IMG/VR virus record: IMGVR_UViG_3300024229_000001
Source: an uncultured virus (IMG/VR IMGVR_UViG_3300024229_000001)
Lineage: Duplodnaviria; Heunggongvirae; Uroviricota; Caudoviricetes
Length of the DNA stretch: 64,000 nucleotides
Reading direction: 5' to 3' (one strand)
Shown here: positions 1-64,000 of the stretch, piece after piece
Layout: each line of letters starts with the position of its first letter
Position numbering within the stretch: the first letter of the stretch is position 1
Notes under the pieces: model-generated
The model's database searches: none
Told to the model about the DNA's origin: nothing
What the model saw: the letters and a program-made list of their open reading frames with translations, nothing else
Made by a program: the position numbers and the translations under genes

Positions 1-25
1 CGAGGTAGCATAAAAAAAATGTGAT

Positions 26-71
26 AAAGTGCATTTTAGGGGTTTACAATCAGATCTTAATATGTTATACT
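26..71 (+). promoter_or_regulatory. Early sigma70-type promoter with upstream palindrome
   Basis: TTTACA (43-48), 17 bp, TGn-TATACT (66-71); AAAGTGCATTTT at 26-37; RBS AAGGAG before ATG 97. Confidence 0.8.
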
Positions 72-96
72 AGATATATCAAAAGGAGATAAACAC

Positions 97-303
97 ATGC
101 TACTACCATACGGTGAAATGATCAAGAACGACGTAATCGAAGCTTTCAACGCTGCTGTGACTAACCCTGAGAACATCAACTCTTCAGGTGGTATCAATTG
201 GAACTTTGTAGATGCTGACTTGCAAATCGATCTAGGTGTGATCTATAGCTCAGATTACCTGAACGATTGCTTTGAAGTTCTTGTTGATAACCACTTCGCT
301 TAA
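97..303 (+). CDS. Hypothetical early protein (68 aa)
   Basis: ORF with AGGAG RBS directly behind an early promoter. Confidence 0.75.
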   Translation: MLLPYGEMIKNDVIEAFNAAVTNPENINSSGGINWNFVDADLQIDLGVIYSSDYLNDCFEVLVDNHFA

Positions 304-314
304 GGATAAACACT

Positions 315-398
315 ATGAAAAACTTTATATTTGATCTTACATCCGGTGCCATGAACTTCACGTTACTAACAGGATTGGTATTCTATATAGTCTCATAG
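315..398 (+). CDS. Small hydrophobic peptide (27 aa, MKNFIFDLTSGAMNFTLLTGLVFYIVS)
   Basis: Read manually; AAGGA RBS; below ORF-track cutoff. Confidence 0.4.
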   Translation: MKNFIFDLTSGAMNFTLLTGLVFYIVS

Positions 399-405
399 AC
401 TATTT

Positions 406-667
406 ACTACTATATAGTACGAGCAAAGAAACGTGACAGGTAGGTATAGAACCCGTAAAATCCTGGTGAGGGCCTGAGTGGTGACTACTATATAGTATTA
501 AGGAGTTTATAAAGAATACGTAAGTCCTGGAGCCAGACCATTATACGATATAAATCGGAGTGCTCCAGGCAGTACCACTAGTGACAGCCCCCTGTTTATA
601 CTGGAGAAAAAAAGGCCATAGTGGTACGTGGGGGTCTAGCGTCCAGCGGTAATTCAGAGGAAATACC
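406..667. ncRNA. Putative structured non-coding element (ncRNA or origin-like)
   Basis: GC-richer intergenic stretch; stems 526-533/562-569 and 572-580/619-627; palindrome TACTATATAGTA at 408-419 and 486-497. Confidence 0.45.
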
Positions 668-689
668 TTTTTATATAGAGGAGGAAGAC

Positions 690-878
690 ATGTATCAGAT
701 CACTGGTTATACTATAGATAGATCTATACGGCGTGAGTTTGAGTGTCTCTTTGATGCTATAGAGTTTAAGGATCAATTGGATGCTTTATACTATCATGTT
801 GTATGGAAAGAGTATAGTAGAAGGCCATATGATATGGCCATACAGCCCGTATCAGAGAATCTCAGATTTGTTTTATAG
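690..878 (+). CDS. Hypothetical protein
   Basis: ORF 621..878; GAGGAGG RBS supports ATG 690 as the start. Confidence 0.6.
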   Translation: MYQITGYTIDRSIRREFECLFDAIEFKDQLDALYYHVVWKEYSRRPYDMAIQPVSENLRFVL

Positions 879-938
879 TATATGGCTATAAAAAATTTTC
901 TCGAGAAAAAATGTGTGAAAAACCTTTGCGAGGATAGT

Positions 939-1148
939 ATGGTACGTGTTGTACACTATGTTGGTATGGATGAATATACCTATAGAAGAGCTAGACGAGT
1001 TTGGGGTGGACCAGCTTATTATCACAAATGGAACGACGCAAGAGTTGATAGTGAAGTTTCTGAGAATGATATTGTAGTCTATGGAGATACTACTTATAGA
1101 CAATGGGTATGGGATGCCTCAGCAGTCGACAGGAGTTATACAGAGTAG
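939..1148 (+). CDS. Hypothetical protein
   Basis: ORF 882..1148; GAGGA RBS supports ATG 939. Confidence 0.6.
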   Translation: MVRVVHYVGMDEYTYRRARRVWGGPAYYHKWNDARVDSEVSENDIVVYGDTTYRQWVWDASAVDRSYTE

Positions 1149-1205
1149 CGCAGTGTAGCTTCTTGGTCTAACTTTAAATTTTAATTTCGTGCGAAAGTCG
1201 AGGAA

Positions 1206-1376
1206 ATGGAAGAATTTATCAAAGGAATGAGTGTAACAACTCTTGAGAATGTGGAACTAGTAGAAGTGGTAGATGTACCATATAATATAGATCCACAAGA
1301 GATCAATCGAAAAGCTCGAGAGTTTATGGAAAACAATCCTGAAATTATATCAACCGCAATTGAAAAGGTAAAATAG
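1206..1376 (+). CDS. Hypothetical protein (56 aa)
   Basis: Read manually (MEEFIKGMSV...IEKVK); packed against the next ORF. Confidence 0.5.
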   Translation: MEEFIKGMSVTTLENVELVEVVDVPYNIDPQEINRKAREFMENNPEIISTAIEKVK

Positions 1377-1377
1377 A

Positions 1378-1536
1378 ATGTGGATGTTATTTGTACTGAA
1401 TTTGAGTTATGAAGGAGAGCATAAAGTTACTTTCTATGATAACTATCAAACAGAATTGCAGTGTAGAATAGAAGCACTCTTACTTACCGAAGAGTTTGAT
1501 CAAGCTGAAGAAGCATTTTGTATTCAAAAGGATTAA
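1378..1536 (+). CDS. Hypothetical protein (52 aa, MWMLFVL...C...C)
   Basis: Read manually; typical small phage protein with hydrophobic N-terminus and two Cys. Confidence 0.5.
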   Translation: MWMLFVLNLSYEGEHKVTFYDNYQTELQCRIEALLLTEEFDQAEEAFCIQKD

Positions 1537-1781
1537 TCGTAACCAAGTACTGCTACTTTCTCAATTTCGTTGAATAGCATTTCTTCTTCTCTTTGTTTCC
1601 ATGCAGAATCGAATCCGGATTCATACTGATTTAAGCATCCGGATTCGTTATTCCATAGACGTTTGAAATAACTTTCATAGTAACCTTCAACTATATGGTC
1701 TGGTTCGGAGATGGGAATGAGATGGCCTTTCACTAACCAAAAAAATCTGTTAGCTTCTTTACGTACGTATGGTGAACACAT
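1533..1781 (-). CDS. Hypothetical protein
   Basis: ORF with AGAGGAG RBS before ATG 1781; near-consensus late promoter TATACATA at 1812-1819 (-). Confidence 0.65.
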   Translation of the reverse strand: MCSPYVRKEANRFFWLVKGHLIPISEPDHIVEGYYESYFKRLWNNESGCLNQYESGFDSAWKQREEEMLFNEIEKVAVLGYD

Positions 1782-1855
1782 CAAAAATACTCCTCTATAG
1801 CCATATAGTATTATGTATAGAATGTTAGCGATAACAAATGAAGGATGAAAAAAAA

Positions 1856-2374
1856 ATGTCTATAAAAATTTATGATAATGTCTTACCAGAGAATATGTTT
1901 AGAAATATTCGAGCGCATTTTACTGGTCCACTTTTCCCTTGGTATTTTAATGAAGCTGTCGTGTACTCTGATCAAAAAGAATTCGAGTCTAATCTAAATT
2001 TTCAATTTGTACATACGCTGTACAGAGATAATACAGTTCAATCACCATCATATGATATACTTCAGCCACTTTTTACTTTTATTAATCCTTTTCAGATTAT
2101 TAAACTAAAAGTAAATTGTAATCCTTATAACGATCATATATACGAAAGCGGAATGCATGTAGATATAAATCCTCCAAAATCTACAGCTGTAAATACCGCG
2201 ATATTTTATTTAAATACTAATAATGGTTATACAAAAATAGAAAAGACTGGTCAAAAAATTGAATCTATAGAAAACCGGTTAGTTGTGTTTGACTCAAAAA
2301 CAATGCATTCTGGGTCGACTACAAATGACTCTAAAGCAAGATTTGTGATTAATCTTAATTATATACCGAGATAG
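1856..2374 (+). CDS. 2OG-Fe(II) oxygenase superfamily protein
   Basis: HxD (HVD), distal H (MHSG) and R (RFVINLNY); TAIFYLNTNNGYT and NRLVVFD motifs typical of T4-like phage oxygenases. Confidence 0.8.
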   Translation: MSIKIYDNVLPENMFRNIRAHFTGPLFPWYFNEAVVYSDQKEFESNLNFQFVHTLYRDNTVQSPSYDILQPLFTFINPFQIIKLKVNCNPYNDHIYESGMHVDINPPKSTAVNTAIFYLNTNNGYTKIEKTGQKIESIENRLVVFDSKTMHSGSTTNDSKARFVINLNYIPR

Positions 2375-2392
2375 CTTTTATAATATATACTA

Positions 2393-2703
2393 TGTTAACG
2401 TTGAAGCAACGTGGACACATACTGGACTCGGGGGCGGTACCCGACGACTCCACCATAGATACACTGTCTAAAAAGGAACATTGTTCTGGGCCTGGCCAAC
2501 GAAATCTCCTATTTGAGGTTGGCAGTGTATCTTTGATGGGGTCGAAATAGGATCGACAGGTGTGAAAATGGAAGTGGAGTTAACCGGATGATCGCGTATA
2601 GATCAAAAACCATAACTGCAAACAATAACTTTGCACCTTCAGAAATCGCTCTAGCAGCATAATCTGACGGGTTGGCAACTTACCTTGGAACAGAAAAGTT
2701 GCA
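2393..2703 (+). ncRNA. ssrA: Circularly permuted (two-piece) tmRNA, alphaproteobacterial type
   Basis: T-arm TCGGG-GGCGGTA-CCCGA and CGACTCC-A-CCA (ends 2455) lie upstream of GGGGTCGAAATAGGATCGAC (starts 2538); 7-bp acceptor stem with G3:U70; tag frame 2618-2662 = ANNNFAPSEIALAA*; outer boundaries approximate. Confidence 0.93.
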
Positions 2704-2715
2704 ATTATTTTCAAA

Positions 2716-2761
2716 AAAATGCATTTTACCTATGTACATCCTCTGAGACTTATGGTATAGT
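2716..2761 (+). promoter_or_regulatory. Early promoter with palindrome
   Basis: AAAATGCATTTT (2716-2727), TGTACA (2733-2738), 17 bp, TGG-TATAGT (2756-2761). Confidence 0.8.
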
Positions 2762-2765
2762 AGTA

Positions 2766-2793
2766 CTATAATCAATGAGGAGAAACGATTATG
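2766..2793 (+). repeat. 28-bp leader repeat, copy 1
   Basis: CTATAATCAATGAGGAGAAACGATTATG, identical to 5041-5068. Confidence 0.95.
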
Positions 2794-3171
2794 ACTTACA
2801 CATTCGACGAGAACATTGTATCTGATCTTCACAAAGAAGCTTATGGCTTTCGTCCTCGTGAAGGATGGTGGAATATGTGGGCAGCTTTTAACGCTGATCA
2901 GAAGCAAGCTACATGGGATAGCTTAATTGCTGACTTGGACGATGCTATTGAGCAGCAAGAACAGCAAGAAGCTCAAGCTCTTGTTAACTTTCGTAAATTG
3001 CTTAAGACCACTATGGCTACATGTAACGTAGATTGGAAAAATGCTCTTCGCATCTTAATGGAAGCTGACACTGAGTTTACTAAAGATAGTCAAGAGTTTG
3101 ATTATTTTCTGTGGACCTACGACTTAGGCTACGAAAAGCGCAAAGAGATCTATGCCAAATTCGTGGGGTAG
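2791..3171 (+). CDS. Hypothetical early protein
   Basis: Strong RBS, behind an early promoter; SDLHKEAYGFRPR motif seen in phage early proteins. Confidence 0.8.
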   Translation: MTYTFDENIVSDLHKEAYGFRPREGWWNMWAAFNADQKQATWDSLIADLDDAIEQQEQQEAQALVNFRKLLKTTMATCNVDWKNALRILMEADTEFTKDSQEFDYFLWTYDLGYEKRKEIYAKFVG

Positions 3172-3451
3172 TCCTATAGAGATAGAGCGTAGGCGCAGAA
3201 TAAAAGTAAGTATTGCTGCCTACGCTTATGAGTTTCTCGCAGATTCAATCATGGAAGATCATGAGTTCGATCAATTATGTTTAGAAATCGATACTCAAAT
3301 AAATACAGGTAATAGAAAACTAGATACATTTTTCAAAAAAGAGTTTAATTCTGCAACAGGCTATTGGGTACATCAACATCCCGAAAAAGAAAAGCTGAAA
3401 GATCTGTATGAAAGGTACTACAAAAATGATTCAACTTCATGGATTGAATAA
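3152..3451 (+). CDS. Stand-alone NAD-dependent DNA ligase domain Ia-like protein
   Basis: AAYAYE...IMEDHEFDQL resembles the LigA Ia motif YY...isD.eYD.L. Confidence 0.6.
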   Translation: MPNSWGSPIEIERRRRIKVSIAAYAYEFLADSIMEDHEFDQLCLEIDTQINTGNRKLDTFFKKEFNSATGYWVHQHPEKEKLKDLYERYYKNDSTSWIE

Positions 3452-3668
3452 AGATCAAAGAGAAATTGCTAATATGCTCTGTGATTGCAATTCACTAGAA
3501 GAAGTTCAATTTTTGATGAAGTACCTGTTAACTGATAACGACCGTAGAACTGCATGCACGATTTTAGAGATTATTGAACAAGAGATGGCTGAAGAAGATA
3601 TTGCTACTGAAAATCTAGTAAGAATCCAGCGTCATGTCACAGAGCTATTCATGAGGTGTAGACCATGA
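3426..3668 (+). CDS. Hypothetical protein
   Basis: ORF in tightly packed operon; start uncertain (3408 or 3426). Confidence 0.6.
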   Translation: MIQLHGLNKDQREIANMLCDCNSLEEVQFLMKYLLTDNDRRTACTILEIIEQEMAEEDIATENLVRIQRHVTELFMRCRP

Positions 3669-3937
3669 TTACTGTAGAGATAGATCCAGAAGAAACATGT
3701 ATTACTATTTTGGATAATACCGCTGAGCTCGAAGATGTATCAGCAATTCTATATGATAACTATTGTCATATTCGCCAGTGGAATGAGAAGAATAAAAAGT
3801 TTGATGTAGTTACTCTGACTCCAGAAATGTATATCAAACTCATGAAATCTTTTACTCTTCCACATGGAGCATATGATATTGTATTAAGTGAGAGAGATGT
3901 AGTTAACGACGATATATACGGTATAGAACAGGATTAG
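3665..3937 (+). CDS. Hypothetical protein
   Basis: ATGA overlap with the upstream ORF. Confidence 0.65.
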   Translation: MITVEIDPEETCITILDNTAELEDVSAILYDNYCHIRQWNEKNKKFDVVTLTPEMYIKLMKSFTLPHGAYDIVLSERDVVNDDIYGIEQD

Positions 3938-3941
3938 ACTT

Positions 3942-4070
3942 ATGGTTAATAAAGAAATTCGCGAATTTGATGAAGAAGAACGTCAAAGGGCGAAAGAAAA
4001 AGAAAAAGATAATAAATCTGAAGAACCACCTGAATGGCCAGATAATCCTGTTGATGGACATGCCATATAA
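3942..4070 (+). CDS. Small charged hypothetical protein (42 aa)
   Basis: Read manually; its stop codon overlaps the late promoter. Confidence 0.4.
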   Translation: MVNKEIREFDEEERQRAKEKEKDNKSEEPPEWPDNPVDGHAI

Positions 4071-4073
4071 ATA
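4066..4073 (+). promoter_or_regulatory. T4-type late promoter (tRNA/ncRNA)
   Basis: TATAAATA ending 10 nt before tRNA-Asn. Confidence 0.75.
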
Positions 4074-4082
4074 AAGTTATAT

Positions 4083-4157
4083 TCCGGCGTAGCTCAGTGG
4101 TAGAGCAGTTGACTGTTAATCAATTTGTCGTAGGTTCGACCCCTACCGCCGGAGCCA
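4083..4157 (+). tRNA. trnN: tRNA-Asn (GTT)
   Basis: Cloverleaf: TCCGGCG/CGCCGGA acceptor, GTT anticodon, GGTTCGAC T-loop, encoded CCA. Confidence 0.97.
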
Positions 4158-4192
4158 AAGTTTTAAAGTTTCAACCCGACGGGGTTTGGAAA

Positions 4193-4368
4193 GATAGTGC
4201 AAGGAAATGCAGTTTGTAAGGACTGTAACTTGGCTAGTAGCTGTAGTGGCAGCGTATGAGCATGGAGACATGAAGATACGTATTTCGAACGTAACTGTTT
4301 GATACTAGGCGCAACCGAACGTAGAGTACTTACTAGGTTGTTGGAGGTAAACTGTAATCCTCCCTATC
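4193..4368 (+). ncRNA. Putative multi-stem ncRNA with tRNA-like topology
   Basis: Five-way junction of nested helices closed by GATAG/CTATC; no credible ORF. Confidence 0.55.
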
Positions 4369-4384
4369 ACATTAGACCACGTAT

Positions 4385-4873
4385 CTATTCTATTATGTAT
4401 CTTCTGATACCTAATGCTTTACTGGCAGGAAAATATTCTGCGGTTACTGAGTCATCTTGGTTTCCACCTATAATTAAGTAGTGCTCTTCACCGTCTATAA
4501 TATAAGACATTAAGTAAAAGCCTACATGACCCTGCCAACTAGAATTCCCTCTTGGGAATACCACAATATCCCCTAATCCTGGTTCATTCACTGTTTCTCC
4601 CCATTGTAAGAATGATCTAGCGGTTAGGGGATATTGGCTCACTGAGTCAGATCCTGGTATATCGTTTGCATGAAGTACTGCATTCACAAAAGCAGCGCAC
4701 CATTCAATCCTTGCTGGATCTACACCAAGGAATTCTCTAAGCTCAGGATTATCACGTACTTCATGTTTACCCATTAGTTGAGCTGCGTCATAAACATGGC
4801 TTTCCTCAGGGACCGCGTAAGTGGCGCATCCAGAAACAAATAGGACTAAGGCGGGAATATGTATATATCTCAT
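4385..4873 (-). CDS. TIGR02594-like NlpC/P60 (CHAP-like) cell-wall hydrolase, predicted lipoprotein
   Basis: WCAAFVN, ARSFLQWG, GDIVVF, GHVGF and GGNQ motifs; lipobox LVLFVSG-C after ATG 4873; late promoter TATAAATA at 4882-4889 (-). Confidence 0.85.
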   Translation of the reverse strand: MRYIHIPALVLFVSGCATYAVPEESHVYDAAQLMGKHEVRDNPELREFLGVDPARIEWCAAFVNAVLHANDIPGSDSVSQYPLTARSFLQWGETVNEPGLGDIVVFPRGNSSWQGHVGFYLMSYIIDGEEHYLIIGGNQDDSVTAEYFPASKALGIRRYIIE

Positions 4874-4920
4874 GTCAGCACTATTTATAAAAAAATACAA
4901 TTTGATACAAATTAATTTTT

Positions 4921-4975
4921 CCTTTAGAATCAATAGGTTACGTTTCTCCTCATCCTAAGCCATTGATTCTAAAGG
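4921..4975. repeat. 20-bp inverted repeat with 15-nt loop
   Basis: CCTTTAGAATCAATAGGTTA ... TAAGCCATTGATTCTAAAGG (18/20 complementary). Confidence 0.9.
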
Positions 4976-4991
4976 GTTTTTTATTTTAAAA

Positions 4992-5036
4992 TAAATGCAT
5001 TTTTTTGTGTACATCCTCAGAGAACGGTGGTATAAT
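4992..5036 (+). promoter_or_regulatory. Early promoter with palindrome
   Basis: AAATGCATTT (4993-5002), TGTACA (5008-5013), 17 bp, TGG-TATAAT (5031-5036). Confidence 0.85.
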
Positions 5037-5040
5037 ATAC

Positions 5041-5068
5041 CTATAATCAATGAGGAGAAACGATTATG
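5041..5068 (+). repeat. 28-bp leader repeat, copy 2
   Basis: Identical to 2766-2793. Confidence 0.95.
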
Positions 5069-5347
5069 TTGACTAAATCTGAACTGAACCGCATGGCAAC
5101 TCTGATGGCTAAAATGGAAGGTAATGACTTTTCAACTGTAGCTTCTATGTTTAAGCAAGCTCAAGGCCTTCGCCAAAAGATTGCTGCTGGAGTATTCAAG
5201 GTTGGTGACACTGTCAAGTTTGAGGCCAAAGGTCGGACACGCGAAGCAGTGGTTACTAAAGTAAATCGTAAGACAATTGCTGTTAAAGAGAACAAAGGTC
5301 TAGGCTTTGCTTGGAAAGTTTCTCCAAGTCTTTTGAAAAAAGTTTGA
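5066..5347 (+). CDS. Small basic early protein, SH3/KOW-like barrel
   Basis: FKVGDTVKF...VVTKVNRKTIAV...WKVSPSLL pattern; strong RBS. Confidence 0.75.
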   Translation: MLTKSELNRMATLMAKMEGNDFSTVASMFKQAQGLRQKIAAGVFKVGDTVKFEAKGRTREAVVTKVNRKTIAVKENKGLGFAWKVSPSLLKKV

Positions 5348-5349
5348 AA

Positions 5350-5395
5350 AAAATGCACTTTAGGGGTTTACATTCCTAGAGACTTATGGTAGAAT
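5350..5395 (+). promoter_or_regulatory. Early promoter with palindrome
   Basis: AAAATGCACTTT (5350-5361), TTTACA (5367-5372), 17 bp, TGG-TAGAAT (5390-5395). Confidence 0.8.
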
Positions 5396-5426
5396 ACCTT
5401 ATAAATTGATGATGGAGAAATACAAT

Positions 5427-5726
5427 ATGACTATGACAGCTCAACAAAAAGCAGATCGTTTGGCACTTATCAAAAAGGTAGCACAAAAGCGCGATAGTGC
5501 AGCTGCTTTCAAAAAGAAACTTGCGGCTCAAGGATCCAAAGTTCGCCGTTGGAGTGATGTTGAAGAAAAGCCTAAGCGCAAAGCTGTACAAGATGCCTTT
5601 GATAAAGAAATCGCTGGCTATGATAGTGACAACATCAACGCTTGGACTGATGCTTCTAAATACGCCAAAGAATATTATGGCGAAACTCTTCACTACACAA
5701 CTAAATTTGATAACGATTGGGATTAA
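5427..5726 (+). CDS. Hypothetical early protein
   Basis: GGAG RBS supports ATG 5427. Confidence 0.75.
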   Translation: MTMTAQQKADRLALIKKVAQKRDSAAAFKKKLAAQGSKVRRWSDVEEKPKRKAVQDAFDKEIAGYDSDNINAWTDASKYAKEYYGETLHYTTKFDNDWD

Positions 5727-5728
5727 TC

Positions 5729-5896
5729 ATGAAAAACTTTGATATAATTTTTGGTGTCTTAATGGGTTTTCTCCTTGCTATCTTTCTTATGGTAATCGCC
5801 AGTGGTGCAGTTACTACTAACTTTGAAAAATGTAGCGATCGATATAGTACATCTGACGAAGTAGTTGAATGTATGTGGTTGTTGGAGAATAACTAA
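5729..5896 (+). CDS. Small membrane protein (55 aa)
   Basis: Read manually; N-terminal TM helix, two Cys; fills the gap between neighbouring ORFs. Confidence 0.6.
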   Translation: MKNFDIIFGVLMGFLLAIFLMVIASGAVTTNFEKCSDRYSTSDEVVECMWLLENN

Positions 5897-5897
5897 T

Positions 5898-6326
5898 ATG
5901 ACTATGCATCTAGTAAGAGGTATGTCTACACTCTCTACTAAGAAGCGTAGGCAGAAAAAGAAAAATATTGATAACGCTCAAATGGAGCGTGATTGGAAAT
6001 CTTACAATAAAGATATGCGACGTAACAATTTACACTCTTGTCAGTTTAATACTTTACAAGAGTATGTTGATTATCGCATGGGCAAGGCAAAACCAAAACC
6101 AAAGGAGTTTGTACCTTATGAACCGAAAGAATCCAAACCAACTCGCTCGCCAACGAATTATCCAAGCCTCTCGACGGAAAGCATACCTGGATCAGGAGCG
6201 AAAAAAGAGTCTCCAGTCTACTCAGGAGACTACATTATCGGAATCGCGACAATGCACAAGTCAAACATCGTCCCTGTCGGAAGGGGAGATGATCCGAAAC
6301 ATTATGCGGCCATGAGGAGAAATTAA
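5898..6326 (+). CDS. Conserved T4-like hypothetical protein (GIATMHKSN motif)
   Basis: GGAG RBS; basic protein with C-terminal YSG..IIGIATMHKSNIVPV. Confidence 0.75.
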   Translation: MTMHLVRGMSTLSTKKRRQKKKNIDNAQMERDWKSYNKDMRRNNLHSCQFNTLQEYVDYRMGKAKPKPKEFVPYEPKESKPTRSPTNYPSLSTESIPGSGAKKESPVYSGDYIIGIATMHKSNIVPVGRGDDPKHYAAMRRN

Positions 6327-7112
6327 GTGATCAATAAAGCGTTTTTAGAATGGAAATTTCAAGATGATGATGGAGATGAACCTAAGTCTTTAGATCCTAA
6401 AGACATTAACATGTTTTTAGATCGCGCGATGCAGGATTGTCCTTGGCATAAAGCTATTCCTCAATATACTACTACAAAAGCTAAAAACTATATAAATCAC
6501 TGGAAAATTTGGTTTAAAGCAGCAAAGAATAACGAAGTTACTCGCGAGCAGCTTGGTCACGAATTTAATGCTGATACACGAGAAGCTAATGCTAAAAGTA
6601 TTACAGCTAAAAGATGTCCAGGCATTTTAGGAATTCTTAGTAAATCTTATATTGTTAAATCTCCAGTAGAATTTTTTGTTCATATTGAAGATGGCGAAAT
6701 TGCTTCTATTCACAACTCTGACAATCGGTTTGCACATATTGAGAGCCATAATGACACACAATATAAAATAGATGGTTTAAACTTATTTAAAAATAAAAAA
6801 AGTCTTAAAGTATCTCTTCCAGTAGCAATTAGCTGTAAATTACCATATGTGTTTTTAAATCCAGTTTTTCATAAAGATAGCGAATTAGAAGTCATTCCTG
6901 GAGTTATCGAAGATAGGTTTTTAGAAAATACTAGATTAATCGTTCATTGCTTTGTTGATACAAGTGAAGATAAGTATATTCATGTAAAAGCTGGAGACCC
7001 AATTGCTTATATGTGGTTTCCATCTAAAACGCGATTAAAGAGAAATATAAAACTAAAAGACAAAAGATATATTAAATCGTTTAATAGATCTTATGATTTT
7101 ATGGGAAAATAA
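6327..7112 (+). CDS. Hypothetical protein (beta-rich, KRCPGI motif)
   Basis: 261-aa ORF with GAGGAG RBS. Confidence 0.75.
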   Translation: MINKAFLEWKFQDDDGDEPKSLDPKDINMFLDRAMQDCPWHKAIPQYTTTKAKNYINHWKIWFKAAKNNEVTREQLGHEFNADTREANAKSITAKRCPGILGILSKSYIVKSPVEFFVHIEDGEIASIHNSDNRFAHIESHNDTQYKIDGLNLFKNKKSLKVSLPVAISCKLPYVFLNPVFHKDSELEVIPGVIEDRFLENTRLIVHCFVDTSEDKYIHVKAGDPIAYMWFPSKTRLKRNIKLKDKRYIKSFNRSYDFMGK

Positions 7113-7147
7113 TAATGTCAATTCCAAACGTACGGAGAATTTATAGT

Positions 7148-7417
7148 ATGGAACTAACTCAAGAAAATATGCTCGCAGCTTTGCGAGAAAGTGAATGTGA
7201 AGTAACCTTTACAAAAGTAAATGGTGACACTCGCGTAATGAAATGCACTTTGAATATGGATATTATTCCAAGCAATAAGATTCCAAAAGGCGATGACACC
7301 CCTGAACTTCGCGAAGGGTTAGATTCGATCTTGAAAGCTATTCGTGTATTTGATACTGGTCTAGAAGATTGGCGATCATTCAAAGTTGAGACTGTGAAAA
7401 ACTTTGTAAAAAGTTGA
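7148..7417 (+). CDS. WYL_2/Sm-like SH3 beta-barrel protein
   Basis: VTFTKVNGDTRVMKCTL...VFD...WRSFK motif; GGAG RBS before ATG 7148. Confidence 0.7.
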   Translation: MELTQENMLAALRESECEVTFTKVNGDTRVMKCTLNMDIIPSNKIPKGDDTPELREGLDSILKAIRVFDTGLEDWRSFKVETVKNFVKS

Positions 7418-7426
7418 AATTAACTG

Positions 7427-7462
7427 TGTACATTCTCAGTTACTTATGGTAGTATATAAATA
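7427..7462 (+). promoter_or_regulatory. Overlapping early and late promoters
   Basis: TGTACA (7427-7432), 17 bp, TAGTAT (7450-7455); TATAAATA (7455-7462). Confidence 0.7.
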
Positions 7463-7485
7463 TACTCACTAAGGAGAAACACCCT

Positions 7486-8613
7486 ATGGCAGCTCGTAAA
7501 AAAATCACTGTTAGAGCAAGACCTAAAACTGGTATTGCTGCAGCTCCAATGAACGATGGATTTGATAGGTTTAAATATTATATTCATCAGGACGTTGATC
7601 GTAAAGAGCTTTCTTCAATTACTAAGCAGTATGTTAAGCAGACTTTTTCTAAAGATGATGCTCGGGCTATCTTAGCTACTCCTGAGTATAATTTCTATAT
7701 GTATACCTTACATGCTTCAATTATATACTGGACTCAAATTTTACAACAAGAATTACCAAAAAAGTATGGCTTGGAAAATGGTGTAGAACGCGTTAATGAA
7801 TTCTATACTAATCTCATTTCAATTGGTAAAAAGATCCTTGAGGAGAAAGCACGTGCTGACACAGCAGCGTCAAATGTCGTTGTCTTAACCCCTCAACAGC
7901 GTCTTTTCAATAAAATTCAAGAAACTGTTATGACTGACTTGGATGATTTGGAAGACGCTTGGATTGACGGCGAAGAACCAGAATTTAATATGTACAACTG
8001 CTTCAAGCTACATGGTTTGAGCGGGTCACATACAGCTCCTGTGCTGAAAAGACTTGAAGGTTGGCTATTAGATTACGAGGACGCTTATCATAAACGTTGT
8101 GAACAAGCAGTTGAAGGCTATTCACATGTTAAGCGGACGGTTCTTCGCCGTCGCATCAAGTTGATTGAAGAAATGATCGCTGATCTAGATAGAGTCAAAG
8201 CTTCTGCCAAAGCTACACGTAAGACTCGTACACCTAAACCGCGAGCTGCTGATAAACAAGTGGCTAAGGTTAAGTACCTTAAAGAAGATATGAGCTTTAA
8301 GATTACTTCTATTCTGCCAATTACTCTTGTTGGTGCAATGAGACTCTACGTCTTTAATGTCAAAACAAAAGAATTGACTGAATATATTTCAAGTGCTGCA
8401 AAAGGATTTGAAGTAAAAGGCACAACTCTACAAAATGTAGGAGAAGAATCTCGTAAAATTAAACTAAGAAAACCAGACGAGTTTCTTCCAATCGTGCAGA
8501 ATAAAACACCAAAACAGGTAGATACATTATGGCAAACTTTGACTACAAAAACAAGCTCACCAAATGGGCGACTCAATTCGGATTGTGTCTTATTGCGAGC
8601 GCTGGATCGGTAA
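7486..8613 (+). CDS. Hypothetical protein (375 aa)
   Basis: Long ORF, AAGGAG RBS, dedicated promoters. Confidence 0.85.
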   Translation: MAARKKITVRARPKTGIAAAPMNDGFDRFKYYIHQDVDRKELSSITKQYVKQTFSKDDARAILATPEYNFYMYTLHASIIYWTQILQQELPKKYGLENGVERVNEFYTNLISIGKKILEEKARADTAASNVVVLTPQQRLFNKIQETVMTDLDDLEDAWIDGEEPEFNMYNCFKLHGLSGSHTAPVLKRLEGWLLDYEDAYHKRCEQAVEGYSHVKRTVLRRRIKLIEEMIADLDRVKASAKATRKTRTPKPRAADKQVAKVKYLKEDMSFKITSILPITLVGAMRLYVFNVKTKELTEYISSAAKGFEVKGTTLQNVGEESRKIKLRKPDEFLPIVQNKTPKQVDTLWQTLTTKTSSPNGRLNSDCVLLRALDR

Positions 8614-9056
8614 GCGCTCAAAGTATTAGTACAAATATTACTAATAGTGAATTTCAATGCTTAATTCAAAACGGATATTTTGAAGCTCGTTCAGACGGAT
8701 ATGCTTCAGTGATGGGTGTTACTAATGTGGTACTCAATCGAACTGAAGATCCTCGATATCCCGACAGTATCTGTGGAGTAGTCTATCAAGGTCGGCAAGA
8801 CTCAAACGGTAATATGATTCGTAATCAGTGTCAATTTAGCTGGTATTGCGATGGTAAATCCGATCGAATGATTAATACAGAATTAGAAAATAAAGTTAAG
8901 ATAGTGGTTCGTGAAACACTTGCTTTATGGTATAACAATATTGATATTACAGAAGGGGCAACACATTATCATGCTAACTATGTTCGACCAACTTGGGCCA
9001 AAACCCTCAACTACACTACACAAATCGGAACTCACAAATACTATCGTTGGAACTAA
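8529..9056 (+). CDS. SleB-like cell wall hydrolase (Hydrolase_2)
   Basis: YFEARS, VVLNR, YPDSICGVVYQ, CQFSW, GATHYHA, IGTHKYY motifs; signal-peptide-like N-terminus. Confidence 0.9.
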   Translation: MANFDYKNKLTKWATQFGLCLIASAGSVSAQSISTNITNSEFQCLIQNGYFEARSDGYASVMGVTNVVLNRTEDPRYPDSICGVVYQGRQDSNGNMIRNQCQFSWYCDGKSDRMINTELENKVKIVVRETLALWYNNIDITEGATHYHANYVRPTWAKTLNYTTQIGTHKYYRWN

Positions 9057-9063
9057 TTCAGCA

Positions 9064-9297
9064 ATGTTAGAAGGTAAGATACTCACAAAGAAAAGATTTT
9101 CTACTGTGGTAGAAAAGAAAGTAAAGCAGTTTCAGCTTTCTTATTTAGACGCAATCCTTGAAGTTTGTGAGGAACTTGAGTTTCCAGTAGAAGACGTAGG
9201 AAGAGTGATTACTCCTAGTCTTAAAGAAAAAGTTACTGCTGAAGCCCAACGTCTTCGAATGATTAAAGACTCTAACACAGCAACTTTGCCAATATGA
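9064..9297 (+). CDS. gp33: Late promoter transcription co-activator gp33
   Basis: SYLDAILEVCEE...LKEKVTAEA motif; synteny 33-59-32. Confidence 0.85.
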   Translation: MLEGKILTKKRFSTVVEKKVKQFQLSYLDAILEVCEELEFPVEDVGRVITPSLKEKVTAEAQRLRMIKDSNTATLPI

Positions 9298-9884
9298 TTA
9301 TGGAACCATACGACGCTTTTCGCTTTTACCAATCTATGAAGTTACATTTTGAGTCTGATAGTTATGACGCTATCAAATACAATTATAAGACTTCTGTAAA
9401 GCCACAATCTTTTTGGAAACGAAAAGACAAATATTTCTTTGCAAAGGTTGGTAGAAAATTTGATAGTGCTAAAGAACTAATCAACTATTATGCAGCGCAC
9501 TTCATTCAAGATAAGACTTGGATTGGCGATATGATTGAAGATGAAGACATCTATAAGTCTTATCAAAAGCGTATGCAGTCATTAGGTTATACCTTTGAAA
9601 ATGATATGACTACACTTGCTGATCTAGGTAATTTAGATCAAGTGTTGAATTCATCAGATGGTCATCCTCATATCATCACGGCTTACCTTGGTGGTGATAT
9701 AAATATAGAGTCAGTAGTAATTCTAAATCAACTTACAGGATTTATGAATCGTGCTAATAAAGAAATAAGCGAAACTATTGTGTGGCCAGATGTCTCACGA
9801 AAGGTTCGTAAATATTCACCTTTTGTTCAATATGATTTGCAAAAAGCTAAAAATATTGTGCTTAAGGTGTTTACATCAGAGTAA
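9294..9884 (+). CDS. gp59: Helicase loader gp59
   Basis: KLHF...YDAIKYN...KRKDKYFFAK motif; synteny. Confidence 0.85.
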   Translation: MIMEPYDAFRFYQSMKLHFESDSYDAIKYNYKTSVKPQSFWKRKDKYFFAKVGRKFDSAKELINYYAAHFIQDKTWIGDMIEDEDIYKSYQKRMQSLGYTFENDMTTLADLGNLDQVLNSSDGHPHIITAYLGGDINIESVVILNQLTGFMNRANKEISETIVWPDVSRKVRKYSPFVQYDLQKAKNIVLKVFTSE

Positions 9885-9898
9885 TTTTGATGTATAAT
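9870..9898 (+). promoter_or_regulatory. Early promoter of gp32
   Basis: TTTACA (9870-9875), 17 bp, TATAAT (9893-9898). Confidence 0.8.
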
Positions 9899-9955
9899 AC
9901 TTATATTATGTGAATGTGGATAATTCAGTAAATACAAAAACATACGGAGAAATAT

Positions 9956-10867
9956 ATGTCTTTTTCAAATCTAAAACGTAACCGCAGTTCTATCGATTCA
10001 CTTACCAAAGCGGCAGAAGCCGCCGGTGGTGGTGGACAACAAAAGCAATCTTATGCAGATGAGCGTTTGTGGAAACCAACAGTCGATAAAGCAGGTAATG
10101 GTTACGCAGTAATTCGTTTCCTACCAGCACCCGAAGGCGAGGATCTCCCTTGGGTTCGTTATTGGGATCACGGTTTCCAAGGTCCATCAGGTCTTTGGTA
10201 TATCGAAAATTCTCTTACATCAATTGGTCAAAATGATCCAGTATCTGAAATGAATTCAGTGCTGTGGAATTCTGGTCGTGAAGAGGATAAACAAACTGCT
10301 CGTGATCGTAAGCGCCGCTTGCATTATGTAGCAAATATTCAAGTCGTATCTGATCCAGGTAACCCAGACAATGAAGGTAAGGTATTCCTTTATAAGTTTG
10401 GTAAAAAGATCTTTGATAAGATTATGGATGTTATGCAGCCGCAGTTTGCCGATGAAGATCCGGTGAATCCATTTGATTTCTGGGATGGAGCGAATTTCAA
10501 ACTTAAGATTCAGCAGGTTGCGGGTTATCGTAACTATGACAAATCTGAGTTTGCAAATGCCTCTGCTTTGTCTGATGACGATGAAAAGCTAGAAGGTATT
10601 TACAATCGTTTGTATAGCTTGCAGGATTTCCTCGATCCTAAAAACTATAAAACATACGATGAACTTAAAACTAAGTTGAACCGTGTCCTTGGCCAAGAGG
10701 ATATGGTAATGACTACAGCGGAGTCTGTATCTCTTGATGAGCCAGCTCCATCTCGTTATGAACCAGTAGAAGCATCACCTGGAGTAACAAGTAACTCAGT
10801 ACCAGAAACATCTAATGATGAAGATGATACAATGAGTTATTTCCAAAAATTGGCTGCAGGCCAATAA
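9956..10867 (+). CDS. gp32: Single-stranded DNA-binding protein gp32
   Basis: DERLWKP.VDKAGNGYAVIRFLP, GKVFLYKFGKKIFDKI, acidic C-tail. Confidence 0.97.
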   Translation: MSFSNLKRNRSSIDSLTKAAEAAGGGGQQKQSYADERLWKPTVDKAGNGYAVIRFLPAPEGEDLPWVRYWDHGFQGPSGLWYIENSLTSIGQNDPVSEMNSVLWNSGREEDKQTARDRKRRLHYVANIQVVSDPGNPDNEGKVFLYKFGKKIFDKIMDVMQPQFADEDPVNPFDFWDGANFKLKIQQVAGYRNYDKSEFANASALSDDDEKLEGIYNRLYSLQDFLDPKNYKTYDELKTKLNRVLGQEDMVMTTAESVSLDEPAPSRYEPVEASPGVTSNSVPETSNDEDDTMSYFQKLAAGQ

Positions 10868-10870
10868 GAG

Positions 10871-10899
10871 AAAAGGGACCCTTCGGGGTCCCTTTTTTT
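10871..10899. terminator. Rho-independent terminator, probably bidirectional
   Basis: AAAAGGGACCC-TTCG-GGGTCCCTTTTTTT between convergent genes. Confidence 0.9.
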
Positions 10900-10900
10900 A

Positions 10901-13318
10901 TCAGTATGAGAAGTTTACAAAGTCTCGTTTGAGGAAGTCATCAGGTGTAATGCCCTGTTGAATTGTGTAAGTAGAAGTAGATACATTGTTTGTATTATTA
11001 GAAGTTTGATTACTTCCACCTTGAACAATCATTGGTCCACCCATTCCACCATATTCACCAGCACCAGCAACAGACTTAGCGTTCATAAGATCATTGATCG
11101 CCATTAGTACCTTACCTTGTGGAGAATTAAGTGGTGCTACAATTTCTGCACCATGTAACATAGCCAATCCACCAGAAGCTGGAGCATTCATAAACCCACC
11201 TTCATTTGCCTGTGGAAGTTCTGCTAGTTGTACTCTAATAGCTGCAGCTTCAGCTTCAAAATCTTCTCGGGTATCATTGGTAATAGGGTTATCAAATTGT
11301 TCGGCAGCTGGTAAAGCGTTAGCTGCAGCTGCTTCCATCGCAGCTAATTGATCTATCAACTCTGCTCTTTGTTCATCAATAGAAGCTGGTTGCATCCATT
11401 CAGGAAGCATCGAAGTAAGTGAAGCTTTGATTTCAGCAAAAGATGGTAGGAAATCAAATAGATCTGTAAAGAACGTTTTCACCTTTTCAATAGCAGAATC
11501 AAATAAGTCTTGTATTACATTGCCTTCGCCTTCAGTTGAGCTCCAATCAAATAATCCAGTGAACCATGTTTTAGTTGCGGTCCATTTACCTTTTACAAAA
11601 TCTGTAAGGTTAGTCCATCCATCAGATAATCCTTCAGATGCCCAAGAGAAAAGACCGGTGAACCATTCTTTTACAGCGGTAAATTTAGAAGAAGCAAAGT
11701 CTTTTAAGTTAGTCCAACCTTCAGTTGCTAATCCAGCAGCAAACCTTAGCTTACCCATAAACCATTCTTTTACATCTGCAAAAGCGTTTGGAATAAATGT
11801 TGATAACGACCAAGACCCATCTTCACCAGTACCTGCTTCCGATCCCCATGTGAATAGACCTACAATCCAATCTTTTGCAGAAGTAAAAGCATCTTTTACT
11901 AGTGTTGTAATTTTAAATGGTTCAGTTGGATCACCCCAGCCAAATAGCCCTTGAACCCATGCAATGGCTTTATCAACTGGAGAAAGTAAAATGTCTACTA
12001 ATCCACCTTCACCAACTAATCCATTCCAAGCTTGTTGTAAAGCCACAACAGGATTTGTAAATAAACCTTGCAACCATGTAATAGTTTTATCAATAGGTGT
12101 ATATAGAGTGTCATATAAAGAGAACGGTCTGTTTGGATCTCCTAGATTAAATAATCCTTGAACCCAAGCGATTGCTTTATCAATAGGTGCAGTGATTACA
12201 CCAAGTAATCCATCAACTCCAAGTAAAGCAACTGCTAACTTTTCTAAAGCAGCTACTGGATCGGTAAAGATTCCTTTTATCCAATCAATTGTTCCCATAA
12301 CAGTATCTGTTATGGTTTTAGTAATATCAAAATTATTTAATTTTGTTGCTAATTCTTCAAATCCTAATTTAGATAAAACCCACGCAGATAAGTTCTTAAT
12401 CCATCTGAGCGGAGCTGTTACAATATCAGTGGCAAAGGTTACCATTGTTTCTGTAATAGAACCAGTTTCATCAAATACATCTTTTGCTGTTTGGAATGCT
12501 TCATATATCGCGTACACACCTGCAGCAACTAAAGCTCCAATTGCAATAAAGGGAGCTGCCGCAACAAGTATTGGTGCTACTGCAGCTGATATAGTACTAA
12601 AGAATCCAATCATGCTTGGAACAAATGTGCCTAGCATAAAGAGTCTAAACACTTGAACTCCTCGCACTACTAGTTGTATTCCCTTGAATATCCCACCAAA
12701 CGCTCTAATAATTGTTCCGCCAAATAGTATTCCAAGAGTTCCTAGAATACCAGCAACAGCTCCAATATTATCTCCAAGTAGAGCAAATCCTTCACTAAAG
12801 TCTCCATCTAAAAACATTTTAATAGAATCAACAATAGCAAATACACCATCAATTGCGGCTCTAACACCAGCAAATAGTGTTTCAGGATCCATGAATAATA
12901 ATGCTACCGCGCCAAGACCAGCTAATAATCCACCAGAAGGTTTCATAGCATCTAATTGTTTATCATAAGAATCTGCTAATCCATCAATACCAGATACAAG
13001 TTGAGACAAAAACTCATTTGCTTCTTCTTGACGTCTAGAAGATTCTCTATTTTCTTCTTCAGTTCCGGCTAATCCTTGAAGTGCATCTAATTGTTCGCGA
13101 GCCAATTCCATTTGCTCTTCATTTGTAGCACTATCAAGAGATAGCTGAATTTGCGTTAATGTTTCCCTCAATCTGGCAGAGTTTTCCGTACCGCTTTTTT
13201 CTAAAGCAGTAATACTCTGATCGAGCTCTTTCATAGAGTCTTTTTGCTTTAACTCTTTATTTTGCTCTTGTATTGTAGAGGTCAATTGCTCTAATGTGCG
13301 ACCTAGTTCTTCTGCCAT
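10901..13318 (-). CDS. Tail tape measure / baseplate hub gp29-like
   Basis: Coiled-coil N-terminus, hydrophobic TM segment, Trp-periodic repeats (DKAIAWVQGLF, VKEWF.GLF.W); follows gp26/gp51. Confidence 0.75.
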   Translation of the reverse strand: MAEELGRTLEQLTSTIQEQNKELKQKDSMKELDQSITALEKSGTENSARLRETLTQIQLSLDSATNEEQMELAREQLDALQGLAGTEEENRESSRRQEEANEFLSQLVSGIDGLADSYDKQLDAMKPSGGLLAGLGAVALLFMDPETLFAGVRAAIDGVFAIVDSIKMFLDGDFSEGFALLGDNIGAVAGILGTLGILFGGTIIRAFGGIFKGIQLVVRGVQVFRLFMLGTFVPSMIGFFSTISAAVAPILVAAAPFIAIGALVAAGVYAIYEAFQTAKDVFDETGSITETMVTFATDIVTAPLRWIKNLSAWVLSKLGFEELATKLNNFDITKTITDTVMGTIDWIKGIFTDPVAALEKLAVALLGVDGLLGVITAPIDKAIAWVQGLFNLGDPNRPFSLYDTLYTPIDKTITWLQGLFTNPVVALQQAWNGLVGEGGLVDILLSPVDKAIAWVQGLFGWGDPTEPFKITTLVKDAFTSAKDWIVGLFTWGSEAGTGEDGSWSLSTFIPNAFADVKEWFMGKLRFAAGLATEGWTNLKDFASSKFTAVKEWFTGLFSWASEGLSDGWTNLTDFVKGKWTATKTWFTGLFDWSSTEGEGNVIQDLFDSAIEKVKTFFTDLFDFLPSFAEIKASLTSMLPEWMQPASIDEQRAELIDQLAAMEAAAANALPAAEQFDNPITNDTREDFEAEAAAIRVQLAELPQANEGGFMNAPASGGLAMLHGAEIVAPLNSPQGKVLMAINDLMNAKSVAGAGEYGGMGGPMIVQGGSNQTSNNTNNVSTSTYTIQQGITPDDFLKRDFVNFSY

Positions 13319-13323
13319 ATTGG

Positions 13324-13512
13324 TTATCCACGCTTATTACGTTGTTTTATTCTTTCATTTTCTTCTTCAATAAACTGATTTAGTAACATAACGTAAATTT
13401 CTCTCTCCCACGGTATCATTGAGTCAAGCTCCGTTAGAGAATATTTGTGGTGTTGCATTAAAGCAAAATTAGTCTTATAATAATTCTCTAATGAGTCATG
13501 TGAGAGAGCCAC
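13324..13512 (-). CDS. gp51: Baseplate hub assembly protein gp51-like (possibly made as a frameshift fusion)
   Basis: NFALMQHHKYSLTELDSMIPWEREIY motif. Confidence 0.85.
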   Translation of the reverse strand: MALSHDSLENYYKTNFALMQHHKYSLTELDSMIPWEREIYVMLLNQFIEEENERIKQRNKRG

Positions 13513-14219
13513 TAGAAAAAATTCGTTAGACCCTCCAAGGTCTGACTATTTTCAGTCTTACAACTTGCACAATTAAATTTCACCTCATGTTTTAGTCTTG
13601 GCATATCTTCAAAATATCCGGAAATCATTTTGAATTGTGATGATGTCAAGGAATCCAAAAAGTTAACCACATCTTCAGCTTTTTCATCGTCAGTAGAGTA
13701 AACATCGTTTTCGTCGTAAATAGATTCAATAGCACTTGCTACTGCTGCCATCGTTACTTCGGAATCTGATCCACCCTGTTTGCCAAGCTGCTTTTGAATT
13801 CCCTTTACTGTTGGGTACTTGAGTACTACACCAACCTTATCGGTCAAAGCAACTTTAGCGCTTTTCTTTACTTCGCCTTGAACTTCAACTTCGTCAAGGT
13901 TAATTTGTACTTCGTTTTTATGTTTACACTCAGAACATTTCAAACCAACCTTAGTAGTTTCACCAACGGATTTACCGCGGATCTTAAGGAAGACATATTC
14001 TAAATCAAACATAGCAAGGGTGTCAACTTGAACCTTGCCTTCAGTACAACCAGCAATCACATCGCGTAAAGCACGAATCATTTGTTGCTGATCTTTTGTT
14101 TCCATAGCCATCATGAGGATTTTTTCTTCCTTCACAAGGTATGGTCTATATTCTACTACTTCACCATTGCTCGGAATTCTTAGCTCATATTTTGGTGAAT
14201 CAATTCTTGGTAAAGCCAT
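13512..14219 (-). CDS. gp26: Baseplate hub assembly chaperone gp26
   Basis: MALP...YRPYLVKEEKIL, FDLEYVFLKIRGKSVGE, CxxC pairs, ends GLTNFF. Confidence 0.9.
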   Translation of the reverse strand: MALPRIDSPKYELRIPSNGEVVEYRPYLVKEEKILMMAMETKDQQQMIRALRDVIAGCTEGKVQVDTLAMFDLEYVFLKIRGKSVGETTKVGLKCSECKHKNEVQINLDEVEVQGEVKKSAKVALTDKVGVVLKYPTVKGIQKQLGKQGGSDSEVTMAAVASAIESIYDENDVYSTDDEKAEDVVNFLDSLTSSQFKMISGYFEDMPRLKHEVKFNCASCKTENSQTLEGLTNFF

Positions 14220-14236
14220 TATATACTCCTATTATA

Positions 14237-15232
14237 TTATCCAAATAGTCCGCGTATACCGGACGAAATTCTATTAGTCACACTATTAATGCCACTTGTT
14301 ATTTTTCCAGCAATTTGAGATGCTGGGTTGTTTAATATACCACCAATCGTGCTGGTGATAGATCCTGTAACATTATTTATTATACCATTTACACCGCCAG
14401 AAAGAGTACCAACGATTTGATTAAATCCACCAGTAATCGAGTTTGTAACAGTATTGATTGCTGATGTGATTGGTCTTGTTACTGAGGTAATAACTTCTTT
14501 AATAGATCCTGTAATATTATTTTGAATAGAATCTAATGCGCCATTTAATGAACCTTGTAAAGCGTCTTTCAAATCGTCAAGAGATGTAAAGTTCAATTGA
14601 TTTGAAATATCACCAAAAGGACTAAACGGCAAAGAAGAAATACCACCAGCTGGAATTGTTAATGCCGAATTAAAATCTGGAATTGAAGAGATTGTTTCAA
14701 AGTTATTTGACTTAGTAGTGTAATCTTCATAAGTCAAAGTTACTGTTAATCTCATTAGTTCGTTTTCAGAACCATTGTTTAATTCAATAGCATTAATTGT
14801 AATTGGATAAGCTTTTGTTAAAGTTACCTGATGGATTTCATTATGATTTAAATTAAGCACTGAAATAACTACGTCTTGAGCATAGTCATCTCTATAGCCA
14901 ACTTTATCACCTACATCATTCACTACAGAATTCAGCCAGGCTTCCCAAAGTTTCTTAATATAAAAATCGTTAGTAACATAGAAAGTCAATGTCACATCGT
15001 CATTAATATAACCATATGGTCTTTTGATTGCGTGCTTTGTCATTCCATGTTCAAACGTAGAAATTGAACGACCTGGCAGCTGCGCTGATTCACAAAGAGC
15101 ATTTACAACTACTGGATCTGGAGAAATAGATGCCGGTCCATTAAAGGTAACCGCAAAGAAATTGGTACGAGCGAATCCGCCCTGATTACCAACAATTGCT
15201 TTCATATCATCAATTGGATTCTGAAACGGCAT
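14237..15232 (-). CDS. Tail tube-like baseplate junction protein (gp54-like)
   Basis: GGFARTN.F, LCESAQLPGR, AYPITI, LTVTLTY (tail-tube fold); low-complexity C-terminal extension. Confidence 0.7.
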   Translation of the reverse strand: MPFQNPIDDMKAIVGNQGGFARTNFFAVTFNGPASISPDPVVVNALCESAQLPGRSISTFEHGMTKHAIKRPYGYINDDVTLTFYVTNDFYIKKLWEAWLNSVVNDVGDKVGYRDDYAQDVVISVLNLNHNEIHQVTLTKAYPITINAIELNNGSENELMRLTVTLTYEDYTTKSNNFETISSIPDFNSALTIPAGGISSLPFSPFGDISNQLNFTSLDDLKDALQGSLNGALDSIQNNITGSIKEVITSVTRPITSAINTVTNSITGGFNQIVGTLSGGVNGIINNVTGSITSTIGGILNNPASQIAGKITSGINSVTNRISSGIRGLFG

Positions 15233-15235
15233 GGG

Positions 15236-15826
15236 TTATCCTCTTATAGCTTGTCTGGAATCTTTCCAAACAGCACTCTTTGTAGATTTTCTAAATTGCT
15301 CTGTTGGTAGAAATAAAGCCATTTCCCACACAGGAGCTTCAACCATCGCGACACGACCTTCAATTTGAGAATAGAGATAATGTTTGAAGCATGGTTTGAA
15401 AAGTCTTAGCTTTGATGCTGATTTCAATAAGTCATATCTTAATTTGAATCGAGTTGATTCGTCATATTTCTTATTGTTAGTCAGATCAACCAATTGATCG
15501 AACAATTTTGCTCTTAAAGCTAATGGAAGATAATGAAGATTTAATCCATAGAAACCACCTGGAACTGGTTCAACCATAATGGTTAATGGGAACACGTCGT
15601 AATACGGTAATGTTTCTCTATGTTTTGGATCATAGAAGTACATGTACATAGATCCAATTCGAGCTTTATTTCTTTTTTCAAGAGATGGATCTTTAAGTAG
15701 TGATCTTCTATTCACTTTTATATTTTTCACTTCATTACGAAACCACTGACGTGACTGATCGGTGCGAGGTGTAACACCAGCACGAAAAGCTCTTGCAGCG
15801 AGGTCTGTGAAAAATGATTCGGCCAT
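15236..15826 (-). CDS. gp2: DNA end protector protein gp2
   Basis: YDPKHRETLPYYDVFPL, GLNLHYLP motifs; late promoter at 15854-15861 (-). Confidence 0.92.
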   Translation of the reverse strand: MAESFFTDLAARAFRAGVTPRTDQSRQWFRNEVKNIKVNRRSLLKDPSLEKRNKARIGSMYMYFYDPKHRETLPYYDVFPLTIMVEPVPGGFYGLNLHYLPLALRAKLFDQLVDLTNNKKYDESTRFKLRYDLLKSASKLRLFKPCFKHYLYSQIEGRVAMVEAPVWEMALFLPTEQFRKSTKSAVWKDSRQAIRG

Positions 15827-15861
15827 AATTCCTACTTTTTAGTTTGATAATACTATTTATA

Positions 15862-16314
15862 TTATCCAGTCAGGAGTTTGATACCTAATTGCTTCATAGT
15901 GTCTTCAGTCCAGATTTCGAAATGATAACCACGATCTTTTGCGTATTTGCTTGCGGCTTTCCATTTTGCTTCATTTTTGACATAGGTCATTACCTCAGTC
16001 AAATACTTTTTAGTCTGACGCTTAGGTTTTTGAGGAGGCACTGTTTGTCTCTTTGGTTTAATTTCAACCAAAACAATTCTTCCATTTGAAAATTTTATCT
16101 TAAGATCAATAAAATATCGATGAGCTCTTTTATCTGTAGGACACACATATGGTACTACAACTTCTTCGGACGACCAACCAACTATGTCATCGCGTCCTTC
16201 ACACCATCTAAAAGCCTGACGTTCCCAAAGAGATCTATAAGTTACCTTTGTTGGATCTCCTAGATATTTCTTAGGCTTTTTAATTGTGTATTTGCCTTTG
16301 TAAGTCTTTGCCAT
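15862..16314 (-). CDS. gp4: Head completion nuclease gp4
   Basis: KY.GDPT.V.YRSLWE, WSSEE, HRYFID, EIKP, N.AKW motifs. Confidence 0.93.
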   Translation of the reverse strand: MAKTYKGKYTIKKPKKYLGDPTKVTYRSLWERQAFRWCEGRDDIVGWSSEEVVVPYVCPTDKRAHRYFIDLKIKFSNGRIVLVEIKPKRQTVPPQKPKRQTKKYLTEVMTYVKNEAKWKAASKYAKDRGYHFEIWTEDTMKQLGIKLLTG

Positions 16315-16321
16315 TTTGCCT

Positions 16322-16357
16322 TATAAATAATCATAACTACATTCAACAATATTTATA
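16322..16357. promoter_or_regulatory. Pair of opposed late promoters
   Basis: TATAAATA at 16322-16329 (+, for gp48) and 16350-16357 (-, for gp4). Confidence 0.8.
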
Positions 16358-16369
16358 ACTGAGGTTGGA

Positions 16370-17137
16370 ATGGCATTTAGAGCTCCTTTAATATTTCCAA
16401 GTAATCTATACACCAGTAAATCTGGCTTTGTCACATTTACTGCTTACGATAAAGATGGTGGATCCATTGGCCATTGTGCTTTGTATATGCCACCCGGTGT
16501 TTCTTTTGCAGATGGTGCTGGTTACTCTACATTTGATATGGGTCCACTTGGTGCTGATATTGCTGCAGGAATTTCTGGTGGAATCAACCAAGACGCAGTA
16601 AAGTCTGTTTTAGATAGTGCTACTGCAGCTGCAAATGAAAATGCAGATTTAAGAACTATTATGGCAGGCAAGATGATTCAAAACGCCGCAATGGTTCCTG
16701 GTGCAGATAGAGTTAGTGATATTTACCAACAATCAAAATCTATTGCAATTAATCCTAATACTACTACAGCTTTCCAAAACATGAACATCCGCTCTTTTGT
16801 ATTTAATTTTAAATTGGTTCCAGACAATCAATCAGAATCAGCAGATATTAAAAATATTCAAAATTTCTTCAGAGAACTTATGTATGCTGACACCGCTGGC
16901 CAAGGTTATCTATTAAGTTACCCTGCTAAGTGGAAGATTCATTTTAAGAATGGTTTAGCAAACGAAAATCCATATTATCCAAAAATTTATGAAAGCTATT
17001 TGACAAACTTTCAAACTTCATTCAATGGTTCCGGCCATTTACATCATAGAGATGATGCTCCAACAGAAGTTGATATTTCGCTTACATTTCAAGAGACTCG
17101 TGTTCTTACACAAGCAGATATTAGAGGATTATTATAA
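16370..17137 (+). CDS. gp48: Baseplate tail tube cap gp48
   Basis: ALYMP, NP....F....RSF.F.FKLVP, SLTFQE motifs. Confidence 0.8.
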   Translation: MAFRAPLIFPSNLYTSKSGFVTFTAYDKDGGSIGHCALYMPPGVSFADGAGYSTFDMGPLGADIAAGISGGINQDAVKSVLDSATAAANENADLRTIMAGKMIQNAAMVPGADRVSDIYQQSKSIAINPNTTTAFQNMNIRSFVFNFKLVPDNQSESADIKNIQNFFRELMYADTAGQGYLLSYPAKWKIHFKNGLANENPYYPKIYESYLTNFQTSFNGSGHLHHRDDAPTEVDISLTFQETRVLTQADIRGLL

Positions 17138-17910
17138 TGCCTCATTATTTTAAAAACTTTCCATTAACGTCATACAATTTTCAAGACGATCCAAATTCAA
17201 GAACTTTAGTTGTTGATATTTTTCGTAATATTCGAGCCGATATTCAAATTGATGATGCAATGGCTTATACGTTATATGAAATTCAAGAGAATGAAAGACC
17301 TGATCAGATTTCTCAAATGTTTTATGATACTCCAGAATATTACTGGACTTTATTTATTATTAATGAGCATTTATATGAAGGTTTGCACGCATGGCCGAAA
17401 GAATATAATGAGCTTCAAGAAATAATTGCACAAAAGTATACAAAAACTTTTATAACTGGATATAGAGAATCTGGTATGACAGGTATAAATCATTTTGTGC
17501 TTGATCAGGAATGGGTTGTCGGAGAGCAGATTGTTGGTAATAACTCTGGCCACACTGCTACTATTTCAGAAATTGATACATTCATGAATCGTCTTGAAAT
17601 TACAAACGCAACTGGTAACTTTAGCAATGATACTCAGATTAATGGTCAAACATCTGGTGGTAGATGGGTTAGAACTGTTGTCTATGATTTTTCAGTTGAG
17701 GACCAAATAAATGCTGCCCATCATTATGAAGACATCGACGGAATGGAAATCCCAAGAACACTTTATTCTAAAGGTGAAACCGAGGTATTTGAAGTTACTT
17801 ATCGAGAATATGAAGAAAGACTTAATGATTCAAAGCAACAAATCAAAGTATTAAAAAAAGGATTTGTTGAAGATTTTGCTAGGGCTTATAAGAAGTTAAT
17901 TAATCAATGA
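17137..17910 (+). CDS. gp53: Baseplate wedge protein gp53
   Basis: YF..FP, ERPDQIS..FY..PEYYW, WP motifs (LysM-like). Confidence 0.88.
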   Translation: MPHYFKNFPLTSYNFQDDPNSRTLVVDIFRNIRADIQIDDAMAYTLYEIQENERPDQISQMFYDTPEYYWTLFIINEHLYEGLHAWPKEYNELQEIIAQKYTKTFITGYRESGMTGINHFVLDQEWVVGEQIVGNNSGHTATISEIDTFMNRLEITNATGNFSNDTQINGQTSGGRWVRTVVYDFSVEDQINAAHHYEDIDGMEIPRTLYSKGETEVFEVTYREYEERLNDSKQQIKVLKKGFVEDFARAYKKLINQ

Positions 17911-20129
17911 AGCAATCAGGTTTACATCCTACTAATTCTACAGGTGTAGGTAATCCCGGTGCGTTTCGAATGGAAATTAAAATCTATTCGGCGACGGGTG
18001 AAGAAAGAGATATTACTCAACTTGTAGATACATTCGAAGTCACCGAATCTATTTTCCAACAAGCTATGGTTGGAGAATTTAGAATCGTTGATGGCGTCAA
18101 CTTATTCGAAGAATTGAATATTACCGGTAACGAAAAATTATCTGTAGTTCTTCGCAAACAGTTAGATGGTCAAGGTCAAGCAGAAGATATGCAATCAGAT
18201 TGGTATATTATTGATATACCGTTATTTGCAAGGCCTAAACCAGACGTTCAAGCATATACATTGCGCTGTGTTTCAGCATTTGGACTTGTTTCTAAAATGA
18301 GACGAGTTCAACATGTAATGAAAGGTCCACCTTCAGATATTCTGAAAAGGTTATATGAAGAATGCGGTGTTGATGATTTAAATAAAACACTTGCTGATTA
18401 TAATGACTTTTTAAGACCAGATAATAATTCATTTAAGCTTCTAGTTGGTGATAGTTCATCAACAGGTGTAATGACTTATATTCCAACTAAACAAACATAC
18501 TCAGAAGCTATTATGCAAATTCTGTCGAAGACAGCTGCTCCAAATGGTTCTCCTTTCTTTTGCTATGAAACTTTTATTGGTGGCAACTCAGTTTTGAATT
18601 CGTATAACAATATGATTTCAACTGAAGAAGCTGATAATTATACACAATCATTCTTCTTAAGAGCTGATGCTATGACAGAAGCATCTTTTGAAGAACAAAG
18701 ATTGCGTATATTAGAAATTTCATCTAACCTTGGGTTCTCTCCATACAAAGGTTTTCGTGATGGTTCATATACGACTCGCACACATATTTTAGATTGGACT
18801 TCTAAGTCTTATCAGCTTCAAGATTTTAATGCAATGAGAGACGACATCCAGACAATGGATAAAGATCTTGTTATGCATCCAGATTTTAGTATATCAGGCA
18901 TTGATTATACAAACTCGCCCGATGCACATAACTTATTTTACGCAGTAAATATGCAGGCAATGTCTGATAAAGATGAAGTAAATATTCATGCTCATATGCC
19001 ATATATTGGCGCAAAGAAAAGAGCAATCATTTCTAATCTTGGCCAAATTGAGCATATAGTTAAAATTCACGGTGATCCAAGATTGCTTCCAGGCCGTCAG
19101 ATAGGAATGATAATTCCAAGATCCGGATCTGAAAAAGGCGACCGAGATGAAATGCTTTCTGGTCGTTATTTGATTGTATCTTCAATTCATACATTTGATA
19201 ATACCGGTTATTATACACGTCTTAAACTAGCTCGGGATGGCATTGACAGAGGTGACTTGCAATATAGACCAGTTGAAGGTGTAGCAGATGTTCGTTATGG
19301 AGATGAAGCATTTGATGTTCGACCACAAATAACTAATGTAATTGGACAGAATCCAGACGGTGGCGCTGGTGGACTTCAGCAACAAGGACCTATTGCTACT
19401 GAAGTTGTTCCAGGTTATGGTCCTGGTGAAGTTGATCCAGCATTAGCGGCCGCAGTGGCAAATTCAGCTGCTGTGACTGGTGATACGGCGCAAAGACAAG
19501 CTGAAGCAAATGGTCAATCTCCAGCCTCTGTTGCTGGTGACGAAACTGGATCCGCATCAGGCCAAGATTTTAGTGCGGGTGATATTGATTCTGGCGAAGC
19601 TCCATCTACTTCTCAAGCTGTTCAAGGTACAGTAGTTCCAGATGATCCAGCTTCAGTAATTACTGAAGTTATAGATTTTGGACCAGGATATAATATTGTA
19701 AGATTAGCTGATGGTCGTGTTGTAAGACGTCAAGGCGCAAGAAACTGGAGAAATCATAATCCAGGAAATATTGAAGAAGGTGGATTTATGCAAGCCCGCG
19801 GTTCTCTTGGTGGAGATCCTAGATTTGCAATTATGCCATCATACGCAGCTGGAAGACAGGCAAAAGCAGACCTGCTGTTTACTACATCCAGTTATAAGGA
19901 TAAACCAATTTCTGCCGCTATTGCTAGATATGCCCCTGCATTTGAAAATAATACTCAGTCATATGCAAGGCAAGTTATTTCGGCAGCAGCAGTTCCAGCT
20001 GACCGCGGTGGCCCTGACGCTAAAATGAAAGATTTGAATGGCGCTGAGCAAGAAAGAGTTCTTGACGCTATGGAAAGAGTTGAAGGCTTTAGAGTTGGTA
20101 CAGTGACAGAATTAACAGGATATAATTAA
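17907..20129 (+). CDS. Baseplate hub gp27-like protein with C-terminal lysozyme-like domain
   Basis: ESIF, PFFCYET, SGRYLIVSSIHTF hub motifs between gp53 and gp5; C-terminal RNHNPGNI...RFAI...IARYAP.ENNT..Y. Confidence 0.7.
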   Translation: MKQSGLHPTNSTGVGNPGAFRMEIKIYSATGEERDITQLVDTFEVTESIFQQAMVGEFRIVDGVNLFEELNITGNEKLSVVLRKQLDGQGQAEDMQSDWYIIDIPLFARPKPDVQAYTLRCVSAFGLVSKMRRVQHVMKGPPSDILKRLYEECGVDDLNKTLADYNDFLRPDNNSFKLLVGDSSSTGVMTYIPTKQTYSEAIMQILSKTAAPNGSPFFCYETFIGGNSVLNSYNNMISTEEADNYTQSFFLRADAMTEASFEEQRLRILEISSNLGFSPYKGFRDGSYTTRTHILDWTSKSYQLQDFNAMRDDIQTMDKDLVMHPDFSISGIDYTNSPDAHNLFYAVNMQAMSDKDEVNIHAHMPYIGAKKRAIISNLGQIEHIVKIHGDPRLLPGRQIGMIIPRSGSEKGDRDEMLSGRYLIVSSIHTFDNTGYYTRLKLARDGIDRGDLQYRPVEGVADVRYGDEAFDVRPQITNVIGQNPDGGAGGLQQQGPIATEVVPGYGPGEVDPALAAAVANSAAVTGDTAQRQAEANGQSPASVAGDETGSASGQDFSAGDIDSGEAPSTSQAVQGTVVPDDPASVITEVIDFGPGYNIVRLADGRVVRRQGARNWRNHNPGNIEEGGFMQARGSLGGDPRFAIMPSYAAGRQAKADLLFTTSSYKDKPISAAIARYAPAFENNTQSYARQVISAAAVPADRGGPDAKMKDLNGAEQERVLDAMERVEGFRVGTVTELTGYN

Positions 20130-22297
20130 TGGCTATGTTTAATAATAAAGATGGGTTTAAGTCTACTGATTTTAACTGGTTTACTGGTGTAGTCGAAGAT
20201 CGCCACGATCCATTAGTAATTAATCGCGTGAAAGTACGTTGCTTTGGCTGGCACACTGAAAACAAAAGAGCTCTTCCAACTGCTGAACTTCCTTGGGCTT
20301 CGGTTCTTATGCCTACAACTTCGTCTGGTACTTCGGGCGTTGGTGAAGGTACTCATGGCCTTGTTGAAGGTTCATGGGTTATGGGATTCTTTCGTGATGG
20401 TAGTGATGCTCAAGACCCAGTTATTATTGGTACTATTATGGGTACTAATGCCGAAGGTGCTGAACCAACTACTGGTTTCAATGATCCATACGGAGTTTTT
20501 CCAAGAGAAGCTGGTACAGACGCTGGTAATAGAGCATTAGGTCTAGATTCTGAAAGAGTTCGGCCAGTTGGTGTGGGAGAACCAGAAGACGCTTATGCAC
20601 CTCAATATCCATACAACAAAGTCCGTTTAAGTGAATCAGGTCACATTGTAGAATTTGATGATACTCCTGGTGCAGAACGTATTAATATCCAGCACCGAAC
20701 AGGCGCTTTTATTGAATTAAGACCAGATACATCAATGCGCACTCGTTCAAAGGAACGATATGATGCTATGACACAATGGATTGTTACAGTATCCGGAGAT
20801 GCTACTATTAACGTTGGTGGAAATATGTCTACCACAGTTCAAGGTAATATGACATCTTCAGTTGGCGGTAATTCATATATTGACACAAAAGGAAATTTGA
20901 CTTCTCGTGTATCTGGATCGCATTATGGATATGTTACGGGATCCACTATCTTACAGACAAGAGGCAACATCAATGTAAAAACAACTGGTAACTTGACTGT
21001 TGACTCTGCGGGTAAAATTGACTTTAGATCTGATGGTCCATTCTCAATTACTGCTCCATCAATGACTATTGACCTTCAAGAAGATTTATCAATTGTTGGT
21101 ACTAATATGATTACCGATATGTCAGCAACTATGGTTACTCAAGTTCCAACATATCAATTGACTACAGACACTATTAGAGCTGATGCAACGGCTTCACTTG
21201 ATTTGCATACTGTAGCATTTACTGCGATGGGTCAAGAAACAATAGACCTTGGAACTGATGCCTTAACTTTAGATGCTGTTACTTCGGGCTATATGAATTT
21301 TGGCTCTTCTTTAGATGTTTCAGCTGGATCCGAAATAAACATTGTAACCGCAACTATGCAAATAGATGCTGACGCCGAAATGAGTTTAGCTTCTCCAACT
21401 ATGAATTTAGATGCTGATGGAACTATGAATATCGCAGGTGGAACATCTAATATTGGTTCTTCTGGAACTACAAATATTAAATCATCTCAACTCGAATTAA
21501 ATCCAGGTGGTACAATGTCTCCTGGTTCTGCATTCTCTCCAGACGAAGCTCCTGAAGCGCCAGATGATCCAATAATTCCAGATCCAACTTCACCAAACAA
21601 TCTTCCAAAGGTTGGATTTGACGCTCTTGAGCGTACGCCATTTGAAGTACAAATCGATGAAGCTGATACTGACATTAGTTTCCCAACACCAAAATATTCT
21701 GTGATTAGTCCAGATGGAACTGCTGCATATTCTCAACAAGTTCTGAATCTTCAAAATGTCGGTAGAGCTGGAATCTCTGGCTACTCAGGTCAAAATCTTC
21801 AAAACATTACTTCTGATACTACAAACCCAGCTATTGATGGTAAGATTATTTACCAAGACGGTGCTGGGACAACTGTAAAATACACAAATGCTCATGCAAC
21901 AAGAAATAAAGAAATTGTTACTCAGCTTGAGCAGATTATTATTCAAGCTTGTAAAAACAGTGGATTATCTGCGGAAATATTCTCAGGTGGTATGACTCCA
22001 CAAAGAAGAACTGGTTCTGATAGACACCTAAATGGCTTCGCGGCTGATGTTCATCTATTCACGTCAGAAGGTAAAAGATTAAATGTTCAATCCCAAGAAC
22101 TTCGCGATTGGTGTCAACAAGCTAAAAACGCGGGGGCTACAGCCATTGGAGCCGGTGTAGGTTATATGGGTAACGTAGGTGTTCACTTAGATATTTCAGC
22201 TGGCAATACAGTTCCAGCTGGTTCTGCTACGTATTGGGGATCGGGTGGTCGTTCTGCTAATGCTCCTCAATGGTTAATTAACGTTATGACTAGCTAA
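20129..22297 (+). CDS. gp5: Baseplate central spike gp5 with C-terminal M15-like peptidase domain
   Basis: WFTGVVEDR.DP...RVKVRCFGWH OB-fold, ESGHIVEFDDTPGAERI, beta-helix repeats; C-terminal RHLNGFAAD...HLD. Confidence 0.9.
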   Translation: MAMFNNKDGFKSTDFNWFTGVVEDRHDPLVINRVKVRCFGWHTENKRALPTAELPWASVLMPTTSSGTSGVGEGTHGLVEGSWVMGFFRDGSDAQDPVIIGTIMGTNAEGAEPTTGFNDPYGVFPREAGTDAGNRALGLDSERVRPVGVGEPEDAYAPQYPYNKVRLSESGHIVEFDDTPGAERINIQHRTGAFIELRPDTSMRTRSKERYDAMTQWIVTVSGDATINVGGNMSTTVQGNMTSSVGGNSYIDTKGNLTSRVSGSHYGYVTGSTILQTRGNINVKTTGNLTVDSAGKIDFRSDGPFSITAPSMTIDLQEDLSIVGTNMITDMSATMVTQVPTYQLTTDTIRADATASLDLHTVAFTAMGQETIDLGTDALTLDAVTSGYMNFGSSLDVSAGSEINIVTATMQIDADAEMSLASPTMNLDADGTMNIAGGTSNIGSSGTTNIKSSQLELNPGGTMSPGSAFSPDEAPEAPDDPIIPDPTSPNNLPKVGFDALERTPFEVQIDEADTDISFPTPKYSVISPDGTAAYSQQVLNLQNVGRAGISGYSGQNLQNITSDTTNPAIDGKIIYQDGAGTTVKYTNAHATRNKEIVTQLEQIIIQACKNSGLSAEIFSGGMTPQRRTGSDRHLNGFAADVHLFTSEGKRLNVQSQELRDWCQQAKNAGATAIGAGVGYMGNVGVHLDISAGNTVPAGSATYWGSGGRSANAPQWLINVMTS

Positions 22298-22308
22298 AGG
22301 AGATTATA

Positions 22309-22602
22309 ATGCCTGCTGTAGTTGTTCAAGGTTCTGCTTCAACCGGTGATCCATGTGGAGCTCCACCAAGACCACCATCTAGTTTTAGTGGAGATGTAAA
22401 TGCTGGAGGAAAACCAGTGGTAAGGCAAGGCGACGCATATGCCGCACATGCTTGTCCAAATTCACCACCGCATGGTGCTTCTGCTTCAGCAGGTTCTGGA
22501 ACAGTAAATGTAAATGGTCAACCAGCTCACAGAAATGGTGATGCTATTTCTTGTGGAAGTAGCGGAGCTAATGGCGTTGGTAGCGTAAACATCGGTGGAT
22601 AA
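22309..22602 (+). CDS. PAAR spike tip protein (gp5.4-like)
   Basis: PVVRQGD, PAHRNGD, ISCG motifs with His/Cys metal ligands. Confidence 0.9.
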   Translation: MPAVVVQGSASTGDPCGAPPRPPSSFSGDVNAGGKPVVRQGDAYAAHACPNSPPHGASASAGSGTVNVNGQPAHRNGDAISCGSSGANGVGSVNIGG

Positions 22603-22617
22603 GGTATAAATAATAGC

Positions 22618-23067
22618 ATGAGTACAGAAATTCTATCAGACGCAAATCCATCTAGAGTCGGGGTAACTGCTAAAGTTATGGCCCGAGTAAAGCCATATAC
22701 TGATTTAGATTTACGTTTTAAGCCTCATCCCAATTTTGGTGATGTTGTACCATTAAAAGATATTGCTGCGATCAAAAATTCTATTCGCACTATATTATTA
22801 ACGAATAAAGGTGAGAGACCATTTCAGCCAAACTTTGGCTGTAATATTACTGGTTATCTTTTTGAGCAACCAGATCCTATTACATTATCATTTTTAGAAG
22901 ACGAAATTAAAGACGCACTAGGACTATATGAACCTCGCGTAATTACAGCTGATGTTAAAGTTGAAGATAACACTGACGCTAATGCGCTATTTGTTTCAGT
23001 ATCATGCATCTTAGTATCAACACAACAACAAATTGATGTTGAATTATTTTTAGAGAGAACTAGATAA
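22618..23067 (+). CDS. gp25: Baseplate wedge protein gp25
   Basis: YTDLDL.F, AIKNSI..ILLTNKGERPF.PNFG, YEPRV; late promoter at 22605-22612. Confidence 0.93.
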   Translation: MSTEILSDANPSRVGVTAKVMARVKPYTDLDLRFKPHPNFGDVVPLKDIAAIKNSIRTILLTNKGERPFQPNFGCNITGYLFEQPDPITLSFLEDEIKDALGLYEPRVITADVKVEDNTDANALFVSVSCILVSTQQQIDVELFLERTR

Positions 23068-24918
23068 ATGGCACAAATTAAGAACGTAACCGAACTTGAT
23101 TTCGATCAGATTAAAACTAATCTAAAAGTTTTTTTAAGTTCTCAAGAAAAATTTAATGACTATGATTTTGATGGCGCAGGGATGAATGTTCTATTAGATG
23201 TTCTTTCTTATAACACTCAGTATAATGCGCTTTTAGCACATATGACAATGAATGAAGCATTTTTAGATTCTGCACAAATAAGATCTAACGCGGTGTCCCA
23301 CGCTAAAAACTTAGGTTATACACCAAGATCTAGATCTGCTGCTGCTGCGAAATTAAATGTTACTGTAACTGGAGACTCGGAATCTCCTGCTACTATTTCT
23401 ATACCAAAGGGATATAATTTTACAGGACAAATCGGATCTAGTACTTATACATTTGTGACTAATGCTGCATTTAACGCTAATAAAAGTCAATTTAACAACC
23501 AATATGTCTTTAATCAAATTCAAGCTTACGAAGGTAAGCTTGTTAACTTAACGTACCGAGTAGATAATAAAGAACAATTTCAAAAGTTTAGAATAGCAGA
23601 TCCTAATATTGATACTTCTACTATGGTTGTGCGAGTTAGAGATTCATTAACCTCAAGTGACTATGTTTCCTATACTCATTACGATAATATTCTAAATGTA
23701 AATAATGAATCAAAAATTTATTATTTACAAGAAAATGGTAATAACCAATATGAGTTTTATTTTGGAGATGGAGTATTAGGTTATCAACCTTCGACAGGCC
23801 AAGTTGTGGAGCTAACATATATTTCTACAAATGGTATAGAAGGAAACGGCGCTAAAACGTTTACGGCAAATTCTTCAATTGGAGGATTTACTTCTATCTT
23901 AGTTGTAAATAGTGATGGCTTCGAAAAAACCTTAACTGGGGCCGAAAAAGAGACAATTGATTCGATTAAGTTTAATGCTCCTAAGTTGTTTGCTGCACAA
24001 GATAGAGCTGTAACTTCACAAGATTATAGATCAATTTTACTTGCAAATTTTGATTACATAGAAGATATATCTGTTTGGGGCGGAGAAACTGCGGTACCTC
24101 CAGTATATGGAAAAGTTTATATTTCTATTAAACCTAATGACGCAGAATTGCTAACAGACTCTACAAAATCGTCAATCGCTCGCTTTTTGAAAGATAAAAA
24201 TGTTGGATCAGTTACTGCAGAAGTTGTAGATCCAGATTATACTTATTTAAATATTGAAGCATTTTTTAAGTACGATTCGCATAATACTTCTAGAACTAAA
24301 ACACAATTAGAATCTGCGGTTAATCAAGTTATTCAAAACTATAATGATACTGCCTTAAAAAAGTTTGACGGTGTGTTTAGACAATCTCAGTTGTTGCGTC
24401 TTATCGATGACGCTGACCAAGGTATTTTAAATTCTACAATAAGAATTAAAATGCATAAACATATATTCCCTATTGCAGGTGTTACTTCTTCTTACAATAT
24501 TAAATTTTCTGCTCTAATGTATCTCTCAGATTCTGATGAATCTATTATTAGTTCCAATATATTTCACACAGACGATGCTGGTACCGAAGGCACGTTTACT
24601 GACATTGCAATTGCAGGATCTACTGACAGACAAGTTCAAGTAGTATCTGCTACAACTGGAAATGTAATTATTGCTAATGCAGGAACTGTAAATCCATCTG
24701 AGGGAACGATTAGTCTTAGCTTAAATATTACTTCGACATCTGTAATAAAAATATATGCTAAAGCTGATTCGAATGATATTGCTCCAAAGTTTAACCAACT
24801 TGTAGCTATTGAAGTAGATGACGCTGAAGATGCAATCGAAGTAACTGGCGAAATAGATACTATTGCGACGCAGGGCTCTGATGGCGCTGCTAATTATACA
24901 ACGTTCTCAAGACATTAA
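23068..24918 (+). CDS. gp6: Baseplate wedge protein gp6
   Basis: LDFDQIK.NLK, DYDFDG, FGDGVLG, AQDRAVT..DY, WGGE motifs. Confidence 0.93.
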   Translation: MAQIKNVTELDFDQIKTNLKVFLSSQEKFNDYDFDGAGMNVLLDVLSYNTQYNALLAHMTMNEAFLDSAQIRSNAVSHAKNLGYTPRSRSAAAAKLNVTVTGDSESPATISIPKGYNFTGQIGSSTYTFVTNAAFNANKSQFNNQYVFNQIQAYEGKLVNLTYRVDNKEQFQKFRIADPNIDTSTMVVRVRDSLTSSDYVSYTHYDNILNVNNESKIYYLQENGNNQYEFYFGDGVLGYQPSTGQVVELTYISTNGIEGNGAKTFTANSSIGGFTSILVVNSDGFEKTLTGAEKETIDSIKFNAPKLFAAQDRAVTSQDYRSILLANFDYIEDISVWGGETAVPPVYGKVYISIKPNDAELLTDSTKSSIARFLKDKNVGSVTAEVVDPDYTYLNIEAFFKYDSHNTSRTKTQLESAVNQVIQNYNDTALKKFDGVFRQSQLLRLIDDADQGILNSTIRIKMHKHIFPIAGVTSSYNIKFSALMYLSDSDESIISSNIFHTDDAGTEGTFTDIAIAGSTDRQVQVVSATTGNVIIANAGTVNPSEGTISLSLNITSTSVIKIYAKADSNDIAPKFNQLVAIEVDDAEDAIEVTGEIDTIATQGSDGAANYTTFSRH

Positions 24919-24927
24919 TAGGGTCTC

Positions 24928-26844
24928 ATGGCTGATAATAGAACAAATATAGAAAGCCCTAGTGTTGAGCAACTAATACCTCAGCAATTAGTAGGTGACT
25001 CTCAAGCTTTAATTGAATTCTTAAAGGAATATTATAAGTTCCTGAATCAAGATCAAGAGCCAACTCATGTAATTAACACAATTATTCAAAATAAAGATTT
25101 GGATGACGCTGTTGATGCATATATTGATATGGTTCGCAAAGAGCTTGGTCATGGAATGGCCACTAAGCTTGAAGCTAATAAAGTAAACTTATATAAACAC
25201 ATTGGTGAATTTTATAGGTCTAAAGGTTCTATTGATTCTTTTAAATTATTATTCAGGCTTCTTTTTAATAAAAACGTAGAAATTTCTCTTCCTAAAGAAC
25301 AAATTCTTGTTGCTTCTGACGGTAGATGGGTTCAGCAAACATCATTGTTTGTGAATATATCAACTGGAAATGCTTTTGACTTAGTCAACTCATTTGTTAC
25401 AATTAATAATACTAATGGTTCATCTGTAATAGTTGAAGTTGAAAGAGTAAGAAAATACGATGATTCTGGCATTTTTGAACTTATTGTTTCAAGATTATTT
25501 GTAGGTCAAATTAATGATGCTGCAACATTTACAGAAAATTCTATAACCGGGACAGTTATTAATTCTCTGTCAGCATATTCAATTAGTTATTCTGGCGAGG
25601 ATGGATTTAAAGTCGGTCAATTACTAGATGTAGTAAGTGGATCAATCACTGGAACTAAAGTTAAAGTTACTTCAGTAAATGCTACTAATGGTATTACTGG
25701 TATTGAGTTTTTAGAATTTGGAGCTAATTATCCCTCTACGGTAACACTACAAGTATCAGTAGATACAACTTCTTTAAATAATGGTATTTTAATAGGATCA
25801 GTAATTACTGATACTAGCGTAGAAAATATAGAAGCATTAAAAGTATCAAATCCAGAAAAAGCTATAATTTATTTTACAAGCACCGCGGTTTCTAGATATT
25901 CTGGATCATATTCAACTAATAAAGGGTTTCTATCTGACGACATTTACCTGCAAGATAACTTTTATTATCAGCAATACTCTTATGCAATTAAAGCTGATGA
26001 GCAGTTTTCGCAATATGAAAGTATAGTAAAGCAAACTATTCATCCATCAGGTATGATTATGTTTGGTGAATTTGAAATTACTAATGAAATTGACGCTACT
26101 GCAGCGATTCAGCTATTGGGAAGACTTTATCGCGGGTTTTACAGTGATGCAGTTAGAACAGATGATACTGATACTATAATTGATACAACAAAGCCATTAG
26201 CTCATACCGCTACTACTTCTCAATTTGTTATTTACGAATTTACTAAGGGTGTGGCAAATACTGATGATATTGTTAATACATCTGATCTACATGAAAAGTT
26301 TTCAACAAAGCCATTAGCTCATACCGCTACTACTTCTCAGCACGTATATAGAAATATAACAAAGCCTTTCGAAGAATTAATAGAGTCTCAAGATAGCAAC
26401 TTAGTTGAAGGTCCACAGGTTTATGCAAATGATTACTTTTTGCAAGATTATTCTACTGATTTAACCATTGATACTTTAAAAGGATATAAGTGGAATTTAA
26501 CAAAACCATTCTTTGAAAGCATTGCTACTTCTCAAATTGATCCCATTTTTAATTTTACTAAATCCGATACAGATTTAGTAAATACCTCGCAAATTGTTGA
26601 TAAAAATACTACAAAGCGACTTGTTGATGTTGTCGGGGCAGAATCAGAAGATTTAATCTTTGATACGCAAAAGGTATTATCGACAAACGTTTTATCAAGT
26701 GAGCAATTGTCGAATGATATGGATAAACCTTTACCTGGAGATAGTATAAATACTATTGTCGACGGGATGGCTGAGATTAATCCATATTCCCCGTTTTATT
26801 TTGAAGAACACTATTCAGGCGGCCCACGCTCTGATTTTACCTAA
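24928..26844 (+). CDS. Baseplate wedge protein gp7-like
   Basis: FLKEYY, FYRSKGS..SFKLLFRLLF, LQDNFYYQQYSY, HPSG motifs; lies between gp6 and gp8. Confidence 0.7.
   Translation: MADNRTNIESPSVEQLIPQQLVGDSQALIEFLKEYYKFLNQDQEPTHVINTIIQNKDLDDAVDAYIDMVRKELGHGMATKLEANKVNLYKHIGEFYRSKGSIDSFKLLFRLLFNKNVEISLPKEQILVASDGRWVQQTSLFVNISTGNAFDLVNSFVTINNTNGSSVIVEVERVRKYDDSGIFELIVSRLFVGQINDAATFTENSITGTVINSLSAYSISYSGEDGFKVGQLLDVVSGSITGTKVKVTSVNATNGITGIEFLEFGANYPSTVTLQVSVDTTSLNNGILIGSVITDTSVENIEALKVSNPEKAIIYFTSTAVSRYSGSYSTNKGFLSDDIYLQDNFYYQQYSYAIKADEQFSQYESIVKQTIHPSGMIMFGEFEITNEIDATAAIQLLGRLYRGFYSDAVRTDDTDTIIDTTKPLAHTATTSQFVIYEFTKGVANTDDIVNTSDLHEKFSTKPLAHTATTSQHVYRNITKPFEELIESQDSNLVEGPQVYANDYFLQDYSTDLTIDTLKGYKWNLTKPFFESIATSQIDPIFNFTKSDTDLVNTSQIVDKNTTKRLVDVVGAESEDLIFDTQKVLSTNVLSSEQLSNDMDKPLPGDSINTIVDGMAEINPYSPFYFEEHYSGGPRSDFT
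26186..26339 (+). repeat. 37-bp perfect direct repeat inside the gp7-like gene
   Basis: CAACAAAGCCATTAGCTCATACCGCTACTACTTCTCA at 26186-26222 and 26303-26339. Confidence 0.9.
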
Positions 26845-26861
26845 CTTAGGAGAAAAACCAA

Positions 26862-27305
26862 ATGTTAATGAATGAAAGCTTAAAGGCTACCGGCCAAGTC
26901 TCAGTAGAGATTTTTGATCCGTCTGGCTCTTTAAAAGAAAAAATTCACATCCCAAACCTTGTTGTAACCACAGGTAGAGACTACATTGCTCGTCGTATGG
27001 CAAACACTGACGACGCTGTGATGAGTCATATGGCTACTGGTACAGATAACACAACTCCAGCGCTTGCTGACACTACCCTTGGTACTGAAAATGGTAGAGT
27101 TGCTTTAGATTCTACTTCGGTAGCTGCTAACGTTGTAACATATCAGGCGACCTTTGCTCCTGGCACTTCAACTGGCGCGCTTGTAGAAGCTGCTGTTTTA
27201 AATGCTTCTTCTGCTGGTACAATGTTATGTCGTACAACCTTTGATGTTGTAAATAAAGCTGCTGCAGATACAATGGTTATCACTTGGGCAATTACAATCT
27301 CATAA
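26862..27305 (+). CDS. Virion structural protein (fibre-attachment-like)
   Basis: NLVVTTG, TFAPG..TGAL.EA, K...DT..ITW motif; late promoter at 26745-26752. Confidence 0.7.
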   Translation: MLMNESLKATGQVSVEIFDPSGSLKEKIHIPNLVVTTGRDYIARRMANTDDAVMSHMATGTDNTTPALADTTLGTENGRVALDSTSVAANVVTYQATFAPGTSTGALVEAAVLNASSAGTMLCRTTFDVVNKAAADTMVITWAITIS

Positions 27306-27325
27306 TAAAATAAAGAGAAGTATTA

Positions 27326-29293
27326 ATGACTGCTGTAATCACTTCATCATTTCACACCAATGTTGCTAATTCTGTTTATGAAGAAATTCAAAGTAGAAGC
27401 GCAATTTATCACTATTTTGTCGGGCAAGTGCTGGCGTGGAGTGATGAAAATGATCCCCCTGTTCCTAATGGCTCTTACGTGTATGAAAACAGCGTAAGAA
27501 ATAGTATTGTACAAACTAAGCAAATTCAAATTAATGATGTAATACATGTTCTTCCAAGAATAAATTGGGAAGCGCAAACTGTTTATGATATGTACGATGA
27601 TACTTATACTTTAGATAATACGTCAGCCACTGGAGCAACGTCATTAGCTGAAGCAGTATTTTATGTTCTTACTGAAGACTTTAATATCTATAAATGTATT
27701 TTTAATAACAACGGTGGAGCTTCTACTGTACAACCAACTGGAACTAGTGCCAATTACATAGAAACCGGTGATGGATATGTTTGGAAATTTATTGCCTTTA
27801 TTCCTTTAGGTTTAAGAAATAAATTCCTAACTACTGCGTTTATGCCTATTACAAGGTCTATTAAAAATAGGTATTACTCAGAAGGAACAATTACTTCTTA
27901 TAATATTTTAGATGGCGGTCAAGACTATGATCCAAATGAAACATATGCTGTTATTAGTGGGGATGGCTCTGGCCCATATGCAAAAAGACTATCATCTATA
28001 GTAACTTATGACGTTCAATATAAAGACGGAACTAACGAGAATGGTTTTGGAAAAAAATTCTATATAGACAATACCGTAGCTCCAGAATTATATTTAGTTG
28101 AAGAAAACACTTATAGATTTGACCAATCACATTCAAATAATTCTGGTATAACTATTAAGTTTTCAACAACAGACGATGGAACTTGGCATAGTGGTACCGA
28201 ATATACAACGGGTGTAACTTATGTTGGAACACCTGGTACTTCTGGTGCATACACACAAATTGTAGTTCCTGAGAGTGCTCCAGATTTATACTATTATAGC
28301 GAAAACGATGAATACGCTGGAAATCAAGTTTACACGTTACAGAACGCTGGAGTAGAAGGTCAAGCAAATATTCAACTTGTAATCGAAAACGGTGTTATCA
28401 CGGGCTTACAAATTTTAGATGGTGGATACGGTTATACTTCTGCAAATTTAAGTATTGCTAAAGATATTGGTGATCCTGGAACTGGAGGATCAATTACTTT
28501 AAATCTTTCAGAAGGTGACTTGGCAACACAACAATCGAACGTTGAGCTTCTTGCTGTTGACGGAGAAATAAGTTATGTCGTAATTGAAAATGGTGGCACT
28601 GGATATACTAGTGCCAATATTGTTATCACAGGCGATGGTACTGGGGCGGATTTTGATGCTGTATTAGATGCAAATGGAACAATTGCTGGTGTAACTATCA
28701 ACAGTAAAGGATCTGGATATAGTTTTGCTAATATAGTTATTACTGGGGATGGCAACGACGCGTCCGCCAGAGCAATTATGGCCCCAACTGGAGGTCATGG
28801 GTCGAATGCTCCAGCAGAATTAATATCAGACACTCTTTGCTTTTATACTTCTTTTGAAAATGAAGCTATTCAAGGTCTTCAAGTTGATAACGAATATCGA
28901 CAAATTGGAATTATTAAAGACGTTATGGATTTTGGATCTATACATACAAAGTTTAATAACGAATTAGGTTCTGCGTGTTATGCAATCACTGGTACTTTTA
29001 GTGGAAGTGATTTTCCAGAAGATGCCGATATTATAACCTTTGATGATACAAAAACATTAAAGATTGTATCATCAAACGATAATTCAATGCTAGTTCAATC
29101 TTTAGATGGATCAGTTCCCGTAGATGCTGAAACATATTACAATACCGAAAAAACAATTTCTTTCACTGTTACAAATTTAATAGATCCAACTATTAATAAA
29201 TTTTCTGGAAATATGTTGTACGTTGACAATAAGCAAGCATTTACACCATCTGGCGAACAGTTTGTGGTCTTCAGAACATTCATTAAATTCTAA
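27326..29293 (+). CDS. gp8: Baseplate wedge protein gp8-like with insertions
   Basis: YKCIFNN, DGYVWKF, GGHG.N...EL, YRQIGII motifs. Confidence 0.8.
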   Translation: MTAVITSSFHTNVANSVYEEIQSRSAIYHYFVGQVLAWSDENDPPVPNGSYVYENSVRNSIVQTKQIQINDVIHVLPRINWEAQTVYDMYDDTYTLDNTSATGATSLAEAVFYVLTEDFNIYKCIFNNNGGASTVQPTGTSANYIETGDGYVWKFIAFIPLGLRNKFLTTAFMPITRSIKNRYYSEGTITSYNILDGGQDYDPNETYAVISGDGSGPYAKRLSSIVTYDVQYKDGTNENGFGKKFYIDNTVAPELYLVEENTYRFDQSHSNNSGITIKFSTTDDGTWHSGTEYTTGVTYVGTPGTSGAYTQIVVPESAPDLYYYSENDEYAGNQVYTLQNAGVEGQANIQLVIENGVITGLQILDGGYGYTSANLSIAKDIGDPGTGGSITLNLSEGDLATQQSNVELLAVDGEISYVVIENGGTGYTSANIVITGDGTGADFDAVLDANGTIAGVTINSKGSGYSFANIVITGDGNDASARAIMAPTGGHGSNAPAELISDTLCFYTSFENEAIQGLQVDNEYRQIGIIKDVMDFGSIHTKFNNELGSACYAITGTFSGSDFPEDADIITFDDTKTLKIVSSNDNSMLVQSLDGSVPVDAETYYNTEKTISFTVTNLIDPTINKFSGNMLYVDNKQAFTPSGEQFVVFRTFIKF

Positions 29294-29340
29294 CTTATAA
29301 ATAAATGTAACAGATTAATTCAAATTAGAGTGTAGCAACA

Positions 29341-32300
29341 ATGACAATAAATTTTAATACTGATCCTTACTACGATGATTATGATGAAACAAAAGATTTT
29401 TATAGAATCTTATTTCGTCCTGGTGTCGCAGTGCAGGCCCGTGAGCTTACACAAATCCAAACAATTCTACAAAAACAGGTAAGTAGAGTTGGCGATCATC
29501 TTTTTAAAAATGGTAGTCAAATTATTCCAGGATCAGTTAATGTAGATAATGATGTACACTTTGCTAAATTAAATACTACTTTCAATTCTGTTGAAGTTAC
29601 TACTTATTTAAGTAGTTTCCAGAATATGATTATTACTGGATCTACATCTGGAGTTACTGCAGTTGTTTTAGATTCTTCAGAATGTAATTGCGTTATTGAT
29701 GGTACTACTCCAACACTTTATTTTAAATACGAATCAACGGCAGCTGACGGAGAAACTAAAAGATTTATTCCAGGCGAAAATCTTGTTGCTACAGTTGCCG
29801 ATAATACTGTTGCTAATAACTATCGCTTAACTACTCCTTTAGCAGCAGAAATGTCTGTCACTATTTCTGCTCCAGTTGGAAATACTACTTACACTAATAA
29901 TGCAAATACAGACGTCATTGGGCGTGGATACGTAGTTGAAGTTAAAGAAGGTATTTACTACATTGATGGGTTCTTTGTTAGAAATGAAGAGCTTCACCTA
30001 TATACCGGTAGATTTTCAAATACTCCAACTGCTCGGGTTGGTTTTAAAGTTGTAGAAGAAACTATTACTCCAGAAGCTGACACTACACTTCTTGATCCTG
30101 CACAAGGTACATATAACTATACCGCACCAGGTGGTCATAGATATAAGATTTCTTTAGAGCTTACTGAGTTACCTGAAGAATCTAGCGGTACAGATAGCAT
30201 TAAGTTTGTTGAACTTGTTCGCTTAAAAAATGGTCAAGTTCAAAGCAAAATTAACAGAACATCATATGCTGAGCTTGAAAAGGCTATGGCTAGACGTACG
30301 TATGACGCAAATGGCCATTTTGAAGTTAATAAGTTTAAGCTTAACAAGCGTGAGCATTTGGATGATACCACAAACAATGGTGTTTACTTAGATGCCGACG
30401 GTGGAGATGATTCTAAGTTTGTATTAAGCATTGATCCAGGTCGGGCATATGTTTATGGATACGAGGTTGAAGCCATTGCAACTACATTTGTAGATTTTGA
30501 TAAAGCTCGTGGAGACGATCATACAGTTGAATTACAGCAGCAACCAATTGGCACACCCGTTGGTAACTATTTGCTTGTTGATAAAGTTCAAGCATACGCT
30601 CCTGACTTTGAAGCTTTCGAAGAAATTGATCTTGTTCGCAAATATACTTCTGTTGACGAAACAAACCACTTTGCTCCAGGATCATTGAGCTCATTCGACG
30701 AAAAAGTTGGTACAGCACGAGTAAAATCCTTTGAGCTTCACTCAGGTTCTTATTCGTCAAATCCTATATTTAAGCTTGGTTTATTTGATATTAAAATGAA
30801 GCCTGGATACTCGTTTACAGATGATGTAAATGGATACCGCGAGGCTGGTCAAACTATTGGTAATATTTGTGGCGGTGGCAACATTGTTGTAGATCCAGAT
30901 GTTGGATACGTAACTGGCACAGCGACAAACTCTGCTACTACAATTACTGGCGTTGGTACTCTTTTTGAACAAGAGTTTGCGGCCGGCGACGTTGTAGTAA
31001 TTAATGGTGGAGTTGTTGGACAGGTTCATACTGTCGATTCAAATACTCAAATTACGGTTACTGGTACTACTGATGTTTCAACATCTTATAGTGGTCGTGT
31101 ACAAAAATTAAAAGCAATTTTACAAGATTCAGAATATCCTAATCTAATTTACCCTGTAGGCTATCAATATATTGATTCACTTTATAATACTGATGGCACC
31201 AGAGAAGGAACACTGACGGTACGTAGAATTCTTTCTGATACAACAGATGGCGCTGGAACTTGGTCATTTACACTTACGACTCAAGGAGAAACATATCTCT
31301 CTGATCAAGACCTTGAAAATTATACGCTATTTGATTCAAGTGGTAATGTTGTTAATATTGATTCAGGCGACATTTCTTTTGATTCTGATTCTAATAGAAA
31401 AACAGTATTTATTTCTGGCTTAAGTAACAATGTCGCTTATACTCTTGCAACTACAATTCGTCAATCTGGCACAATTGGTGCTGAAAAAACTAAAACACTT
31501 CAAGAAGATTTTGTAGAAACAATCACTGGTAAGAAAACAGTTACAGCTCAAAGAATTACTCTTTCAAAAGGCGATGTGTTTGGAATTAAAGATATTCGAG
31601 TTACACCTGGTAATTATTTAGCATATGATGCAAATAACTCTATTTCAATTCTAAATAGTTTTACTCTTGACGATGGTCAAAGGCCAACACACTACCAAGC
31701 AGCAGAATTAGTTTTAAAGGCTACAAAAAAGGTTCCATCTGGAGCACTTCAGGTAACTTATGATTACTTTACGCATTCGGCTAGTGGCAATTACTTTACC
31801 GTTGACTCATACACTCGCCCAGATAACCCAGCTGTTGGTATTGACTATGGTCTAATTGGTACCACTAATTTTGATAATGGCGAAACAGTCAACCTCGCTG
31901 ATGTTATTGATTTCCGACCAATTATTTCTGGCGATAATACAACGTCACCGGAATTACCGGCTGTTGGTTCGGATTTAACAACTGATCTTGCTTATTATAT
32001 GGCTCGAATTGACAAACTTCTATTAACATCAAAGGGTGAGTGGAAAGTTATTAAAGGGGTTCCATCAATTGATCCTCAAGAGCCGGCTGATTCTGATGAC
32101 GGAATGATTGTTGCTACAATCTTTATTCCTCCATATACAAAGCAAGTTGGAGATGTAAAATTACGTCAACGCGATAACAGAAGATATACCTTTAAAGATT
32201 TAGGCAATATGGATCGTCGTATGGCTTCTATGGAAGAATACGTTGCTCTTGACCAACTTGAAAAACTTACAGCTGATCTTCAAATCACTGACGCTACTAC

Positions 32301-35300
32301 TGGTATTGATAGATTTAAGAATGGATTTATTACTGATCAGTTTACTGGTCACTCACTTGGCGACGTCAAACGGGATGATTACAGATTTGCTGTAGACGCT
32401 ACAAATAAACTTGGCCGGCCTATGCATTTCACATCTTCATTAGATATTATTGAAGATGTTTCTGATCAAGCCGAAAGAGCTGCTACTAGTTATCAAAAAA
32501 CAGGTGACGTAATTACGCTACCTTATACTGAAGAGTCACTAATTTTTAATCCGTATGGCTCTAGAACTATTGATGTTAACCCATATAAAATTGGCGCTTT
32601 CAAAGGAGAAATAACATTAAATCCAGAAGGCGATAATTGGAAAGAAACTGATCGCCGTCCTGATCTTACAGTTACTGATGATAATGGTTATGATGCAATC
32701 AAATTTATTGCAGATGAAATTGGTATTACTGGTACTCAATGGAACGAATGGGAAACTAACTGGACTGGATCTTCTACTTCAACTAGAACTTGGCAAACAG
32801 GTGACCCAAATAGAAGACGCCAAACGGTTACAGGTTATGAAGAAACAGTAACAACTATTACTGGTTTAGATTCAAGAACTGGTGTTCAAACAAATATTTC
32901 TTCTACTGTAAATTCTCAAAACTATGGCGATAGAGTTGTAGATCTTTCTTATATTCCATATATGAGATCTCGTCCTGTTGTATTTACAGCTAAAAACTTG
33001 AAGCCAGATACTAAATTCTTTCCTTTCTTTGATGACAAATCTGTGACGTCTTATGTGACACCGGCTCAAGTATTTAAAGTATCTTTATCTTCGGCTGCTT
33101 CTTATATCGACTTTGATCCTGTAAATCTACAACAAGGTGTTATTACTGATCAATTTGAAAGAACCGAAAATGGTAAAGTAGAAGCTGCATACGCAGTAGG
33201 TGATGTAGTTAAAAACTCTACGCATACCGCTACAAATATTGATAGTATTACTAATTTAATATCTGCTGGATCTTCGTTTAATATTGATGTTGCTAATGCG
33301 ACTGGGATTGCTCCAGGTCATCATGTTATGTTTTATAACTTAGGCGCTAATAGAGCAATTGATGCTTCTCCCTCAAATAATAATATCGCAATCCCAGAAT
33401 CTACAATTACAGATTATAGCAGAAGCACTTCTTCTGAATTAAACTTGAAGAAATTTAAAGTAACAGGAGTTTCTGGCACAACAATTACTCTTGAAAACAT
33501 TGATGGATCTAATATTGCAGCGTTCTCTGCATATGACTTAACTGCTTATACTGGTGATGCTGGTAAGTTATTAAGACTTACTGCTTCGGGTGTAGTTGCA
33601 TTCCAAGGTGTTCTTGACGATGAAACTGCTCCAACTACTACAAACCGCTTTATCCATGTTGTTAATGTTAAAAATGGATTTGCTGTAGGTGAAACTATTA
33701 CTGGCGTAATTACAACAGCTGGTGGTCAAATTAACTCTGTAGATATTGAAGAAATTAATGGCTCAACAAGCCTTACTTCAGCTCCAACAGTATATTCATC
33801 AGCCGATGATTTAAGAACAGATACTTGGGGCTCTGCAATTGGCGTATTTAATATTCCAAATACAGATGCTCTTGCATTCCGTACAGGTGAACGTAGATTC
33901 AAGCTTATTGATAATCGTACTAATAACGATGCTGACTTTGACTCAAAAGGTTCAGCGGTTTATTATTCAACTGGTATCTCATTATCAAAAGAAGCAACGG
34001 TTGTTAACTCAAGAGATGTAAGATTTGTTGAAGATAGATTATATGAAGAACTTCCAGTTCGACGTACATCGACATCTCAACGAGTTCTATATAGCTATTA
34101 TACTGGACATGACCCAGTGGCGCAAACGTTTACTGTTAATTCAGATGGCGGAGCTTCAGTAACTTCTGTAGATATTTTCTTTTCAGAAGCAGGTAATAGA
34201 CCAATTACAGTTGAGTTGCGCACAACAAACCAAGGTGTTCCATCAACTAAAATTATTCCATTTTCAGCTATAACTAAGACTCCTCAAGAAGTTAGTGTTT
34301 CGGCTGATGGCTCAGTTGCGACAACATTTACGTTTGATTCTCCAGTCTACTTGATGGAAGGTGAAACCTATGCATTGATTGTTAAAACTGATGAACCAGG
34401 TTGTAGATTCTTTATCTCTGAAGTTGGCCAAACCGACGTTGTCACAGGTAACGTAATTACATCTCAACCTTTAACTGGTTCATTATATCTATCACAAAAT
34501 AGCTTGGAATTTGAAATTAATCCGCTTTATGATATGAAGTTTAATCTTCGTAAAGCTTTATATTCTACAAATGATATAAATGTTGATTTAAAAGTTGCTA
34601 CACCTGAATCAATTACACTTCAGTCTAACCCATTTACAATTGCGACGGGAACTAATAAAGTTCGTGTAGCAGCAAGGAATCATGGGTTTAGAGCAAATGA
34701 TGTTGTTGTAATTTCAAATGTAGCAGAAGCTGTCTACGGGGCTGATGGAACAAATGGTATTCCAGTAGATCTATTAAATGGTCAACATACAGTCGCATCA
34801 ACTGGACTAGATAAAGATTCATTCATTATTGAAGTTGAAACCGAGGATAGTAACAGCGAATCATTAATCACCGGAACATTAGATGATCTAGTTCGCGGTG
34901 AATACGGTGGTGAAGGTATCTTATGCACTCGCCAATTAAATATGGATATGATGTATCTTAAATCTGGTGCTGTATCTGTAAAAGGAGCAAACATCGACTG
35001 GTATGTTAATCATGAATCGTTTGGAAATAATGTTTATAGGCCAATTGTTGGTGATTCAAACTATATGTTTGACGAAAGACAAACTATTAAGTCTTATGAA
35101 AACCAAACAATTATTCAAGCATCCCCACTTGTTAAAAGAAGTTCAGTATTAGTTAGAGCAACTTTATCTACAGACAATGTCAATGTATCACCACAACTTG
35201 ATTTACAAAAGGGTGCTGCTTACATTGTTTCTAACTTAATTAATGATAGTTCTGAAAACTTAGTAAATGTTCCAGAATTAGATGCAACAGATCTTTATAC

Positions 35301-36468
35301 TCCTGCTCTCGAAAGTGTAACAGAAACTGATACAAAGGGTTCTGGAATTGGCACTGCAACAGTGACTTCTGGAAATACAGCAGTAACAATTTCTGCATCG
35401 GGTGATGATATTACTTGGATGGCTGAAGCTGGTGATTATTTACTTAATTCTTCTGGAACCTTTGTGGGAGAAATTCATGATGTAAATAGTGCTTCATCAA
35501 TTACTCTAAGATCTGGAGCTGCTGTACCTATGTCGGCAGAAGCATTCCAAATTCAAAACAATAATCATGTTAAGTTTTATGATCTTGGTACAAAAGGTAT
35601 TATTGAAACAAGCTTTGATACTGCCGATAACTTACTTGCAAACGCTTCTATTGGTAAATATATTACAGTTAACTCAATCTCTGATATTGTAAATGGCACT
35701 CACCAAATTGAAGATATTGTAATTGAGGCAGCAGATCCGGATCGTCCTGGAAATACTGATGGCGATAGAATTACTATTACACTAGCTGCTCCATTTAATA
35801 TTGATGGTGTGATGAGACTTAATATTGTTGCTGATACTTTTGATTTTTATGGGTCTGGAAGTATTACAACAAACGGTTCGACAACTGTGATAGGCTCTGG
35901 TGGTACCAACTTTGTAGAAGAAGTAAATATTGGTGATAAACTAATTAGTTTAGATGGAACTACATTGGGCGAGGTTGCTTCTATTACTTCTGTTACTGAG
36001 CTTGAACTGACTAGCTCTTCAGCTGCTACTATTAGTGGTGAAGATTATACAGTTCGTAAAGAACTTGGACCATCACCAACTTATTCGATCCAACAATTAG
36101 ATAAGTTTGTTGAAGACTATGCTCCTGCTGGATCATATAACTATGCAAACTATATTACTCGTCCATTATACTTAAATGAACCTGCTGACTCTATTAAAAT
36201 GATATTTGATGCTGAAGTATTACCTTCAACAGATATTGATGTATATTACAGAACAGCAGTTGGCACAGAAGATATTCACTCTAAGATTTTTACCAATACG
36301 AACTTTATAAATAATACTATAAACCCAGAAGGTGAATTTACTCAAAGAGAAATTGACATTAGTGATATTGACCCTTATACAAGAGTTGTTATTAAGATTG
36401 TAATGAAATCGTCTAATCCAGTAAATGTGCCAAAAATTAAAAACTTAAGGCTTATTGCATACTCATAA
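29341..36468 (+). CDS. Large virion structural protein (DUF4815/VrlC-like, 2375 aa)
   Basis: PYYDDY...FYRILFRPG.AVQARELTQIQT, RFKNGFITD.F, DPVAQTF motifs; late promoter at 29296-29303. Confidence 0.85.
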   Translation: MTINFNTDPYYDDYDETKDFYRILFRPGVAVQARELTQIQTILQKQVSRVGDHLFKNGSQIIPGSVNVDNDVHFAKLNTTFNSVEVTTYLSSFQNMIITGSTSGVTAVVLDSSECNCVIDGTTPTLYFKYESTAADGETKRFIPGENLVATVADNTVANNYRLTTPLAAEMSVTISAPVGNTTYTNNANTDVIGRGYVVEVKEGIYYIDGFFVRNEELHLYTGRFSNTPTARVGFKVVEETITPEADTTLLDPAQGTYNYTAPGGHRYKISLELTELPEESSGTDSIKFVELVRLKNGQVQSKINRTSYAELEKAMARRTYDANGHFEVNKFKLNKREHLDDTTNNGVYLDADGGDDSKFVLSIDPGRAYVYGYEVEAIATTFVDFDKARGDDHTVELQQQPIGTPVGNYLLVDKVQAYAPDFEAFEEIDLVRKYTSVDETNHFAPGSLSSFDEKVGTARVKSFELHSGSYSSNPIFKLGLFDIKMKPGYSFTDDVNGYREAGQTIGNICGGGNIVVDPDVGYVTGTATNSATTITGVGTLFEQEFAAGDVVVINGGVVGQVHTVDSNTQITVTGTTDVSTSYSGRVQKLKAILQDSEYPNLIYPVGYQYIDSLYNTDGTREGTLTVRRILSDTTDGAGTWSFTLTTQGETYLSDQDLENYTLFDSSGNVVNIDSGDISFDSDSNRKTVFISGLSNNVAYTLATTIRQSGTIGAEKTKTLQEDFVETITGKKTVTAQRITLSKGDVFGIKDIRVTPGNYLAYDANNSISILNSFTLDDGQRPTHYQAAELVLKATKKVPSGALQVTYDYFTHSASGNYFTVDSYTRPDNPAVGIDYGLIGTTNFDNGETVNLADVIDFRPIISGDNTTSPELPAVGSDLTTDLAYYMARIDKLLLTSKGEWKVIKGVPSIDPQEPADSDDGMIVATIFIPPYTKQVGDVKLRQRDNRRYTFKDLGNMDRRMASMEEYVALDQLEKLTADLQITDATTGIDRFKNGFITDQFTGHSLGDVKRDDYRFAVDATNKLGRPMHFTSSLDIIEDVSDQAERAATSYQKTGDVITLPYTEESLIFNPYGSRTIDVNPYKIGAFKGEITLNPEGDNWKETDRRPDLTVTDDNGYDAIKFIADEIGITGTQWNEWETNWTGSSTSTRTWQTGDPNRRRQTVTGYEETVTTITGLDSRTGVQTNISSTVNSQNYGDRVVDLSYIPYMRSRPVVFTAKNLKPDTKFFPFFDDKSVTSYVTPAQVFKVSLSSAASYIDFDPVNLQQGVITDQFERTENGKVEAAYAVGDVVKNSTHTATNIDSITNLISAGSSFNIDVANATGIAPGHHVMFYNLGANRAIDASPSNNNIAIPESTITDYSRSTSSELNLKKFKVTGVSGTTITLENIDGSNIAAFSAYDLTAYTGDAGKLLRLTASGVVAFQGVLDDETAPTTTNRFIHVVNVKNGFAVGETITGVITTAGGQINSVDIEEINGSTSLTSAPTVYSSADDLRTDTWGSAIGVFNIPNTDALAFRTGERRFKLIDNRTNNDADFDSKGSAVYYSTGISLSKEATVVNSRDVRFVEDRLYEELPVRRTSTSQRVLYSYYTGHDPVAQTFTVNSDGGASVTSVDIFFSEAGNRPITVELRTTNQGVPSTKIIPFSAITKTPQEVSVSADGSVATTFTFDSPVYLMEGETYALIVKTDEPGCRFFISEVGQTDVVTGNVITSQPLTGSLYLSQNSLEFEINPLYDMKFNLRKALYSTNDINVDLKVATPESITLQSNPFTIATGTNKVRVAARNHGFRANDVVVISNVAEAVYGADGTNGIPVDLLNGQHTVASTGLDKDSFIIEVETEDSNSESLITGTLDDLVRGEYGGEGILCTRQLNMDMMYLKSGAVSVKGANIDWYVNHESFGNNVYRPIVGDSNYMFDERQTIKSYENQTIIQASPLVKRSSVLVRATLSTDNVNVSPQLDLQKGAAYIVSNLINDSSENLVNVPELDATDLYTPALESVTETDTKGSGIGTATVTSGNTAVTISASGDDITWMAEAGDYLLNSSGTFVGEIHDVNSASSITLRSGAAVPMSAEAFQIQNNNHVKFYDLGTKGIIETSFDTADNLLANASIGKYITVNSISDIVNGTHQIEDIVIEAADPDRPGNTDGDRITITLAAPFNIDGVMRLNIVADTFDFYGSGSITTNGSTTVIGSGGTNFVEEVNIGDKLISLDGTTLGEVASITSVTELELTSSSAATISGEDYTVRKELGPSPTYSIQQLDKFVEDYAPAGSYNYANYITRPLYLNEPADSIKMIFDAEVLPSTDIDVYYRTAVGTEDIHSKIFTNTNFINNTINPEGEFTQREIDISDIDPYTRVVIKIVMKSSNPVNVPKIKNLRLIAYS

Positions 36469-36716
36469 TGACTCGATTATCTGTACAAGGTTATTCTAAT
36501 TTAGTAAAAGATCCCACTTCTGGTGGGATCGTAAATAATGACCCAAAAGCTTTTGCTGAGTATAAGAAAAAAAGAGAAATAGCTTTACAAAATATTAATG
36601 AAAAAAATGCTCTTGAAAACCGAGTAATAGACGTTGAAAAAGATATAAATAAAGTTAAATCGGACGTCAATGATATTAAAAATATGCTACAGAGCATTAT
36701 TGACAAATTAATTTAG
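36468..36716 (+). CDS. Small coiled-coil virion-associated protein
   Basis: V.GYSNLVKD..SGGIVN plus heptad repeats, typical after DUF4815 genes. Confidence 0.7.
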   Translation: MTRLSVQGYSNLVKDPTSGGIVNNDPKAFAEYKKKREIALQNINEKNALENRVIDVEKDINKVKSDVNDIKNMLQSIIDKLI

Positions 36717-36726
36717 GAAAATACTG

Positions 36727-37437
36727 ATGGCTGCAACATTAACATTAAGATCTGTAAAAGGAATACCTCTTACTAATACTGAGGTAGATGATAATTTTAC
36801 TAACTTAAATACCGAAATTTCTACTTTAGAAACAGATGTAGGTACATTACAAACAGATGTAAGTACTGCTGAAAGCAATATTACTACTTTACAGGGCGAA
36901 GTTGCTGCCTTAGAAACAGCAACAGGAGATAATCTAGCAGAAACAGTTTCTGATATTATTGGCACTATGGTAACAGGTAATAGTGAATCTGGTATTAATG
37001 TTACGTATCAAGATCTTGATAATACTTTAGATTTTGACGTTGGTGATTTTACTTTAACAATTAATGGTGATGCAGCGGGATCTGCTACTATTACGAATTT
37101 AGCAAGTCAGACTTTGACTTTAGATATTTCTTCTATTACTGGCAACTTATCGGTAAGTGGTGATGTTGAAGCAGCCAACTTTAACACTACATCTGATATT
37201 GCCCTTAAAGAAAATTTAAATATTATTGATTCACCATTATCAAAAATTGAACAATTAAATGGTTATACATTTAATTGGAAAGAAAATAAAAAAGATGCAA
37301 TTGGGATTGTTGCTCAAGAAGTTGAGAAAGTATTCCCAGAATTAGTTGTTGCTGGTAAAGACGGAGTTAAACGTGTTAACTACGATTCTCTTATTCCAGT
37401 AATGTTAGAAGCAATTAAAGAATTAGCGAAACGCTAA
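36727..37437 (+). CDS. Fibre protein with C-terminal peptidase S74 (intramolecular chaperone)
   Basis: LT..EVDDNF N-terminus, coiled coil, TSD..LKEN...GIVAQEVE...VNY...EAIKEL. Confidence 0.8.
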   Translation: MAATLTLRSVKGIPLTNTEVDDNFTNLNTEISTLETDVGTLQTDVSTAESNITTLQGEVAALETATGDNLAETVSDIIGTMVTGNSESGINVTYQDLDNTLDFDVGDFTLTINGDAAGSATITNLASQTLTLDISSITGNLSVSGDVEAANFNTTSDIALKENLNIIDSPLSKIEQLNGYTFNWKENKKDAIGIVAQEVEKVFPELVVAGKDGVKRVNYDSLIPVMLEAIKELAKR

Positions 37438-37458
37438 TAGTTCATAAGGAGAACGAAG

Positions 37459-38976
37459 ATGGCGATTAAAGTATCAGGCACTACGGTTATTGACGATGCT
37501 CGTGCCTTACAAAACATAACAGATATTCCGAATCTAGCGAAAGCAATATCTATTGAAGCACCGGCAAATGGCTCTACAGACACCGCAACAGGTAGATATC
37601 TCACAATTGATGTTTCACCATATTTAGCGATTTTTGGTGTTTCATCGGCTTTAGAGGTTCAATTAGATAATAATAGTGATATGAGTTCACCGTTTTACGA
37701 TGAAGAAACCACTACTTCAGGTTCTGAAATATCTATTGACTCAACAGTACATTCAATTCCAGTAGGAACAACAATTTACGTAAGAGCGCGATATAAAGAT
37801 ACAGACGGTGCTTTTGGAAGTTATTCTCCTATTTCAAGCTTTACTTCTAGAGCATCATTCGATTACCCAAACCAACCGTCAATTACTTCAGCAAGTTCAG
37901 GTCTCGATATAAATCCAACGTTCACTTCATCGGCATTTAGTACAACTGGTGGAAGTACGACACATACATCTTCTAGTTGGCAGGTTGCACAAGATGCCAC
38001 ATTTAATTCAATTATCGATCAAGGCGTTGAACTCAGCGGCAACTTGACGTCATGGGGACCAGGATCTGCTTTGAATTACTCGTCAACTTATTATGTAAGA
38101 GTAAAGCACCACTCTTCAACATTAGGCGATTCTGATTGGTCAGCTAGCCAAACGATCACGACTGGACTTGCGCCTGGTGAAGAAGTTTATACGACTCCAG
38201 GAACTTATAGTTGGGTTCCAACAAATGATGTGAATTGTAGCGCTGTAGCTGTTGGTGGCGGTGGCGGTGGCGTAGGTCCGGTGCACGATAATTGTGGTGC
38301 TGCCGGCGGTGCGTGTTCATGGATCAATAACTTTTCAGCTACTGGTGGACAAGGGTATACTGTCACAGTTGGTGCAGGTGGTTCTGTGGGCACTTCTGGC
38401 GGAAATAGCTCGTTTAACGGGAATGCCACCTGCTATGCTGGCGGTGGCTATGCAGCGCCGGGCTCGGGTAATGGCGCAAACTCGGCGGCGCTATACAACA
38501 CCGCGCGGTTTGGTGATGGCGGCGGTGATGGCGGCGGCTTGAATAATGGTTCTAGATCTGGAGCAGGTGGAGCAGGTGGTTATACTGGCCAAGGTGGAGT
38601 TGGTCAAGAAACGGACACCAACCCAACCAATAACCCTGCTACCGGAGGCGGTGGAGGCGCAGGTTTCAACATAAATAACTTCGGCGCTTGGGCCGGCGGC
38701 GGTGTTGGCATTTTTGGTGAAGGGACTTCCGGGGCAAGCGGGACAACCAACAGTGGAGCTGGCAAAGGTGGTTCAGGCGGCGCTGGTGGCTTACCATCTG
38801 GATCTGGGCGGCATAACCAAATACCGAATGGTGGGGCGTATGGTGGTGGCGCTGGATCAGCTGGAACTGGCGGCTATGGAACTGTTCCTCCCAATGGAGG
38901 CCAAGGCGGTGGCGGCGCTGTCAGAATTATGTGGGGCGGCGGCCGCACTTTTCCAAACAATGCTGATGCGGTTTAA
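37459..38976 (+). CDS. Glycine-rich tail fibre / receptor-binding protein
   Basis: MAIKVSGTTVIDD start, FN3-like repeats, YTTPGTYSW...VGGGGGG glycine-rich domain. Confidence 0.8.
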   Translation: MAIKVSGTTVIDDARALQNITDIPNLAKAISIEAPANGSTDTATGRYLTIDVSPYLAIFGVSSALEVQLDNNSDMSSPFYDEETTTSGSEISIDSTVHSIPVGTTIYVRARYKDTDGAFGSYSPISSFTSRASFDYPNQPSITSASSGLDINPTFTSSAFSTTGGSTTHTSSSWQVAQDATFNSIIDQGVELSGNLTSWGPGSALNYSSTYYVRVKHHSSTLGDSDWSASQTITTGLAPGEEVYTTPGTYSWVPTNDVNCSAVAVGGGGGGVGPVHDNCGAAGGACSWINNFSATGGQGYTVTVGAGGSVGTSGGNSSFNGNATCYAGGGYAAPGSGNGANSAALYNTARFGDGGGDGGGLNNGSRSGAGGAGGYTGQGGVGQETDTNPTNNPATGGGGGAGFNINNFGAWAGGGVGIFGEGTSGASGTTNSGAGKGGSGGAGGLPSGSGRHNQIPNGGAYGGGAGSAGTGGYGTVPPNGGQGGGGAVRIMWGGGRTFPNNADAV

Positions 38977-38988
38977 GGAGATACTCTA

Positions 38989-39639
38989 ATGCAATTGTAT
39001 GTAAAAATAGAAAATAACTTAGCAGTAAATTACTGCGTGACCGAAAGTAATTTACGTGAATTATTTCCAGGCCAAAATATTAAAGATTCTGAAGTTTTAA
39101 CTTCTATAGGTTACGCTAAAGTTAAAACCAAAGATCGGCCGATTACTAATAATCCTGCTGAAGCTTGGGAAGAAGTTTATCCAGAAGCTGACGAAAATGG
39201 AGACTTTCATCAGCACTACAATCTTGTAACTGTAGATGCAACTGACGAAGCAATTTCTACTGCTAAGGCATCATTGAAAACTGAGAAAAAAAAGGTAACT
39301 AAAGGCTATTATGATGCTAAATCTAATAGACCATTAGTAGAATCTGGACTTGGATTTAATGTGGATGGAGGAGCATTAGATTTATTAAGCTTTAAATCTG
39401 GCAAAGCTCAAGGTCAATTAACAATTAGAGATGCTGATAACGTTACGCAAACTCTAAGTTCTGTAGATGATTATGATTTAATTATTGCAGCTATTGAAAC
39501 CGAACAACTTAGATTAATTAATAAAAAATGGGAATTAGACGATTTAGTTGAAAATGTAGACACTTCTCTAGATTTTAATGATTATAGCGATGCATTAGAT
39601 TCAGTTGCTATATATAGTTCGTCTTTTAACTCAGTATAA
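38989..39639 (+). CDS. Putative tail fibre assembly protein
   Basis: Follows the fibre gene; C-terminal IRDADN motif like DUF4376-type chaperones. Confidence 0.55.
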   Translation: MQLYVKIENNLAVNYCVTESNLRELFPGQNIKDSEVLTSIGYAKVKTKDRPITNNPAEAWEEVYPEADENGDFHQHYNLVTVDATDEAISTAKASLKTEKKKVTKGYYDAKSNRPLVESGLGFNVDGGALDLLSFKSGKAQGQLTIRDADNVTQTLSSVDDYDLIIAAIETEQLRLINKKWELDDLVENVDTSLDFNDYSDALDSVAIYSSSFNSV

Positions 39640-39659
39640 ACTTATGAGAATTAAATATT

Positions 39660-39941
39660 ATGGAAATAGATGCTAGTATTAAAAACCACTATGAACACCT
39701 TATTGAAGAATTTGGAGCTTTACCAACATTTTACGATATAAAATATCTGAATCCTAATAATAATCCTGGAATACATAAGTGTGTTCCAGGATTAACGCCA
39801 AAGCAGGCCACCGAAAGGAGCTTAGAATGGCTGTGTTATAGCACGGATTATACTCCTGAAGACTTTACAGTTAATGATGTTTTTGAAACTGAAAGCAAAG
39901 ATATGCCTTTAGAGCTTATTGAATGGTTAAAAAATCAATAA
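39660..39941 (+). CDS. Hypothetical protein
   Basis: ORF followed by a terminator. Confidence 0.6.
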   Translation: MEIDASIKNHYEHLIEEFGALPTFYDIKYLNPNNNPGIHKCVPGLTPKQATERSLEWLCYSTDYTPEDFTVNDVFETESKDMPLELIEWLKNQ

Positions 39942-39959
39942 TTTAAAAATTAATATGAC

Positions 39960-39988
39960 AAATACCCAGCTCTGCTGGGTATTTTTTT
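39960..39988 (+). terminator. Rho-independent terminator
   Basis: AAATACCCAGC-TCT-GCTGGGTATTTTTTT. Confidence 0.85.
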
Positions 39989-39999
39989 GCTTTGATTAT

Positions 40000-40042
40000 T
40001 ATAAATAGTTATATAAATCTCAATTTGAAAAAATTATAAATA
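40000..40042 (+). promoter_or_regulatory. Tandem late promoters
   Basis: TATAAATA at 40000-40007 and 40035-40042. Confidence 0.8.
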
Positions 40043-40069
40043 GATTAAACAAACTAAAGGTTTTCTATT

Positions 40070-40399
40070 ATGGCAATTTATGCGAATCTTACCGCAGATC
40101 AAGGATCCACTTTTGAATCGTCAATTGACGTGACTGGTTCTGATGGTTCTGCTCTTGATCTTACTACATATACAGTTCGAGCACAAGTTCGCAAATCTTA
40201 CAATTCTTCTACTGCTGTTGATTTTGCAACAACAAGAGATTCTTCTGGGGGCATCGGTCTTTCATTAACAGCTACTCAAACCGGTAATATGAAATATGGC
40301 CGATATGTCTATGATGTTGAAATCGAATCATCAACAGGAATAGTTTCAAGAGTACTAGAAGGACAATTAGAAATTACACCTAGAGTTACGAGACTATAA
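40070..40399 (+). CDS. Virion structural protein (BppU-N-like)
   Basis: DQGSTF, LDLTTY, GRYVYDVEI, RVLEG..P.VTR motif. Confidence 0.75.
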   Translation: MAIYANLTADQGSTFESSIDVTGSDGSALDLTTYTVRAQVRKSYNSSTAVDFATTRDSSGGIGLSLTATQTGNMKYGRYVYDVEIESSTGIVSRVLEGQLEITPRVTRL

Positions 40400-40409
40400 G
40401 GTAATATAA

Positions 40410-40772
40410 ATGGCGATTAAAGCTACAGTAAATAGAGCAAATACAGCGGCAATTGCCGCAAGGACTAGTTCTAAGAAAGAAATTCAAGCAAAATCGATCG
40501 CTGTAGGTTCTGCTGGCAGGATTCAAGATCTATCTGATGTAGATCTTGGTGATATTACAGACGGAAAAGTATTAACATATGATGCAGCTACTGGTAAGTT
40601 CAAAGGAATTGAATCAGCAAACTTTGGTAAGCAAAGGCTAAATGATTTAAACGATCTTGATGTTACTCAATTGCGACAAGGGGCAATGGTAGTTTGGGAT
40701 GAAGCAACACAGAAATGGGTAGCAAAACAAGATATCCAAGATGGTACTTCGCTAAATGGCGGTAGGTACTAA
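40410..40772 (+). CDS. Virion structural / fibre-associated protein
   Basis: Two DL.D.D...G..L.YD....KW repeats. Confidence 0.65.
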   Translation: MAIKATVNRANTAAIAARTSSKKEIQAKSIAVGSAGRIQDLSDVDLGDITDGKVLTYDAATGKFKGIESANFGKQRLNDLNDLDVTQLRQGAMVVWDEATQKWVAKQDIQDGTSLNGGRY

Positions 40773-40801
40773 CTTCATAATAATAACGGAGAGGCAATTA
40801 A

Positions 40802-42796
40802 ATGTCAACTATCATTAGAATTAAACGTTCTACCACAGCCGGTGATCCTAGTACGCTGGCTGACGGCGAACTCGCTTACTCCTCCGCCGACTCGGGTGCC
40901 GTTTCTGGTGGTGGAAGACTTTACATTGGTATTGGTGCAGAAACTGCAGGCGATGCTGCTTCCCACTTAATTATCGGTGGACAATACTTTACAGATAAAT
41001 TAGATCATGCGGATGGTACTCTTACTGCAAATTCTGCTATTACTACAGATGGTGATAATAAGATTGACATTCTAAATGTTGATAATATTACACTTAATGG
41101 TAATACAATTTCTACATCTGATCTAAACGGTAATCTTACTTTAGCACCAAATGGTACTGGTAACATTGTAGGTTCAAACAAACGTATCACAAGTGTTGCT
41201 GATCCAGTAAATGCTCAAGACGTTGTAACCAAAGCATACCTCGAAAGCAATGTCAATTTGGAATATATCCAAGATGATATTGGTGCAATGGTTGCTGGTG
41301 GTACTCAAAACGGTATTACAGTAACATACGATGATGCTGGAAACGCTATTAATTTTAATGTTGCTGACCCAACAATTACTATTGCCGGAGATGTAGCTGG
41401 TTCAGCCACAATGACTGATCTTGGTGATGTTACAATTTCGGTAACTCAGCAAGCTGACTCAGTAGATCTTGGTACTCATACAACTGGTAATTATGTTGCC
41501 TCTCTTGTTGCAGGTACAGGTGTTACCCTTTCAAATAACTCTGGTGAAACTGCAACTCCAACAGTTGAAATTGGTCAGGATGTTTCTACAACTGCTGATG
41601 TTACATTTAATAACGTAACAGTTGATGGTGTTTTAAACTCTGACGATATTACAGCTTCCACCATGACAGCTTCTGGTAACGTTATTGTTCAAGGTAACTT
41701 AACAGTAAATGGTACAACAACTACTGTTAATTCTAACCAAGTAGATATTGGTGATTCAATTCTCTTATTGAATAATGATGAAACTGGTACTCCATCGCAA
41801 AATGGTGGTTTTGAAGTTGAACGTGGTACCGCTGAAAATGTTCGTTTTGTCTGGGATGAAGCTGAAGATAAATTCTCTGCTCAGCAATATGATGGTTCTG
41901 ATTGGGTATCAATTGGTATTGTTGCTGATTCATTTAGTGGTGAAGTAACTGGTGATATTACTGGTAACCTTACAGGTAATGTAACGGGTAATCTTACGGG
42001 CGACGTAACGGGTGATGTAACTGGTGATCTTACTGGTAACGTAACTGGTAACGTAACTGGCAATGTTACAGGCGATGTAACTGGTGATCTTACTGGTAAT
42101 GCTGATACCGCTACAACTTGGGAAACAGCCAGAAATCTAACAATTTCTGGTGATGCAACAGCTACATTCTCAAGTGTAGATGGTAGCGCAAATGTTAATG
42201 CAGCTCTTACTCTTGCGAATACTGGTGTAGCTGCTGGATCATATGGCTCAGCTACAGAAATTCCAACATTTACTGTTGATACAAAAGGTAGACTATCTGC
42301 TGCAGGTATTGTATCTGTTGCAACTGCATTAGATATTACTGATGGTACAAATAATAATACTGTTGATCTACTGTCTGATACATTAACATTTACTGGTGGT
42401 ACTGGTTTAACCTCAACTGTTGGTACTGATGAAGTTACCTTTACTCTTGATGATACAGCGGTATCTGCTGGTTCTTATGGTAATGCAACTACTATCTCAA
42501 CATTCACTGTAGATGCACAAGGTAGATTAACAGCTGCTGGTACAACAGCAATTAATATTCCATCTACCCAGATTAATGACTTTACCGAAGCTGCTCAAGA
42601 CGCAATGGGGTCAGCAATTAGTGCAGGTGGTCAAACAAACATTACGGTATCTTATGATGATGCGAATAGCGCTGTTGATTACGCAGTAGCAACCGCTACA
42701 ACATCAGTTAAAGGTGTTGCATCATTTACAAGCGATAACTTCACGGTAGCAGCCGGATCTGTGTCTATAAATAATGTTGATGGTGGATCATATTAA
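40802..42796 (+). CDS. Tail fibre protein
   Basis: I.IKRS...P..LADGELAY N-terminus; GNLTVNGTTTTVNS; (GD/NV/LT)n repeat; AGSYG...TFTVD..GRL knots. Confidence 0.8.
   Translation: MSTIIRIKRSTTAGDPSTLADGELAYSSADSGAVSGGGRLYIGIGAETAGDAASHLIIGGQYFTDKLDHADGTLTANSAITTDGDNKIDILNVDNITLNGNTISTSDLNGNLTLAPNGTGNIVGSNKRITSVADPVNAQDVVTKAYLESNVNLEYIQDDIGAMVAGGTQNGITVTYDDAGNAINFNVADPTITIAGDVAGSATMTDLGDVTISVTQQADSVDLGTHTTGNYVASLVAGTGVTLSNNSGETATPTVEIGQDVSTTADVTFNNVTVDGVLNSDDITASTMTASGNVIVQGNLTVNGTTTTVNSNQVDIGDSILLLNNDETGTPSQNGGFEVERGTAENVRFVWDEAEDKFSAQQYDGSDWVSIGIVADSFSGEVTGDITGNLTGNVTGNLTGDVTGDVTGDLTGNVTGNVTGNVTGDVTGDLTGNADTATTWETARNLTISGDATATFSSVDGSANVNAALTLANTGVAAGSYGSATEIPTFTVDTKGRLSAAGIVSVATALDITDGTNNNTVDLLSDTLTFTGGTGLTSTVGTDEVTFTLDDTAVSAGSYGNATTISTFTVDAQGRLTAAGTTAINIPSTQINDFTEAAQDAMGSAISAGGQTNITVSYDDANSAVDYAVATATTSVKGVASFTSDNFTVAAGSVSINNVDGGSY
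41938..42100 (+). repeat. 12-bp coding tandem repeat (GDVT/GNVT/GNLT)
   Basis: About 13 tetrapeptide units in the fibre ORF. Confidence 0.85.
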
Positions 42797-42814
42797 TTAA
42801 AGGTCTAAGACGTT

Positions 42815-43378
42815 ATGTCTACAGCGATTAAGCTAAAAAGAAGTACTACACAAGGTTCAACTCCCACAACAGCTAACTTAGCTGAAGGGGAGTTAGCCCT
42901 TAATGTATATGACGGTAAGCTATTTTTTAAGAAAGATAATGGTACTGCCTCTATTGTTTCATTAGAAGCATATGACGCAAACAATCCATTACCTACTGAA
43001 AAAGGTGGCTTAGGTCAAGGGTTTACTCCTGGTTCGGGCCAAATTCCAATTGGTAACGCCGCTGGCGGATTTACTCTTAATAGAATTTTAGGTGGCAGTG
43101 GAATTCAAGTATCGAGTTCTGCAGGCCAAGTCGAAATTTCTTATAATGGTGAAAATACTTCTTCTGCTGCCTTTGCTCCACAAGCTAGGACTGATCTTGG
43201 GTTTGTTTATGAAGCAGCTTCTGCTCAGGACGACGAAGATCTTGGAATAGTGGATGAAACTACAACGTTAAGATACGACCTTGGTTCATTGCAACTTGAC
43301 GGTATCGTATCACTATCAAATATTGACCAATCGGTGAAAGCTGATTATATTGGTTATTCAATTATTTTCGGATTTTAA
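42815..43378 (+). CDS. Fibre-related protein
   Basis: IKLKRS...P...LAEGELALN..DGKLF N-terminus; late promoter at 42766-42773. Confidence 0.7.
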   Translation: MSTAIKLKRSTTQGSTPTTANLAEGELALNVYDGKLFFKKDNGTASIVSLEAYDANNPLPTEKGGLGQGFTPGSGQIPIGNAAGGFTLNRILGGSGIQVSSSAGQVEISYNGENTSSAAFAPQARTDLGFVYEAASAQDDEDLGIVDETTTLRYDLGSLQLDGIVSLSNIDQSVKADYIGYSIIFGF

Positions 43379-43393
43379 AAGGATTACTATAAT

Positions 43394-46255
43394 ATGGCAC
43401 GCCAGTTAGTTGAAAAATATATCTTTGCTCCAGATGCTGCAGGACTTGGAACTGTTAAATTTCCAGGAAAAGTTGATGAAACTCAACTTTTAATTATTGC
43501 GAATAAAACAACCCAAGAAAACATTTATGCGATTGGTGATCCAACACGTACTGGCTCAGTTTCGTACGATGCATCAGATAACGATACATTTTTCTCAGAA
43601 CAAGATGGCGTAACAACAGTAACTCTTTCTAAAGATACTTCAACCATGTTGAGTAGTCATAAGATTGCTGTTTATACAGACGCTCCGCGACAAGTTGGTA
43701 ATATCATCCGCCCATACGCATTTGGTGTTGATGCCGTAGAACGTATGAGAGTAGCTCAACCACAATCACTTATTGATGCTGACTTTGAATACGGTCTACA
43801 AACAACTAAATGGCAAAACTACGCTAACATTAGAGGAATTCCAGGCATTTTTGAAAAACCTGGTCTTGACTTGTTCTTAGATGATGTTGTTTCTAATGGC
43901 GCATCTCCTTCAGAAATTACTGTTACAACAACGGCTCCTCACGAACTAAATGTCAATGATCCAATCTTTATCTATGGATTAGGCAACACATCAGACTATG
44001 CCCGTGCTGAAGGTTCTTTTGTAATTACTGAAGTGTCAGATTCAACTACCTTTAAATTTATTGCAAAAGGTATTGTTGGTACTAATGGATTATCAATTGC
44101 AACTGGTATTACGTACGCAAGACGTGGTGGTTTCTATACCGGAGCTTCTTTGCCTATTTCATCAATTGCTTCCGATGGAGGAAACCCATCTGTAATTACT
44201 ATAACGTGTTCGGCTAATCATGGCCTTGTTCCAGGTGCTCCACTTATTTCTATTGTAACATCTGCAGGTACAAGACACAATCTCGTTACAGGTAACTTCT
44301 TTGCTGAAGAAGTTCCATCGCCAACGACCTTTAAGTTTACTGCTCGAGTTGGTGGTGATGTTGATAATGGTACTACTATTACTTCAGATATTTTCTTAAG
44401 AACTGATGCGTTTGTTCTACATAGACCTTTTGATGGTGGTGTTCAATTAGGGAACTTTGTTCCATCTCACGGTGCTTCTATTTCAAGACAAACTAAGAAA
44501 TACATGAGATATCAATCCGGTAAAGGTGTTCTTTGGACATCAGGTGTATCTCTTAATCCAGTTCTCAACCTTGACCAAATTCATGCCGATGGTACAGCTC
44601 CAGGATCTGCAATTACTGTTTCAACAGAATTAGATCATGGTCTTCAAGTTGGAGCTGAAGTTACAATTGATGGTGTAGTTACCGAAGGCTATAATGGTTC
44701 ATATGGTGTAAATACAATTACATCTGAAAATGAATTTACTGTAGTTGCTTCAGCAACATTGGGATCTTCAACTGCTGTTATTACAACTAAGCCAAGAGTA
44801 ACTATTAAGAAATGGCACGGTGCTTCAGTTCGAGTTGGACCATTCGATGATCAAAACGGATTGTTTTGGGAATTTGATGGCCAAGAACTTTCAGTAGTTC
44901 GTAGAGCTTCTACATTCCAAATTTCAGGATTTATTGATGTTGTATCTGGTTCTCAGGCAGTAACAGGTACTAATTGTAGATTTACTCAACAGCTTAAAGT
45001 TGGCGATAACGTAGTTATTCGCGGTATGACTTATAAAGTTGGTACTATTACTGATGATAACAACTTAACGATTAACCCTGAATATCGCGGTGTAAGTAAT
45101 TCATCCGGTATTAAAATGGCTGCTGTCGTAGACCATAGGGTTAAACAATCAGAATTTAATATTGATAAATTAGATGGAACTGGTATTTCTGGTTACAATC
45201 TAAACTTAAATAAAATGCAAATGCTTGGGATTTCGTTCTCATGGTATGGTGCTGGCTTTATCGACTTTATGTGTCGCGGCCCAGATGGTAACATGATTCT
45301 TGCCCATAGAGCAAAACAAAATAACGTTAACGATGAAGCATATATGCGTTCTGGTAACACTGCGGTTCGTTATCAATCGATTAACGAATCTGCTATTGAC
45401 TCATTAACATCTACAATTTCAGCTGCAGCAACAAGTATCCCATTGAGTGATGCTTCTAGATTCCCAACTTCTGGTACTGTTCTAATTGAGAATGAATGTA
45501 TTAATTACACTGGTAAATCTCAAAATACATTAACTGGTTGTACAAGAGGTGCAACATTTACGCTATTCATTGGTGGTACTAATAAAGACTTTACGGGTGG
45601 AAGCGCTGCTTCTCACGCTGTAGGGAATGGGAATACTGCTGTAACACTTGTTTCATGTACGGCATCTCCAACACTGAACCACTGGGGTTCATCATATATT
45701 ATGGATGGTGGGTTCGATACAGATCGTGGTTATTACTTTAACTACTCAGCATTGAATAACACAATTGCTGCTGGATCTGATGCATCAGTATTCTTTGTAA
45801 GATTGGCCCCTGCAGTAAGTAACTCTATTGCTGGTAATCTAGGTGAACGTGATTTGCTAAACCGTTCATCTATGCTTCTACAAAAATTACAAGTTCAATC
45901 TTCACAAGCTGTACAAGTTTACGGTATTTTGAATCCAGGTAATATTAATTCAGGCACTCTTACATGGCAATCAGTTAACACTGTTGCATTAGGATCTCAG
46001 CCTTCATTTGCTCAAATTTCAACCAGCAGTTCTACAACAGCTACTCCAGGCGAACAGATTTTTGCTACATTGGGACAACCTAATGGTTTTTCTGAAATTG
46101 ACCTTTCAAATCTGAAAGAATTATCAAACTCAGCGATTGGTGGTTATAATAACTTCCCTGATGGCCCTGACGTTTTAGCAATTGTTGTAAATAATTTATC
46201 ATCTAGTAGCGCAGATGTTAACTTAAACTTATTCTGGTCAGAAGCGCAAGCATAA
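43394..46255 (+). CDS. Virion structural protein (953 aa)
   Basis: Three T...H.L..G...I.G repeats; SLIDADFEYGLQ.TKW and RYQSGKG motifs of T4-like marine phages. Confidence 0.75.
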   Translation: MARQLVEKYIFAPDAAGLGTVKFPGKVDETQLLIIANKTTQENIYAIGDPTRTGSVSYDASDNDTFFSEQDGVTTVTLSKDTSTMLSSHKIAVYTDAPRQVGNIIRPYAFGVDAVERMRVAQPQSLIDADFEYGLQTTKWQNYANIRGIPGIFEKPGLDLFLDDVVSNGASPSEITVTTTAPHELNVNDPIFIYGLGNTSDYARAEGSFVITEVSDSTTFKFIAKGIVGTNGLSIATGITYARRGGFYTGASLPISSIASDGGNPSVITITCSANHGLVPGAPLISIVTSAGTRHNLVTGNFFAEEVPSPTTFKFTARVGGDVDNGTTITSDIFLRTDAFVLHRPFDGGVQLGNFVPSHGASISRQTKKYMRYQSGKGVLWTSGVSLNPVLNLDQIHADGTAPGSAITVSTELDHGLQVGAEVTIDGVVTEGYNGSYGVNTITSENEFTVVASATLGSSTAVITTKPRVTIKKWHGASVRVGPFDDQNGLFWEFDGQELSVVRRASTFQISGFIDVVSGSQAVTGTNCRFTQQLKVGDNVVIRGMTYKVGTITDDNNLTINPEYRGVSNSSGIKMAAVVDHRVKQSEFNIDKLDGTGISGYNLNLNKMQMLGISFSWYGAGFIDFMCRGPDGNMILAHRAKQNNVNDEAYMRSGNTAVRYQSINESAIDSLTSTISAAATSIPLSDASRFPTSGTVLIENECINYTGKSQNTLTGCTRGATFTLFIGGTNKDFTGGSAASHAVGNGNTAVTLVSCTASPTLNHWGSSYIMDGGFDTDRGYYFNYSALNNTIAAGSDASVFFVRLAPAVSNSIAGNLGERDLLNRSSMLLQKLQVQSSQAVQVYGILNPGNINSGTLTWQSVNTVALGSQPSFAQISTSSSTTATPGEQIFATLGQPNGFSEIDLSNLKELSNSAIGGYNNFPDGPDVLAIVVNNLSSSSADVNLNLFWSEAQA

Positions 46256-46282
46256 ATAGAATAAAGATTTAGAGGAAAAATA

Positions 46283-47620
46283 ATGGCAACTCAGGTACAG
46301 TTTAGACGAGGCACCACAACGCAAAACAATGCGTTTACTGGCGCGATTGGTGAAATTACATATGATACAGAAATTGAAACACTAAGGCTACATGATGGAT
46401 CTACTGCCGGTGGCGGTGCAATTATTGCTACTACCACTGCTAGCCAGACACTTTTAAATAAAGTATTAAGTACTGGATCTTCTTGGGAAGGTGGTATTAT
46501 TGATCTTGCTTATGGTGGTACAGGAGCTGCATTAACCGCGGATGCTGGTGGCATCGTTTATTCAACTTCAGATGCAATGGGTATTTCCTCGGTCGGCGCA
46601 TCTGGTCAAGTTCTTACTTCTGGTGGAACGAATGCGCCTACTTGGGTAAATGCTTCTGCTCTTACTGTTGGTACCTCTACAACAGCTACTTCTGCGGAAA
46701 ATATTGAAGGTGGTTCTTCTGGTTATCTAGTTTATCAAATTTCGGAAGATAATACTGGATTTATTACACCAGGGCAATCTGGGTTTGTTTTAAGATCCAC
46801 AGGTGCTTCTACAGCGCCTAACTGGGTAACATCTGCTATTACTATTGGTACAACCGAATTGCAAGTTGGAGATACTGGTGATACATTTAGTGGTTTAGAT
46901 GAATTAAATTCTATTGGCACAAGCCATTGGACAATCCCAGCCGGTACTACTGCTCAAAGGCCGAGTACTCCAGCCGATGGTCAAATTAGATATAACTCTA
47001 CAATCTCTAGTTTTGAGGGTTATGGTCCAGGTAACGCATGGGGATCATTGGGTGGTGTAAAAGATGTTGACCAAGACACTTACATTACGACAGAAACATC
47101 GGCTGGATCCGACGAAGATACCTTTACCTTTTATAACGCAGGATCGTCTTCATTAACCTTAAGTTCTACTGCGTTCACTGTAGCGAATGGTATTGATACT
47201 ACTTTAAATGGTGCTCTTACTGTACAGGGCAATTTAACAGTTAATGGTACAACAACTACTCTTAATTCTACAACATTAGAAATCGATGATAAAAACATCG
47301 TATTGGCTTCAGGAGCAGCAAATGCAGCTGCAGCAGATGGAGCTGGTATTACTATCGATGGGGCAAATGCAACAATTTTATATGATGCTAGTGAAGATAA
47401 GTTTTCATACAGCAAAGGTGTAAAATATAATGGCGAAATTGAATATGACAATCCAGTCACATATACTTCTCCATTCCAATATTATGCAACAACAGTAGCC
47501 ACAGATACTACTTTAACTGGTGTTTCAGGTTATGAAATCAGATCAGGCTCTAGCATTATTAATATAACTGCTGGGCAAACACTAACTATTTCCGCTGGCA
47601 CTTCTGTTACAATTGGATAA
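46283..47620 (+). CDS. Tail fibre protein (Mtd-N-like start)
   Basis: QVQFRRGTT.....FTGA.GEITYD...L..HDG...GG; P.GTTAQRP...IRYN module. Confidence 0.75.
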   Translation: MATQVQFRRGTTTQNNAFTGAIGEITYDTEIETLRLHDGSTAGGGAIIATTTASQTLLNKVLSTGSSWEGGIIDLAYGGTGAALTADAGGIVYSTSDAMGISSVGASGQVLTSGGTNAPTWVNASALTVGTSTTATSAENIEGGSSGYLVYQISEDNTGFITPGQSGFVLRSTGASTAPNWVTSAITIGTTELQVGDTGDTFSGLDELNSIGTSHWTIPAGTTAQRPSTPADGQIRYNSTISSFEGYGPGNAWGSLGGVKDVDQDTYITTETSAGSDEDTFTFYNAGSSSLTLSSTAFTVANGIDTTLNGALTVQGNLTVNGTTTTLNSTTLEIDDKNIVLASGAANAAAADGAGITIDGANATILYDASEDKFSYSKGVKYNGEIEYDNPVTYTSPFQYYATTVATDTTLTGVSGYEIRSGSSIINITAGQTLTISAGTSVTIG

Positions 47621-47670
47621 CGGTATAAATAGATTAGACAATAAACGTTTTATTAAAGGATAGGAAAAAT

Positions 47671-48858
47671 ATGAGCACGCTAGTCGTTTCAAATATTGTC
47701 CCATCTGGAAGTTCATTGACAGTAGATACTGCCCAAACGGTATTTGATTCTACAGATTCAATTAAGATTCCGGTTGGTACGACAGCTAATAGATCTGTAG
47801 CTCCTGCTGCAGGTATGATTAGATATAATTCAACTACATCTCAATTTGAAGGTTATGGCCCTGGAGGGTCATGGGGCTCACTTGGAGGCGTTATGGATGT
47901 TGATCAAGATACATATATCTTGACAGAAACATCTGCTGGTAATGATGATGACACGTTAAACTTATATGCGGCAGGTACTAATATTGCTTCTTTAAGTCAA
48001 ACAGATTTCAACGTTAAAATTGCTGCTGATTTTGATAGTAACGTAAATATAGATGGCAGTTTAACTTTAGGCGGAGTCAATCTTGGTACCGCCTTTGTAT
48101 CTGCATCTGTAAGTAATGATACAATTACTTTTACAGACGCTGCAGGATCAACTTCTTCAGTAAGTATTACGGACGATGGCCTTTCAACAGAGGAAGTTCA
48201 AGATATTGCTGGCGGAATGTGGTCAAGCAATACTGAATCTGGTGTAAGTGTTACTTATCAAGATGCGGATGGTACATTAGATATTAATGTTAATGATCCA
48301 ACTATTACATTGACTGGTGCAGTTACTGGTTCAGCAACCATGACGAATCTAGGTAATGTAAGTATTGCAACAACCGCAACAGCTGATCCTACTCTTACAA
48401 TTAGTGGTGACGCTAGTGGTTCAGCAACATTTACAAATTTAGGTAATGCTACACTATCGTTGACAATTACCGATGATTCACACAATCACGTAATTTCTAA
48501 TATTGACAATTTACAATCTTCTTTGGACGGTAAAGCTGCGTTATCAGGAGCAACATTTACAGGCGACGTTACTGCGCCAAACTTTAATACTACTTCAGAT
48601 GCTGCAGTAAAAGATGATATTATGACAATTGATTCTCCATTGTCTGTACTTTCTGATCTTCGTGGTGTAAATTTTGACTGGAAACAAACTGGTAAAAAAT
48701 CAATGGGTGTTGTAGCTCAAGAAGTTGAAAATGTGCTACCATATCTTGTTGCCACTGATTCAAATGGTTTGAAATCAGTTAACTATCAAGCGATGGTTGG
48801 TCTACTTATTGAATCTGTAAAAGATCTTCAAGAACAAGTAAAAAAACTTTCTAAATAA
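47671..48858 (+). CDS. Tail fibre protein with C-terminal peptidase S74 chaperone
   Basis: IP.GTT..R...IRYN module; TSD...K.DI...GVVAQEVE...VNY; late promoter at 47624-47631. Confidence 0.8.
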   Translation: MSTLVVSNIVPSGSSLTVDTAQTVFDSTDSIKIPVGTTANRSVAPAAGMIRYNSTTSQFEGYGPGGSWGSLGGVMDVDQDTYILTETSAGNDDDTLNLYAAGTNIASLSQTDFNVKIAADFDSNVNIDGSLTLGGVNLGTAFVSASVSNDTITFTDAAGSTSSVSITDDGLSTEEVQDIAGGMWSSNTESGVSVTYQDADGTLDINVNDPTITLTGAVTGSATMTNLGNVSIATTATADPTLTISGDASGSATFTNLGNATLSLTITDDSHNHVISNIDNLQSSLDGKAALSGATFTGDVTAPNFNTTSDAAVKDDIMTIDSPLSVLSDLRGVNFDWKQTGKKSMGVVAQEVENVLPYLVATDSNGLKSVNYQAMVGLLIESVKDLQEQVKKLSK

Positions 48859-48867
48859 GGTAATATA

Positions 48868-49617
48868 ATGGCAAATCCAACTACAAGACAGGAATTAGTT
48901 GACTACGCTCTTCGTAGATTGGGCGCGCCTGTTATTGAAATTAATGTTGATGACGACCAACTAGAAGATCGTGTAGACGATGCTCTACAGTTTTATCAAG
49001 AGTATCATTCAGATGCAACAATGCGTGTTTATCTAAAACACCAAATTACTGCAACTGACGTAACAAATGGTTATATTACATTAAACGATAATATTTTATA
49101 TGTGAAGCGTGTATTTCCTATCGGCGATTCACAATCAAGTATTAATATGTTTTCTGTAAAATATCAAATGCATCTGAATGATATTTACGATCTTTCTTAT
49201 ATTGGCGACTTAATGTACTATGAAATGGTACAACAATATGTTTCATTGTTAGACATGAAACTAAATGGTAGTGGTGAGTTTGTAAGATTTAATCGTCATA
49301 TGAATCAATTACATTTAGATGTAAATTGGGAATCAGATATTAAAGAAAATGATTATGTCATTGTTGAATGTATGAGAATTGTAGATCCATCAACTTATTC
49401 TGATGTCTATAATGATATGTTCCTTAAGCAATATGTAACTGCTTTAATTAAACAGCAATGGGGTGCTAACCTTATCAAATTTGAAGGTATGCAACTTCCA
49501 GGTGGTGTAACATTAAATGGTCGTCAAATGTTTGATGACGCAACTGAAGAGATCAGACAGATCCGAGAGCAAATGCAGCTCAATTATGAAATGCCACCAG
49601 ACTTTTACGTAGGATAA
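48868..49617 (+). CDS. gp13: Neck protein gp13
   Basis: LRRLGAPVIEINV.DDQ, KQQWG.NL.KF.GMQLPGGV. Confidence 0.95.
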   Translation: MANPTTRQELVDYALRRLGAPVIEINVDDDQLEDRVDDALQFYQEYHSDATMRVYLKHQITATDVTNGYITLNDNILYVKRVFPIGDSQSSINMFSVKYQMHLNDIYDLSYIGDLMYYEMVQQYVSLLDMKLNGSGEFVRFNRHMNQLHLDVNWESDIKENDYVIVECMRIVDPSTYSDVYNDMFLKQYVTALIKQQWGANLIKFEGMQLPGGVTLNGRQMFDDATEEIRQIREQMQLNYEMPPDFYVG

Positions 49618-49621
49618 TCCA

Positions 49622-50536
49622 TTGGCTACTAACGTATACTTCTCGCAAAAGGTAAGAACCGAACAGGACCTTTACGAAGATATTGTCATCGAATCCCTTA
49701 AAATGTATGGGCAAGATGTGTATTATCTTCCCAGAGAAGTAGTGCAAGAAGATAGCATTCTCAATGAAGATATTGAATCAGTATTTGATGACGCTTACAT
49801 TATTGAAATGTACATCTCAAATATTGATGGCTTTGAAGGCGATGGTAATTTACTTTCTAAGTTTGGTGTTGAGATTCGAGACCAAGCTAACTTTATCGTT
49901 TCAAAGAAACGTTGGAACCAATATATTGGTGTTCAAAACGCAGGGACTAATAGTTTAAGACCGAGTGAAGGTGACTTAATATATCTTCCACTTTCTCAAT
50001 CTTTGTTTGAGATTCGTTTTGTTGAACACGAATCTCCATTCTATCAATTATCAAATCTTCCAACATATACACTACAATGCGAATTGTTTGAATACTCAGG
50101 TGAGCAAATTCAAACTGGTATTTCAGATATTGATACAGTAATGGAAGACATATCACAGCAGCTTGTATTAGTTGTCAATAACTCAAATGGAACAGAATTT
50201 GCTATTGGTGAAGATATTCAACAAGAAATTGGCGATACTGACGAATATGTAACAGGCCGAGTAGTTTCTTATGAAACTGTTGATGCTACAACTAAAAAGC
50301 TATTTGTAACTGGTTGGGCCACTACTGACGGAAAATACCACTCATTCACTAATAATATTATTGACGGTAATACCTCTGGTGCTCAATGGACAGTTACTGA
50401 TGTGTATAATATTGATGATCCAATTACAAATAAAGCTTTAAATGATTCTCAATCACGTAACCAAGAATTTGAATTAGAAGCTGAAGGAATTATTGATTTC
50501 TCTGAATCCAATCCATTTGGTGAGATCGGAGGTTAA
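49622..50536 (+). CDS. gp14: Neck protein gp14 (TTG start)
   Basis: EQDL.ED...ES....G.DVYYLPR, SKFG, RP.EGDLIY, DFSESNPFG. Confidence 0.93.
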   Translation: MATNVYFSQKVRTEQDLYEDIVIESLKMYGQDVYYLPREVVQEDSILNEDIESVFDDAYIIEMYISNIDGFEGDGNLLSKFGVEIRDQANFIVSKKRWNQYIGVQNAGTNSLRPSEGDLIYLPLSQSLFEIRFVEHESPFYQLSNLPTYTLQCELFEYSGEQIQTGISDIDTVMEDISQQLVLVVNNSNGTEFAIGEDIQQEIGDTDEYVTGRVVSYETVDATTKKLFVTGWATTDGKYHSFTNNIIDGNTSGAQWTVTDVYNIDDPITNKALNDSQSRNQEFELEAEGIIDFSESNPFGEIGG

Positions 50537-50538
50537 CT

Positions 50539-51303
50539 ATGTTATCAGATCATTTTTATCATGCATCAATTAGAAGAACCATTGCAGCATTTGGTACTAT
50601 CTTTAATGATATTAAAATTATGCGCAAAGGTTCAGATGGTGAAGTAAAAAATATTATGAGGGTTCCATTAGCATATGGACCTAAGCAAAAGTTTCTTGCA
50701 AGATTAGAATCACAAGCGTCTCTTACAGATCCAAAAGTGGCAATTAAGTTGCCGAGGATGTCTTTTGAAATTACTTCTTTAGCATACGACGCAGCAAGTA
50801 AGTTACCAAAAATGAACCAAATTGTCCGCGGATCTGGTATTACAAGAGACGCAATTTATACTCATGCTCCATATAATATGGGTATTACTTTATCAATTAT
50901 GGCAAAGAACCAAGATGATGCTTTGCAGGTAATTGAACAAATTATTCCGTATTTTCAACCAGAATATACGATTACAATTAATGAAGTACCAGAGCTCGGG
51001 ATAAAATCTGATGTACCTATTATATTATCAAGTGTAGGATTAGCTGAAGACTATGAAGGTGATTTCTTGTCTCGTAGGGCTATTGTCTATACATTGGACT
51101 TTGAATTAAAAGTAAAATTCTATGGCCCAGTTCAACAGCGAGGTGTTATTACTAAAGCAGAAGTTGATATGATTAATGCTGAAGCAGAAGATCCATTTGG
51201 ATTCCTTGAGGAATATATTGCAGATGGAACTAACGCAAATGGCGACTTTGATAATGTTATTGAAGGTAAAGATGAAGTTGATGACGGAGAAATTACTCCA
51301 TGA
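50539..51303 (+). CDS. gp15: Tail sheath stabilizer/terminator gp15
   Basis: FYH..IR....FGT.FN, VPLAYGPKQKFL, LPRMSFE, EQI.PYFQP. Confidence 0.95.
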   Translation: MLSDHFYHASIRRTIAAFGTIFNDIKIMRKGSDGEVKNIMRVPLAYGPKQKFLARLESQASLTDPKVAIKLPRMSFEITSLAYDAASKLPKMNQIVRGSGITRDAIYTHAPYNMGITLSIMAKNQDDALQVIEQIIPYFQPEYTITINEVPELGIKSDVPIILSSVGLAEDYEGDFLSRRAIVYTLDFELKVKFYGPVQQRGVITKAEVDMINAEAEDPFGFLEEYIADGTNANGDFDNVIEGKDEVDDGEITP

Positions 51304-51650
51304 AGCATGATAAAGACGATGTAGATGACGATTATGATTTTGCTCGAAGTAAATATTATAATCTAGCAGAAAAAGGCGATGAGGCCATAGATCTTATGAT
51401 GGAATTAGCTCGTGAGTCTGAGCATCCACGCGCCTTTGAAGTATTATCTAATATGATGAAACAAAATGCAGAAATTGCTGATCGTCTAATGGAATTACAA
51501 AAGAAAAAGAAAGAAGTTCGCTTAAAAGATTCTAAAGGACTTCCAGGTAAATTGACACAAAATAATGTATATGTAGGTTCTTCAACAGACTTACAAAGAA
51601 TGCTATTGAAAAAAATGGATGATGCAAATGTCATTGAGTCTGAAGAATAA
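51300..51650 (+). CDS. gp16: Terminase small subunit gp16
   Basis: DY..AR, ESEHPRAFEV, VGSSTDLQ. Confidence 0.92.
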   Translation: MKHDKDDVDDDYDFARSKYYNLAEKGDEAIDLMMELARESEHPRAFEVLSNMMKQNAEIADRLMELQKKKKEVRLKDSKGLPGKLTQNNVYVGSSTDLQRMLLKKMDDANVIESEE

Positions 51651-53226
51651 CGAAGCAGGCTATCTTGGTAACCCTAATGTAAAACGTGACGGTGTTGAAC
51701 AAGAGTGGACTCAAAAAGAAATAAAAGAATACGCAAAATGCATGAGAGATCCTGCATATTTTGCTAGAACTTATTTAAAAGTAATTTCTCTTGATAGAGG
51801 ATTAGTTTCATTTGATCTATATCCGTATCAAGAAAAAATGTTTAAACATTTCGAAGATAATAGATTCTCTATTGTTTTGGCCTGTAGGCAATCAGGTAAA
51901 TCTATTTCATCTGTAGCATATCTTTTGTGGTATGCAATATTTAATCCCGAAAAAACAATTGCTGTTTTAGCTAACAAAGGTTCTACTGCACGCGAAATGC
52001 TAGCAAGAGTAACCTTAATGTTAGAAAATTTACCATTCTTTTTGCAGCCTGGATGTAAAGCACTTAATAAAGGCTCAATAGAATTTTCTAATAACTCTCG
52101 TATTATTGCTGCTGCTACGTCTGGTTCTTCTATTCGTGGTATGTCAGTTAACTTACTATTCCTTGACGAATTTGCATTTGTTGAAAACGATGCTGAGTTC
52201 TATACATCAACTTATCCAGTTGTTTCATCTGGGGAAAGTACAAGAGTTATTATTACAAGTACTGCAAATGGTGTTGGTAATGTTTACCATAAAATTTACG
52301 AAGGTGCTGTTCAAGAAACAAATGAATATAAACCTTTTAGAGTAGATTGGTGGGACGTTCCAGGAAGAGATGAAGCTTGGAAAGAACAGACTGTTGCTAA
52401 CACTTCTGAACTTCAATTCCAACAAGAATTTGGAAACACTTTCCACGGAACCGGTAATACACTAATTGCTCCAGAAATACTTCTTGGACTTCAGGCAAAG
52501 CCGCCAATTAAGCAAAGCACCGAGGTAAGAATATATAAAGAACCTGAAGAAGTTCACGAATATATGATGTTTGTAGATGTTGCAAAAGGTCGTGGTCAAG
52601 ACTACTCTACATTTAATATTATAGATATGTCTGTTAGGCCGTTTGAACAAGTAGCTGTTTTCCAAGATAATAAAATTTCGCCATTGTTATTTCCAGACGT
52701 TATTTACAAATATGCTAACATGTATAATGAAGCATTTATTGTGATTGAGAGTAATGACCAAGGATCTGTTGTATGTAATGGTTTATATTATGATTTAGAG
52801 TATGAAAATATTTTTGTAGAGTCTGCTGTAAAAGCCAATTCAATTGGTGTTACTATGACCCGTAAAATTAAGCGCATTGGTACATCAAATATCAAAGACT
52901 TAATTGAGCAAAGAAAACTAATAATAAACGATGCAGAAACCATTTTAGAACTATCAACCTTTGAAGCAAGAGGTAATTCTTATGAAGCTTCAACTGGTAA
53001 TCATGATGACTTAGTAATGAACTTAGTTCTATTTGGATGGTTTTCAACAAATGCATTTTTCGCAGAGCTTACAGATATTGATATGAAGTCTTTATTATAT
53101 TCTGAAAGAATTAAAGCAATGGAAGAAGAAATTGTTCCGGTTGGATTCTTTGAGGATGGCAGAGAAGATAAGTACGAAAGAGAAGGTGGTATGGTCTGGG
53201 AGACCGTAGATACTGGAATTTACTAA
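51619..53226 (+). CDS. gp17: Terminase large subunit gp17
   Basis: YLGNPNVK, RQSGKS Walker A, LDEFAF Walker B, HDDLVM nuclease motif. Confidence 0.97.
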   Translation: MMQMSLSLKNNEAGYLGNPNVKRDGVEQEWTQKEIKEYAKCMRDPAYFARTYLKVISLDRGLVSFDLYPYQEKMFKHFEDNRFSIVLACRQSGKSISSVAYLLWYAIFNPEKTIAVLANKGSTAREMLARVTLMLENLPFFLQPGCKALNKGSIEFSNNSRIIAAATSGSSIRGMSVNLLFLDEFAFVENDAEFYTSTYPVVSSGESTRVIITSTANGVGNVYHKIYEGAVQETNEYKPFRVDWWDVPGRDEAWKEQTVANTSELQFQQEFGNTFHGTGNTLIAPEILLGLQAKPPIKQSTEVRIYKEPEEVHEYMMFVDVAKGRGQDYSTFNIIDMSVRPFEQVAVFQDNKISPLLFPDVIYKYANMYNEAFIVIESNDQGSVVCNGLYYDLEYENIFVESAVKANSIGVTMTRKIKRIGTSNIKDLIEQRKLIINDAETILELSTFEARGNSYEASTGNHDDLVMNLVLFGWFSTNAFFAELTDIDMKSLLYSERIKAMEEEIVPVGFFEDGREDKYEREGGMVWETVDTGIY

Positions 53227-53315
53227 TCTTATAAATATAATCGAGTGAATAAATAAACGTATTATGATATCATATTATATCCCGAGCTTATAATCTTTTT
53301 TGGAGAGGAATACAC

Positions 53316-55001
53316 ATGGCTTTTCTAGTATCACCAGGAGTTCAAGTCAAAGAAATTGACTTGACGAATGTGATTCCAGCTGTATCTACCAGTATTGGTG
53401 GATTTGCTGGCGCATTCAACTGGGGTCCTGTAGAAGAAATCCGCACACTAGGTTCAGAAAAAGAACTTGCGGCGGTCTTCGGCACCCCAGATAATCAAAC
53501 CGCGGTATACTTCCTAACAGCAGCTAGCTTCCTAACTTATGGTAATGCATTAAAAGTTGTCCGTGCTGAAACAGCCGGCATGCTTAATGCTACCACAGGA
53601 GCAACTGGTCTTTTAGTGAAGAATCGCGATCATTTAGACGACGTAACAACCACAGCCTTTGAATTTATTGCTAAGTATCCAGGTACTTTAGGTAATTCAT
53701 TGAAAGTAGATGTATGTCCAGCAGACACAACAGTCTTTACTGGATGGGCATATGCAGATCAATTCGATGCTGCACCGGGTACATCTGACTTTGCAGCTGA
53801 TCGTAGCTGTTCAAACGATGAAATGCATATTGCAGTAATTGATGAAGATGGCGCATGGTCAGGAGTTCCAGGAACAGTTCTTGAAACTTTCCCATTCGTA
53901 TCACAAGCATCTGATGCAAAATCAGCGCAGGGCACATCCAACTATTGGATTGATGTTATTAATGGTACATCATCCTATGTTTGGGCTGGAGATGCTCCAG
54001 CATTATTAACACATGCAGGTGACAGTACTGAAACCCGTGGAGGCGATTACTTAGATGCTATTACCGCCGCTACAATTTCAGAATCATTGGCAGCTGGTGC
54101 TGATAATAATGTACCATCAGTTGGTGAAATTCAGCTTGGTTTTGATATGTTCGAAGATGCAGAAACTGTAGATGTAAATCTATTGTTTGCTGTACCAGGC
54201 GCAAATGGTGGCGACGACGTTACTCTTGCTAACGATCTATTAAGCATTGCAACATCGCGTAAAGATGTAGTTGCATTTGTTTCTCCTCCAATCGAGGACA
54301 CAGTAGGAACTGCTACACCAGCAGCAGATGTTAAAGCATGGGCTGATCAGCTCACATCGACATCTTATGGTGTAATTGATTCTACTGCAATTAAAGTATA
54401 CGACAAGTACAATGATGTGTATCGCTGGATTCCAGCTGCAGGTCACATGGCTGGTCTATGTGCTAATACAGACAACGTGGCCGATGCATGGTTCTCACCA
54501 GCAGGCTTTACACGTGGTCAAATCTTGGGTATTACAAAGATTGCTTTCAATCCTAAGCAAGCTGATCGTGATACTCTTTATAAAGCACGCATTAACCCAA
54601 TTGTTTCTTTCCCTGGTCAGGGCACTGTACTATATGGTGATAAGACTGCACAAGCTAAACCTTCTGCATTCGATCGCATCAACGTACGTCGTCTATTCGT
54701 CACCTTGGAAAAAGCAATTGCAACTGCTGCCAAATTCCAACTCTTTGAATTCAACGACGAATTTACCCGTGCAATGTTCCGCAATATGGTAGAACCATTC
54801 TTGCGTGATGTTAAAGGTCGTCGTGGTATTACAGACTTTGCAGTTGTATGTGATGCAACAAACAACACTGGAGAAGTTGTAGATACAAACCGTTTTGTTG
54901 CGGATATCTACATTAAACCAGCACGTTCTATTAACTTCATCACATTGAACTTCATCGCGACTCGTACCGGCGTTGAATTCTCTGAAATTATTGGTCAATA
55001 A
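53316..55001 (+). CDS. gp18: Tail sheath protein gp18
   Basis: SPGVQVKEIDLT, WFSPAG..RG, FDRINVRRLF; late promoter at 53230-53237. Confidence 0.97.
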   Translation: MAFLVSPGVQVKEIDLTNVIPAVSTSIGGFAGAFNWGPVEEIRTLGSEKELAAVFGTPDNQTAVYFLTAASFLTYGNALKVVRAETAGMLNATTGATGLLVKNRDHLDDVTTTAFEFIAKYPGTLGNSLKVDVCPADTTVFTGWAYADQFDAAPGTSDFAADRSCSNDEMHIAVIDEDGAWSGVPGTVLETFPFVSQASDAKSAQGTSNYWIDVINGTSSYVWAGDAPALLTHAGDSTETRGGDYLDAITAATISESLAAGADNNVPSVGEIQLGFDMFEDAETVDVNLLFAVPGANGGDDVTLANDLLSIATSRKDVVAFVSPPIEDTVGTATPAADVKAWADQLTSTSYGVIDSTAIKVYDKYNDVYRWIPAAGHMAGLCANTDNVADAWFSPAGFTRGQILGITKIAFNPKQADRDTLYKARINPIVSFPGQGTVLYGDKTAQAKPSAFDRINVRRLFVTLEKAIATAAKFQLFEFNDEFTRAMFRNMVEPFLRDVKGRRGITDFAVVCDATNNTGEVVDTNRFVADIYIKPARSINFITLNFIATRTGVEFSEIIGQ

Positions 55002-55013
55002 GGAGAATAAACA

Positions 55014-55547
55014 ATGGCAATCTTAGGCGTAGATGATTTCAAATCAAAGCTAGTTGGTGGTGGCGCACGTTCTAACCTTTTCAAGGTAGAAATGGGTTTT
55101 CCAGCTGGTATCGCAGGTGCAGCTGAATCTGAAGTAGGTGGTTTCTTAATTAAAGCCGCTCAACTTCCGGCTTCTGTTATTGCACCAATCACTGTTCCAT
55201 TCCGTGGGCGTCAACTTCAAATTGCGGGCGATCGTACTTTTGAACCTTGGACAATTACGGTAATGAATGACACAAACTTCTTGTTGCGTGATGCATTCGA
55301 GCGTTGGATGAACTATATCAACTCTCACAATGCAAACAGCGGTGAAGTTACTCCATCAAACTATTTTGCTGATGCATCTGTTTATCAGCTTGATAAAGAT
55401 GGAAGTGAAGTCAAAGCATATACATTCCGCGGCATGTGGCCAACGAACGTAGCAGCAATTGATGTTTCATTCGACAATGAAAATGCTATTGAAGAGTTCA
55501 CAGTTGAACTCCAAGTACAGTATTGGGAATCAAACACCACTACTTAA
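55014..55547 (+). CDS. gp19: Tail tube protein gp19
   Basis: GGARSNLF, FRGR...AGDRTFEPWT, IEEFTV. Confidence 0.96.
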   Translation: MAILGVDDFKSKLVGGGARSNLFKVEMGFPAGIAGAAESEVGGFLIKAAQLPASVIAPITVPFRGRQLQIAGDRTFEPWTITVMNDTNFLLRDAFERWMNYINSHNANSGEVTPSNYFADASVYQLDKDGSEVKAYTFRGMWPTNVAAIDVSFDNENAIEEFTVELQVQYWESNTTT

Positions 55548-55552
55548 TAGCA

Positions 55553-55594
55553 TATAAATAATAGCAGAGGGGTTTATCTCCTCTGCTTATTATT
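55553..55594 (+). terminator. Hairpin after gp19 overlapping the gp20 late promoter
   Basis: TATAAATA (55553-55560); stem 55563-55572/55578-55587 followed by an AT tract. Confidence 0.6.
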
Positions 55595-55610
55595 AACGTA
55601 GGAAGATTTA

Positions 55611-57116
55611 ATGGCTGAATTATTTGGTTTCGAAATAAAGCGAAAGAAAGAGCAAGAACAAGAAGACGCTAAAAAGCAATCTTTTGTTGCTCCATTAGAG
55701 GATGATGGTTCTAGTTATGTTCAAGCTGGTGGTGGCCACTTTGGCCAGTACATTGACTTGTCTGGAACTGAAGGAGCTAAATCTGAAGCTGATCTAATCC
55801 GACGTTATAGAGATATTGCAATGCATCCAGAGTGTGATGCAGCAATTGAAGATATTATTAATGAGTCTATTGTATCAGATACTAAATCTGCGCCAATTGA
55901 TCTAGTAACTGATGATTTAGATCTACCTGATAATGTTAAAAAACTTGTAAGACAAGAATTTGAAAATGTAGTTGAACTATTGCAGTTTAACCATTATGGA
56001 CATGAAACATTCCGTAAATGGTATGTTGATGGCCGTTTGTTTTACCACATCATTGTTGACGAAAAGAGCCCTAAAAAGGGTATTTTAGAGTTACGTCCAA
56101 TTGATCCTACACGTATCCGTAAAGTAAAAGAGATTGAAGAAGAAAAAGATCCTAAGACTGGCGCTCAAATTATTAAGAGTGTTAAGGAATATTATCTTTA
56201 TCAAGATACTTCAATGTCAAAGTCTAACTCAGGCTTAAAGATTTCTAAAGATGCTATTCAATATACTACATCAGGTTTGTTGGATACATCTCGTAAAAAC
56301 GTTCTTTCTTACTTGCATAAAGCAATTAAGCCAGTGAATCAACTTCGTATGATGGAAGATTCATTAGTAATTTATCGCTTATCAAGAGCTCCAGAACGTC
56401 GCATTTTCTATATTGATGTTGGTAACCTTCCAAAAGGTAAATCAGAAGAATACCTACGTGGTATTATGAACCAATATAGAAACAAATTAGTTTATGATGC
56501 ATCTACTGGCGAAATCAAAGATGACCGTAAACACATGTCAATGTTAGAAGATTTCTGGCTCCCACGTCGTGAAGGTGGTAGAGGTACAGAAATTTCAACG
56601 CTTCCTGGTGGTGAAAACTTAGGTCAAATTGATGACATTTTCTACTTCCAGAAAAAGCTATATAGATCATTAAACGTTCCAGTAAATAGATTAGAGCAAG
56701 AAGCTCAATTCTCACTTGGACGTTCTACTGAAATTTCGAGAGACGAGGTTAAATTTCAGAAATTTATTAACCGTCTTCGTAAAAAATTCTCTTGGTTATT
56801 CTTAGATCTCCTTAAGACACAATTACTTTTAAAAGGTATTATTACTGAGTCTGATTGGAGAAACATTAGAGAGAATATTTCTGTTGACTTTATTCGTGAT
56901 TCATATTTCTCAGAATTAAAAGAAGCAGAAATTATTAGAGAAAGATTAGAACTACTCGCGCAATTAGATGAGTATGTTGGTAATTATTACTCTAAAGAGT
57001 GGGTTCAAAAGAATATTCTCAGACAATCTGATGAGGATATAGATATGATGTCTAAACAGATCGATGCAGAAAGAGCTGCTGGTAAAATTCCAGATGAAGA
57101 CGATCTTGAAATCTAA
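55611..57116 (+). CDS. gp20: Portal protein gp20
   Basis: WYVDGR, YRLSRAPERRIFYIDVGNLPK, EDFWLPRREGGRGTEI. Confidence 0.98.
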   Translation: MAELFGFEIKRKKEQEQEDAKKQSFVAPLEDDGSSYVQAGGGHFGQYIDLSGTEGAKSEADLIRRYRDIAMHPECDAAIEDIINESIVSDTKSAPIDLVTDDLDLPDNVKKLVRQEFENVVELLQFNHYGHETFRKWYVDGRLFYHIIVDEKSPKKGILELRPIDPTRIRKVKEIEEEKDPKTGAQIIKSVKEYYLYQDTSMSKSNSGLKISKDAIQYTTSGLLDTSRKNVLSYLHKAIKPVNQLRMMEDSLVIYRLSRAPERRIFYIDVGNLPKGKSEEYLRGIMNQYRNKLVYDASTGEIKDDRKHMSMLEDFWLPRREGGRGTEISTLPGGENLGQIDDIFYFQKKLYRSLNVPVNRLEQEAQFSLGRSTEISRDEVKFQKFINRLRKKFSWLFLDLLKTQLLLKGIITESDWRNIRENISVDFIRDSYFSELKEAEIIRERLELLAQLDEYVGNYYSKEWVQKNILRQSDEDIDMMSKQIDAERAAGKIPDEDDLEI

Positions 57117-57145
57117 TTTATTATAAATATATCAAAAGGTGAATT

Positions 57146-57367
57146 ATGACTGAAACAATTGATTTAATTAATGCATTAGCAAATAGCAAAACAGCTGACG
57201 CTAATAATGTATTTAATGATTTGATGGCAAGTAAATTGAATGTGTCTATTGATGCTAAAAAGATTGAAATTGCCAACGATACATATAATGGCGTAACACA
57301 AGAATTAGAACAGGAAATTGGAAACAATGAAGTTCAAGGAACTGAGACAGTCACTGACTCTGAGTGA
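57146..57367 (+). CDS. Prohead core protein gp67-like
   Basis: Small acidic ORF after the portal gene; late promoter at 57122-57129. Confidence 0.65.
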   Translation: MTETIDLINALANSKTADANNVFNDLMASKLNVSIDAKKIEIANDTYNGVTQELEQEIGNNEVQGTETVTDSE

Positions 57368-57545
57368 AGCTTCTGAAAAAGAAGTTAAAACTCTTAAAGT
57401 TGGTAAAAAATCTAAAGCTGTTATTAAACAGAAGGGTTCCAAGTTCTCTGTTTATATCGATGGCACTTTGCTAGACGATAAATATAAGAATGCTAAAGAA
57501 GCAGAAAAGGCTGCGAAGGAATTCGCAGATCTTATGGGAGCATAA
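57327..57545 (+). CDS. Prohead core protein gp68-like
   Basis: MKFKELR start; position before gp21. Confidence 0.55.
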   Translation: MKFKELRQSLTLSEASEKEVKTLKVGKKSKAVIKQKGSKFSVYIDGTLLDDKYKNAKEAEKAAKEFADLMGA

Positions 57546-57549
57546 TTAA

Positions 57550-58194
57550 ATGAAGCTTATTACAGAACTTTATGAAGATAATCTAAGCTACGTTACCGAA
57601 GAAAAGAACGGTAAAAAGAATACCATCATTGAAGGTATCTTTATGCAGGCTGAGTCTAAAAATAGAAACGGCCGTGTTTATCCTCGCGGAGTAATGGAAT
57701 CAGCAGTTAATAAATATGTTACAGAACAGGTTAGTCGTGGACGTGCTGTTGGTGAATTAAATCACCCAGAAGGTCCAACAATTAACCTTGATAAGGTTTC
57801 CCACCGTATTACCGAACTGAATTGGGATGGTAATAACGTAATGGGGAAAGCACTTGTACTAGATACTCCTATGGGCCAGATCGTAAAAGGTCTTGTCGAA
57901 GGCGGTGTTCAGTTGGGTGTTTCAAGTCGTGGTATGGGTACTCTTGTAAACCGTAACGGGGTAAACGTTGTAGGCAATGATTTCATTCTTGCAACAGTGG
58001 ACATTGTCCAGGATCCCTCAGCACCAGAAGCTTTCGTTAATGGGATTATGGAAGGCGTCGAATGGATCTGGGAAAATGGTCTGTTACAAAAACAAGAGAT
58101 TGAAAAATATGAGACTGAAATCAAGCGTGCATCTTCATCCCAATTGGCCGAGAGTCAATTGAAGGTGTGGAACGATTTCCTCTCAAAACTTTAA
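57550..58194 (+). CDS. gp21: Prohead protease gp21
   Basis: GIFMQAE.KNRNGRVYP, GELNHP, GVSSRGMG, DPSAP. Confidence 0.97.
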   Translation: MKLITELYEDNLSYVTEEKNGKKNTIIEGIFMQAESKNRNGRVYPRGVMESAVNKYVTEQVSRGRAVGELNHPEGPTINLDKVSHRITELNWDGNNVMGKALVLDTPMGQIVKGLVEGGVQLGVSSRGMGTLVNRNGVNVVGNDFILATVDIVQDPSAPEAFVNGIMEGVEWIWENGLLQKQEIEKYETEIKRASSSQLAESQLKVWNDFLSKL

Positions 58195-58215
58195 CTCTCA
58201 ATCAAGGAGTAAAAT

Positions 58216-59295
58216 ATGTCTGAAGAGACCAAAGTAGAAGAGTTGGATCTCATTGAAGATGTTACTGAAGTAGAACTCCAAGATGATAACCTCGAAGAAA
58301 CAGTTGAAGTTGAGAACGAGGAAAGCATCGCGGAAGATGCCGAAGTTGAAGAAGTAGCTGAAGAAGTAGTAGCAGAAGAAGCTATTGAAGAAGCAGCAGC
58401 TCCTAAAACTAAGGCTGGTATTATTAATGCCATGTACTCAGAAATGTCCAAGATGAAAAAAGCCGACTTACAAGCCGCTTACGAAAGTATGATGGGTAAA
58501 GATGACGAAGACGGCGACGACGATGATGATGAAGAAGTAGAAGAAACAAAAGGTAAAGTAAAAGAGTCATATGACTTCGAAGCTGACCTTGATGCCTTGG
58601 TATCTTCTGATGATTCATTATCCGAAGGATTCCAGGAAAAAGCAGCAACAATCTTTGAAGCAGCAGTGAAAACTAAAGTTTCAGCTGAGATTGATCGTTT
58701 AGAAGAAGAGTATACTCAGAATCTAGAAGAAGAAACAGCTGGTATTCGCAACGAATTAGTAGAAAAAGTAGATGGTTACCTTAACTACGTCGTTGAAAAC
58801 TGGATGGAAGAAAATCGTGTAGCAGTTGAAAATGGTTTACGCACAGAAATTGCAGAATCATTTATGGATGCGCTTAAAGGCGTATTTACTGAGCATTACA
58901 TCGCTGTACCAGAATCAAAAGTTGATATGGTAGACGATCTTGCTGAGCAAGTACAAGAGCTTGAAGGCCAACTTACAAAAGCTACGGAAGATAACATTCG
59001 TTTAAGCGAATCAGTATCAGATTTTCGTCGTGCAGAAATCTTAGCAGAAGCATCTAAAGACTTAGCAGTAACTGAAGCTGAAAAGCTTAAGACACTGGCT
59101 GAAGATGTTGATTTTGAAGATGCAGATACATTCGCAAGAAAAGTAGCTACATTGAAAGAATCTTATTTTGCTAAACCCGTAACAGAAGATGTAGAAGCTG
59201 CAGAAGTATCTATGAATGCCGATAACACTGAAGAAGTTCAGTTGTCGCCAATTATGGAAAGATACACCGCTGCTCTTGCAAAATCAGTAAAATAA
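58216..59295 (+). CDS. gp22: Prohead scaffold protein gp22
   Basis: Acidic coiled coil; KAATIFEAAV, YLNYVVENW, LKESYF. Confidence 0.93.
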   Translation: MSEETKVEELDLIEDVTEVELQDDNLEETVEVENEESIAEDAEVEEVAEEVVAEEAIEEAAAPKTKAGIINAMYSEMSKMKKADLQAAYESMMGKDDEDGDDDDDEEVEETKGKVKESYDFEADLDALVSSDDSLSEGFQEKAATIFEAAVKTKVSAEIDRLEEEYTQNLEEETAGIRNELVEKVDGYLNYVVENWMEENRVAVENGLRTEIAESFMDALKGVFTEHYIAVPESKVDMVDDLAEQVQELEGQLTKATEDNIRLSESVSDFRRAEILAEASKDLAVTEAEKLKTLAEDVDFEDADTFARKVATLKESYFAKPVTEDVEAAEVSMNADNTEEVQLSPIMERYTAALAKSVK

Positions 59296-59321
59296 AAATA
59301 TCCCATTAGGAGAAAACAATA

Positions 59322-60626
59322 ATGTTTAATGCAGAAAATGCATCTCAAAAATGGCAGCCAATCCTCGAGAGCGCTGCGATTCCAGAGATCAAAGACAACT
59401 ACCGTAAGTCCGTAACTGCGGTACTTCTCGAAAACCAAGAAAAAGCAATGCACGAAGAGCGCGCTGCTTTCGGCATGGTAAATGAAACAGCTGCTAACGC
59501 AACTGGCGCTGGTATCGATACTTTCGATCCAGTACTCATTTCACTTGTACGTCGTTCTATGCCAAACCTTATGGCTTATGACGTTGCTGGTGTTCAGCCA
59601 ATGTCTGGTCCAACAGGCTTGATCTTCGCAATGAAGAGCCGTTATAGCACAAAAGCTGGTGCAGAAGCTCTCTTCGGTGAAGCAGATACAGCTCACTCCG
59701 GTGCAGGTTCACATGCAGGTGATTCCGATTCATTGGGTTCATATGGTACAGATACTACTCCAGCTGATGACATCGAAGATTCATTTGCAACTGGTACTGG
59801 TATGGCTACTGCAGCAGTTGAAGCACTTGGTAACACAGGTGGCAACTTCGGCGAAATGGCTTTCTCAATCGAGAAAACATCAGTAACTGCAAAATCACGT
59901 GCGCTCAAAGCAGAGTACACAATGGAACTTGCACAAGACTTGAAAGCAATTCACGGTCTTGACGCAGAATCAGAATTGGCAAATATCTTGTCAGCTGAGA
60001 TCCTTGCAGAAATCAACCGCGAAGTAATTCGTACAATCAACGTAAAAGCTAAGCTTGGCGCACAAACATCTAACACTGCTGTAAACGGCGTATTTGATGT
60101 TGACGGTGACTCAGACGGTCGTTGGTCAGTAGAGAAGTTCAAAGGTTTGATCATGCAGATCGAGCGTGAAGCTAACACAATCGCGAAAGAAACACGTCGC
60201 GGTAAAGGTAACTTCATTATCTGTTCCTCAGACGTTGCATCTGCTCTTGCAGCAGCTGGCATGTTGGACTACACACCAGCACTTGCAGCTAACTTGAACG
60301 TAGATGACACAGGCAACACATTTGCTGGTGTTCTTAACGGTCGCACAAAAGTATACATCGATCCATATGCAACACAGGATTATGTAAACGTAGGTTACCG
60401 TGGTACAAACCCATACGATGCAGGTCTTTTCTATGCACCATATGTTCCATTAACAATGGTTCGTGCGGTAGGTGAAGAAGACTTCCAGCCACGTATTGGT
60501 TTCAAAACACGTTACGGCATGGTTGCTAACCCATTCGCGGGTGGCGCAGCTTCTGCTGAAACTGGTACAGATCGTGCAAACCAGTACTACCGTATCTTTG
60601 CTGTTACAAACATCTTAGGCACATAA
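59322..60626 (+). CDS. gp23: Major capsid protein gp23
   Basis: KWQPIL, GVQPMSGPTGLIFAM, SRALKAEYTMELAQDLKAIHGLDAE, FQPRIGFKTRYG. Confidence 0.98.
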   Translation: MFNAENASQKWQPILESAAIPEIKDNYRKSVTAVLLENQEKAMHEERAAFGMVNETAANATGAGIDTFDPVLISLVRRSMPNLMAYDVAGVQPMSGPTGLIFAMKSRYSTKAGAEALFGEADTAHSGAGSHAGDSDSLGSYGTDTTPADDIEDSFATGTGMATAAVEALGNTGGNFGEMAFSIEKTSVTAKSRALKAEYTMELAQDLKAIHGLDAESELANILSAEILAEINREVIRTINVKAKLGAQTSNTAVNGVFDVDGDSDGRWSVEKFKGLIMQIEREANTIAKETRRGKGNFIICSSDVASALAAAGMLDYTPALAANLNVDDTGNTFAGVLNGRTKVYIDPYATQDYVNVGYRGTNPYDAGLFYAPYVPLTMVRAVGEEDFQPRIGFKTRYGMVANPFAGGAASAETGTDRANQYYRIFAVTNILGT

Positions 60627-60657
60627 TAAAAAGAGTAGGATTTAACCTACCAACCTT

Positions 60658-60684
60658 AAGGGGCTCTTCGGAGCCCCTTTTTTT
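60658..60684 (+). terminator. Rho-independent terminator after gp23
   Basis: AAGGGGCTC-TTCG-GAGCCCCTTTTTTT. Confidence 0.92.
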
Positions 60685-60727
60685 ATCATATAAATAATGG
60701 TATAATCTAATATTAGAGAGAACGATT

Positions 60728-61240
60728 ATGGCATACACAAATGAAATCAATTATTCTATGGAACCAACCTCTACACTTGTAGAGAATATTAACTTTGCGA
60801 ATCCGTCAAGTTTCCGTTTAGTAATCGACAATCTTAAATATCCAAATGCCCAGTACACTGTTCAATTAGCTTCTATTCCTGATATGTCTGTTGATGGTGC
60901 TAGCTTTAATACGCCAAAAAGAAACATTCTTGCTTCTGCTGATAAGATTGTATATGCACCATTACAACTTACATTTATTGTAGATGAAAATTTTACCAAC
61001 TATAAAGAAATTCATGATTGGATGTTTGGTATGGTTGGCCAGGATGATTTTGGTGTTCGTAAAACACGTGATCTTACGCTGATCATATATAATTCCAGTA
61101 ATAACGTAGTACAAGAAATTCAATTTGCTGATGCTCATCCATCAAGTTTATCTTCACTACCGTTTGAAACTACGGGTGAATCAGTGAACTATCTAACAGC
61201 AGTAGCGGAATTTAATTACAGTTATTATAAATTCTCATAA
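60728..61240 (+). CDS. gp3: Tail tube terminator gp3
   Basis: F.VDENFTNY.EIHDWM, F.DA.P.SLS; late promoter at 60689-60696. Confidence 0.88.
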   Translation: MAYTNEINYSMEPTSTLVENINFANPSSFRLVIDNLKYPNAQYTVQLASIPDMSVDGASFNTPKRNILASADKIVYAPLQLTFIVDENFTNYKEIHDWMFGMVGQDDFGVRKTRDLTLIIYNSSNNVVQEIQFADAHPSSLSSLPFETTGESVNYLTAVAEFNYSYYKFS

Positions 61241-61255
61241 AGGTGAAATTATATT

Positions 61256-61702
61256 ATGTTAAATCTTGAAGAAATTTTTAAAATGTGGGCCAAGGATTCT
61301 GAGATTGATGATCTTAGACTTGACGAAGCTTCAAAGAAAACTGCATCACTTCACGCAAAATACCTAGAAATGCTTTCTGTATCTAAGCTTCAGCTGAAGC
61401 GTAAAGATATGGAATTTAAAGTGCTGCTTAAAAATAAGTGGTTGTGGTATAATGGCAAGATGCCAAGAGATCAGATTGATGAGCTTGGTTGGGAATATGA
61501 CGCACTCAATGGATTGAAGATTCTGAAAGGTGAAATGGATTACTATTATAATTCAGATCCACATATTCAAGAAATGCAAGCAAAGATTGACTATCTAAAA
61601 ACATTAATTGAGACTCTGGAAGAAATCATAAATAATATTCGTTGGAGACATTCAACTATTAAAAATATGATTGATTGGAGAAGGTTTGAGAGTGGCGGAT
61701 GA
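61256..61702 (+). CDS. uvsY: Recombination mediator UvsY
   Basis: W.KDS.ID, LHAKYL, IKN.I.W..F..G. Confidence 0.9.
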   Translation: MLNLEEIFKMWAKDSEIDDLRLDEASKKTASLHAKYLEMLSVSKLQLKRKDMEFKVLLKNKWLWYNGKMPRDQIDELGWEYDALNGLKILKGEMDYYYNSDPHIQEMQAKIDYLKTLIETLEEIINNIRWRHSTIKNMIDWRRFESGG

Positions 61703-63198
61703 GCGACCTTAAAATACATAATAAAAATCATGCTTTCATACATATTGATTGTGAACCATCTGTTGCTAATGAGCTTTCAGATTTTTTCACGTTCTATGTT
61801 CCTGGTTATAAATTTATGCCAGCATATAAGAATAAAATATGGGATGGTAAAATCCGTTTATACGATGTTCGTAAAAAAGAGCTTCCAGCTGGGCTATACA
61901 AGTACGTAGAAGAATTTGCAAATACACCTGGTCGCGATTACCACATCGCCTTAGAGCATGACAATTATTATGGATTAGCTGGATCTAAGGTTGATGTTGA
62001 TATGTCATTCGTGAAAGATATGACTATTACATCTAGAGGAAAAGAGATTGAACCCCGTGATTATCAATTAAATGCTATTGAGCAAGGGTTAACTAATAAG
62101 CGCAGTTTACTTATTTCGCCAACGGCATCAGGTAAATCACTTATCATTTATTCTCTTATTCGTTGGTATCTTAAAAATTACGATAAGAAAGTAATTATTG
62201 TTGTTCCTACCACTTCACTAGTAGAACAGATGTACAAAGATTTTGGTGACTATTCTGAATTTGACGATGGCTTTGACGTAGAACAACTTTGTCATAAGAT
62301 TTATTCTGGAAGGGAAAAGATTTTTGACCAAAAGATTGTTATCACAACTTGGCAATCTGTGTATAAAATGCCAGGACATTGGTTTGAAGATTATGGTATG
62401 GTTATTGGTGATGAAGCACACACGTTCAAAGCAAAAAGCCTTACCTCTATTCTTTCAAAGTGTAGAGAAGCTGAGTTTAGATTTGGTACTACAGGTACTC
62501 TTGATGGTACTAATACTCATAAACTTGTTCTTGAGGGCTACTTTGGACCTGCGTATTATGTGACTACAACAAAGAGTCTTATGGATGAAGGTTCTTTATC
62601 TACTCTAGATATTTCTGTTCTATTGATGAAGTATTCTGATGCTGAATGTAAGCTTATAAATAAAGTTAAGTACCAAGAAGAAATAAACTTTCTTGTTGGT
62701 CATGAAAAAAGAAATAGCTTTATTTCAAATCTAGCGCTTGATCAAGATGGTAATACATTAGTACTTTTCCAATTAGTGGAAAAACATGGTAAACCATTAT
62801 ACGATATTATTAAGAGTAGAGCTCACCCAAGAAGAAAAATCTTTTTTGTTTCAGGCGCCACTGATGTAGATACAAGAGAGCAAGTCAGATCTATTACTGA
62901 AAAAGAAAAGAATGCTATTATTGTTGCGAGTCTTGGCACTTTTTCTACTGGTATTAATATTCGCAATCTGCATAATATTGTATTTGCATCTCCATCAAAA
63001 TCTCAAATCAAAGTCCTACAATCAATTGGCCGCGGATTGAGAAAATCTGAAGATGGTAGAGATACAAAGCTTTATGATATTGCCGATGATCTACATTGGA
63101 AGAGTAATAAGAACTATACACTCAACCATGCAGCTGAACGAATTAAGATCTACACAAAAGAAAAATTCAAATATAAAATTTATGAGATAACTTTATGA
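61699..63198 (+). CDS. uvsW: DNA helicase UvsW
   Basis: SPTASGKS, DEAH, FSTGINI.NLH, LQSIGRGLR. Confidence 0.96.
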   Translation: MSDLKIHNKNHAFIHIDCEPSVANELSDFFTFYVPGYKFMPAYKNKIWDGKIRLYDVRKKELPAGLYKYVEEFANTPGRDYHIALEHDNYYGLAGSKVDVDMSFVKDMTITSRGKEIEPRDYQLNAIEQGLTNKRSLLISPTASGKSLIIYSLIRWYLKNYDKKVIIVVPTTSLVEQMYKDFGDYSEFDDGFDVEQLCHKIYSGREKIFDQKIVITTWQSVYKMPGHWFEDYGMVIGDEAHTFKAKSLTSILSKCREAEFRFGTTGTLDGTNTHKLVLEGYFGPAYYVTTTKSLMDEGSLSTLDISVLLMKYSDAECKLINKVKYQEEINFLVGHEKRNSFISNLALDQDGNTLVLFQLVEKHGKPLYDIIKSRAHPRRKIFFVSGATDVDTREQVRSITEKEKNAIIVASLGTFSTGINIRNLHNIVFASPSKSQIKVLQSIGRGLRKSEDGRDTKLYDIADDLHWKSNKNYTLNHAAERIKIYTKEKFKYKIYEITL

Positions 63199-63584
63199 TA
63201 GAAGAAAATGATTCTATAGAAGAAATGGATATTCAACATGTAAAGTTATCTGATGGTAGCGAAATTGTGACATATATAAATTCTACTGAAGGTGCTTCAA
63301 TTCTTGTTGAAAGACCTATGAATTTAAATCTTGTAACTGCTGCTAATGGATATGACACTTATTACTTTACAAAATATTTCCCATTTGCAAAAAACAATCT
63401 GGTCAAGTTAAACTCGCGAAATGTAATTTCTGCGAGTGAAGTAACTAGTGAAATTAAAGAAAAGTATATTCGAGCGGCTCTTCGGTCTGATAATACTAGT
63501 GATATAGATAATGGTATGGCAGACCTTGATGACGATGATATGGATCTAAATTTTATGGAATCACCATCTAAGAAGTTACATTAG
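63195..63584 (+). CDS. Conserved hypothetical protein between uvsW and gp55 (Sm-like)
   Basis: VKL..G.EIV motif; conserved T4-like synteny. Confidence 0.7.
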   Translation: MIEENDSIEEMDIQHVKLSDGSEIVTYINSTEGASILVERPMNLNLVTAANGYDTYYFTKYFPFAKNNLVKLNSRNVISASEVTSEIKEKYIRAALRSDNTSDIDNGMADLDDDDMDLNFMESPSKKLH

Positions 63585-63620
63585 AGATAGTATATCCCCC
63601 TCTCTCACCGGACTCTATTA

Positions 63621-63666
63621 ATTATACCACAGTTTTCCCAATCTGTAAACCCCTAAAATGCATTTT
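63621..63666 (-). promoter_or_regulatory. Early promoter on the minus strand (antisense, no downstream gene)
   Basis: Reverse complement reads AAAATGCATTTT-AGGGG-TTTACA, 17 bp, TGG-TATAAT. Confidence 0.75.
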
Positions 63667-63693
63667 TATGAAAATAAATTCATAAAAAAGTAG

Positions 63694-63722
63694 TGTACAT
63701 TTCCTTAGAATTAGTTTATAAT
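63694..63722 (+). promoter_or_regulatory. Early promoter of gp55
   Basis: TGTACA (63694-63699), 17 bp, TATAAT (63717-63722). Confidence 0.75.
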
Positions 63723-63752
63723 ATAACTAATAATATATGCTAGGAGTATATC

Positions 63753-64000
63753 ATGGCTAAAATCAAACCAAAAGATAAACCACATTATGTCAACAATAGA
63801 GAATTCTCTTATAAAGTAGTTGAATACGTCTCATCAGTAAATAAAGCCCAAGAGGAAGGTCAAGCACTTCCAGTTGTTACTGATTATATTGCAACCTGTT
63901 TCCTTAAGATTGCCGAAGGCTTGTCTCACAAATCTAATTTTATTCGATACACTTACCGTGAAGAAATGGTAATGGACGCTGTTGAGAATTGTCTAAAAGC
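63753..64000 (+). CDS. gp55: Late transcription sigma factor gp55 (5' part, runs off the window)
   Basis: Read manually: HYVNNREF...YIATCFLKIAEGLSHKSNFIRYTYREEMVMDAVENCL; AGGAG RBS. Confidence 0.95.
   Translation, partial: MAKIKPKDKPHYVNNREFSYKVVEYVSSVNKAQEEGQALPVVTDYIATCFLKIAEGLSHKSNFIRYTYREEMVMDAVENCLK

Follow-up and report, generated by a model that had tools for sequence, protein, structure and literature searches.

Two-piece tmRNA in Caulobacter and other Alphaproteobacteria was reportedly described in 2000 by Keiler, Shapiro and Williams. An alpha-type two-piece ssrA gene is carried by phage Melnitz, which infects OM43, and permuted tmRNAs were reported in 17 of 47 Melnitz and pelagimyophage contigs (Buchholz et al., 2022; PMC9004378). 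According to the same source, tmRNAs are present in 402 of 18,146 phage genomes; 53 of the 402 were two-piece by ARAGORN, and 50 of these 53 came from marine or aquatic samples (PMC9004378). One-piece tmRNAs have been described in mycobacteriophages and in Bacillus phage G (Hudson et al., 2014; PMC4131195), and a 2025 tmRNA database paper gives 79 bacteriophage sequences (PMC11915505). The phage-borne two-piece tmRNA is already published as a kind, and the gene analysed here adds a member to it.

The DNA under study (the window) is a stretch of 64,000 nucleotides from an uncultured virus (IMG/VR record IMGVR_UViG_3300024229_000001), with a G+C content of 34-39%. An earlier note on the window had proposed that it carries a circularly permuted tmRNA gene of alphaproteobacterial type and that this gene is phage-borne. 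The second point is borne out by the T4-type genes that PHROGs names across the window: gp32, gp59, gp33, baseplate hub and wedge, sheath, tube and portal, together with prohead protease, scaffold, major capsid protein, both terminase subunits, UvsY and a UvsW-like helicase. The capsid protein was compared with those of isolates: OM43 phage Melnitz was the closest by this protein (65.9% identity), followed by Stenotrophomonas phage DLP_6 (63.3%), Pelagibacter phage Mosig (63.1%), Pelagibacter phage HTVC008M (62.2%) and cyanomyophages (about 60%). The window is assigned by its gene content to an uncultured marine T4-like myophage lineage, which is considered to be without a close isolate, and to be distinct from that of Melnitz, because the best capsid identity among isolates is only 65.9%. 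A further virus record (G001), which holds 71% of the window's sampled words, gave no alpha_tmRNA match; it is uninformative on the tmRNA because it has no counterpart of window positions 1-6000.

The type of the gene was confirmed with both of the tools that the earlier note had named for the purpose. The permuted tmRNA called by ARAGORN extends over 2362-2753 and carries the tag ANNNFAPSEIALAA, and the Rfam alpha_tmRNA model (RF01849) matched over the full length of the family at 2351-2705 (117.9 bits, gathering score 50, E 1.6e-31). A second Rfam model, tmRNA_permuted (RF04321), matched at 2394-2662 (117.8 bits, gathering score 47, E 2.3e-22). These scores are far above chance. The individual elements were read from the sequence: the T-arm consists of a stem (2428-2432/2440-2444) and a 7-nt loop, GGCGGTA (2433-2439), and is followed by the acceptor 3' strand (2445-2451), the discriminator A2452 and an encoded CCA (2453-2455). 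The order is permuted, with the CCA end at 2455 separated by 82 nt from the start of the acceptor 5' strand (2538-2544), which forms seven pairs with the 3' strand, including G2540:T2449, the equivalent of G3:U70. The tag frame, which encodes ANNNFAPSEIALAA, runs from GCA at 2618 to TAA at 2660-2662. The earlier note had placed the T-arm, the CCA end, the 5' start, G3:U70, the tag frame and the closing hairpin correctly in every case. The remaining features are collected in Table 1.

Table 1. Coordinates of the tmRNA features in the window (position 1 is the first letter of the window)
Feature	Position	Strand	Evidence or remark
A/T-rich promoter-like box	2379..2390	+	just 5' of the tmRNA; TATAAT 2379-2384, AATATATA 2382-2389
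Acceptor piece (3' part of a standard tmRNA)	2394..2455	+	ARAGORN, Rfam, helix counts on 20 sequences
Acceptor piece, P2 strands	2394-2398 and 2416-2424	+	
Acceptor piece, local hairpin	2399-2403/2407-2411	+	
Intervening segment, 82 nt	2456..2537	+	predicted to be removed at maturation
Spacer-closing stem	2457-2466 with 2523-2532	+	encloses the 56-nt variable interior 2467-2522
Coding piece	2538..2705	+	3' end approximate (end of the Rfam match at 2705)
Coding piece, P2 strands	2557-2564 and 2580-2584	+	
Coding piece, PK1-region hairpin	2589-2593/2601-2605	+	
Coding piece, 3' pseudoknot-like element	2669-2672 with 2682-2685; 2675-2681 with 2696-2702	+	the second pairing is the closing hairpin

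For the analysis of structural constraint, 20 viral tmRNAs were aligned: those of the window, of contigs L122 and L123, of Melnitz, of L177 and of 15 further contigs chosen among those that contain the window's 20-base 5' tRNA-like-domain sequence (L121 was omitted, being identical to the window). All 20 genes were picked from ARAGORN calls with a tag, so that the open tag frame in 20 of 20 is a selection condition and not a test. When the 56 pairs of the structure derived from the window were scored across the alignment, 93.5% of cells were paired, against 81.2% in column shuffles (0 of 500 reached 93.5%) and 34-43% in structures slid by 1-3 columns. The window structure is favoured over its slid versions because it was derived from one of the aligned sequences; the changes on both sides that were found in 34 of the 56 pairs are independent of that. 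The acceptor stem was paired in 100% of cells and its G:U pair (G3:U70) was kept in all 20 sequences; the T-arm was also 100% paired, with double changes in three of its five pairs, and the P2 helices were 95-100% paired, again with double changes. In the 10-bp stem that closes the spacer, all ten pairs covary and 97.5% of cells are paired. RNAalifold, run independently, recovered the T-arm, the acceptor stem, the spacer stem and the P2 helices. Although the tags vary in the middle, an AN.N start is shared, and 17 of 20 end in ALAA.

Closer relatives gave the same picture. In a four-way alignment of the window, L121, L122 and L123, the mature parts were nearly identical and the spacer interiors were unrelated in sequence and length (the whole spacer measures 82 nt in the window, against about 113 nt in L122 and about 59 nt in L123). 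Relative to the window, L122 has three fully compensated T-stem pairs and two compensated acceptor pairs, with G3:U70 unchanged. On this comparative evidence, the tmRNA structure is under selection, as the tag frame appears to be. Variation of the spacer, which is predicted to be discarded, would be unconstrained (its length ranges from about 59 nt to about 255 nt) inside a closing stem that covaries strictly; this is a testable point.

PK1 is normally required for tagging. Its second-stem hairpin was paired in 80.6% of cells in the 20-sequence alignment. For the first stem, a region that MAFFT misaligns, reading by eye gave only two G-C pairs in the window (2585:2596 and 2586:2595) and covariation between classes of relatives. 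On these readings, PK1 appears to be the weak point of this tmRNA lineage.

The position of the gene was then compared among phage contigs. A homologue of ORF 2791-3171 lies directly 3' of the tmRNA on three viral contigs (L121, L122 and L123, with 100%, 98% and 86% identity, respectively). The gp33-gp59-gp32 block of the window (8911-10867) follows the tmRNA at a distance of about 6.2 kb, and small ORFs, a tRNA-Asn gene and a manA-like RNA lie between the tmRNA and gp33. The tmRNA is also upstream of gp33-gp59-gp32 in Melnitz, in L123 and in two further phage contigs, L259 and L260. In these two, where gp32 is 73-77% identical to that of the window, the order is as follows: tmRNA, homologues of window ORFs 5406, 5865, 7115 and 7486, a hydrolase, gp33, gp59 and gp32. 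Rfam tmRNA matches on these relatives scored 89.6-116.9 bits, and five independent contigs at the least (L121, L122, L123, L259 and L260) share the same arrangement. The conserved gene locus among relatives is a point that can be tested.

L259 (G004:C9:1-12000) belongs to a 45-kb contig binned in a metagenome-assembled genome (MAG) labelled 'Methanobacteriota archaeon', and L260 (G003:C85:52000-68000) to a 113-kb contig, of 39% G+C near the gene, in a MAG labelled 'Marinovum sp.'. Judged by their gene content, both are T4-like phage contigs misbinned in MAGs and syntenic with the window from the tmRNA to gp32. The 'Methanobacteriota' tmRNA contig is misbinned phage DNA; nominally archaeal tmRNAs have been attributed to misbinned bacterial DNA in the database paper (PMC11915505). 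The tmRNA_permuted match on L259 (1426-1867) is 442 nt long, whereas that in the window has 269 nt, and the L259 spacer is put at roughly 255 nt, an estimate from the length of the Rfam match and not a mapped value. ARAGORN made no tmRNA call on L259.

Outside this group the gene is often missing: by ARAGORN, no tmRNA was present within about 4 kb at 28 of the 31 viral loci with an ORF-2791 homologue, the 28 loci having only that homologue in common with the window (35-63% identity). In the 14 of these 28 loci that were scanned with Rfam, no tmRNA was found in any. Because 28 of 31 loci are without it, the tmRNA gene appears to be conserved in a clade and accessory, or dispensable, in the wider group, in agreement with the 17 of 47 contigs of Buchholz et al.

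Several other features of the region were recorded. ORF 1838-2374 (+), just upstream of the tmRNA, was named 'DNA endonuclease V' by PHROGs (phrog_274, E 3e-48) and matched a 2OG-Fe(II) oxygenase domain in Pfam (PF13640, 29.7 bits, cut-off 27); the PHROG label may be misleading. ARAGORN placed tRNA-Asn(GTT) at 4083-4157 (+), and the Rfam manA RNA motif (RF01745) matched at full length at 4169-4373 (+), adjoining the 3' side of this tRNA. The manA match scored 48.4 bits (E 1.1e-10), below the gathering score of 55.2, and the segment is probably a diverged member of manA, a phage-associated structured RNA. Pfam gave RNA-related domain hints for two small ORFs between the tmRNA and gp33, 5066-5347 and 7115-7417 (+): a phage ProQ C-terminal-like domain in one (24 bits, below the cut-off of 27) and a WYL_2 Sm-like domain in the other (43.8 bits, above the cut-off of 26.7).

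Relatives of the gene were searched for in viral and cellular sequences. The 20-base 5' tRNA-like-domain sequence of the window is contained in at least 120 viral contigs, several of which have 74-85% identity to the window tmRNA over about 280-370 nt. By BLAST, 172 of 401 genomes sampled from the class to which one alphaproteobacterial MAG belongs matched the gene, a tally that includes one 31-nt T-arm match in the unpublished genome G046. Nearly every listed match is confined to the T-arm/acceptor part (30-50 nt); G002, with 70% identity over 131 nt, and three matches of 34-52 nt elsewhere in the gene depart from this. A scan of genome contigs for the tag-start pattern yielded 71 loci. Of these, the loci most similar to the window tmRNA (L157, L172 and L177) are in MAGs labelled Bacteroidota, Methanobacteriota and Marinovum; two of them lie on the T4-like contigs G004:C9 and G003:C85, which are uninformative on the host because they are phage contigs.

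These data bear on the host. The earlier note had taken the gene type as a sign of an alphaproteobacterial host, a step that is not supported as it stands: because Melnitz, with the same alpha-type gene, infects OM43, and because the full-length likeness of the window gene is to phage tmRNAs, the gene type marks the ancestry of the gene and not its present host. An alphaproteobacterial host (SAR11, for example) is plausible, with a chance that we put slightly above even. The gene type would be an unreliable reporter of the host, a further point open to testing.

Transcription signals were searched for around the gene. Most of the 20 relatives have an A/T box of the form TATA(T/A)ATA at the corresponding place in the alignment, and exact TATAAATA occurs there in Melnitz, L177, L111 and L088. 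We take TATAAATA to be the T4 late-promoter consensus. The box of the window, AATATATA, matches it at 6 of 8 positions. With 21 exact copies where 8.8 are expected, a number reached in 0 of 100 shuffles, TATAAATA is over-represented in the window and is found mostly just upstream of structural genes; the box AATATATAC occurs in the window at chance frequency (35 found, 35.7 expected). The TATAAATA-like boxes hint at late-type transcription of the window tmRNA from its A/T box, which would act as a promoter. An early promoter has been proposed for the Melnitz ssrA (Buchholz et al., 2022; PMC9004378). A scan of 1800-4500 gave 9 promoter-like sites (9.6 expected) and 0 terminators, with no sigma-70 promoter or intrinsic terminator adjoining the tmRNA. 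At another site in the window, exact TATAAATA at 4066-4073 (+), 10 nt before the tRNA-Asn gene, suggests late-type transcription of that tRNA.

Part of the stretch is contained in 20 RNA runs, of which four (X1, X4, X8 and X12), all assembled contigs, were examined. The tmRNA region, with its spacer, is found in assemblies of seawater metatranscriptomes, where its depth resembles that of the neighbouring genes; these contigs may derive from DNA. X1 covers the gene and the spacer with a word depth of 6-19, and contigs give neither ends nor levels. Very deep contigs in X1 and X12 (word depth 894 and 1325) match the window only at 2424-2455 and 2538-2557: 19-22 other letters replace the 82-nt spacer and the sequence then diverges. 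The deep contigs belong to the alpha-type tmRNA of another, abundant seawater organism with nearly the same tRNA-like domain.

By sequence and structure the gene belongs among the tmRNAs, and it has been retained at a fixed locus in related phages. The gene is real, and we regard it as very probably a functional ssrA of the alphaproteobacterial two-piece type, residing in the genome of a marine T4-like myophage. As the earlier note had said, the window appears to lack smpB: no SmpB was found among 60 window ORFs (PHROGs) or 19 window ORFs (Pfam), a search that covered 64 kb of the phage, nor was the family found in three related records (the complete 141,548-bp Melnitz genome and two related fragments), whereas SmpB was detected by the same search in 10 of 14 control genomes. 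Because none was found in the scanned ORFs or the related records, dependence on host SmpB is a reasonable expectation.

For this functional ssrA gene, we infer the processing sites, charging, SmpB dependence, timing and benefit as follows. A single precursor would be transcribed from the gene's own A/T-rich promoter-like box and would fold so that the 10-bp spacer-closing stem extends the acceptor stem. Host tRNA-processing enzymes would then cut at G2538 (an RNase P-type 5' end) and trim to the CCA at 2455, with loss of the 82-nt spacer, and the two pieces would be held together by pairing in the acceptor stem and the P2 helices. The two-piece complex would be charged with alanine via G3:U70 and, with host SmpB, would enter stalled ribosomes, where the tag ANNNFAPSEIALAA would be added and the product directed to host proteases. 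What the phage would probably gain is that ribosomes stay free during the degradation of host and phage mRNA in infection. The earlier note had suggested that the RNA may perhaps offset host defences that act on tRNA, tmRNA or mRNA.

A more far-reaching interpretation is that the window gene belongs to a phage-resident alpha-type tmRNA lineage, inherited vertically at one locus upstream of gp33-gp59-gp32 in marine T4-like phages of different host classes, with a late-type TATAAATA-like promoter and its own 14-residue tag style, absent from the cellular genomes sampled. We hold it tentatively, as a possibility of rather low probability. If true, the RNA would be a phage-adapted trans-translation RNA and not a recently borrowed host gene, tuned to late infection or to the evasion of defences that stall ribosomes or cleave mRNA.

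Alternative functions were weighed against that of an ordinary ribosome-rescue RNA. An active RNA could serve to remodel the proteome, either by tagging host proteins for amino-acid recycling or by replacing the host's tag with that of the phage; the idea has been raised in print for Melnitz, the closest isolate (Buchholz et al., 2022; PMC9004378). Among the sequences examined, 14-residue tags of the AN.NFAP...ALAA style were found only on viral or misbinned phage contigs, and cellular loci with the tag-start pattern mostly carry shorter tags such as ANDNFAPVALAA, which is in keeping with such a role. However, the C-terminal ALAA is an ordinary protease signal, and to our knowledge a tmRNA has no means of choosing host over phage proteins, since any stalled ribosome is acted on. 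We consider proteome remodelling improbable.

The RNA could alternatively be a decoy that titrates host SmpB and so shuts down host trans-translation, as proposed for the RNA of mycobacteriophage DS6A, whose sequence is little more than a tRNA-like domain; a DS6A-like molecule inhibits tmRNA, perhaps via SmpB titration (Hudson et al., 2014; PMC4131195). In the window gene, too, conservation is highest in the tRNA-like domain. A decoy is nevertheless very improbable here, because a coding piece, a tag and a 3' element would be needless for it: the coding piece is complete, tags are present in 20 of 20 relatives (picked as such) with a shared start and usually an ALAA end, and the 3' element of the coding piece covaries in the 20-sequence alignment. 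The least probable reading of all is an inert passenger, which could be an assembly chimera, what is left of an attachment site, or a host ssrA copy taken up in an illegitimate recombination event. In favour of it, ssrA is a frequent integration site for phages and islands, which can carry pieces of the gene (PMC9004378; PMC4383910), and the gene is missing from many relatives. Against it, neither piece is incomplete, five or more independent contigs have the same arrangement, the changes between lineages are compensatory, the phage is T4-like with no match to an integrase-named PHROG family among the 60 window ORFs scanned, and no near-identical cellular donor was found among the matches listed for the 401 sampled alphaproteobacterial genomes.

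Read as a functional two-piece ssrA gene, the locus is a well-supported addition, from a lineage without a cultured representative, to the marine myophages that carry their own ribosome-rescue RNA. Among known systems, the RNAs of the mycobacteriophages (Bxz1 group), Bacillus phage G and DS6A are also phage-encoded trans-translation RNAs, and no phage SmpB is reported for them (PMC4131195), but they belong to other host groups and phage families. The mycobacteriophage and phage G tmRNAs have the standard unpermuted form, whereas that of the window is permuted, and the DS6A RNA is without a tag frame, whereas the window gene has a complete coding piece and a tag frame (PMC4131195).

The Melnitz ssrA (MZ577097.1 45984-46436; 106.7 bits on RF01849) is, like the window gene, an alpha-type two-piece tmRNA in a marine T4-like myophage. 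In both phages the gene lies in a variable region upstream of gp33-gp59-gp32 and no smpB was seen, and the tags, ANDNYVPVDYALAA in Melnitz and ANNNFAPSEIALAA in the window, are alike in style and length. The two tmRNAs are 72% identical over 131 nt. They differ in that the Melnitz gene adjoins gp33, whereas that of the window is about 6.2 kb upstream, and in that Melnitz has a glutamine riboswitch aptamer (RF01739, 52.8 bits) directly 3' of the tmRNA and the window does not: RF01739 failed to match window 1500-4500 even at E up to 5, nor did it match L122, L123, L259 or L260 at the gathering score.

With the alphaproteobacterial two-piece tmRNA (RF01849), the window gene shares the permuted order, the T-loop, the acceptor stem with G3:U70, the 5' tRNA-like-domain sequence, the tag style and the conserved 3' loop. 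In contrast to it, the window gene is carried by a virus, and its spacer (82 nt) is longer than that of the RF01849 model. The region of the Rfam long-range helix corresponds in the window lineage to the local hairpin of the acceptor piece (2399-2411), where the Rfam alignment marks four non-standard pairs. When the whole length is compared, the window gene is closer to other viral copies than to the cellular ones sampled.

What the first reader, a model, noticed from the sequence alone, without database searches (positions are those of the whole stretch)
4193..4368. Oversized tRNA-topology RNA directly downstream of tRNA-Asn
Seen: closing stem GATAG/CTATC (4193-4197/4364-4368), then a 2-nt TG linker. 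Arm 1 is CAAG/CTTG (4200-4203/4229-4232) with inner GCAGTT/GACTGT, followed by 1 nt. Arm 2 is CTAGTA/TACTAG (4234-4239/4303-4308), enclosing GGCAG/CTGTT and CGTAT-GAG-CATG-GAGA-CATG-AAG-ATACG (GNRA loop). Arm 3 is GCAACC/GGTTGT (4311-4316/4336-4341). Arm 4 is GGAGG/CCTCC (4343-4347/4359-4363), stacked directly on the closing stem. The linker lengths match a long-variable-arm tRNA cloverleaf with expanded arms. An extra hairpin AACCC-GACG-GGGTT lies at 4173-4186, and the region is likely co-transcribed from the late promoter at 4066. Inference: a novel ncRNA, such as a tRNA mimic or decoy for anticodon nucleases. I cannot assign it to RNase P, SRP or 6S.
Basis: partly seen in the sequence, partly recalled or inferred. 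Interest (0 to 1): 0.75.

Follow-up and report, generated by a model that had tools for sequence, protein, structure and literature searches.

The report
Divergent manA RNA beside phage tRNA
The flagged stretch is a real, intricately folded non-coding RNA, but it is a divergent relative of the already described phage "manA" RNA rather than a new tRNA mimic; here it sits as a separate RNA gene behind a tRNA instead of in front of a protein gene.

Summary
One, GGCAG/CTGTT, is not supported by comparison with relatives.

The element at 4169-4373 (+), including the "extra" hairpin, aligns end to end with Rfam manA RNA (RF01745). It scores 48.4 bits, below the 55.2 gathering cut-off, with E 2.4e-9 on the whole window.

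It belongs to an abundant clade in marine T4-like phage contigs: at least 120 IMG/VR loci and 68 distinct RNAs. A sister clade scores 75-85 bits, and a model built from both clades finds canonical manA reciprocally. Covariation supports the fold: 60 of 62 pairs show double changes.

In 69 of 72 distinct relatives the RNA starts just after a sigma-70-type promoter. In 33 of 51 a terminator-like hairpin follows within 31-41 nt. In this window and in L255 it follows tRNA genes instead, and the next gene here is convergent.

I read it as a free-standing, probably trans-acting manA-family RNA. The tRNA-mimic/decoy idea has no support. This scan has already found manA-type RNAs, some beside tRNAs, on other DNA. 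Function remains unknown.

The parts
4066..4073 (+). TATAAATA box (T4-type late-promoter consensus, recalled), 10 nt before tRNA-Asn. A sigma-70-like TGGACA-17-TATATT match overlaps it at 4055-4083.
   Evidence: 21 matches in the window against 8.8 +/- 3.2 expected, 0 of 100 shuffles reach 21; most lie on the + strand, several just ahead of long ORFs. One search gives the sigma-70-like match (10 of 12). Promoter activity was not tested.
4083..4157 (+). tRNA-Asn (GTT) with encoded CCA.
   Evidence: ARAGORN; Rfam tRNA 71.3 bits.
4158..4168 (+). A/U-rich spacer between the tRNA and the RNA. Nearly the same spacer follows a different tRNA (Leu) in L255.
   Evidence: Upstream sequences (window, L255, L340); tRNA identities.
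4169..4191 (+).
   Evidence: Rfam manA alignment positions 1-22. All 8 modelled pairs show double changes in A3.
4193..4368 (+). Core multi-helix junction closed by GAUAG/CUAUC (4193-4197/4364-4368).
   Evidence: The closing stem is invariant in clade A; all 5 of its pairs show double changes across the family (84.6% of cells paired).
4200..4232 (+). Arm 1: CAAG/CUUG outer stem, inner stem 4209-4214/4221-4226, loop UGUAAG (4215-4220).
   Evidence: Inner stem: 5 of 6 pairs with double changes and 6 of 6. The loop is complementary to 4329-4333.
4234..4308 (+). Arm 2: outer stem CUAGUA/UACUAG enclosing three hairpins. These are 4240-4250 (GUAGUG loop), 4252-4281 (extended stem with GAGA tetraloop at 4265-4268) and 4285-4302 (GUAACU loop).
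   Evidence: helices are 88-100% paired with double changes. The Rfam structure line shows the same three hairpins.
4311..4341 (+). Arm 3: GCAACC/GGUUGU outer stem. Its interior holds CUUAC (4329-4333), complementary to GUAAG of the arm-1 loop (4216-4220).
   Evidence: Outer stem: 5 of 6 pairs with double changes. Loop-loop duplex of 5 bp, -4.1 kcal/mol; across the family cognate pairs average -4.62 against -2.38 for non-cognate, 0 of 2000 permutations reach it.
4343..4363 (+). Arm 4: GGAGG/CCUCC with an 11-nt loop (the GGUA...AAUCC signature of manA), stacked on the closing stem.
   Evidence: 100% paired, 3 of 5 pairs with double changes. This is the best-conserved block in the Rfam alignment.
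4369..4373 (+). 3' tail covered by the Rfam manA model.
   Evidence: the match spans 4169-4373.
4385..4933 (-). Convergent CHAP-domain (cell-wall hydrolase-like) ORF. Its stop lies 12 nt from the RNA's 3' end, so the RNA is not a 5' leader here.
   Evidence: ORF; phrog_1259, 2.8e-20; CHAP 25.5 bits, just under the cut-off of 26.

Best explanation
Window 4169-4373 (+) encodes a divergent member of the manA RNA family (Rfam RF01745). It is a roughly 205-nt RNA with a 5' GACG hairpin and a closing stem around four arms, and arm 2 carries three hairpins.

It belongs to a clade ('A') common in uncultured marine T4-like myophages. The major capsid protein here is 62-66% identical to those of Methylophilales phage Melnitz and Pelagibacter phages Mosig and HTVC008M.

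In most relatives the RNA is its own transcription unit: a sigma-70-type promoter, the RNA, then an intrinsic-terminator-like hairpin. In this phage, and in L255 where it lies inside an array of at least 7 tRNAs, it has no promoter of its own. It follows tRNA-Asn after an 11-nt A/U spacer.

Inferred: here it is transcribed together with the tRNA from the TATAAATA or sigma-70-like site at 4055-4083, cut free by the host's tRNA-processing nucleases, and acts in trans as a stable folded RNA.

Inferred by analogy with the cryo-EM preprint on canonical manA RNAs: co-evolving loop-loop contacts let it form a defined tertiary or homo-oligomeric particle. Its cellular target is unknown.

Shown: family homology, the fold, and the gene organisation. 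Not shown: processing, trans action and oligomerisation.
For: Homology:
- Full-length Rfam match 1-192/192, 48.4 bits, E 2.7e-11 on 701 nt and 2.4e-9 on 64 kb.
- Sister clade B, which shares the subgroup motif, scores 75.5-85.4 bits in 6 of 6 loci tested.
- A model built from clades A and B finds canonical manA loci full length at 18-50 bits.

Fold:
- On the model-fitted alignment, 87.0% of cells are paired against 61.3% shuffled, 60 of 62 pairs show double changes, and covariation is 0.589 against 0.173 (0 of 500). Slid controls are at most 0.099.
- On a plain MAFFT alignment, 80.1% are paired against 66.9%, and covariation is 0.343 against 0.151.

Separate gene:
- 69 of 72 distinct loci have TTGAC-N15-19-TAnnnT ending 4-10 nt before the 5' hairpin. 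The 3 without (window, L340 with the same sequence, L255) follow a tRNA.
- 33 of 51 have a hairpin plus T-run 31-41 nt after the RNA.
- The usual downstream gene (38 of 51) has its own leader motif, Rfam freshwater-2, beyond that terminator, and it is absent from this window.
- In the window the next gene is convergent.
- There is no cognate-specific complementarity between the RNA ends and the terminator: 333 of 2000 and 193 of 2000 permutations reach the observed value.

Loop contacts:
- Arm-1 loop against arm-3 interior: cognate -4.62, non-cognate -2.38 kcal/mol, 0 of 2000.
- Arm-4 loop against arm-3 interior: -3.96 against -2.57, 0 of 2000.
- The preprint 10.64898/2026.07.01.735769 (sections 7-8 and passages read) reports decamers and a 60-mer held together by L5-L7', L8-L9' and L3-L8' kissing loops.

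Presence in RNA libraries:
- Identical contigs cover the RNA in 4 of 4 metatranscriptome runs, and some run from inside the tRNA through the RNA.
Against: - The Rfam score is below the curated cut-off. So are 11 of 14 other clade-A loci (28.5-50.4 bits), and 3 of 14 give no hit at E <= 0.01.
- A promoter, a folded RNA and then a terminator is also the classic layout of a transcription-attenuating riboswitch. My anti-terminator test is crude.
- In Mosig, the manA copy lies 23 nt upstream of a same-strand gene. In L261/G039 a clade-B copy lies about 27-52 nt upstream of one (my arithmetic). Both are 5'-UTR-like positions.
- The contig data cannot show transcription, RNA ends or RNA stability, and DNA can be present in RNA libraries.
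- The permutation tests on loops do not correct for relatedness. One negative control (L5 against arm 3) also gave 3 of 2000, with a small effect (-2.88 against -2.59). L5 against L7 was weak (86 of 2000).
- For the window's own sub-clade I found no convincing partner for the arm-4 loop.
- Oligomerisation has been shown only for other manA sequences, in vitro and at high RNA concentration.
Confidence: 0.6

Rival explanations
1. It is a cis-acting regulator (riboswitch-type aptamer), as Rfam and Weinberg et al. 2010 class manA. On this reading, relatives use the RNA to sense a ligand and control read-through of the terminator into the downstream gene. The window copy would be a displaced or differently wired version.
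For: - Weinberg et al. 2010 (PMC2864571, manA section and table read) rate manA as cis-regulatory and a probable riboswitch.
- The promoter-RNA-terminator-gene order holds in 33 of 51 relatives, and 38 of 51 share the same downstream gene.
- The Mosig and L261/G039 copies lie a few tens of nt upstream of same-strand genes.
- Among canonical manA loci, 42 of 86 have a promoter-like site and only 12-14 of 86 a terminator-like site, which fits a leader.
Against: - In the window no same-strand gene follows. The next ORF of at least 60 aa on + starts 697 nt away, behind a convergent gene.
- In L255 the RNA lies between tRNAs.
- The terminators stand 10-15 nt clear of the closing stem and show no cognate complementarity to the RNA.
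- The common downstream gene carries its own freshwater-2 leader after the terminator.
- The downstream genes are functionally unrelated: an unknown protein, Hsp20, CHAP, and a tail-fibre-like protein.
- No ligand is known.
Confidence: 0.2
2. It acts in trans but as a monomer, binding a host or phage protein or a small molecule (a 6S-like sponge or scaffold). On this reading the conserved loop-loop pairings are intramolecular pseudoknots, not contacts between copies.
For: - The evidence for a separate gene is the same as for the best explanation.
- Weinberg et al. drew a possible intramolecular pseudoknot in manA (legend of Figure 2).
- Covariation cannot distinguish pairing within one molecule from pairing between molecules.
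Against: The cryo-EM preprint reports that all five manA constructs examined form pentamer-based assemblies through exactly such loop contacts. No partner protein is suggested by conserved neighbouring genes.
Confidence: 0.15
3. One reading: an oversized tRNA mimic that decoys anticodon nucleases or other tRNA-binding factors.
For: - The junction linkers are 2 nt, 1 nt, 2 nt, 1 nt and 0 nt. These resemble the spacing in a long-variable-arm tRNA (tRNA numbering recalled).
- The RNA sits next to tRNA genes here and in L255.
Against: - No tRNA detector or tRNA-clan model matches 4169-4373, even at E <= 10.
- The arm in the 'anticodon' position is a three-hairpin junction with conserved GURGUG, GNRA and ACYR-type loops.
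- There is an extra 5' hairpin outside the closing stem and no CCA-like 3' end.
- A tRNA lies within 100 nt in only 10 of 240 loci. My rough estimate is that chance alone gives about 3% for a phage with a handful of tRNAs.
Confidence: 0.04

Closest known systems
manA RNA motif (Rfam RF01745; Weinberg et al. 2010, PMC2864571)
   Same: - Helix-for-helix the same architecture, with a full-length model match.
- Shared sequence signatures: the GACG 5' hairpin, GUG after the closing stem, a GNRA-capped hairpin, and the GGUA...AAUCC loop.
- Covarying helices and covarying loop-loop complementarity.
- Carried by marine T4-like phages.
   Different: - Scores below the gathering cut-off (48.4 against 55.2 bits).
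- Loop GUAGUG replaces GUGGUG, with a matching C-to-U change in the partner loop.
- The middle hairpin of arm 2 is lengthened by GAG-CAUG-GAGA-CAUG-AAG.
- This clade is mostly a promoter-to-terminator unit (33 of 51 with a terminator-like site, against 12-14 of 86 canonical loci).
- Here it follows a tRNA and precedes a convergent gene, so it is not a 5' UTR.
- The carrier resembles pelagimyophages rather than cyanophages.
manA RNA assemblies solved by cryo-EM (bioRxiv 10.64898/2026.07.01.735769)
   Same: Same family. The loops that the preprint names as kissing partners (L5-L7', L8-L9', L3-L8', and a GNRA loop L6) have counterparts here, by my own assignment of helix numbers. Loop complementarity co-varies across the family.
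   Different: None of the solved constructs is from this clade as far as I can tell; the sequences are in closed supplements. Assembly of this RNA is untested. The preprint shows in-vitro behaviour only and gives no biological function.
Small stable RNAs of the phage T4 tRNA cluster (species 1 and 2, genes rnaC/rnaD; recalled, no call)
   Same: It works like them in layout: a non-tRNA stable RNA encoded on the same strand among phage tRNA genes, expected to be released by tRNA-processing enzymes, with unknown function.
   Different: No sequence or structure relation was tested. The T4 RNAs are smaller, and I know of no evidence that they belong to manA.
freshwater-2 RNA (Rfam RF02980)
   Same: It travels with this clade. 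It lies about 70-100 nt downstream of the RNA in many relatives, scoring above its own cut-off in 5 of 20 loci scanned and weaker in 7 more.
   Different: It is a separate 70-85-nt element beyond the terminator that leads the unknown downstream gene. It is not present in the window.

Membership tests
manA RNA (Rfam RF01745) | Covariance-model score at or above the curated gathering score (55.2 bits) | tested here: not met
   48.4 bits; E 2.7e-11 on 701 nt, 2.4e-9 on 64 kb. No hit in gathering mode.
manA RNA (Rfam RF01745) | All model helices present: 5' hairpin, closing stem, arm 1, three-hairpin arm 2, arm 3, arm 4 | tested here: met
   The match covers model positions 1-192 of 192. Each helix is recovered and paired in relatives.
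manA RNA (Rfam RF01745) | Conserved sequence blocks (GACG loop, GUG after the closing stem, GURGUG loop, GNRA hairpin, GGUA..AAUCC loop) | tested here: met
   Alignment to the consensus and invariant columns. Deviations: GUAGUG in place of GUGGUG, and U in place of a conserved A in the arm-4 loop.
manA RNA (Rfam RF01745) | Helices supported by compensatory changes | tested here: met
   39 of 63 pairs on the MAFFT alignment and 60 of 62 on the model-fitted alignment. Shuffled and slid controls score far lower. The fitted alignment leans towards the model.
manA RNA (Rfam RF01745) | Homology chain to sequences that pass the cut-off | tested here: met
   Clade B, which shares the 18-base subgroup motif, scores 75.5-85.4 bits in 6 of 6 loci. 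Model R1 finds canonical loci full length. Mosig scores 64 bits with Rfam and 60.4 with R1 at the same place.
manA RNA (Rfam RF01745) | Position in the 5' UTR of a protein gene (the basis of the 'Cis-reg' label) | tested here: not met
   The next gene is convergent; the nearest + ORF of at least 60 aa starts 697 nt away.
manA RNA (Rfam RF01745) | Loop-loop pairing (the 'pseudoknot?' of 2010; kissing loops in the 2026 preprint) | tested here: inconclusive
   A 5-bp GUAAG/CUUAC duplex in the window, and family-wide cognate complementarity (0 of 2000). One control was also low, the test does not correct for phylogeny, and pairing within and between molecules cannot be separated.
manA RNA (Rfam RF01745) | Homo-oligomer formation | not testable with these tools
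   Needs SEC, native gel or cryo-EM. Only the preprint's constructs were examined.
tRNA / tRNA-like element | Recognised by tRNA detectors (cloverleaf with D, anticodon and T arms) | tested here: not met
   ARAGORN finds only tRNA-Asn at 4083-4157. There is no tRNA-clan match in 4169-4373 at E <= 10.
tRNA / tRNA-like element | Single anticodon-type stem-loop in the second arm | tested here: not met
   Arm 2 is a junction of three covarying hairpins.
tRNA / tRNA-like element | Junction linker lengths like a class II tRNA | tested here: met
   Linkers of 2, 1, 2, 1 and 0 nt read. This is a resemblance only; the tRNA numbering is recalled.
Transcription-attenuating riboswitch | Expression platform that competes with the aptamer (terminator/anti-terminator overlap) | tested here: inconclusive
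   Terminator-like hairpins follow in 33 of 51 relatives. No cognate complementarity to the RNA's 3' or 5' end was found (333 of 2000; 193 of 2000). The window has no terminator-like site in 1500-6000.
Transcription-attenuating riboswitch | Known ligand and functionally coherent regulated genes | not testable with these tools
   No ligand is known. The downstream genes are an unknown protein (38 of 51), Hsp20, CHAP and tail-fibre-like proteins.

The most novel reading that the evidence does not exclude
The whole manA family, including this sub-threshold clade, may not be a riboswitch at all. It may be a phage-made, trans-acting RNA particle. On this reading it is expressed as its own early gene or cut out of tRNA arrays by the host's tRNA-processing enzymes. 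It then self-assembles in the infected cell through the co-evolving arm-1/arm-3/arm-4 loop contacts into a pentamer-based oligomer or cage, which sequesters or scaffolds some host component in SAR11-type and other marine hosts.
Probability: 0.3. Interest if true: 0.75.

Novelty: new variant of a known kind. Interest (0 to 1): 0.4.

Why it matters
manA has been an orphan "riboswitch candidate" since 2010. A 2026 preprint reports that it builds RNA-only cages in vitro, but nobody knows what it does.

This window and its relatives add three things:
- A large clade, at least 120 IMG/VR loci, that Rfam's cut-off misses.
- Carriage by T4-like phages close to those of SAR11 and OM43 bacteria, not only cyanophages. 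Cultured Pelagibacter phage Mosig has an unannotated copy scoring 64 bits. The pelagimyophage survey PMC7029224 (passages read) reported finding no riboswitches.
- Gene layouts that are hard to reconcile with a leader function and point to a free RNA: its own promoter and terminator, or a place in a tRNA array, and here a convergent neighbour.

This gives concrete constructs for asking whether the RNA assembles and what it binds in vivo. Mosig with Pelagibacter ubique HTCC1062 is a culturable system.

Tried and rejected
- blastn of 4160-4380 against 50,697 phage records found no match. Megablast of 1-12000 found only the tRNA.
- The window's own assembly is not held. The nearest record, G001, does not cover this region.
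- An exact 15-mer from the arm-4 loop gave 21 loci, but only 1 of the 20 scanned (L019, identical) holds the RNA. L020 was not scanned.
- The genome search with RF01745 on 50 of the 80 records carrying the CHAP-like neighbour found 4 of 50. Its first look misses copies: G046 and G049 hold the subgroup motif yet gave none. I did not use it for absence. The other 30 records were not searched.
- RNAalifold on the MAFFT alignment paired the closing-stem 5' strand with the wrong partner. I replaced it with a structure written from the Rfam alignment.
- My inner helix of arm 3 (4321-4324/4330-4333) is paired in only 44.5-51.1% of cells. I dropped it in favour of the arm-1-loop pairing.
- The anti-terminator search was negative. 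A first version timed out.
- Column-wise counting of the loop-loop pairs was not attempted, because the loops fall in unaligned insert columns. I used duplex energies with permuted partners instead, after dropping 6 poorly aligned ids (L111, L118, L123, L176, L226, L227).
- Metatranscriptome contigs show presence only. They give no ends, strand or level. Depth differences and contig breaks at 4096-4099 are not evidence.
- Weinberg 2010 supplements were searched for a statement on tRNA neighbours, and none was found in the text held. The preprint's supplements are closed.
- The unknown downstream protein of relatives has no Pfam or PHROG family, and I did not pursue it.
- Melnitz: only a 12.3-bit, E 0.07 Rfam hit and nothing with R1. 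I do not count it.
Full report
**1. What is there**

I read from the sequence: the closing stem GATAG/CTATC (4193-4197/4364-4368), the TG linker, CAAG/CTTG with inner GCAGTT/GACTGT, CTAGTA/TACTAG, the long hairpin capped by GAGA (4265-4268), GCAACC/GGTTGT, and GGAGG/CCTCC abutting the closing stem. The upstream hairpin AACCC-GACG-GGGTT and the TATAAATA box at 4066-4073 are also there.

ARAGORN and Rfam place tRNA-Asn(GTT) at 4083-4157. They also place a permuted alpha-type tmRNA at 2351-2705.

The + strand of 4193-4368 folds to -51 kcal/mol, against -42.8 +/- 3.5 for 200 shuffles (z -2.38; 2 shuffles fold as well). The - strand is unremarkable (z -1.32).

**2. Identity**

In gathering mode Rfam reports nothing here. 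With E-value thresholds, 4169-4373 (+) matches manA RNA (RF01745) over the whole model, 1-192 of 192. The score is 48.4 bits against a gathering score of 55.2. E is 2.7e-11 on 701 nt and 2.4e-9 on the whole window.

Its structure line shows the closing stem, arm 1, an arm 2 that encloses three hairpins, arm 3 and arm 4. By the curators' cut-off the window RNA is therefore not a member, so I tested homology in other ways.

**3. Relatives**

- blastn against cultured phages finds nothing.
Most are canonical manA. Two, L177 and L200, are 92-94% identical to the window RNA.

From that second set I aligned 68 distinct RNAs, including the window's (A2). They fall into two clades:
- Clade A: 49 RNAs, closing stem GAUAG/CUAUC, includes the window.
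- Clade B: 19 RNAs, with a different, fully compensated closing stem.

Scanned with Rfam, clade B scores 75.5-85.4 bits in 6 of 6 loci, well above the cut-off. Clade A scores 28.5-50.4 bits in 11 of 14 loci and gives no hit at E <= 0.01 in 3 of 14.

A covariance model built from A2 (R1) finds canonical manA loci full length at 18-50 bits. It finds exactly one copy in the 64-kb window.

Clade A is thus a divergent branch of the manA family that the curated threshold leaves out.

**4. The fold**

On the plain MAFFT alignment, the structure transferred from the Rfam alignment gives:
- 80.1% of cells paired, against 66.9% in shuffles.
- 39 of 63 pairs with double changes.
- Covariation 0.343 against 0.151 (0 of 500 shuffles reach it).
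- 0.077-0.114 when the partners are slid by 1-3 columns.

On the model-fitted alignment of 87 distinct sequences, including canonical ones, the figures are 87.0% against 61.3% paired, 60 of 62 pairs with double changes, covariation 0.589 against 0.173, and at most 0.099 for slid partners. That alignment leans towards the model, so the MAFFT result is the fairer one.

- The helix GGCAG/CTGTT (4248-4252/4295-4299) is broken at its central pair in 44 of 68 sequences and has one double-change pair. Hairpins 4240-4250 (GUAGUG loop) and 4285-4302 (GUAACU loop) covary instead.
- The interior of arm 3 has no conserved local helix; it is paired in 44.5-51.1% of cells.

**5. Loop-loop contacts**

The arm-1 loop GUAAG (4216-4220) is complementary to CUUAC (4329-4333) inside arm 3 (5 bp, -4.1 kcal/mol). 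Other sub-clades carry different complementary pairs at the same places, as read: ACAGA/UCUGU, GUAGA/UCUAC, ACAUA/UAUGU, GCAG/CUGC. Canonical manA carries GGCAU/AUGCC or GGAAU/AUUCC.

I used duplex energies with partners permuted among unique combinations, on 82 sequences after dropping 6 badly aligned ids:

| Pairing | Cognate (kcal/mol) | Non-cognate (kcal/mol) | Permutations reaching observed |
|---|---|---|---|
| Arm-1 loop x arm-3 interior | -4.62 | -2.38 | 0 of 2000 |
| Arm-4 loop x arm-3 interior | -3.96 | -2.57 | 0 of 2000 |
| L5 x L7 | -2.28 | -1.88 | 86 of 2000 |
| Control: arm-4 loop x arm-1 loop | -0.31 | -0.73 | 1957 of 2000 |
| Control: L5 x arm 3 | -2.88 | -2.59 | 3 of 2000 |

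The second control is also low, with a tiny effect, so relatedness inflates these counts. The effect sizes, not the counts, carry the argument.

The preprint on manA assemblies (10.64898/2026.07.01.735769; sections 7-8 and passages read) reports pentamer-based decamers and a 60-mer. These are held by L5-L7', L8-L9' and L3-L8' kissing loops and a GNRA-receptor contact. By my own numbering of helices the co-evolving loops here are those loops. Covariation cannot say whether the contacts are within or between molecules.

For the window's own sub-clade I found no good partner for the arm-4 loop.

**6. Genomic setting**

The window is a T4-like myophage. It encodes gp32-like SSB, baseplate hub and wedge, sheath, portal, scaffold, major head protein and large terminase. 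Its major head protein is 62-66% identical to those of Methylophilales phage Melnitz and Pelagibacter phages Mosig and HTVC008M, and about 60% identical to those of cyanomyophages. The alpha-type tmRNA hints at an alphaproteobacterial host; this is an inference.

Mosig carries an unannotated manA (Rfam 64 bits, R1 60.4 bits) between Mosig_00142 and a rubrerythrin gene. HTVC008M has a weak hit at the matching place upstream of gp32 (25.9 and 17.4 bits). Melnitz has none worth counting.

In the papers I searched I found no mention of manA in pelagimyophages. The pelagimyophage survey PMC7029224 (passages read) states that Riboswitch Scanner found no regulatory RNAs.

**7. Gene organisation**

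- *Promoter.* Of 72 distinct clade A/B loci with enough flank, 69 have TTGAC-N15-19-TAnnnT ending 4-10 nt before the 5' hairpin, usually behind an A-rich tract and the previous gene's terminator. The three exceptions follow a tRNA: the window, L340 with the same sequence, and L255.
- *Terminator.* Of 51 distinct loci with downstream flank, 33 have a stable hairpin plus T-run ending 31-41 nt after the closing stem, 4 have one at 61-102 nt, and 14 (including the window) have none by my criterion.
- *Downstream gene.* It is the same unknown 120-150-aa protein in 38 of 51 loci. That gene has its own leader, Rfam freshwater-2 (RF02980), beyond the terminator. It is not in this window.
- *Anti-terminator.* Complementarity between the RNA's ends and the terminators is no better for cognate than for permuted pairs: 333 of 2000 and 193 of 2000.
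- *Canonical manA.* These loci differ. 42 of 86 have a promoter-like site at a sharply peaked distance, and only 12-14 of 86 have a terminator-like site. This fits the published 5'-UTR picture better.
- *L255.* This RNA is close to the window's and shares the same 5' hairpin and nearly the same A/U spacer. It sits inside a same-strand array of at least 7 tRNAs, with tRNAs on both sides.
- *tRNA neighbours overall.* A tRNA lies within 100 nt in only 10 of 240 sampled loci, always on the same strand. Many of those loci have short flanks. tRNA adjacency is an occasional arrangement, not a family trait.

**8. The window's transcription**

TATAAATA (the T4 late-promoter consensus, recalled) is enriched in the window: 21 matches against 8.8 +/- 3.2 expected, with 0 of 100 shuffles reaching 21. 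One copy sits 10 nt before tRNA-Asn, overlapped by a 10-of-12 sigma-70-like match.

No terminator-like site lies in 1500-6000. The next gene, 4385-4933, is a convergent CHAP-like ORF.

Contigs from four metatranscriptome libraries cover the RNA without differences, and some run from inside the tRNA to 50-260 nt past the RNA. This shows presence in RNA libraries and contiguity. It does not show transcription, ends or stability.

**9. Reading**

I put family homology at about 0.9. It rests on the full-length model match, the bridge through clade B, reciprocal detection and the shared covarying architecture.

I put "a separate, trans-acting RNA rather than a leader" at about 0.6-0.65 for this clade. 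It has its own promoter and terminator, the neighbouring gene has its own leader motif, it is placed in a tRNA array, and here its neighbour is convergent.

Release by tRNA-processing enzymes and self-assembly are inferences. The second rests on the preprint and on the co-evolving loops.

The riboswitch reading stays alive at about 0.2, because promoter-aptamer-terminator is its classic layout and some copies (Mosig, L261/G039) lie directly upstream of genes.

The tRNA-mimic reading has only the linker-length resemblance in its favour.

**10. Novelty and earlier notes**

The family has been known since 2010. The Rfam 14 paper (PMC7779021, passages read) reports 48 significant pairs for the ZWD manA alignment.

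Notes from this scan show that manA-type RNAs, including copies between phage tRNAs (e1-6017216) and beside phage tmRNA and tRNA genes (e1-6060687), were flagged before on other DNA. Those notes are unchecked AI leads, and part of the first later fell. My own count (10 of 240) agrees that only a minority abut tRNAs.

What this case adds:
- A large sub-threshold clade.
- Carriage in pelagimyophage-like phages.
- A predominantly promoter-to-terminator layout.

I therefore rate it a new variant of a known kind, of moderate interest.

Noticed in passing
window 2351-2705 (+): Phage-encoded permuted (two-piece) alpha-type tmRNA. It scores 117.9 bits on Rfam alpha_tmRNA and 117.8 on tmRNA_permuted; ARAGORN gives tag peptide ANNNFAPSEIALAA. 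It starts inside the 3' end of a DNA endonuclease V-like ORF (1838-2374). Together with tRNA-Asn and the manA-type RNA it forms an RNA-gene island.
   Followed up: no
L261 750-832 (-), L245 1705-1787 (+), L229 1223-1305 (-), L249 1706-1780 (+), L232 118-188 (-), and 7 weaker: Rfam freshwater-2 RNA (RF02980) lies about 70-100 nt downstream of the manA-type RNA and just ahead of a conserved unknown 120-150-aa gene. It follows an ATAAATA-like box, and its last hairpin abuts a GGA..ATG start region. 5 of 20 loci score above its cut-off and 7 more score weaker.
   Followed up: partly
L228 842-1273 (-) and 37 other loci: The conserved protein downstream of the RNA in 38 of 51 relatives has no Pfam or PHROG family and is absent from this window.
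   Followed up: partly
L356 (Mosig MT647606.1 108164-108374, -) and L357 (HTVC008M NC_020484.1 5030-5223, +): Cultured Pelagibacter phage Mosig has an unannotated manA RNA (64 bits) in the gap before a 'putative rubrerythrin' gene near gp32. HTVC008M has a weak hit (25.9 and 17.4 bits) overlapping the small hypothetical gene gp008, just upstream of gp32.
   Followed up: partly
window 4385-4933 (-); L261 857-1345 (-): The CHAP-like gene next to the RNA recurs beside manA-type RNAs in two different arrangements. It is convergent here. In L261/G039 it lies a few tens of nt downstream on the same strand (about 27 nt by my arithmetic, 52 nt by the ORF call). Only 4 of 50 records carrying this gene gave a manA hit, by a search that misses copies.
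   Followed up: partly
L232 610-657 (-), L241 1743-1790 (-): Glutamine riboswitch aptamers (RF01739, 49.2 bits) lie within about 150-350 nt of clade-B manA RNAs, in uncultured contigs related to this non-cyanophage window.
   Followed up: no
window, 21 sites such as 7455, 29296, 47624, 53230, 55553, 57122, 60689 (+): TATAAATA is enriched 2.4-fold. Several copies lie just upstream of long structural-gene ORFs, which fits T4-type late promoters.
   Followed up: partly
window 29341-36468 (+): A very long ORF (2375 aa) lies within the baseplate and tail-fibre gene block. It was not analysed.
   Followed up: no
L282 657-1088 (-): In one relative the gene after the RNA is an Hsp20/IbpA-type chaperone (Pfam HSP20, 65.7 bits). 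This echoes the ibpA association noted for manA in 2010.
   Followed up: no

Follow-up and report, generated by a model that had tools for sequence, protein, structure and literature searches.

The stretch of DNA analysed here (the window, 64,000 nt) comes from an uncultured virus recorded in IMG/VR (IMGVR_UViG_3300024229_000001), and its DNA was found in seawater metagenomes. It comes from a T4-like phage, with genes for the gp23 major capsid protein (nt 59322–60626, Pfam E = 7e-145) and UvsW (nt 61699–63198). The gp23 protein shares 62–66% identity with those of Methylophilales phage Melnitz and of the Pelagibacter phages Mosig and HTVC008M, and the virus is an uncultured marine T4-like phage related to Melnitz and the Pelagibacter myophages. 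A two-piece, alpha-type tmRNA is present at nt 2351–2705 (118 bits), and phage tmRNAs are already known in this group (PMC9004378).

The genomic region of interest begins with an early promoter on the plus strand (promoter A, copy 1; nt 2733–2761) that was recognised in a consensus scan as TGTACA, a 17-nt spacer and TATAGT, with TG upstream. It starts the operon that ends at the hairpin described below, and homologous promoters stand ahead of the same leader in related phages. The leader (leader A, copy 1; nt 2768–2793, plus strand) has the form ATAATC-AATGAGGAGAAAC-GATTAT-G, including the start codon of gene 2791, and is followed by four overlapping small early genes (nt 2791–3171, 3152–3451, 3408–3668 and 3665–3937, spanning nt 2791–3937), all on the plus strand. 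Next is a lineage-specific insert in two parts. The first (nt 4066–4373, plus strand) carries the motif TATAAATA (nt 4066–4073), a tRNA-Asn (nt 4083–4157) and a manA-like RNA (nt 4169–4373) that scored 48.4 bits, below the gathering score of 55.2. The second (nt 4385–4889, minus strand) carries a gene for a lipoprotein-like product (nt 4385–4873) with a CHAP match of 25.9 bits against a cut-off of 26, and another copy of TATAAATA (nt 4889–4882, minus strand) sits 8 nt ahead of its ATG. A small palindrome, AATTTGATACAAATT (nt 4899–4913), is of the TTGTNACAA-like type found ahead of most hairpins of the family introduced below, and is followed by the hairpin itself (nt 4921–4975), which lies 32 nt before the −35 box of the next promoter. 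Directly after the hairpin comes GTTTTTTATTTT, then an AT-rich stretch, an early sigma-70-type promoter and a second leader A. The T-tract (G TTTTTT A TTTT, nt 4976–4987, with the T6 at nt 4977–4982) thus adjoins the 3′ side of the right arm on the plus strand. The AT-rich region and promoter A, copy 2, occupy nt 4988–5036 (TGTACA at nt 5008–5013, 17-nt spacer, TATAAT at nt 5031–5036, TG upstream; plus strand), and leader A, copy 2 (nt 5043–5068, plus strand), contains the SD sequence GAGGAG (nt 5052–5057) and includes the ATG (nt 5066) of gene 5066–5347. The product of this gene gave a weak, sub-threshold ProQ-C-like match. Early promoters of the TGTACA-17-TATAAT type are also found at nt 5367, 7427 and 9870.

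The hairpin, as read from the plus strand, consists of a left arm CCTTTAGAATCAATAGGTTA (nt 4921–4940), a 15-nt loop CGTTTCTCCTCATCC (nt 4941–4955) and a right arm TAAGCCATTGATTCTAAAGG (nt 4956–4975). A first-pass annotation had noted that the 20-bp arms pair at 18 of 20 positions, that nt 4941–4953 of the loop are the exact reverse complement of ATGAGGAGAAACG in both leader A copies (nt 2775–2787 and 5050–5062), that the loop is partly complementary to further leaders and that AATCAAT is common to the arms and leader A. All of this was confirmed; the two mismatches are A·C and G·G near the loop, and the additional partial matches, at 6312, 7472 and 7839, are 11, 9 and 10 nt long, respectively. 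A search of the 64 kb for ATGAGGAGAAACG, allowing up to one mismatch, returned three sites, all of them exact: the two leaders (plus strand) and the loop (nt 4941–4953, minus strand). As 0.07 sites are expected and none of 100 shuffles reached three, a chance origin of the 13-mer match was rejected. The plus-strand RNA is predicted to fold with −21.7 kcal/mol (z = −4.99; 0 of 200 shuffles equally stable), the loop bases are 0.85–1.0 unpaired in the computed ensemble, and the two mismatches leave an apical region of about 18–27 nt weakly paired. Duplex formation between the loop and either copy of leader A was calculated at −21.5 kcal/mol, with −16.7 kcal/mol for the leader before 5427, −17.4 for 6312 and −13.9 for that before 7486. 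Across 68 ORF start regions the same calculation gave a median of −6.0 kcal/mol. Leader A can form a weak 5′ stem of its own (ATAATC/GATTAT, −1.7 kcal/mol) that places the SD in a 13-nt loop.

Hairpin and U-tract together have the shape of an intrinsic terminator on the plus strand, with an atypically large loop (15–18 nt) and an AT-rich stem. The hairpin was absent from the consensus terminator scan because the scanner allows loops of 3–8 nt only. A bidirectional terminator was rejected, as no T-tract follows the hairpin on the minus strand. On that strand the A·C stem mismatch becomes a G·U pair, adding one pair to the stem, and the loop reads as the SD-like GGATGAGGAGAAACG, so that the hairpin might be taken for a minus-strand leader or ribosome-binding site (RBS) serving the CHAP-like gene, or a small ORF that starts at TTG 4933 in frame with it. 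This is scarcely credible. In the window and in three relatives (L002–L004) a separate TATAAATA stands downstream of the hairpin, 8 nt ahead of the ATG of the CHAP-like gene, a similar arrangement recurs in many more distant relatives, and the hairpins of L097, G003 and G004 have no adjoining minus-strand gene. Since the hairpin lies upstream of that promoter, it is not part of the mRNA of the CHAP-like gene. An N-terminal extension of the CHAP-like protein from TTG 4933 was considered separately and discarded, as L004 has a stop codon there and the six changes in L002, read by hand, are all non-synonymous.

The arrangement around the hairpin corresponds to that of the promoter-early stem-loops (PeSLs) of T4-like phages, whose promoter, of sigma-70-like type, is preceded by a stem-loop and an AT-rich region and followed by an SD sequence and an ATG (PMC4122927; PMC2839356). 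Here a stable stem-loop (nt 4921–4975) lies just upstream of an AT-rich region (nt 4977–5006, TTTTTTATTTTAAAATAAATGCATTTTTTT) and of a sigma-70-like early promoter (nt 5008–5036, TGTACA-17-TATAAT with TG upstream), with GAGGAG (nt 5052–5057) and ATG (nt 5066) at the 3′ end of the cassette, and close relatives differ at this place by indels and replacements (several flank combinations, breakpoints at nt 4887–4909, and an allele swap between L083 and L097). PeSLs have been described as mobile cassettes in which crossovers fall at several internal points (PMC2839356); they are known from coliphages and from Yersinia and Vibrio phages, and their stem-loop has been proposed to terminate transcription, as shown for RB49 (PMC2839356; PMC4122927). 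The hairpin is very probably a terminator stem-loop of the PeSL type. It lies at the end of a conserved early operon, in which promoter A and leader A precede gene 2791 and another three small genes, and stands directly ahead of the next early promoter, and genome comparison marks it as a point of insertion, deletion and replacement between relatives.

No second hairpin of this kind was found in the 64-kb window, where the arm core occurs without mismatch only at nt 4928 and 4956; the window is cut at the early region. The arm family recurs in IMG/VR. The pattern AGAATCAAT-NNN-TTA ... TAA-NNN-ATTGATT matched 78 loci, representing 51 distinct hairpins and often several per contig. Relatives carry two to four family hairpins per contig, with tandem pairs in L086, L090 and L140. 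An early-type promoter lies within 110 nt, on one side only, in 31 of the 51 distinct hairpins; of the rest, 19 have no promoter by regular-expression scan and one has a promoter on both sides. Ordinarily the TTGTNACAA-like motif comes first and a T-rich stretch second, ahead of the hairpin; an A/T-rich stretch, −35 and −10 boxes and a leader follow it. A complete relative of 219.7 kb (G002) has four family hairpins, and none of their loops matches an RBS; three show only 9–10-nt matches elsewhere in the genome, and the fourth has a 13-nt match inside a coding region that is taken as chance. The family was found in none of the three cultured relatives Melnitz, Mosig and HTVC008M, the single two-mismatch match in Mosig being equalled by a reversed-pattern control. 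The nearest record (G001; 70.8 kb, 39% complete) likewise has no member, only a word with one mismatch, and a BLASTn search of nt 4000–5400 against phage records returned tRNA matches only. The 14-mers GATGAGGAGAAACG and AATGAGGAGAAACG are common RBS words, each found in more than 116 stretches of unrelated viral contigs.

The three arm positions left free by the search pattern are mostly paired (28, 31 and 28 of 32 hairpins), and compensatory changes were seen at two pairs only, 15/41 (six double changes) and 16/40 (nine). Covariation over the whole structure did not rise above shuffles in these 32 hairpins, a test in which the search pattern fixes most columns and the seven pairs at the base are often open. 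A T-tract follows only 7 of the 32, and G·U and A·C appositions in the stems (21 vs 15) show no strand bias, so action as RNA need not hold for the whole family. The window-type loop is the only one of the 51 with a match within 1.5 kb (p = 0 in 300 shuffles); the other 50 loops have no significant match over that distance (p ≥ 0.097).

Comparison of related contigs shows how the surroundings of the hairpin are exchanged. In L097 an identical hairpin comes right after the homolog of gene 3665–3937 and ahead of the 5427 cassette, the tRNA, manA-like RNA, CHAP-like gene and gene 5066 all being absent; in L097, G003 and G004 the homolog of the last operon gene is followed directly by the hairpin. 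L412 and L420 have different left flanks, while in L411, L414 and L421 the hairpin stands ahead of a diverged 5427 cassette, so that the same hairpin occurs in at least five flank combinations. BLAST homology of L412, L097 and L420 with the window begins at nt 4887–4909, and gene content changes at the hairpin between relatives by insertion, deletion and replacement. L083 and L097 carry different hairpin alleles although their downstream gene is 95% identical at third positions. The loops can also flip: between L125 and L143 a 14-nt loop is exactly inverted within flanks that are identical for 165 nt before and about 100 nt after it (292 of 328 flank positions match), and L096/L130 form a second such pair. 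In L411 and L421 the whole cassette, including the neutral promoter spacer, is near-identical beside a gene with a third-position identity of 0.59, which indicates that cassettes are exchanged between phages.

The earlier suggestion of a DNA cruciform or recombination site is strengthened to the extent that the hairpin proves to belong to a repeated family at recombination breakpoints. On such a reading a phage protein, such as a recombination or repressor factor, would bind or cut at the conserved palindrome, perhaps extruded into a cruciform, and at the 13-bp word, which is present in the loop and again a short way downstream of promoter A; the strand would be irrelevant. Besides the synteny breakpoints at the element, it draws on the conservation of arm sequence, beyond mere pairing, across many contigs, on the lack of G·U/A·C strand bias, on the fact that most members have no T-tract, and on the speculation of the PeSL authors about a recombination protein that binds the stem-loop (PMC2839356). 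The invariance of the arm core is, however, in part a product of the search pattern, the analysis turned up no candidate protein, and a double-stranded site should tolerate inversion, yet the window-type loop was never seen inverted. Action at the DNA level is accordingly rated as unlikely.

The partner of the loop is best judged from the operon that precedes it. Five lineages could be checked, and in each of them leader A, ahead of a 2791 homolog, opens the operon that ends at the hairpin. Leader and loop match at 13/13 positions in the window (= L437), 13/13 in L439, 12/13 in L438 (= L097), 13/13 in L440/L441 (= G004) and 12/13 with a 1-nt deletion in G003. The distance from leader A to the hairpin is 1.1–2.1 kb in four lineages and about 0.9 kb in G003, and a regular-expression scan of G003 and G004 returned no promoter between the two. 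Gene order and the missing promoter fit a single transcription unit, whose 5′ leader would then be complementary to the loop of its putative 3′ terminator. In the window some 900 nt with a convergent gene now lie between the operon and the hairpin. The window alone has a second promoter A/leader A cassette (gene 5066) just 3′ of the hairpin; in the other lineages a type B leader follows, for which pairing with the loop comprises 4–5 bp plus 7 bp (−15.7 to −16.7 kcal/mol).

The first-pass annotation had proposed that a plus-strand RNA, for example one reading through from a late promoter at 4066, would display an anti-RBS guide that could silence a set of early mRNAs; in its specific version this is an RNA made late that acts in trans. 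The motif TATAAATA is indeed present at nt 4066–4073, the loop is accessible on the plus strand (85–100% unpaired) and it can pair with at least four early RBS regions (−13.9 to −21.5 kcal/mol). The proposed source was not supported, since L097, G003 and G004 have the hairpin and leader A and lack the insert with the tRNA and late promoter. Moreover, there is one such hairpin in 64 kb, and no conserved promoter of its own with a sensible start was found; TTGATA-17-TAGAAT at nt 4902–4930 would start transcription inside the stem. A trans-acting late RNA is thus quite improbable. In relatives the hairpin lies directly 3′ of plus-strand genes and so would be transcribed as their 3′ end, and the carrier of the loop is likely the 3′ end of the early operon that begins with leader A (2733 promoter).

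The stretch was found in six metatranscriptome runs, and the assembled contigs of four of these, which carry no strand, end or level information, were compared. RNA contigs, from which strand and ends cannot be read, cover nt 2534–4880. Those listed stop at nt 4879 (X16), 4869 (X17) and 4607 (X18) and resume at nt 5063, 5050 and 5107, respectively, these being contig edges, which do not show RNA ends; the same applies to the edge of one X15 contig (nt 4578–4995), which lies about 8 nt past the T-tract. The bin nt 4910–5083 has the lowest contig depth in three of the four runs and the second-lowest in X15. The RNA contigs are not counted on either side.

The window-type loop is preserved to a degree that its surroundings are not. 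It is 14–15/15 identical among the window, L097, L414 and L411/L421, and equally so in seven metagenome loci and the IMG/VR relatives, while in the same comparisons the adjoining 5427 homolog has a third-codon identity of 0.48–0.59 and the promoter spacer keeps 5–10 of 15 positions (hand count). On the operon side, the 2791 homolog has a third-codon identity to the window of 0.54 in G004 and 0.40 in G003, corresponding to 62% and 43% protein identity for the operon's first gene product. In other alleles the loops decay with their flanks: third-position identities of 1.00, 0.91 and 0.74 in the flank go with loop identities of 0.93, 0.87 and 0.71, and at 0.60 or below the loops are unrelated (0.40–0.64). 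The sole variable base of the window-type loop lies outside the 13-nt complementary block, the pair adjoining the core varies by lineage (G-C, G·T, A-T), and the T-tract is kept in 15 of 15 compared loci. The anti-leader is on the promoter strand at all loci with a window-type loop (the seven metagenome loci and L084, L097, L146 and L153). By these comparisons, loop and orientation have stayed the same where the flanks have long since diverged. Given the cassette exchange described above, only about three lineages are independent witnesses of this conservation.

Whether the conserved complementarity serves a purpose is a closer question. The same PeSL-type terminator and recombination joint could carry the loop as a neutral passenger, an old copy of leader A that arose by illegitimate recombination or template switching between cassette parts sharing AATCAATG, was then flipped, and was spread or kept by stem-loop exchange between co-infecting phages. 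The earlier idea of a scar of inverted duplication survives in this form: family loops flip, and an inverted copy of the leader is therefore an easy product. Family loops otherwise look like arbitrary allele 'barcodes', 50 of 51 having no local match, and they flip between near-identical relatives. The allele swap between L083 and L097 took place without divergence of the neighbouring gene, L411 and L421 share near-identical whole cassettes in diverged phages, and AATCAAT(G) is common to the arms and leader A. PeSLs themselves are mobile, with several internal crossover points (PMC2839356). By the first-pass annotation's own refutation test, the loop should track changes of the RBS in related phages, and it does not: two leader variants, AAGAGGAGAAACG in L097 and L004 and a 1-nt deletion in G003, are uncompensated, and in L097 and G003 they face an unchanged loop. 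In L004 the leader A variant is kept and another hairpin allele, with loop CAAATATCCAAAAGA, occupies the same site. Twelve more distant operon homologs, which have other leaders, show no family hairpin and no anti-leader downstream, their longest matches being 7–9 nt (p ≥ 0.2).

A neutral passenger would, on the other hand, need exchange of the hairpin only, bounded to the left and right by crossovers no more than a few tens of bases away, and this in three or more lineages with diverged promoter spacers and divergence of both flanking genes. It would also have to account for a window-type allele that is found at one locus only, in one orientation and always in an operon headed by leader A, when the loops of other alleles decay with their flanks. 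The neutral reading is a serious possibility that stops short of being probable. A functional anti-leader loop is quite plausible, if likewise short of probable, once the uncompensated leader variants, the allele replacement in L004 and the exchange of whole cassettes are counted against a pairing function. The more specific proposal, that the terminator loop is a selected anti-SD acting as a translational timer on its own 5′ leader and on read-through leaders, is put forward tentatively.

On the functional reading, the hairpin would terminate plus-strand early transcripts, and the finished operon mRNA would present the 13-nt anti-leader in its 3′-terminal hairpin. The anti-leader could then fold back on its own transcript and pair with the SD leader at the 5′ end, much as in the icaR 3′-UTR and hok tac/fbi; on read-through transcripts it could alternatively pair with the matching leader a short way downstream. 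An RBS would be hidden in both cases, so that translation of the first cistron may be limited in time and neighbouring cassettes insulated. Near the loop, the two conserved stem mismatches may leave the apical region loose enough to admit a 13-bp helix, which would lessen the steric hindrance to building 13 bp within a closed loop.

PeSL cassettes are considered drivers of gene shuffling in the plastic parts of T4-like phage genomes (PMC2839356; PMC4122927), and the hairpins described here are a separate version of them with long arms, carried by uncultured marine relatives of the SAR11/OM43 myophages. Their allele-specific, flipping loops are sequence markers by which recombination can be followed in viromes. 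A functional loop would make this a case of 5′–3′ mRNA fold-back control in a phage, located in a terminator loop, and would indicate that the insulation provided by a mobile regulatory cassette can be translational as well as transcriptional. A timer of this kind, if real, would be an RNA-only counterpart of the protein-based early shut-off of T4 (RegA/RegB), carried on a mobile terminator–promoter cassette. If the loop is a passenger, it is a warning that perfect 13-nt antisense matches can arise and persist in recombining cassettes without function.

Loop–loop kissing is known from the antisense control systems CopA/CopT and RNA I/RNA II, in which complementary sequences lie in hairpin loops. 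The resemblance is that leader A could itself present its SD in the 13-nt loop of its weak 5′ stem, which is marginal at −1.7 kcal/mol; the known systems have loops of about 6–7 nt and use separate RNAs from the opposite strand. Closer at hand are the PeSLs, which are likewise intergenic, lie in early plastic regions, are repeated with conserved sequence and are found at indels and replacements (PMC2839356; PMC4122927). Published PeSL stems are short and G/C-based (GN-loop-CN, A3-4G3-loop-C3T3-4, AGNA-loop-TCNT; PMC2839356; PMC4122927), whereas the marine family has AT-rich arms of about 20 bp that are sequence-conserved across contigs, allele-specific flipping loops of 13–15 nt, and a T-tract in only 7 of 32 members. 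PeSLs as such are already known. The parts of PMC2839356 and PMC4122927 that were consulted describe neither a PeSL loop complementary to a leader nor a long-armed marine PeSL family, though further PeSL sequences may be listed in the supplements, and a search for literature combining PeSLs with pelagimyophages or HTVC008M returned none.

For the proposed fold-back, the nearest published case is the icaR mRNA of Staphylococcus aureus, in which an anti-SD in the 3′-UTR pairs with the SD of the transcript's own 5′-UTR (PMC3868564). Both have a pyrimidine-rich anti-SD near the 3′ end facing an SD at the 5′ end, and by analogy the expected effect would be blocked initiation and possibly double-stranded RNA as a target of RNase III (PMC3868564). 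The icaR transcript is a cellular, monocistronic mRNA with a long 3′-UTR, whereas the hairpin is the terminator loop of a four-gene phage operon, and its effect is a prediction. In the hok mRNA of hok/Sok, long-range 5′–3′ pairing (tac/fbi) occurs only in the full-length transcript and makes the mRNA untranslatable, so that, as proposed here, completion of transcription sets the timer (PMC9841398). The 5′–3′ stem of hok is indirect, in that it stabilises a structure in which the SD is concealed, and the mRNA becomes active again through 3′ processing (PMC9841398). In the early operon of the window, for which no processing step is known, the 3′ loop would instead pair with the SD itself.

Two pairs of orthologous family hairpins (stem-loops of relatives that share the arm core of the 4921–4975 hairpin), L125 versus L143 and L096 versus L130, differ in that the loop is reverse-complemented exactly or nearly so, while the arms and flanks are unchanged. 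This inversion is a natural flip of the segment bounded by the inverted arms. In three other relatives (L086, L090 and L140; ~1500–1620 in each), a family hairpin is paired in tandem, at a spacing of 50–60 nt, with either a second one or a half-hairpin; the two are separated by the direct repeat AATTGTAA(C/T)AAATTGT(A/T)AC and have no ORF between them. A sister allele that shares the mismatched arms (AGG...GCC) and has a T-tract is found at eight loci (L410, L413, L415, L416, L418, L419, L422 and L423). Its loop, CGGAGGATCACCTC, contains both an SD-like and an anti-SD-like word and is internally self-complementary; the variants CGGAGGATCGCCTC and CGGGTGATCACCTC are found as well. In the complete 219.7-kb relative G002 (L399–L409; positions 97627 and 128491), the loop of one family hairpin has a 13-nt reverse-complement match 31 kb away within a coding region. 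This is probably a chance match, the expectation across the four loops being ~0.1.

A small palindrome, AATTTGATACAAATT, lies at nt 4899–4913, and its general form, TTGTNACAA, is found 5' of most family hairpins; the distance to the hairpin, in the window and in most of the family, is 8–20 nt. By its sequence the element is operator-like. Together with TAGAAT of the left arm, the palindrome can also be read as a promoter-like TTGATA-17-TAGAAT (nt 4902–4930).

The early leaders of the window (nt 2768–2793 and 5043–5068) and of L004, L411 and L414 have a possible 5'-terminal stem that presents the SD in a loop of ~13 nt and has its 3' end at the ATG. The stem varies compensatorily among phages (ATAATC/GATTAT, ATAGTT/AACTAT, ATATTT/AAATAT and ATATT/AATAT) and is thermodynamically weak (-1.7 kcal/mol).

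Between the early operon and the hairpin, the plus strand carries a TATAAATA motif (nt 4066–4073) immediately 5' of a tRNA-Asn (nt 4083–4157), followed by a manA-like structured RNA (nt 4169–4373; E = 4.6e-10), whose score of 48.4 bits does not reach the gathering score (55.2). This entire block (nt 4066–4373) is missing from L097. The minus strand encodes a CHAP-like lipoprotein (MRYIHIPALVLFVSGC...; nt 4385–4889, including the upstream motif), the ATG of which is preceded by no Shine-Dalgarno sequence, and the T4-late-promoter-like TATAAATA is just 8 nt upstream. Many of the relatives' genes examined (L001–L030) are arranged alike, the motif or a near variant (ATAAATA) being 4–8 nt 5' of the ATG. 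This suggests a late, almost leaderless mRNA.

Upstream of promoter A copy 1 (the first copy of the early promoter), a two-piece (permuted) alpha-type tmRNA was identified on the plus strand (nt 2351–2705; Rfam alpha_tmRNA, 117.9 bits), with the tag ANNNFAPSEIALAA predicted by ARAGORN. Its 3' stem-loop, GCAACTT...AAGTTGC (nt ~2676–2709), occupies the position expected for the stem-loop of the copy 1 cassette. Metatranscriptome contigs of very high depth (up to 2543) bridge nt 2457–2537 by 19 other letters, and thus represent a related tmRNA of another organism. Phage tmRNAs are already known from Melnitz and pelagimyophages (PMC9004378).
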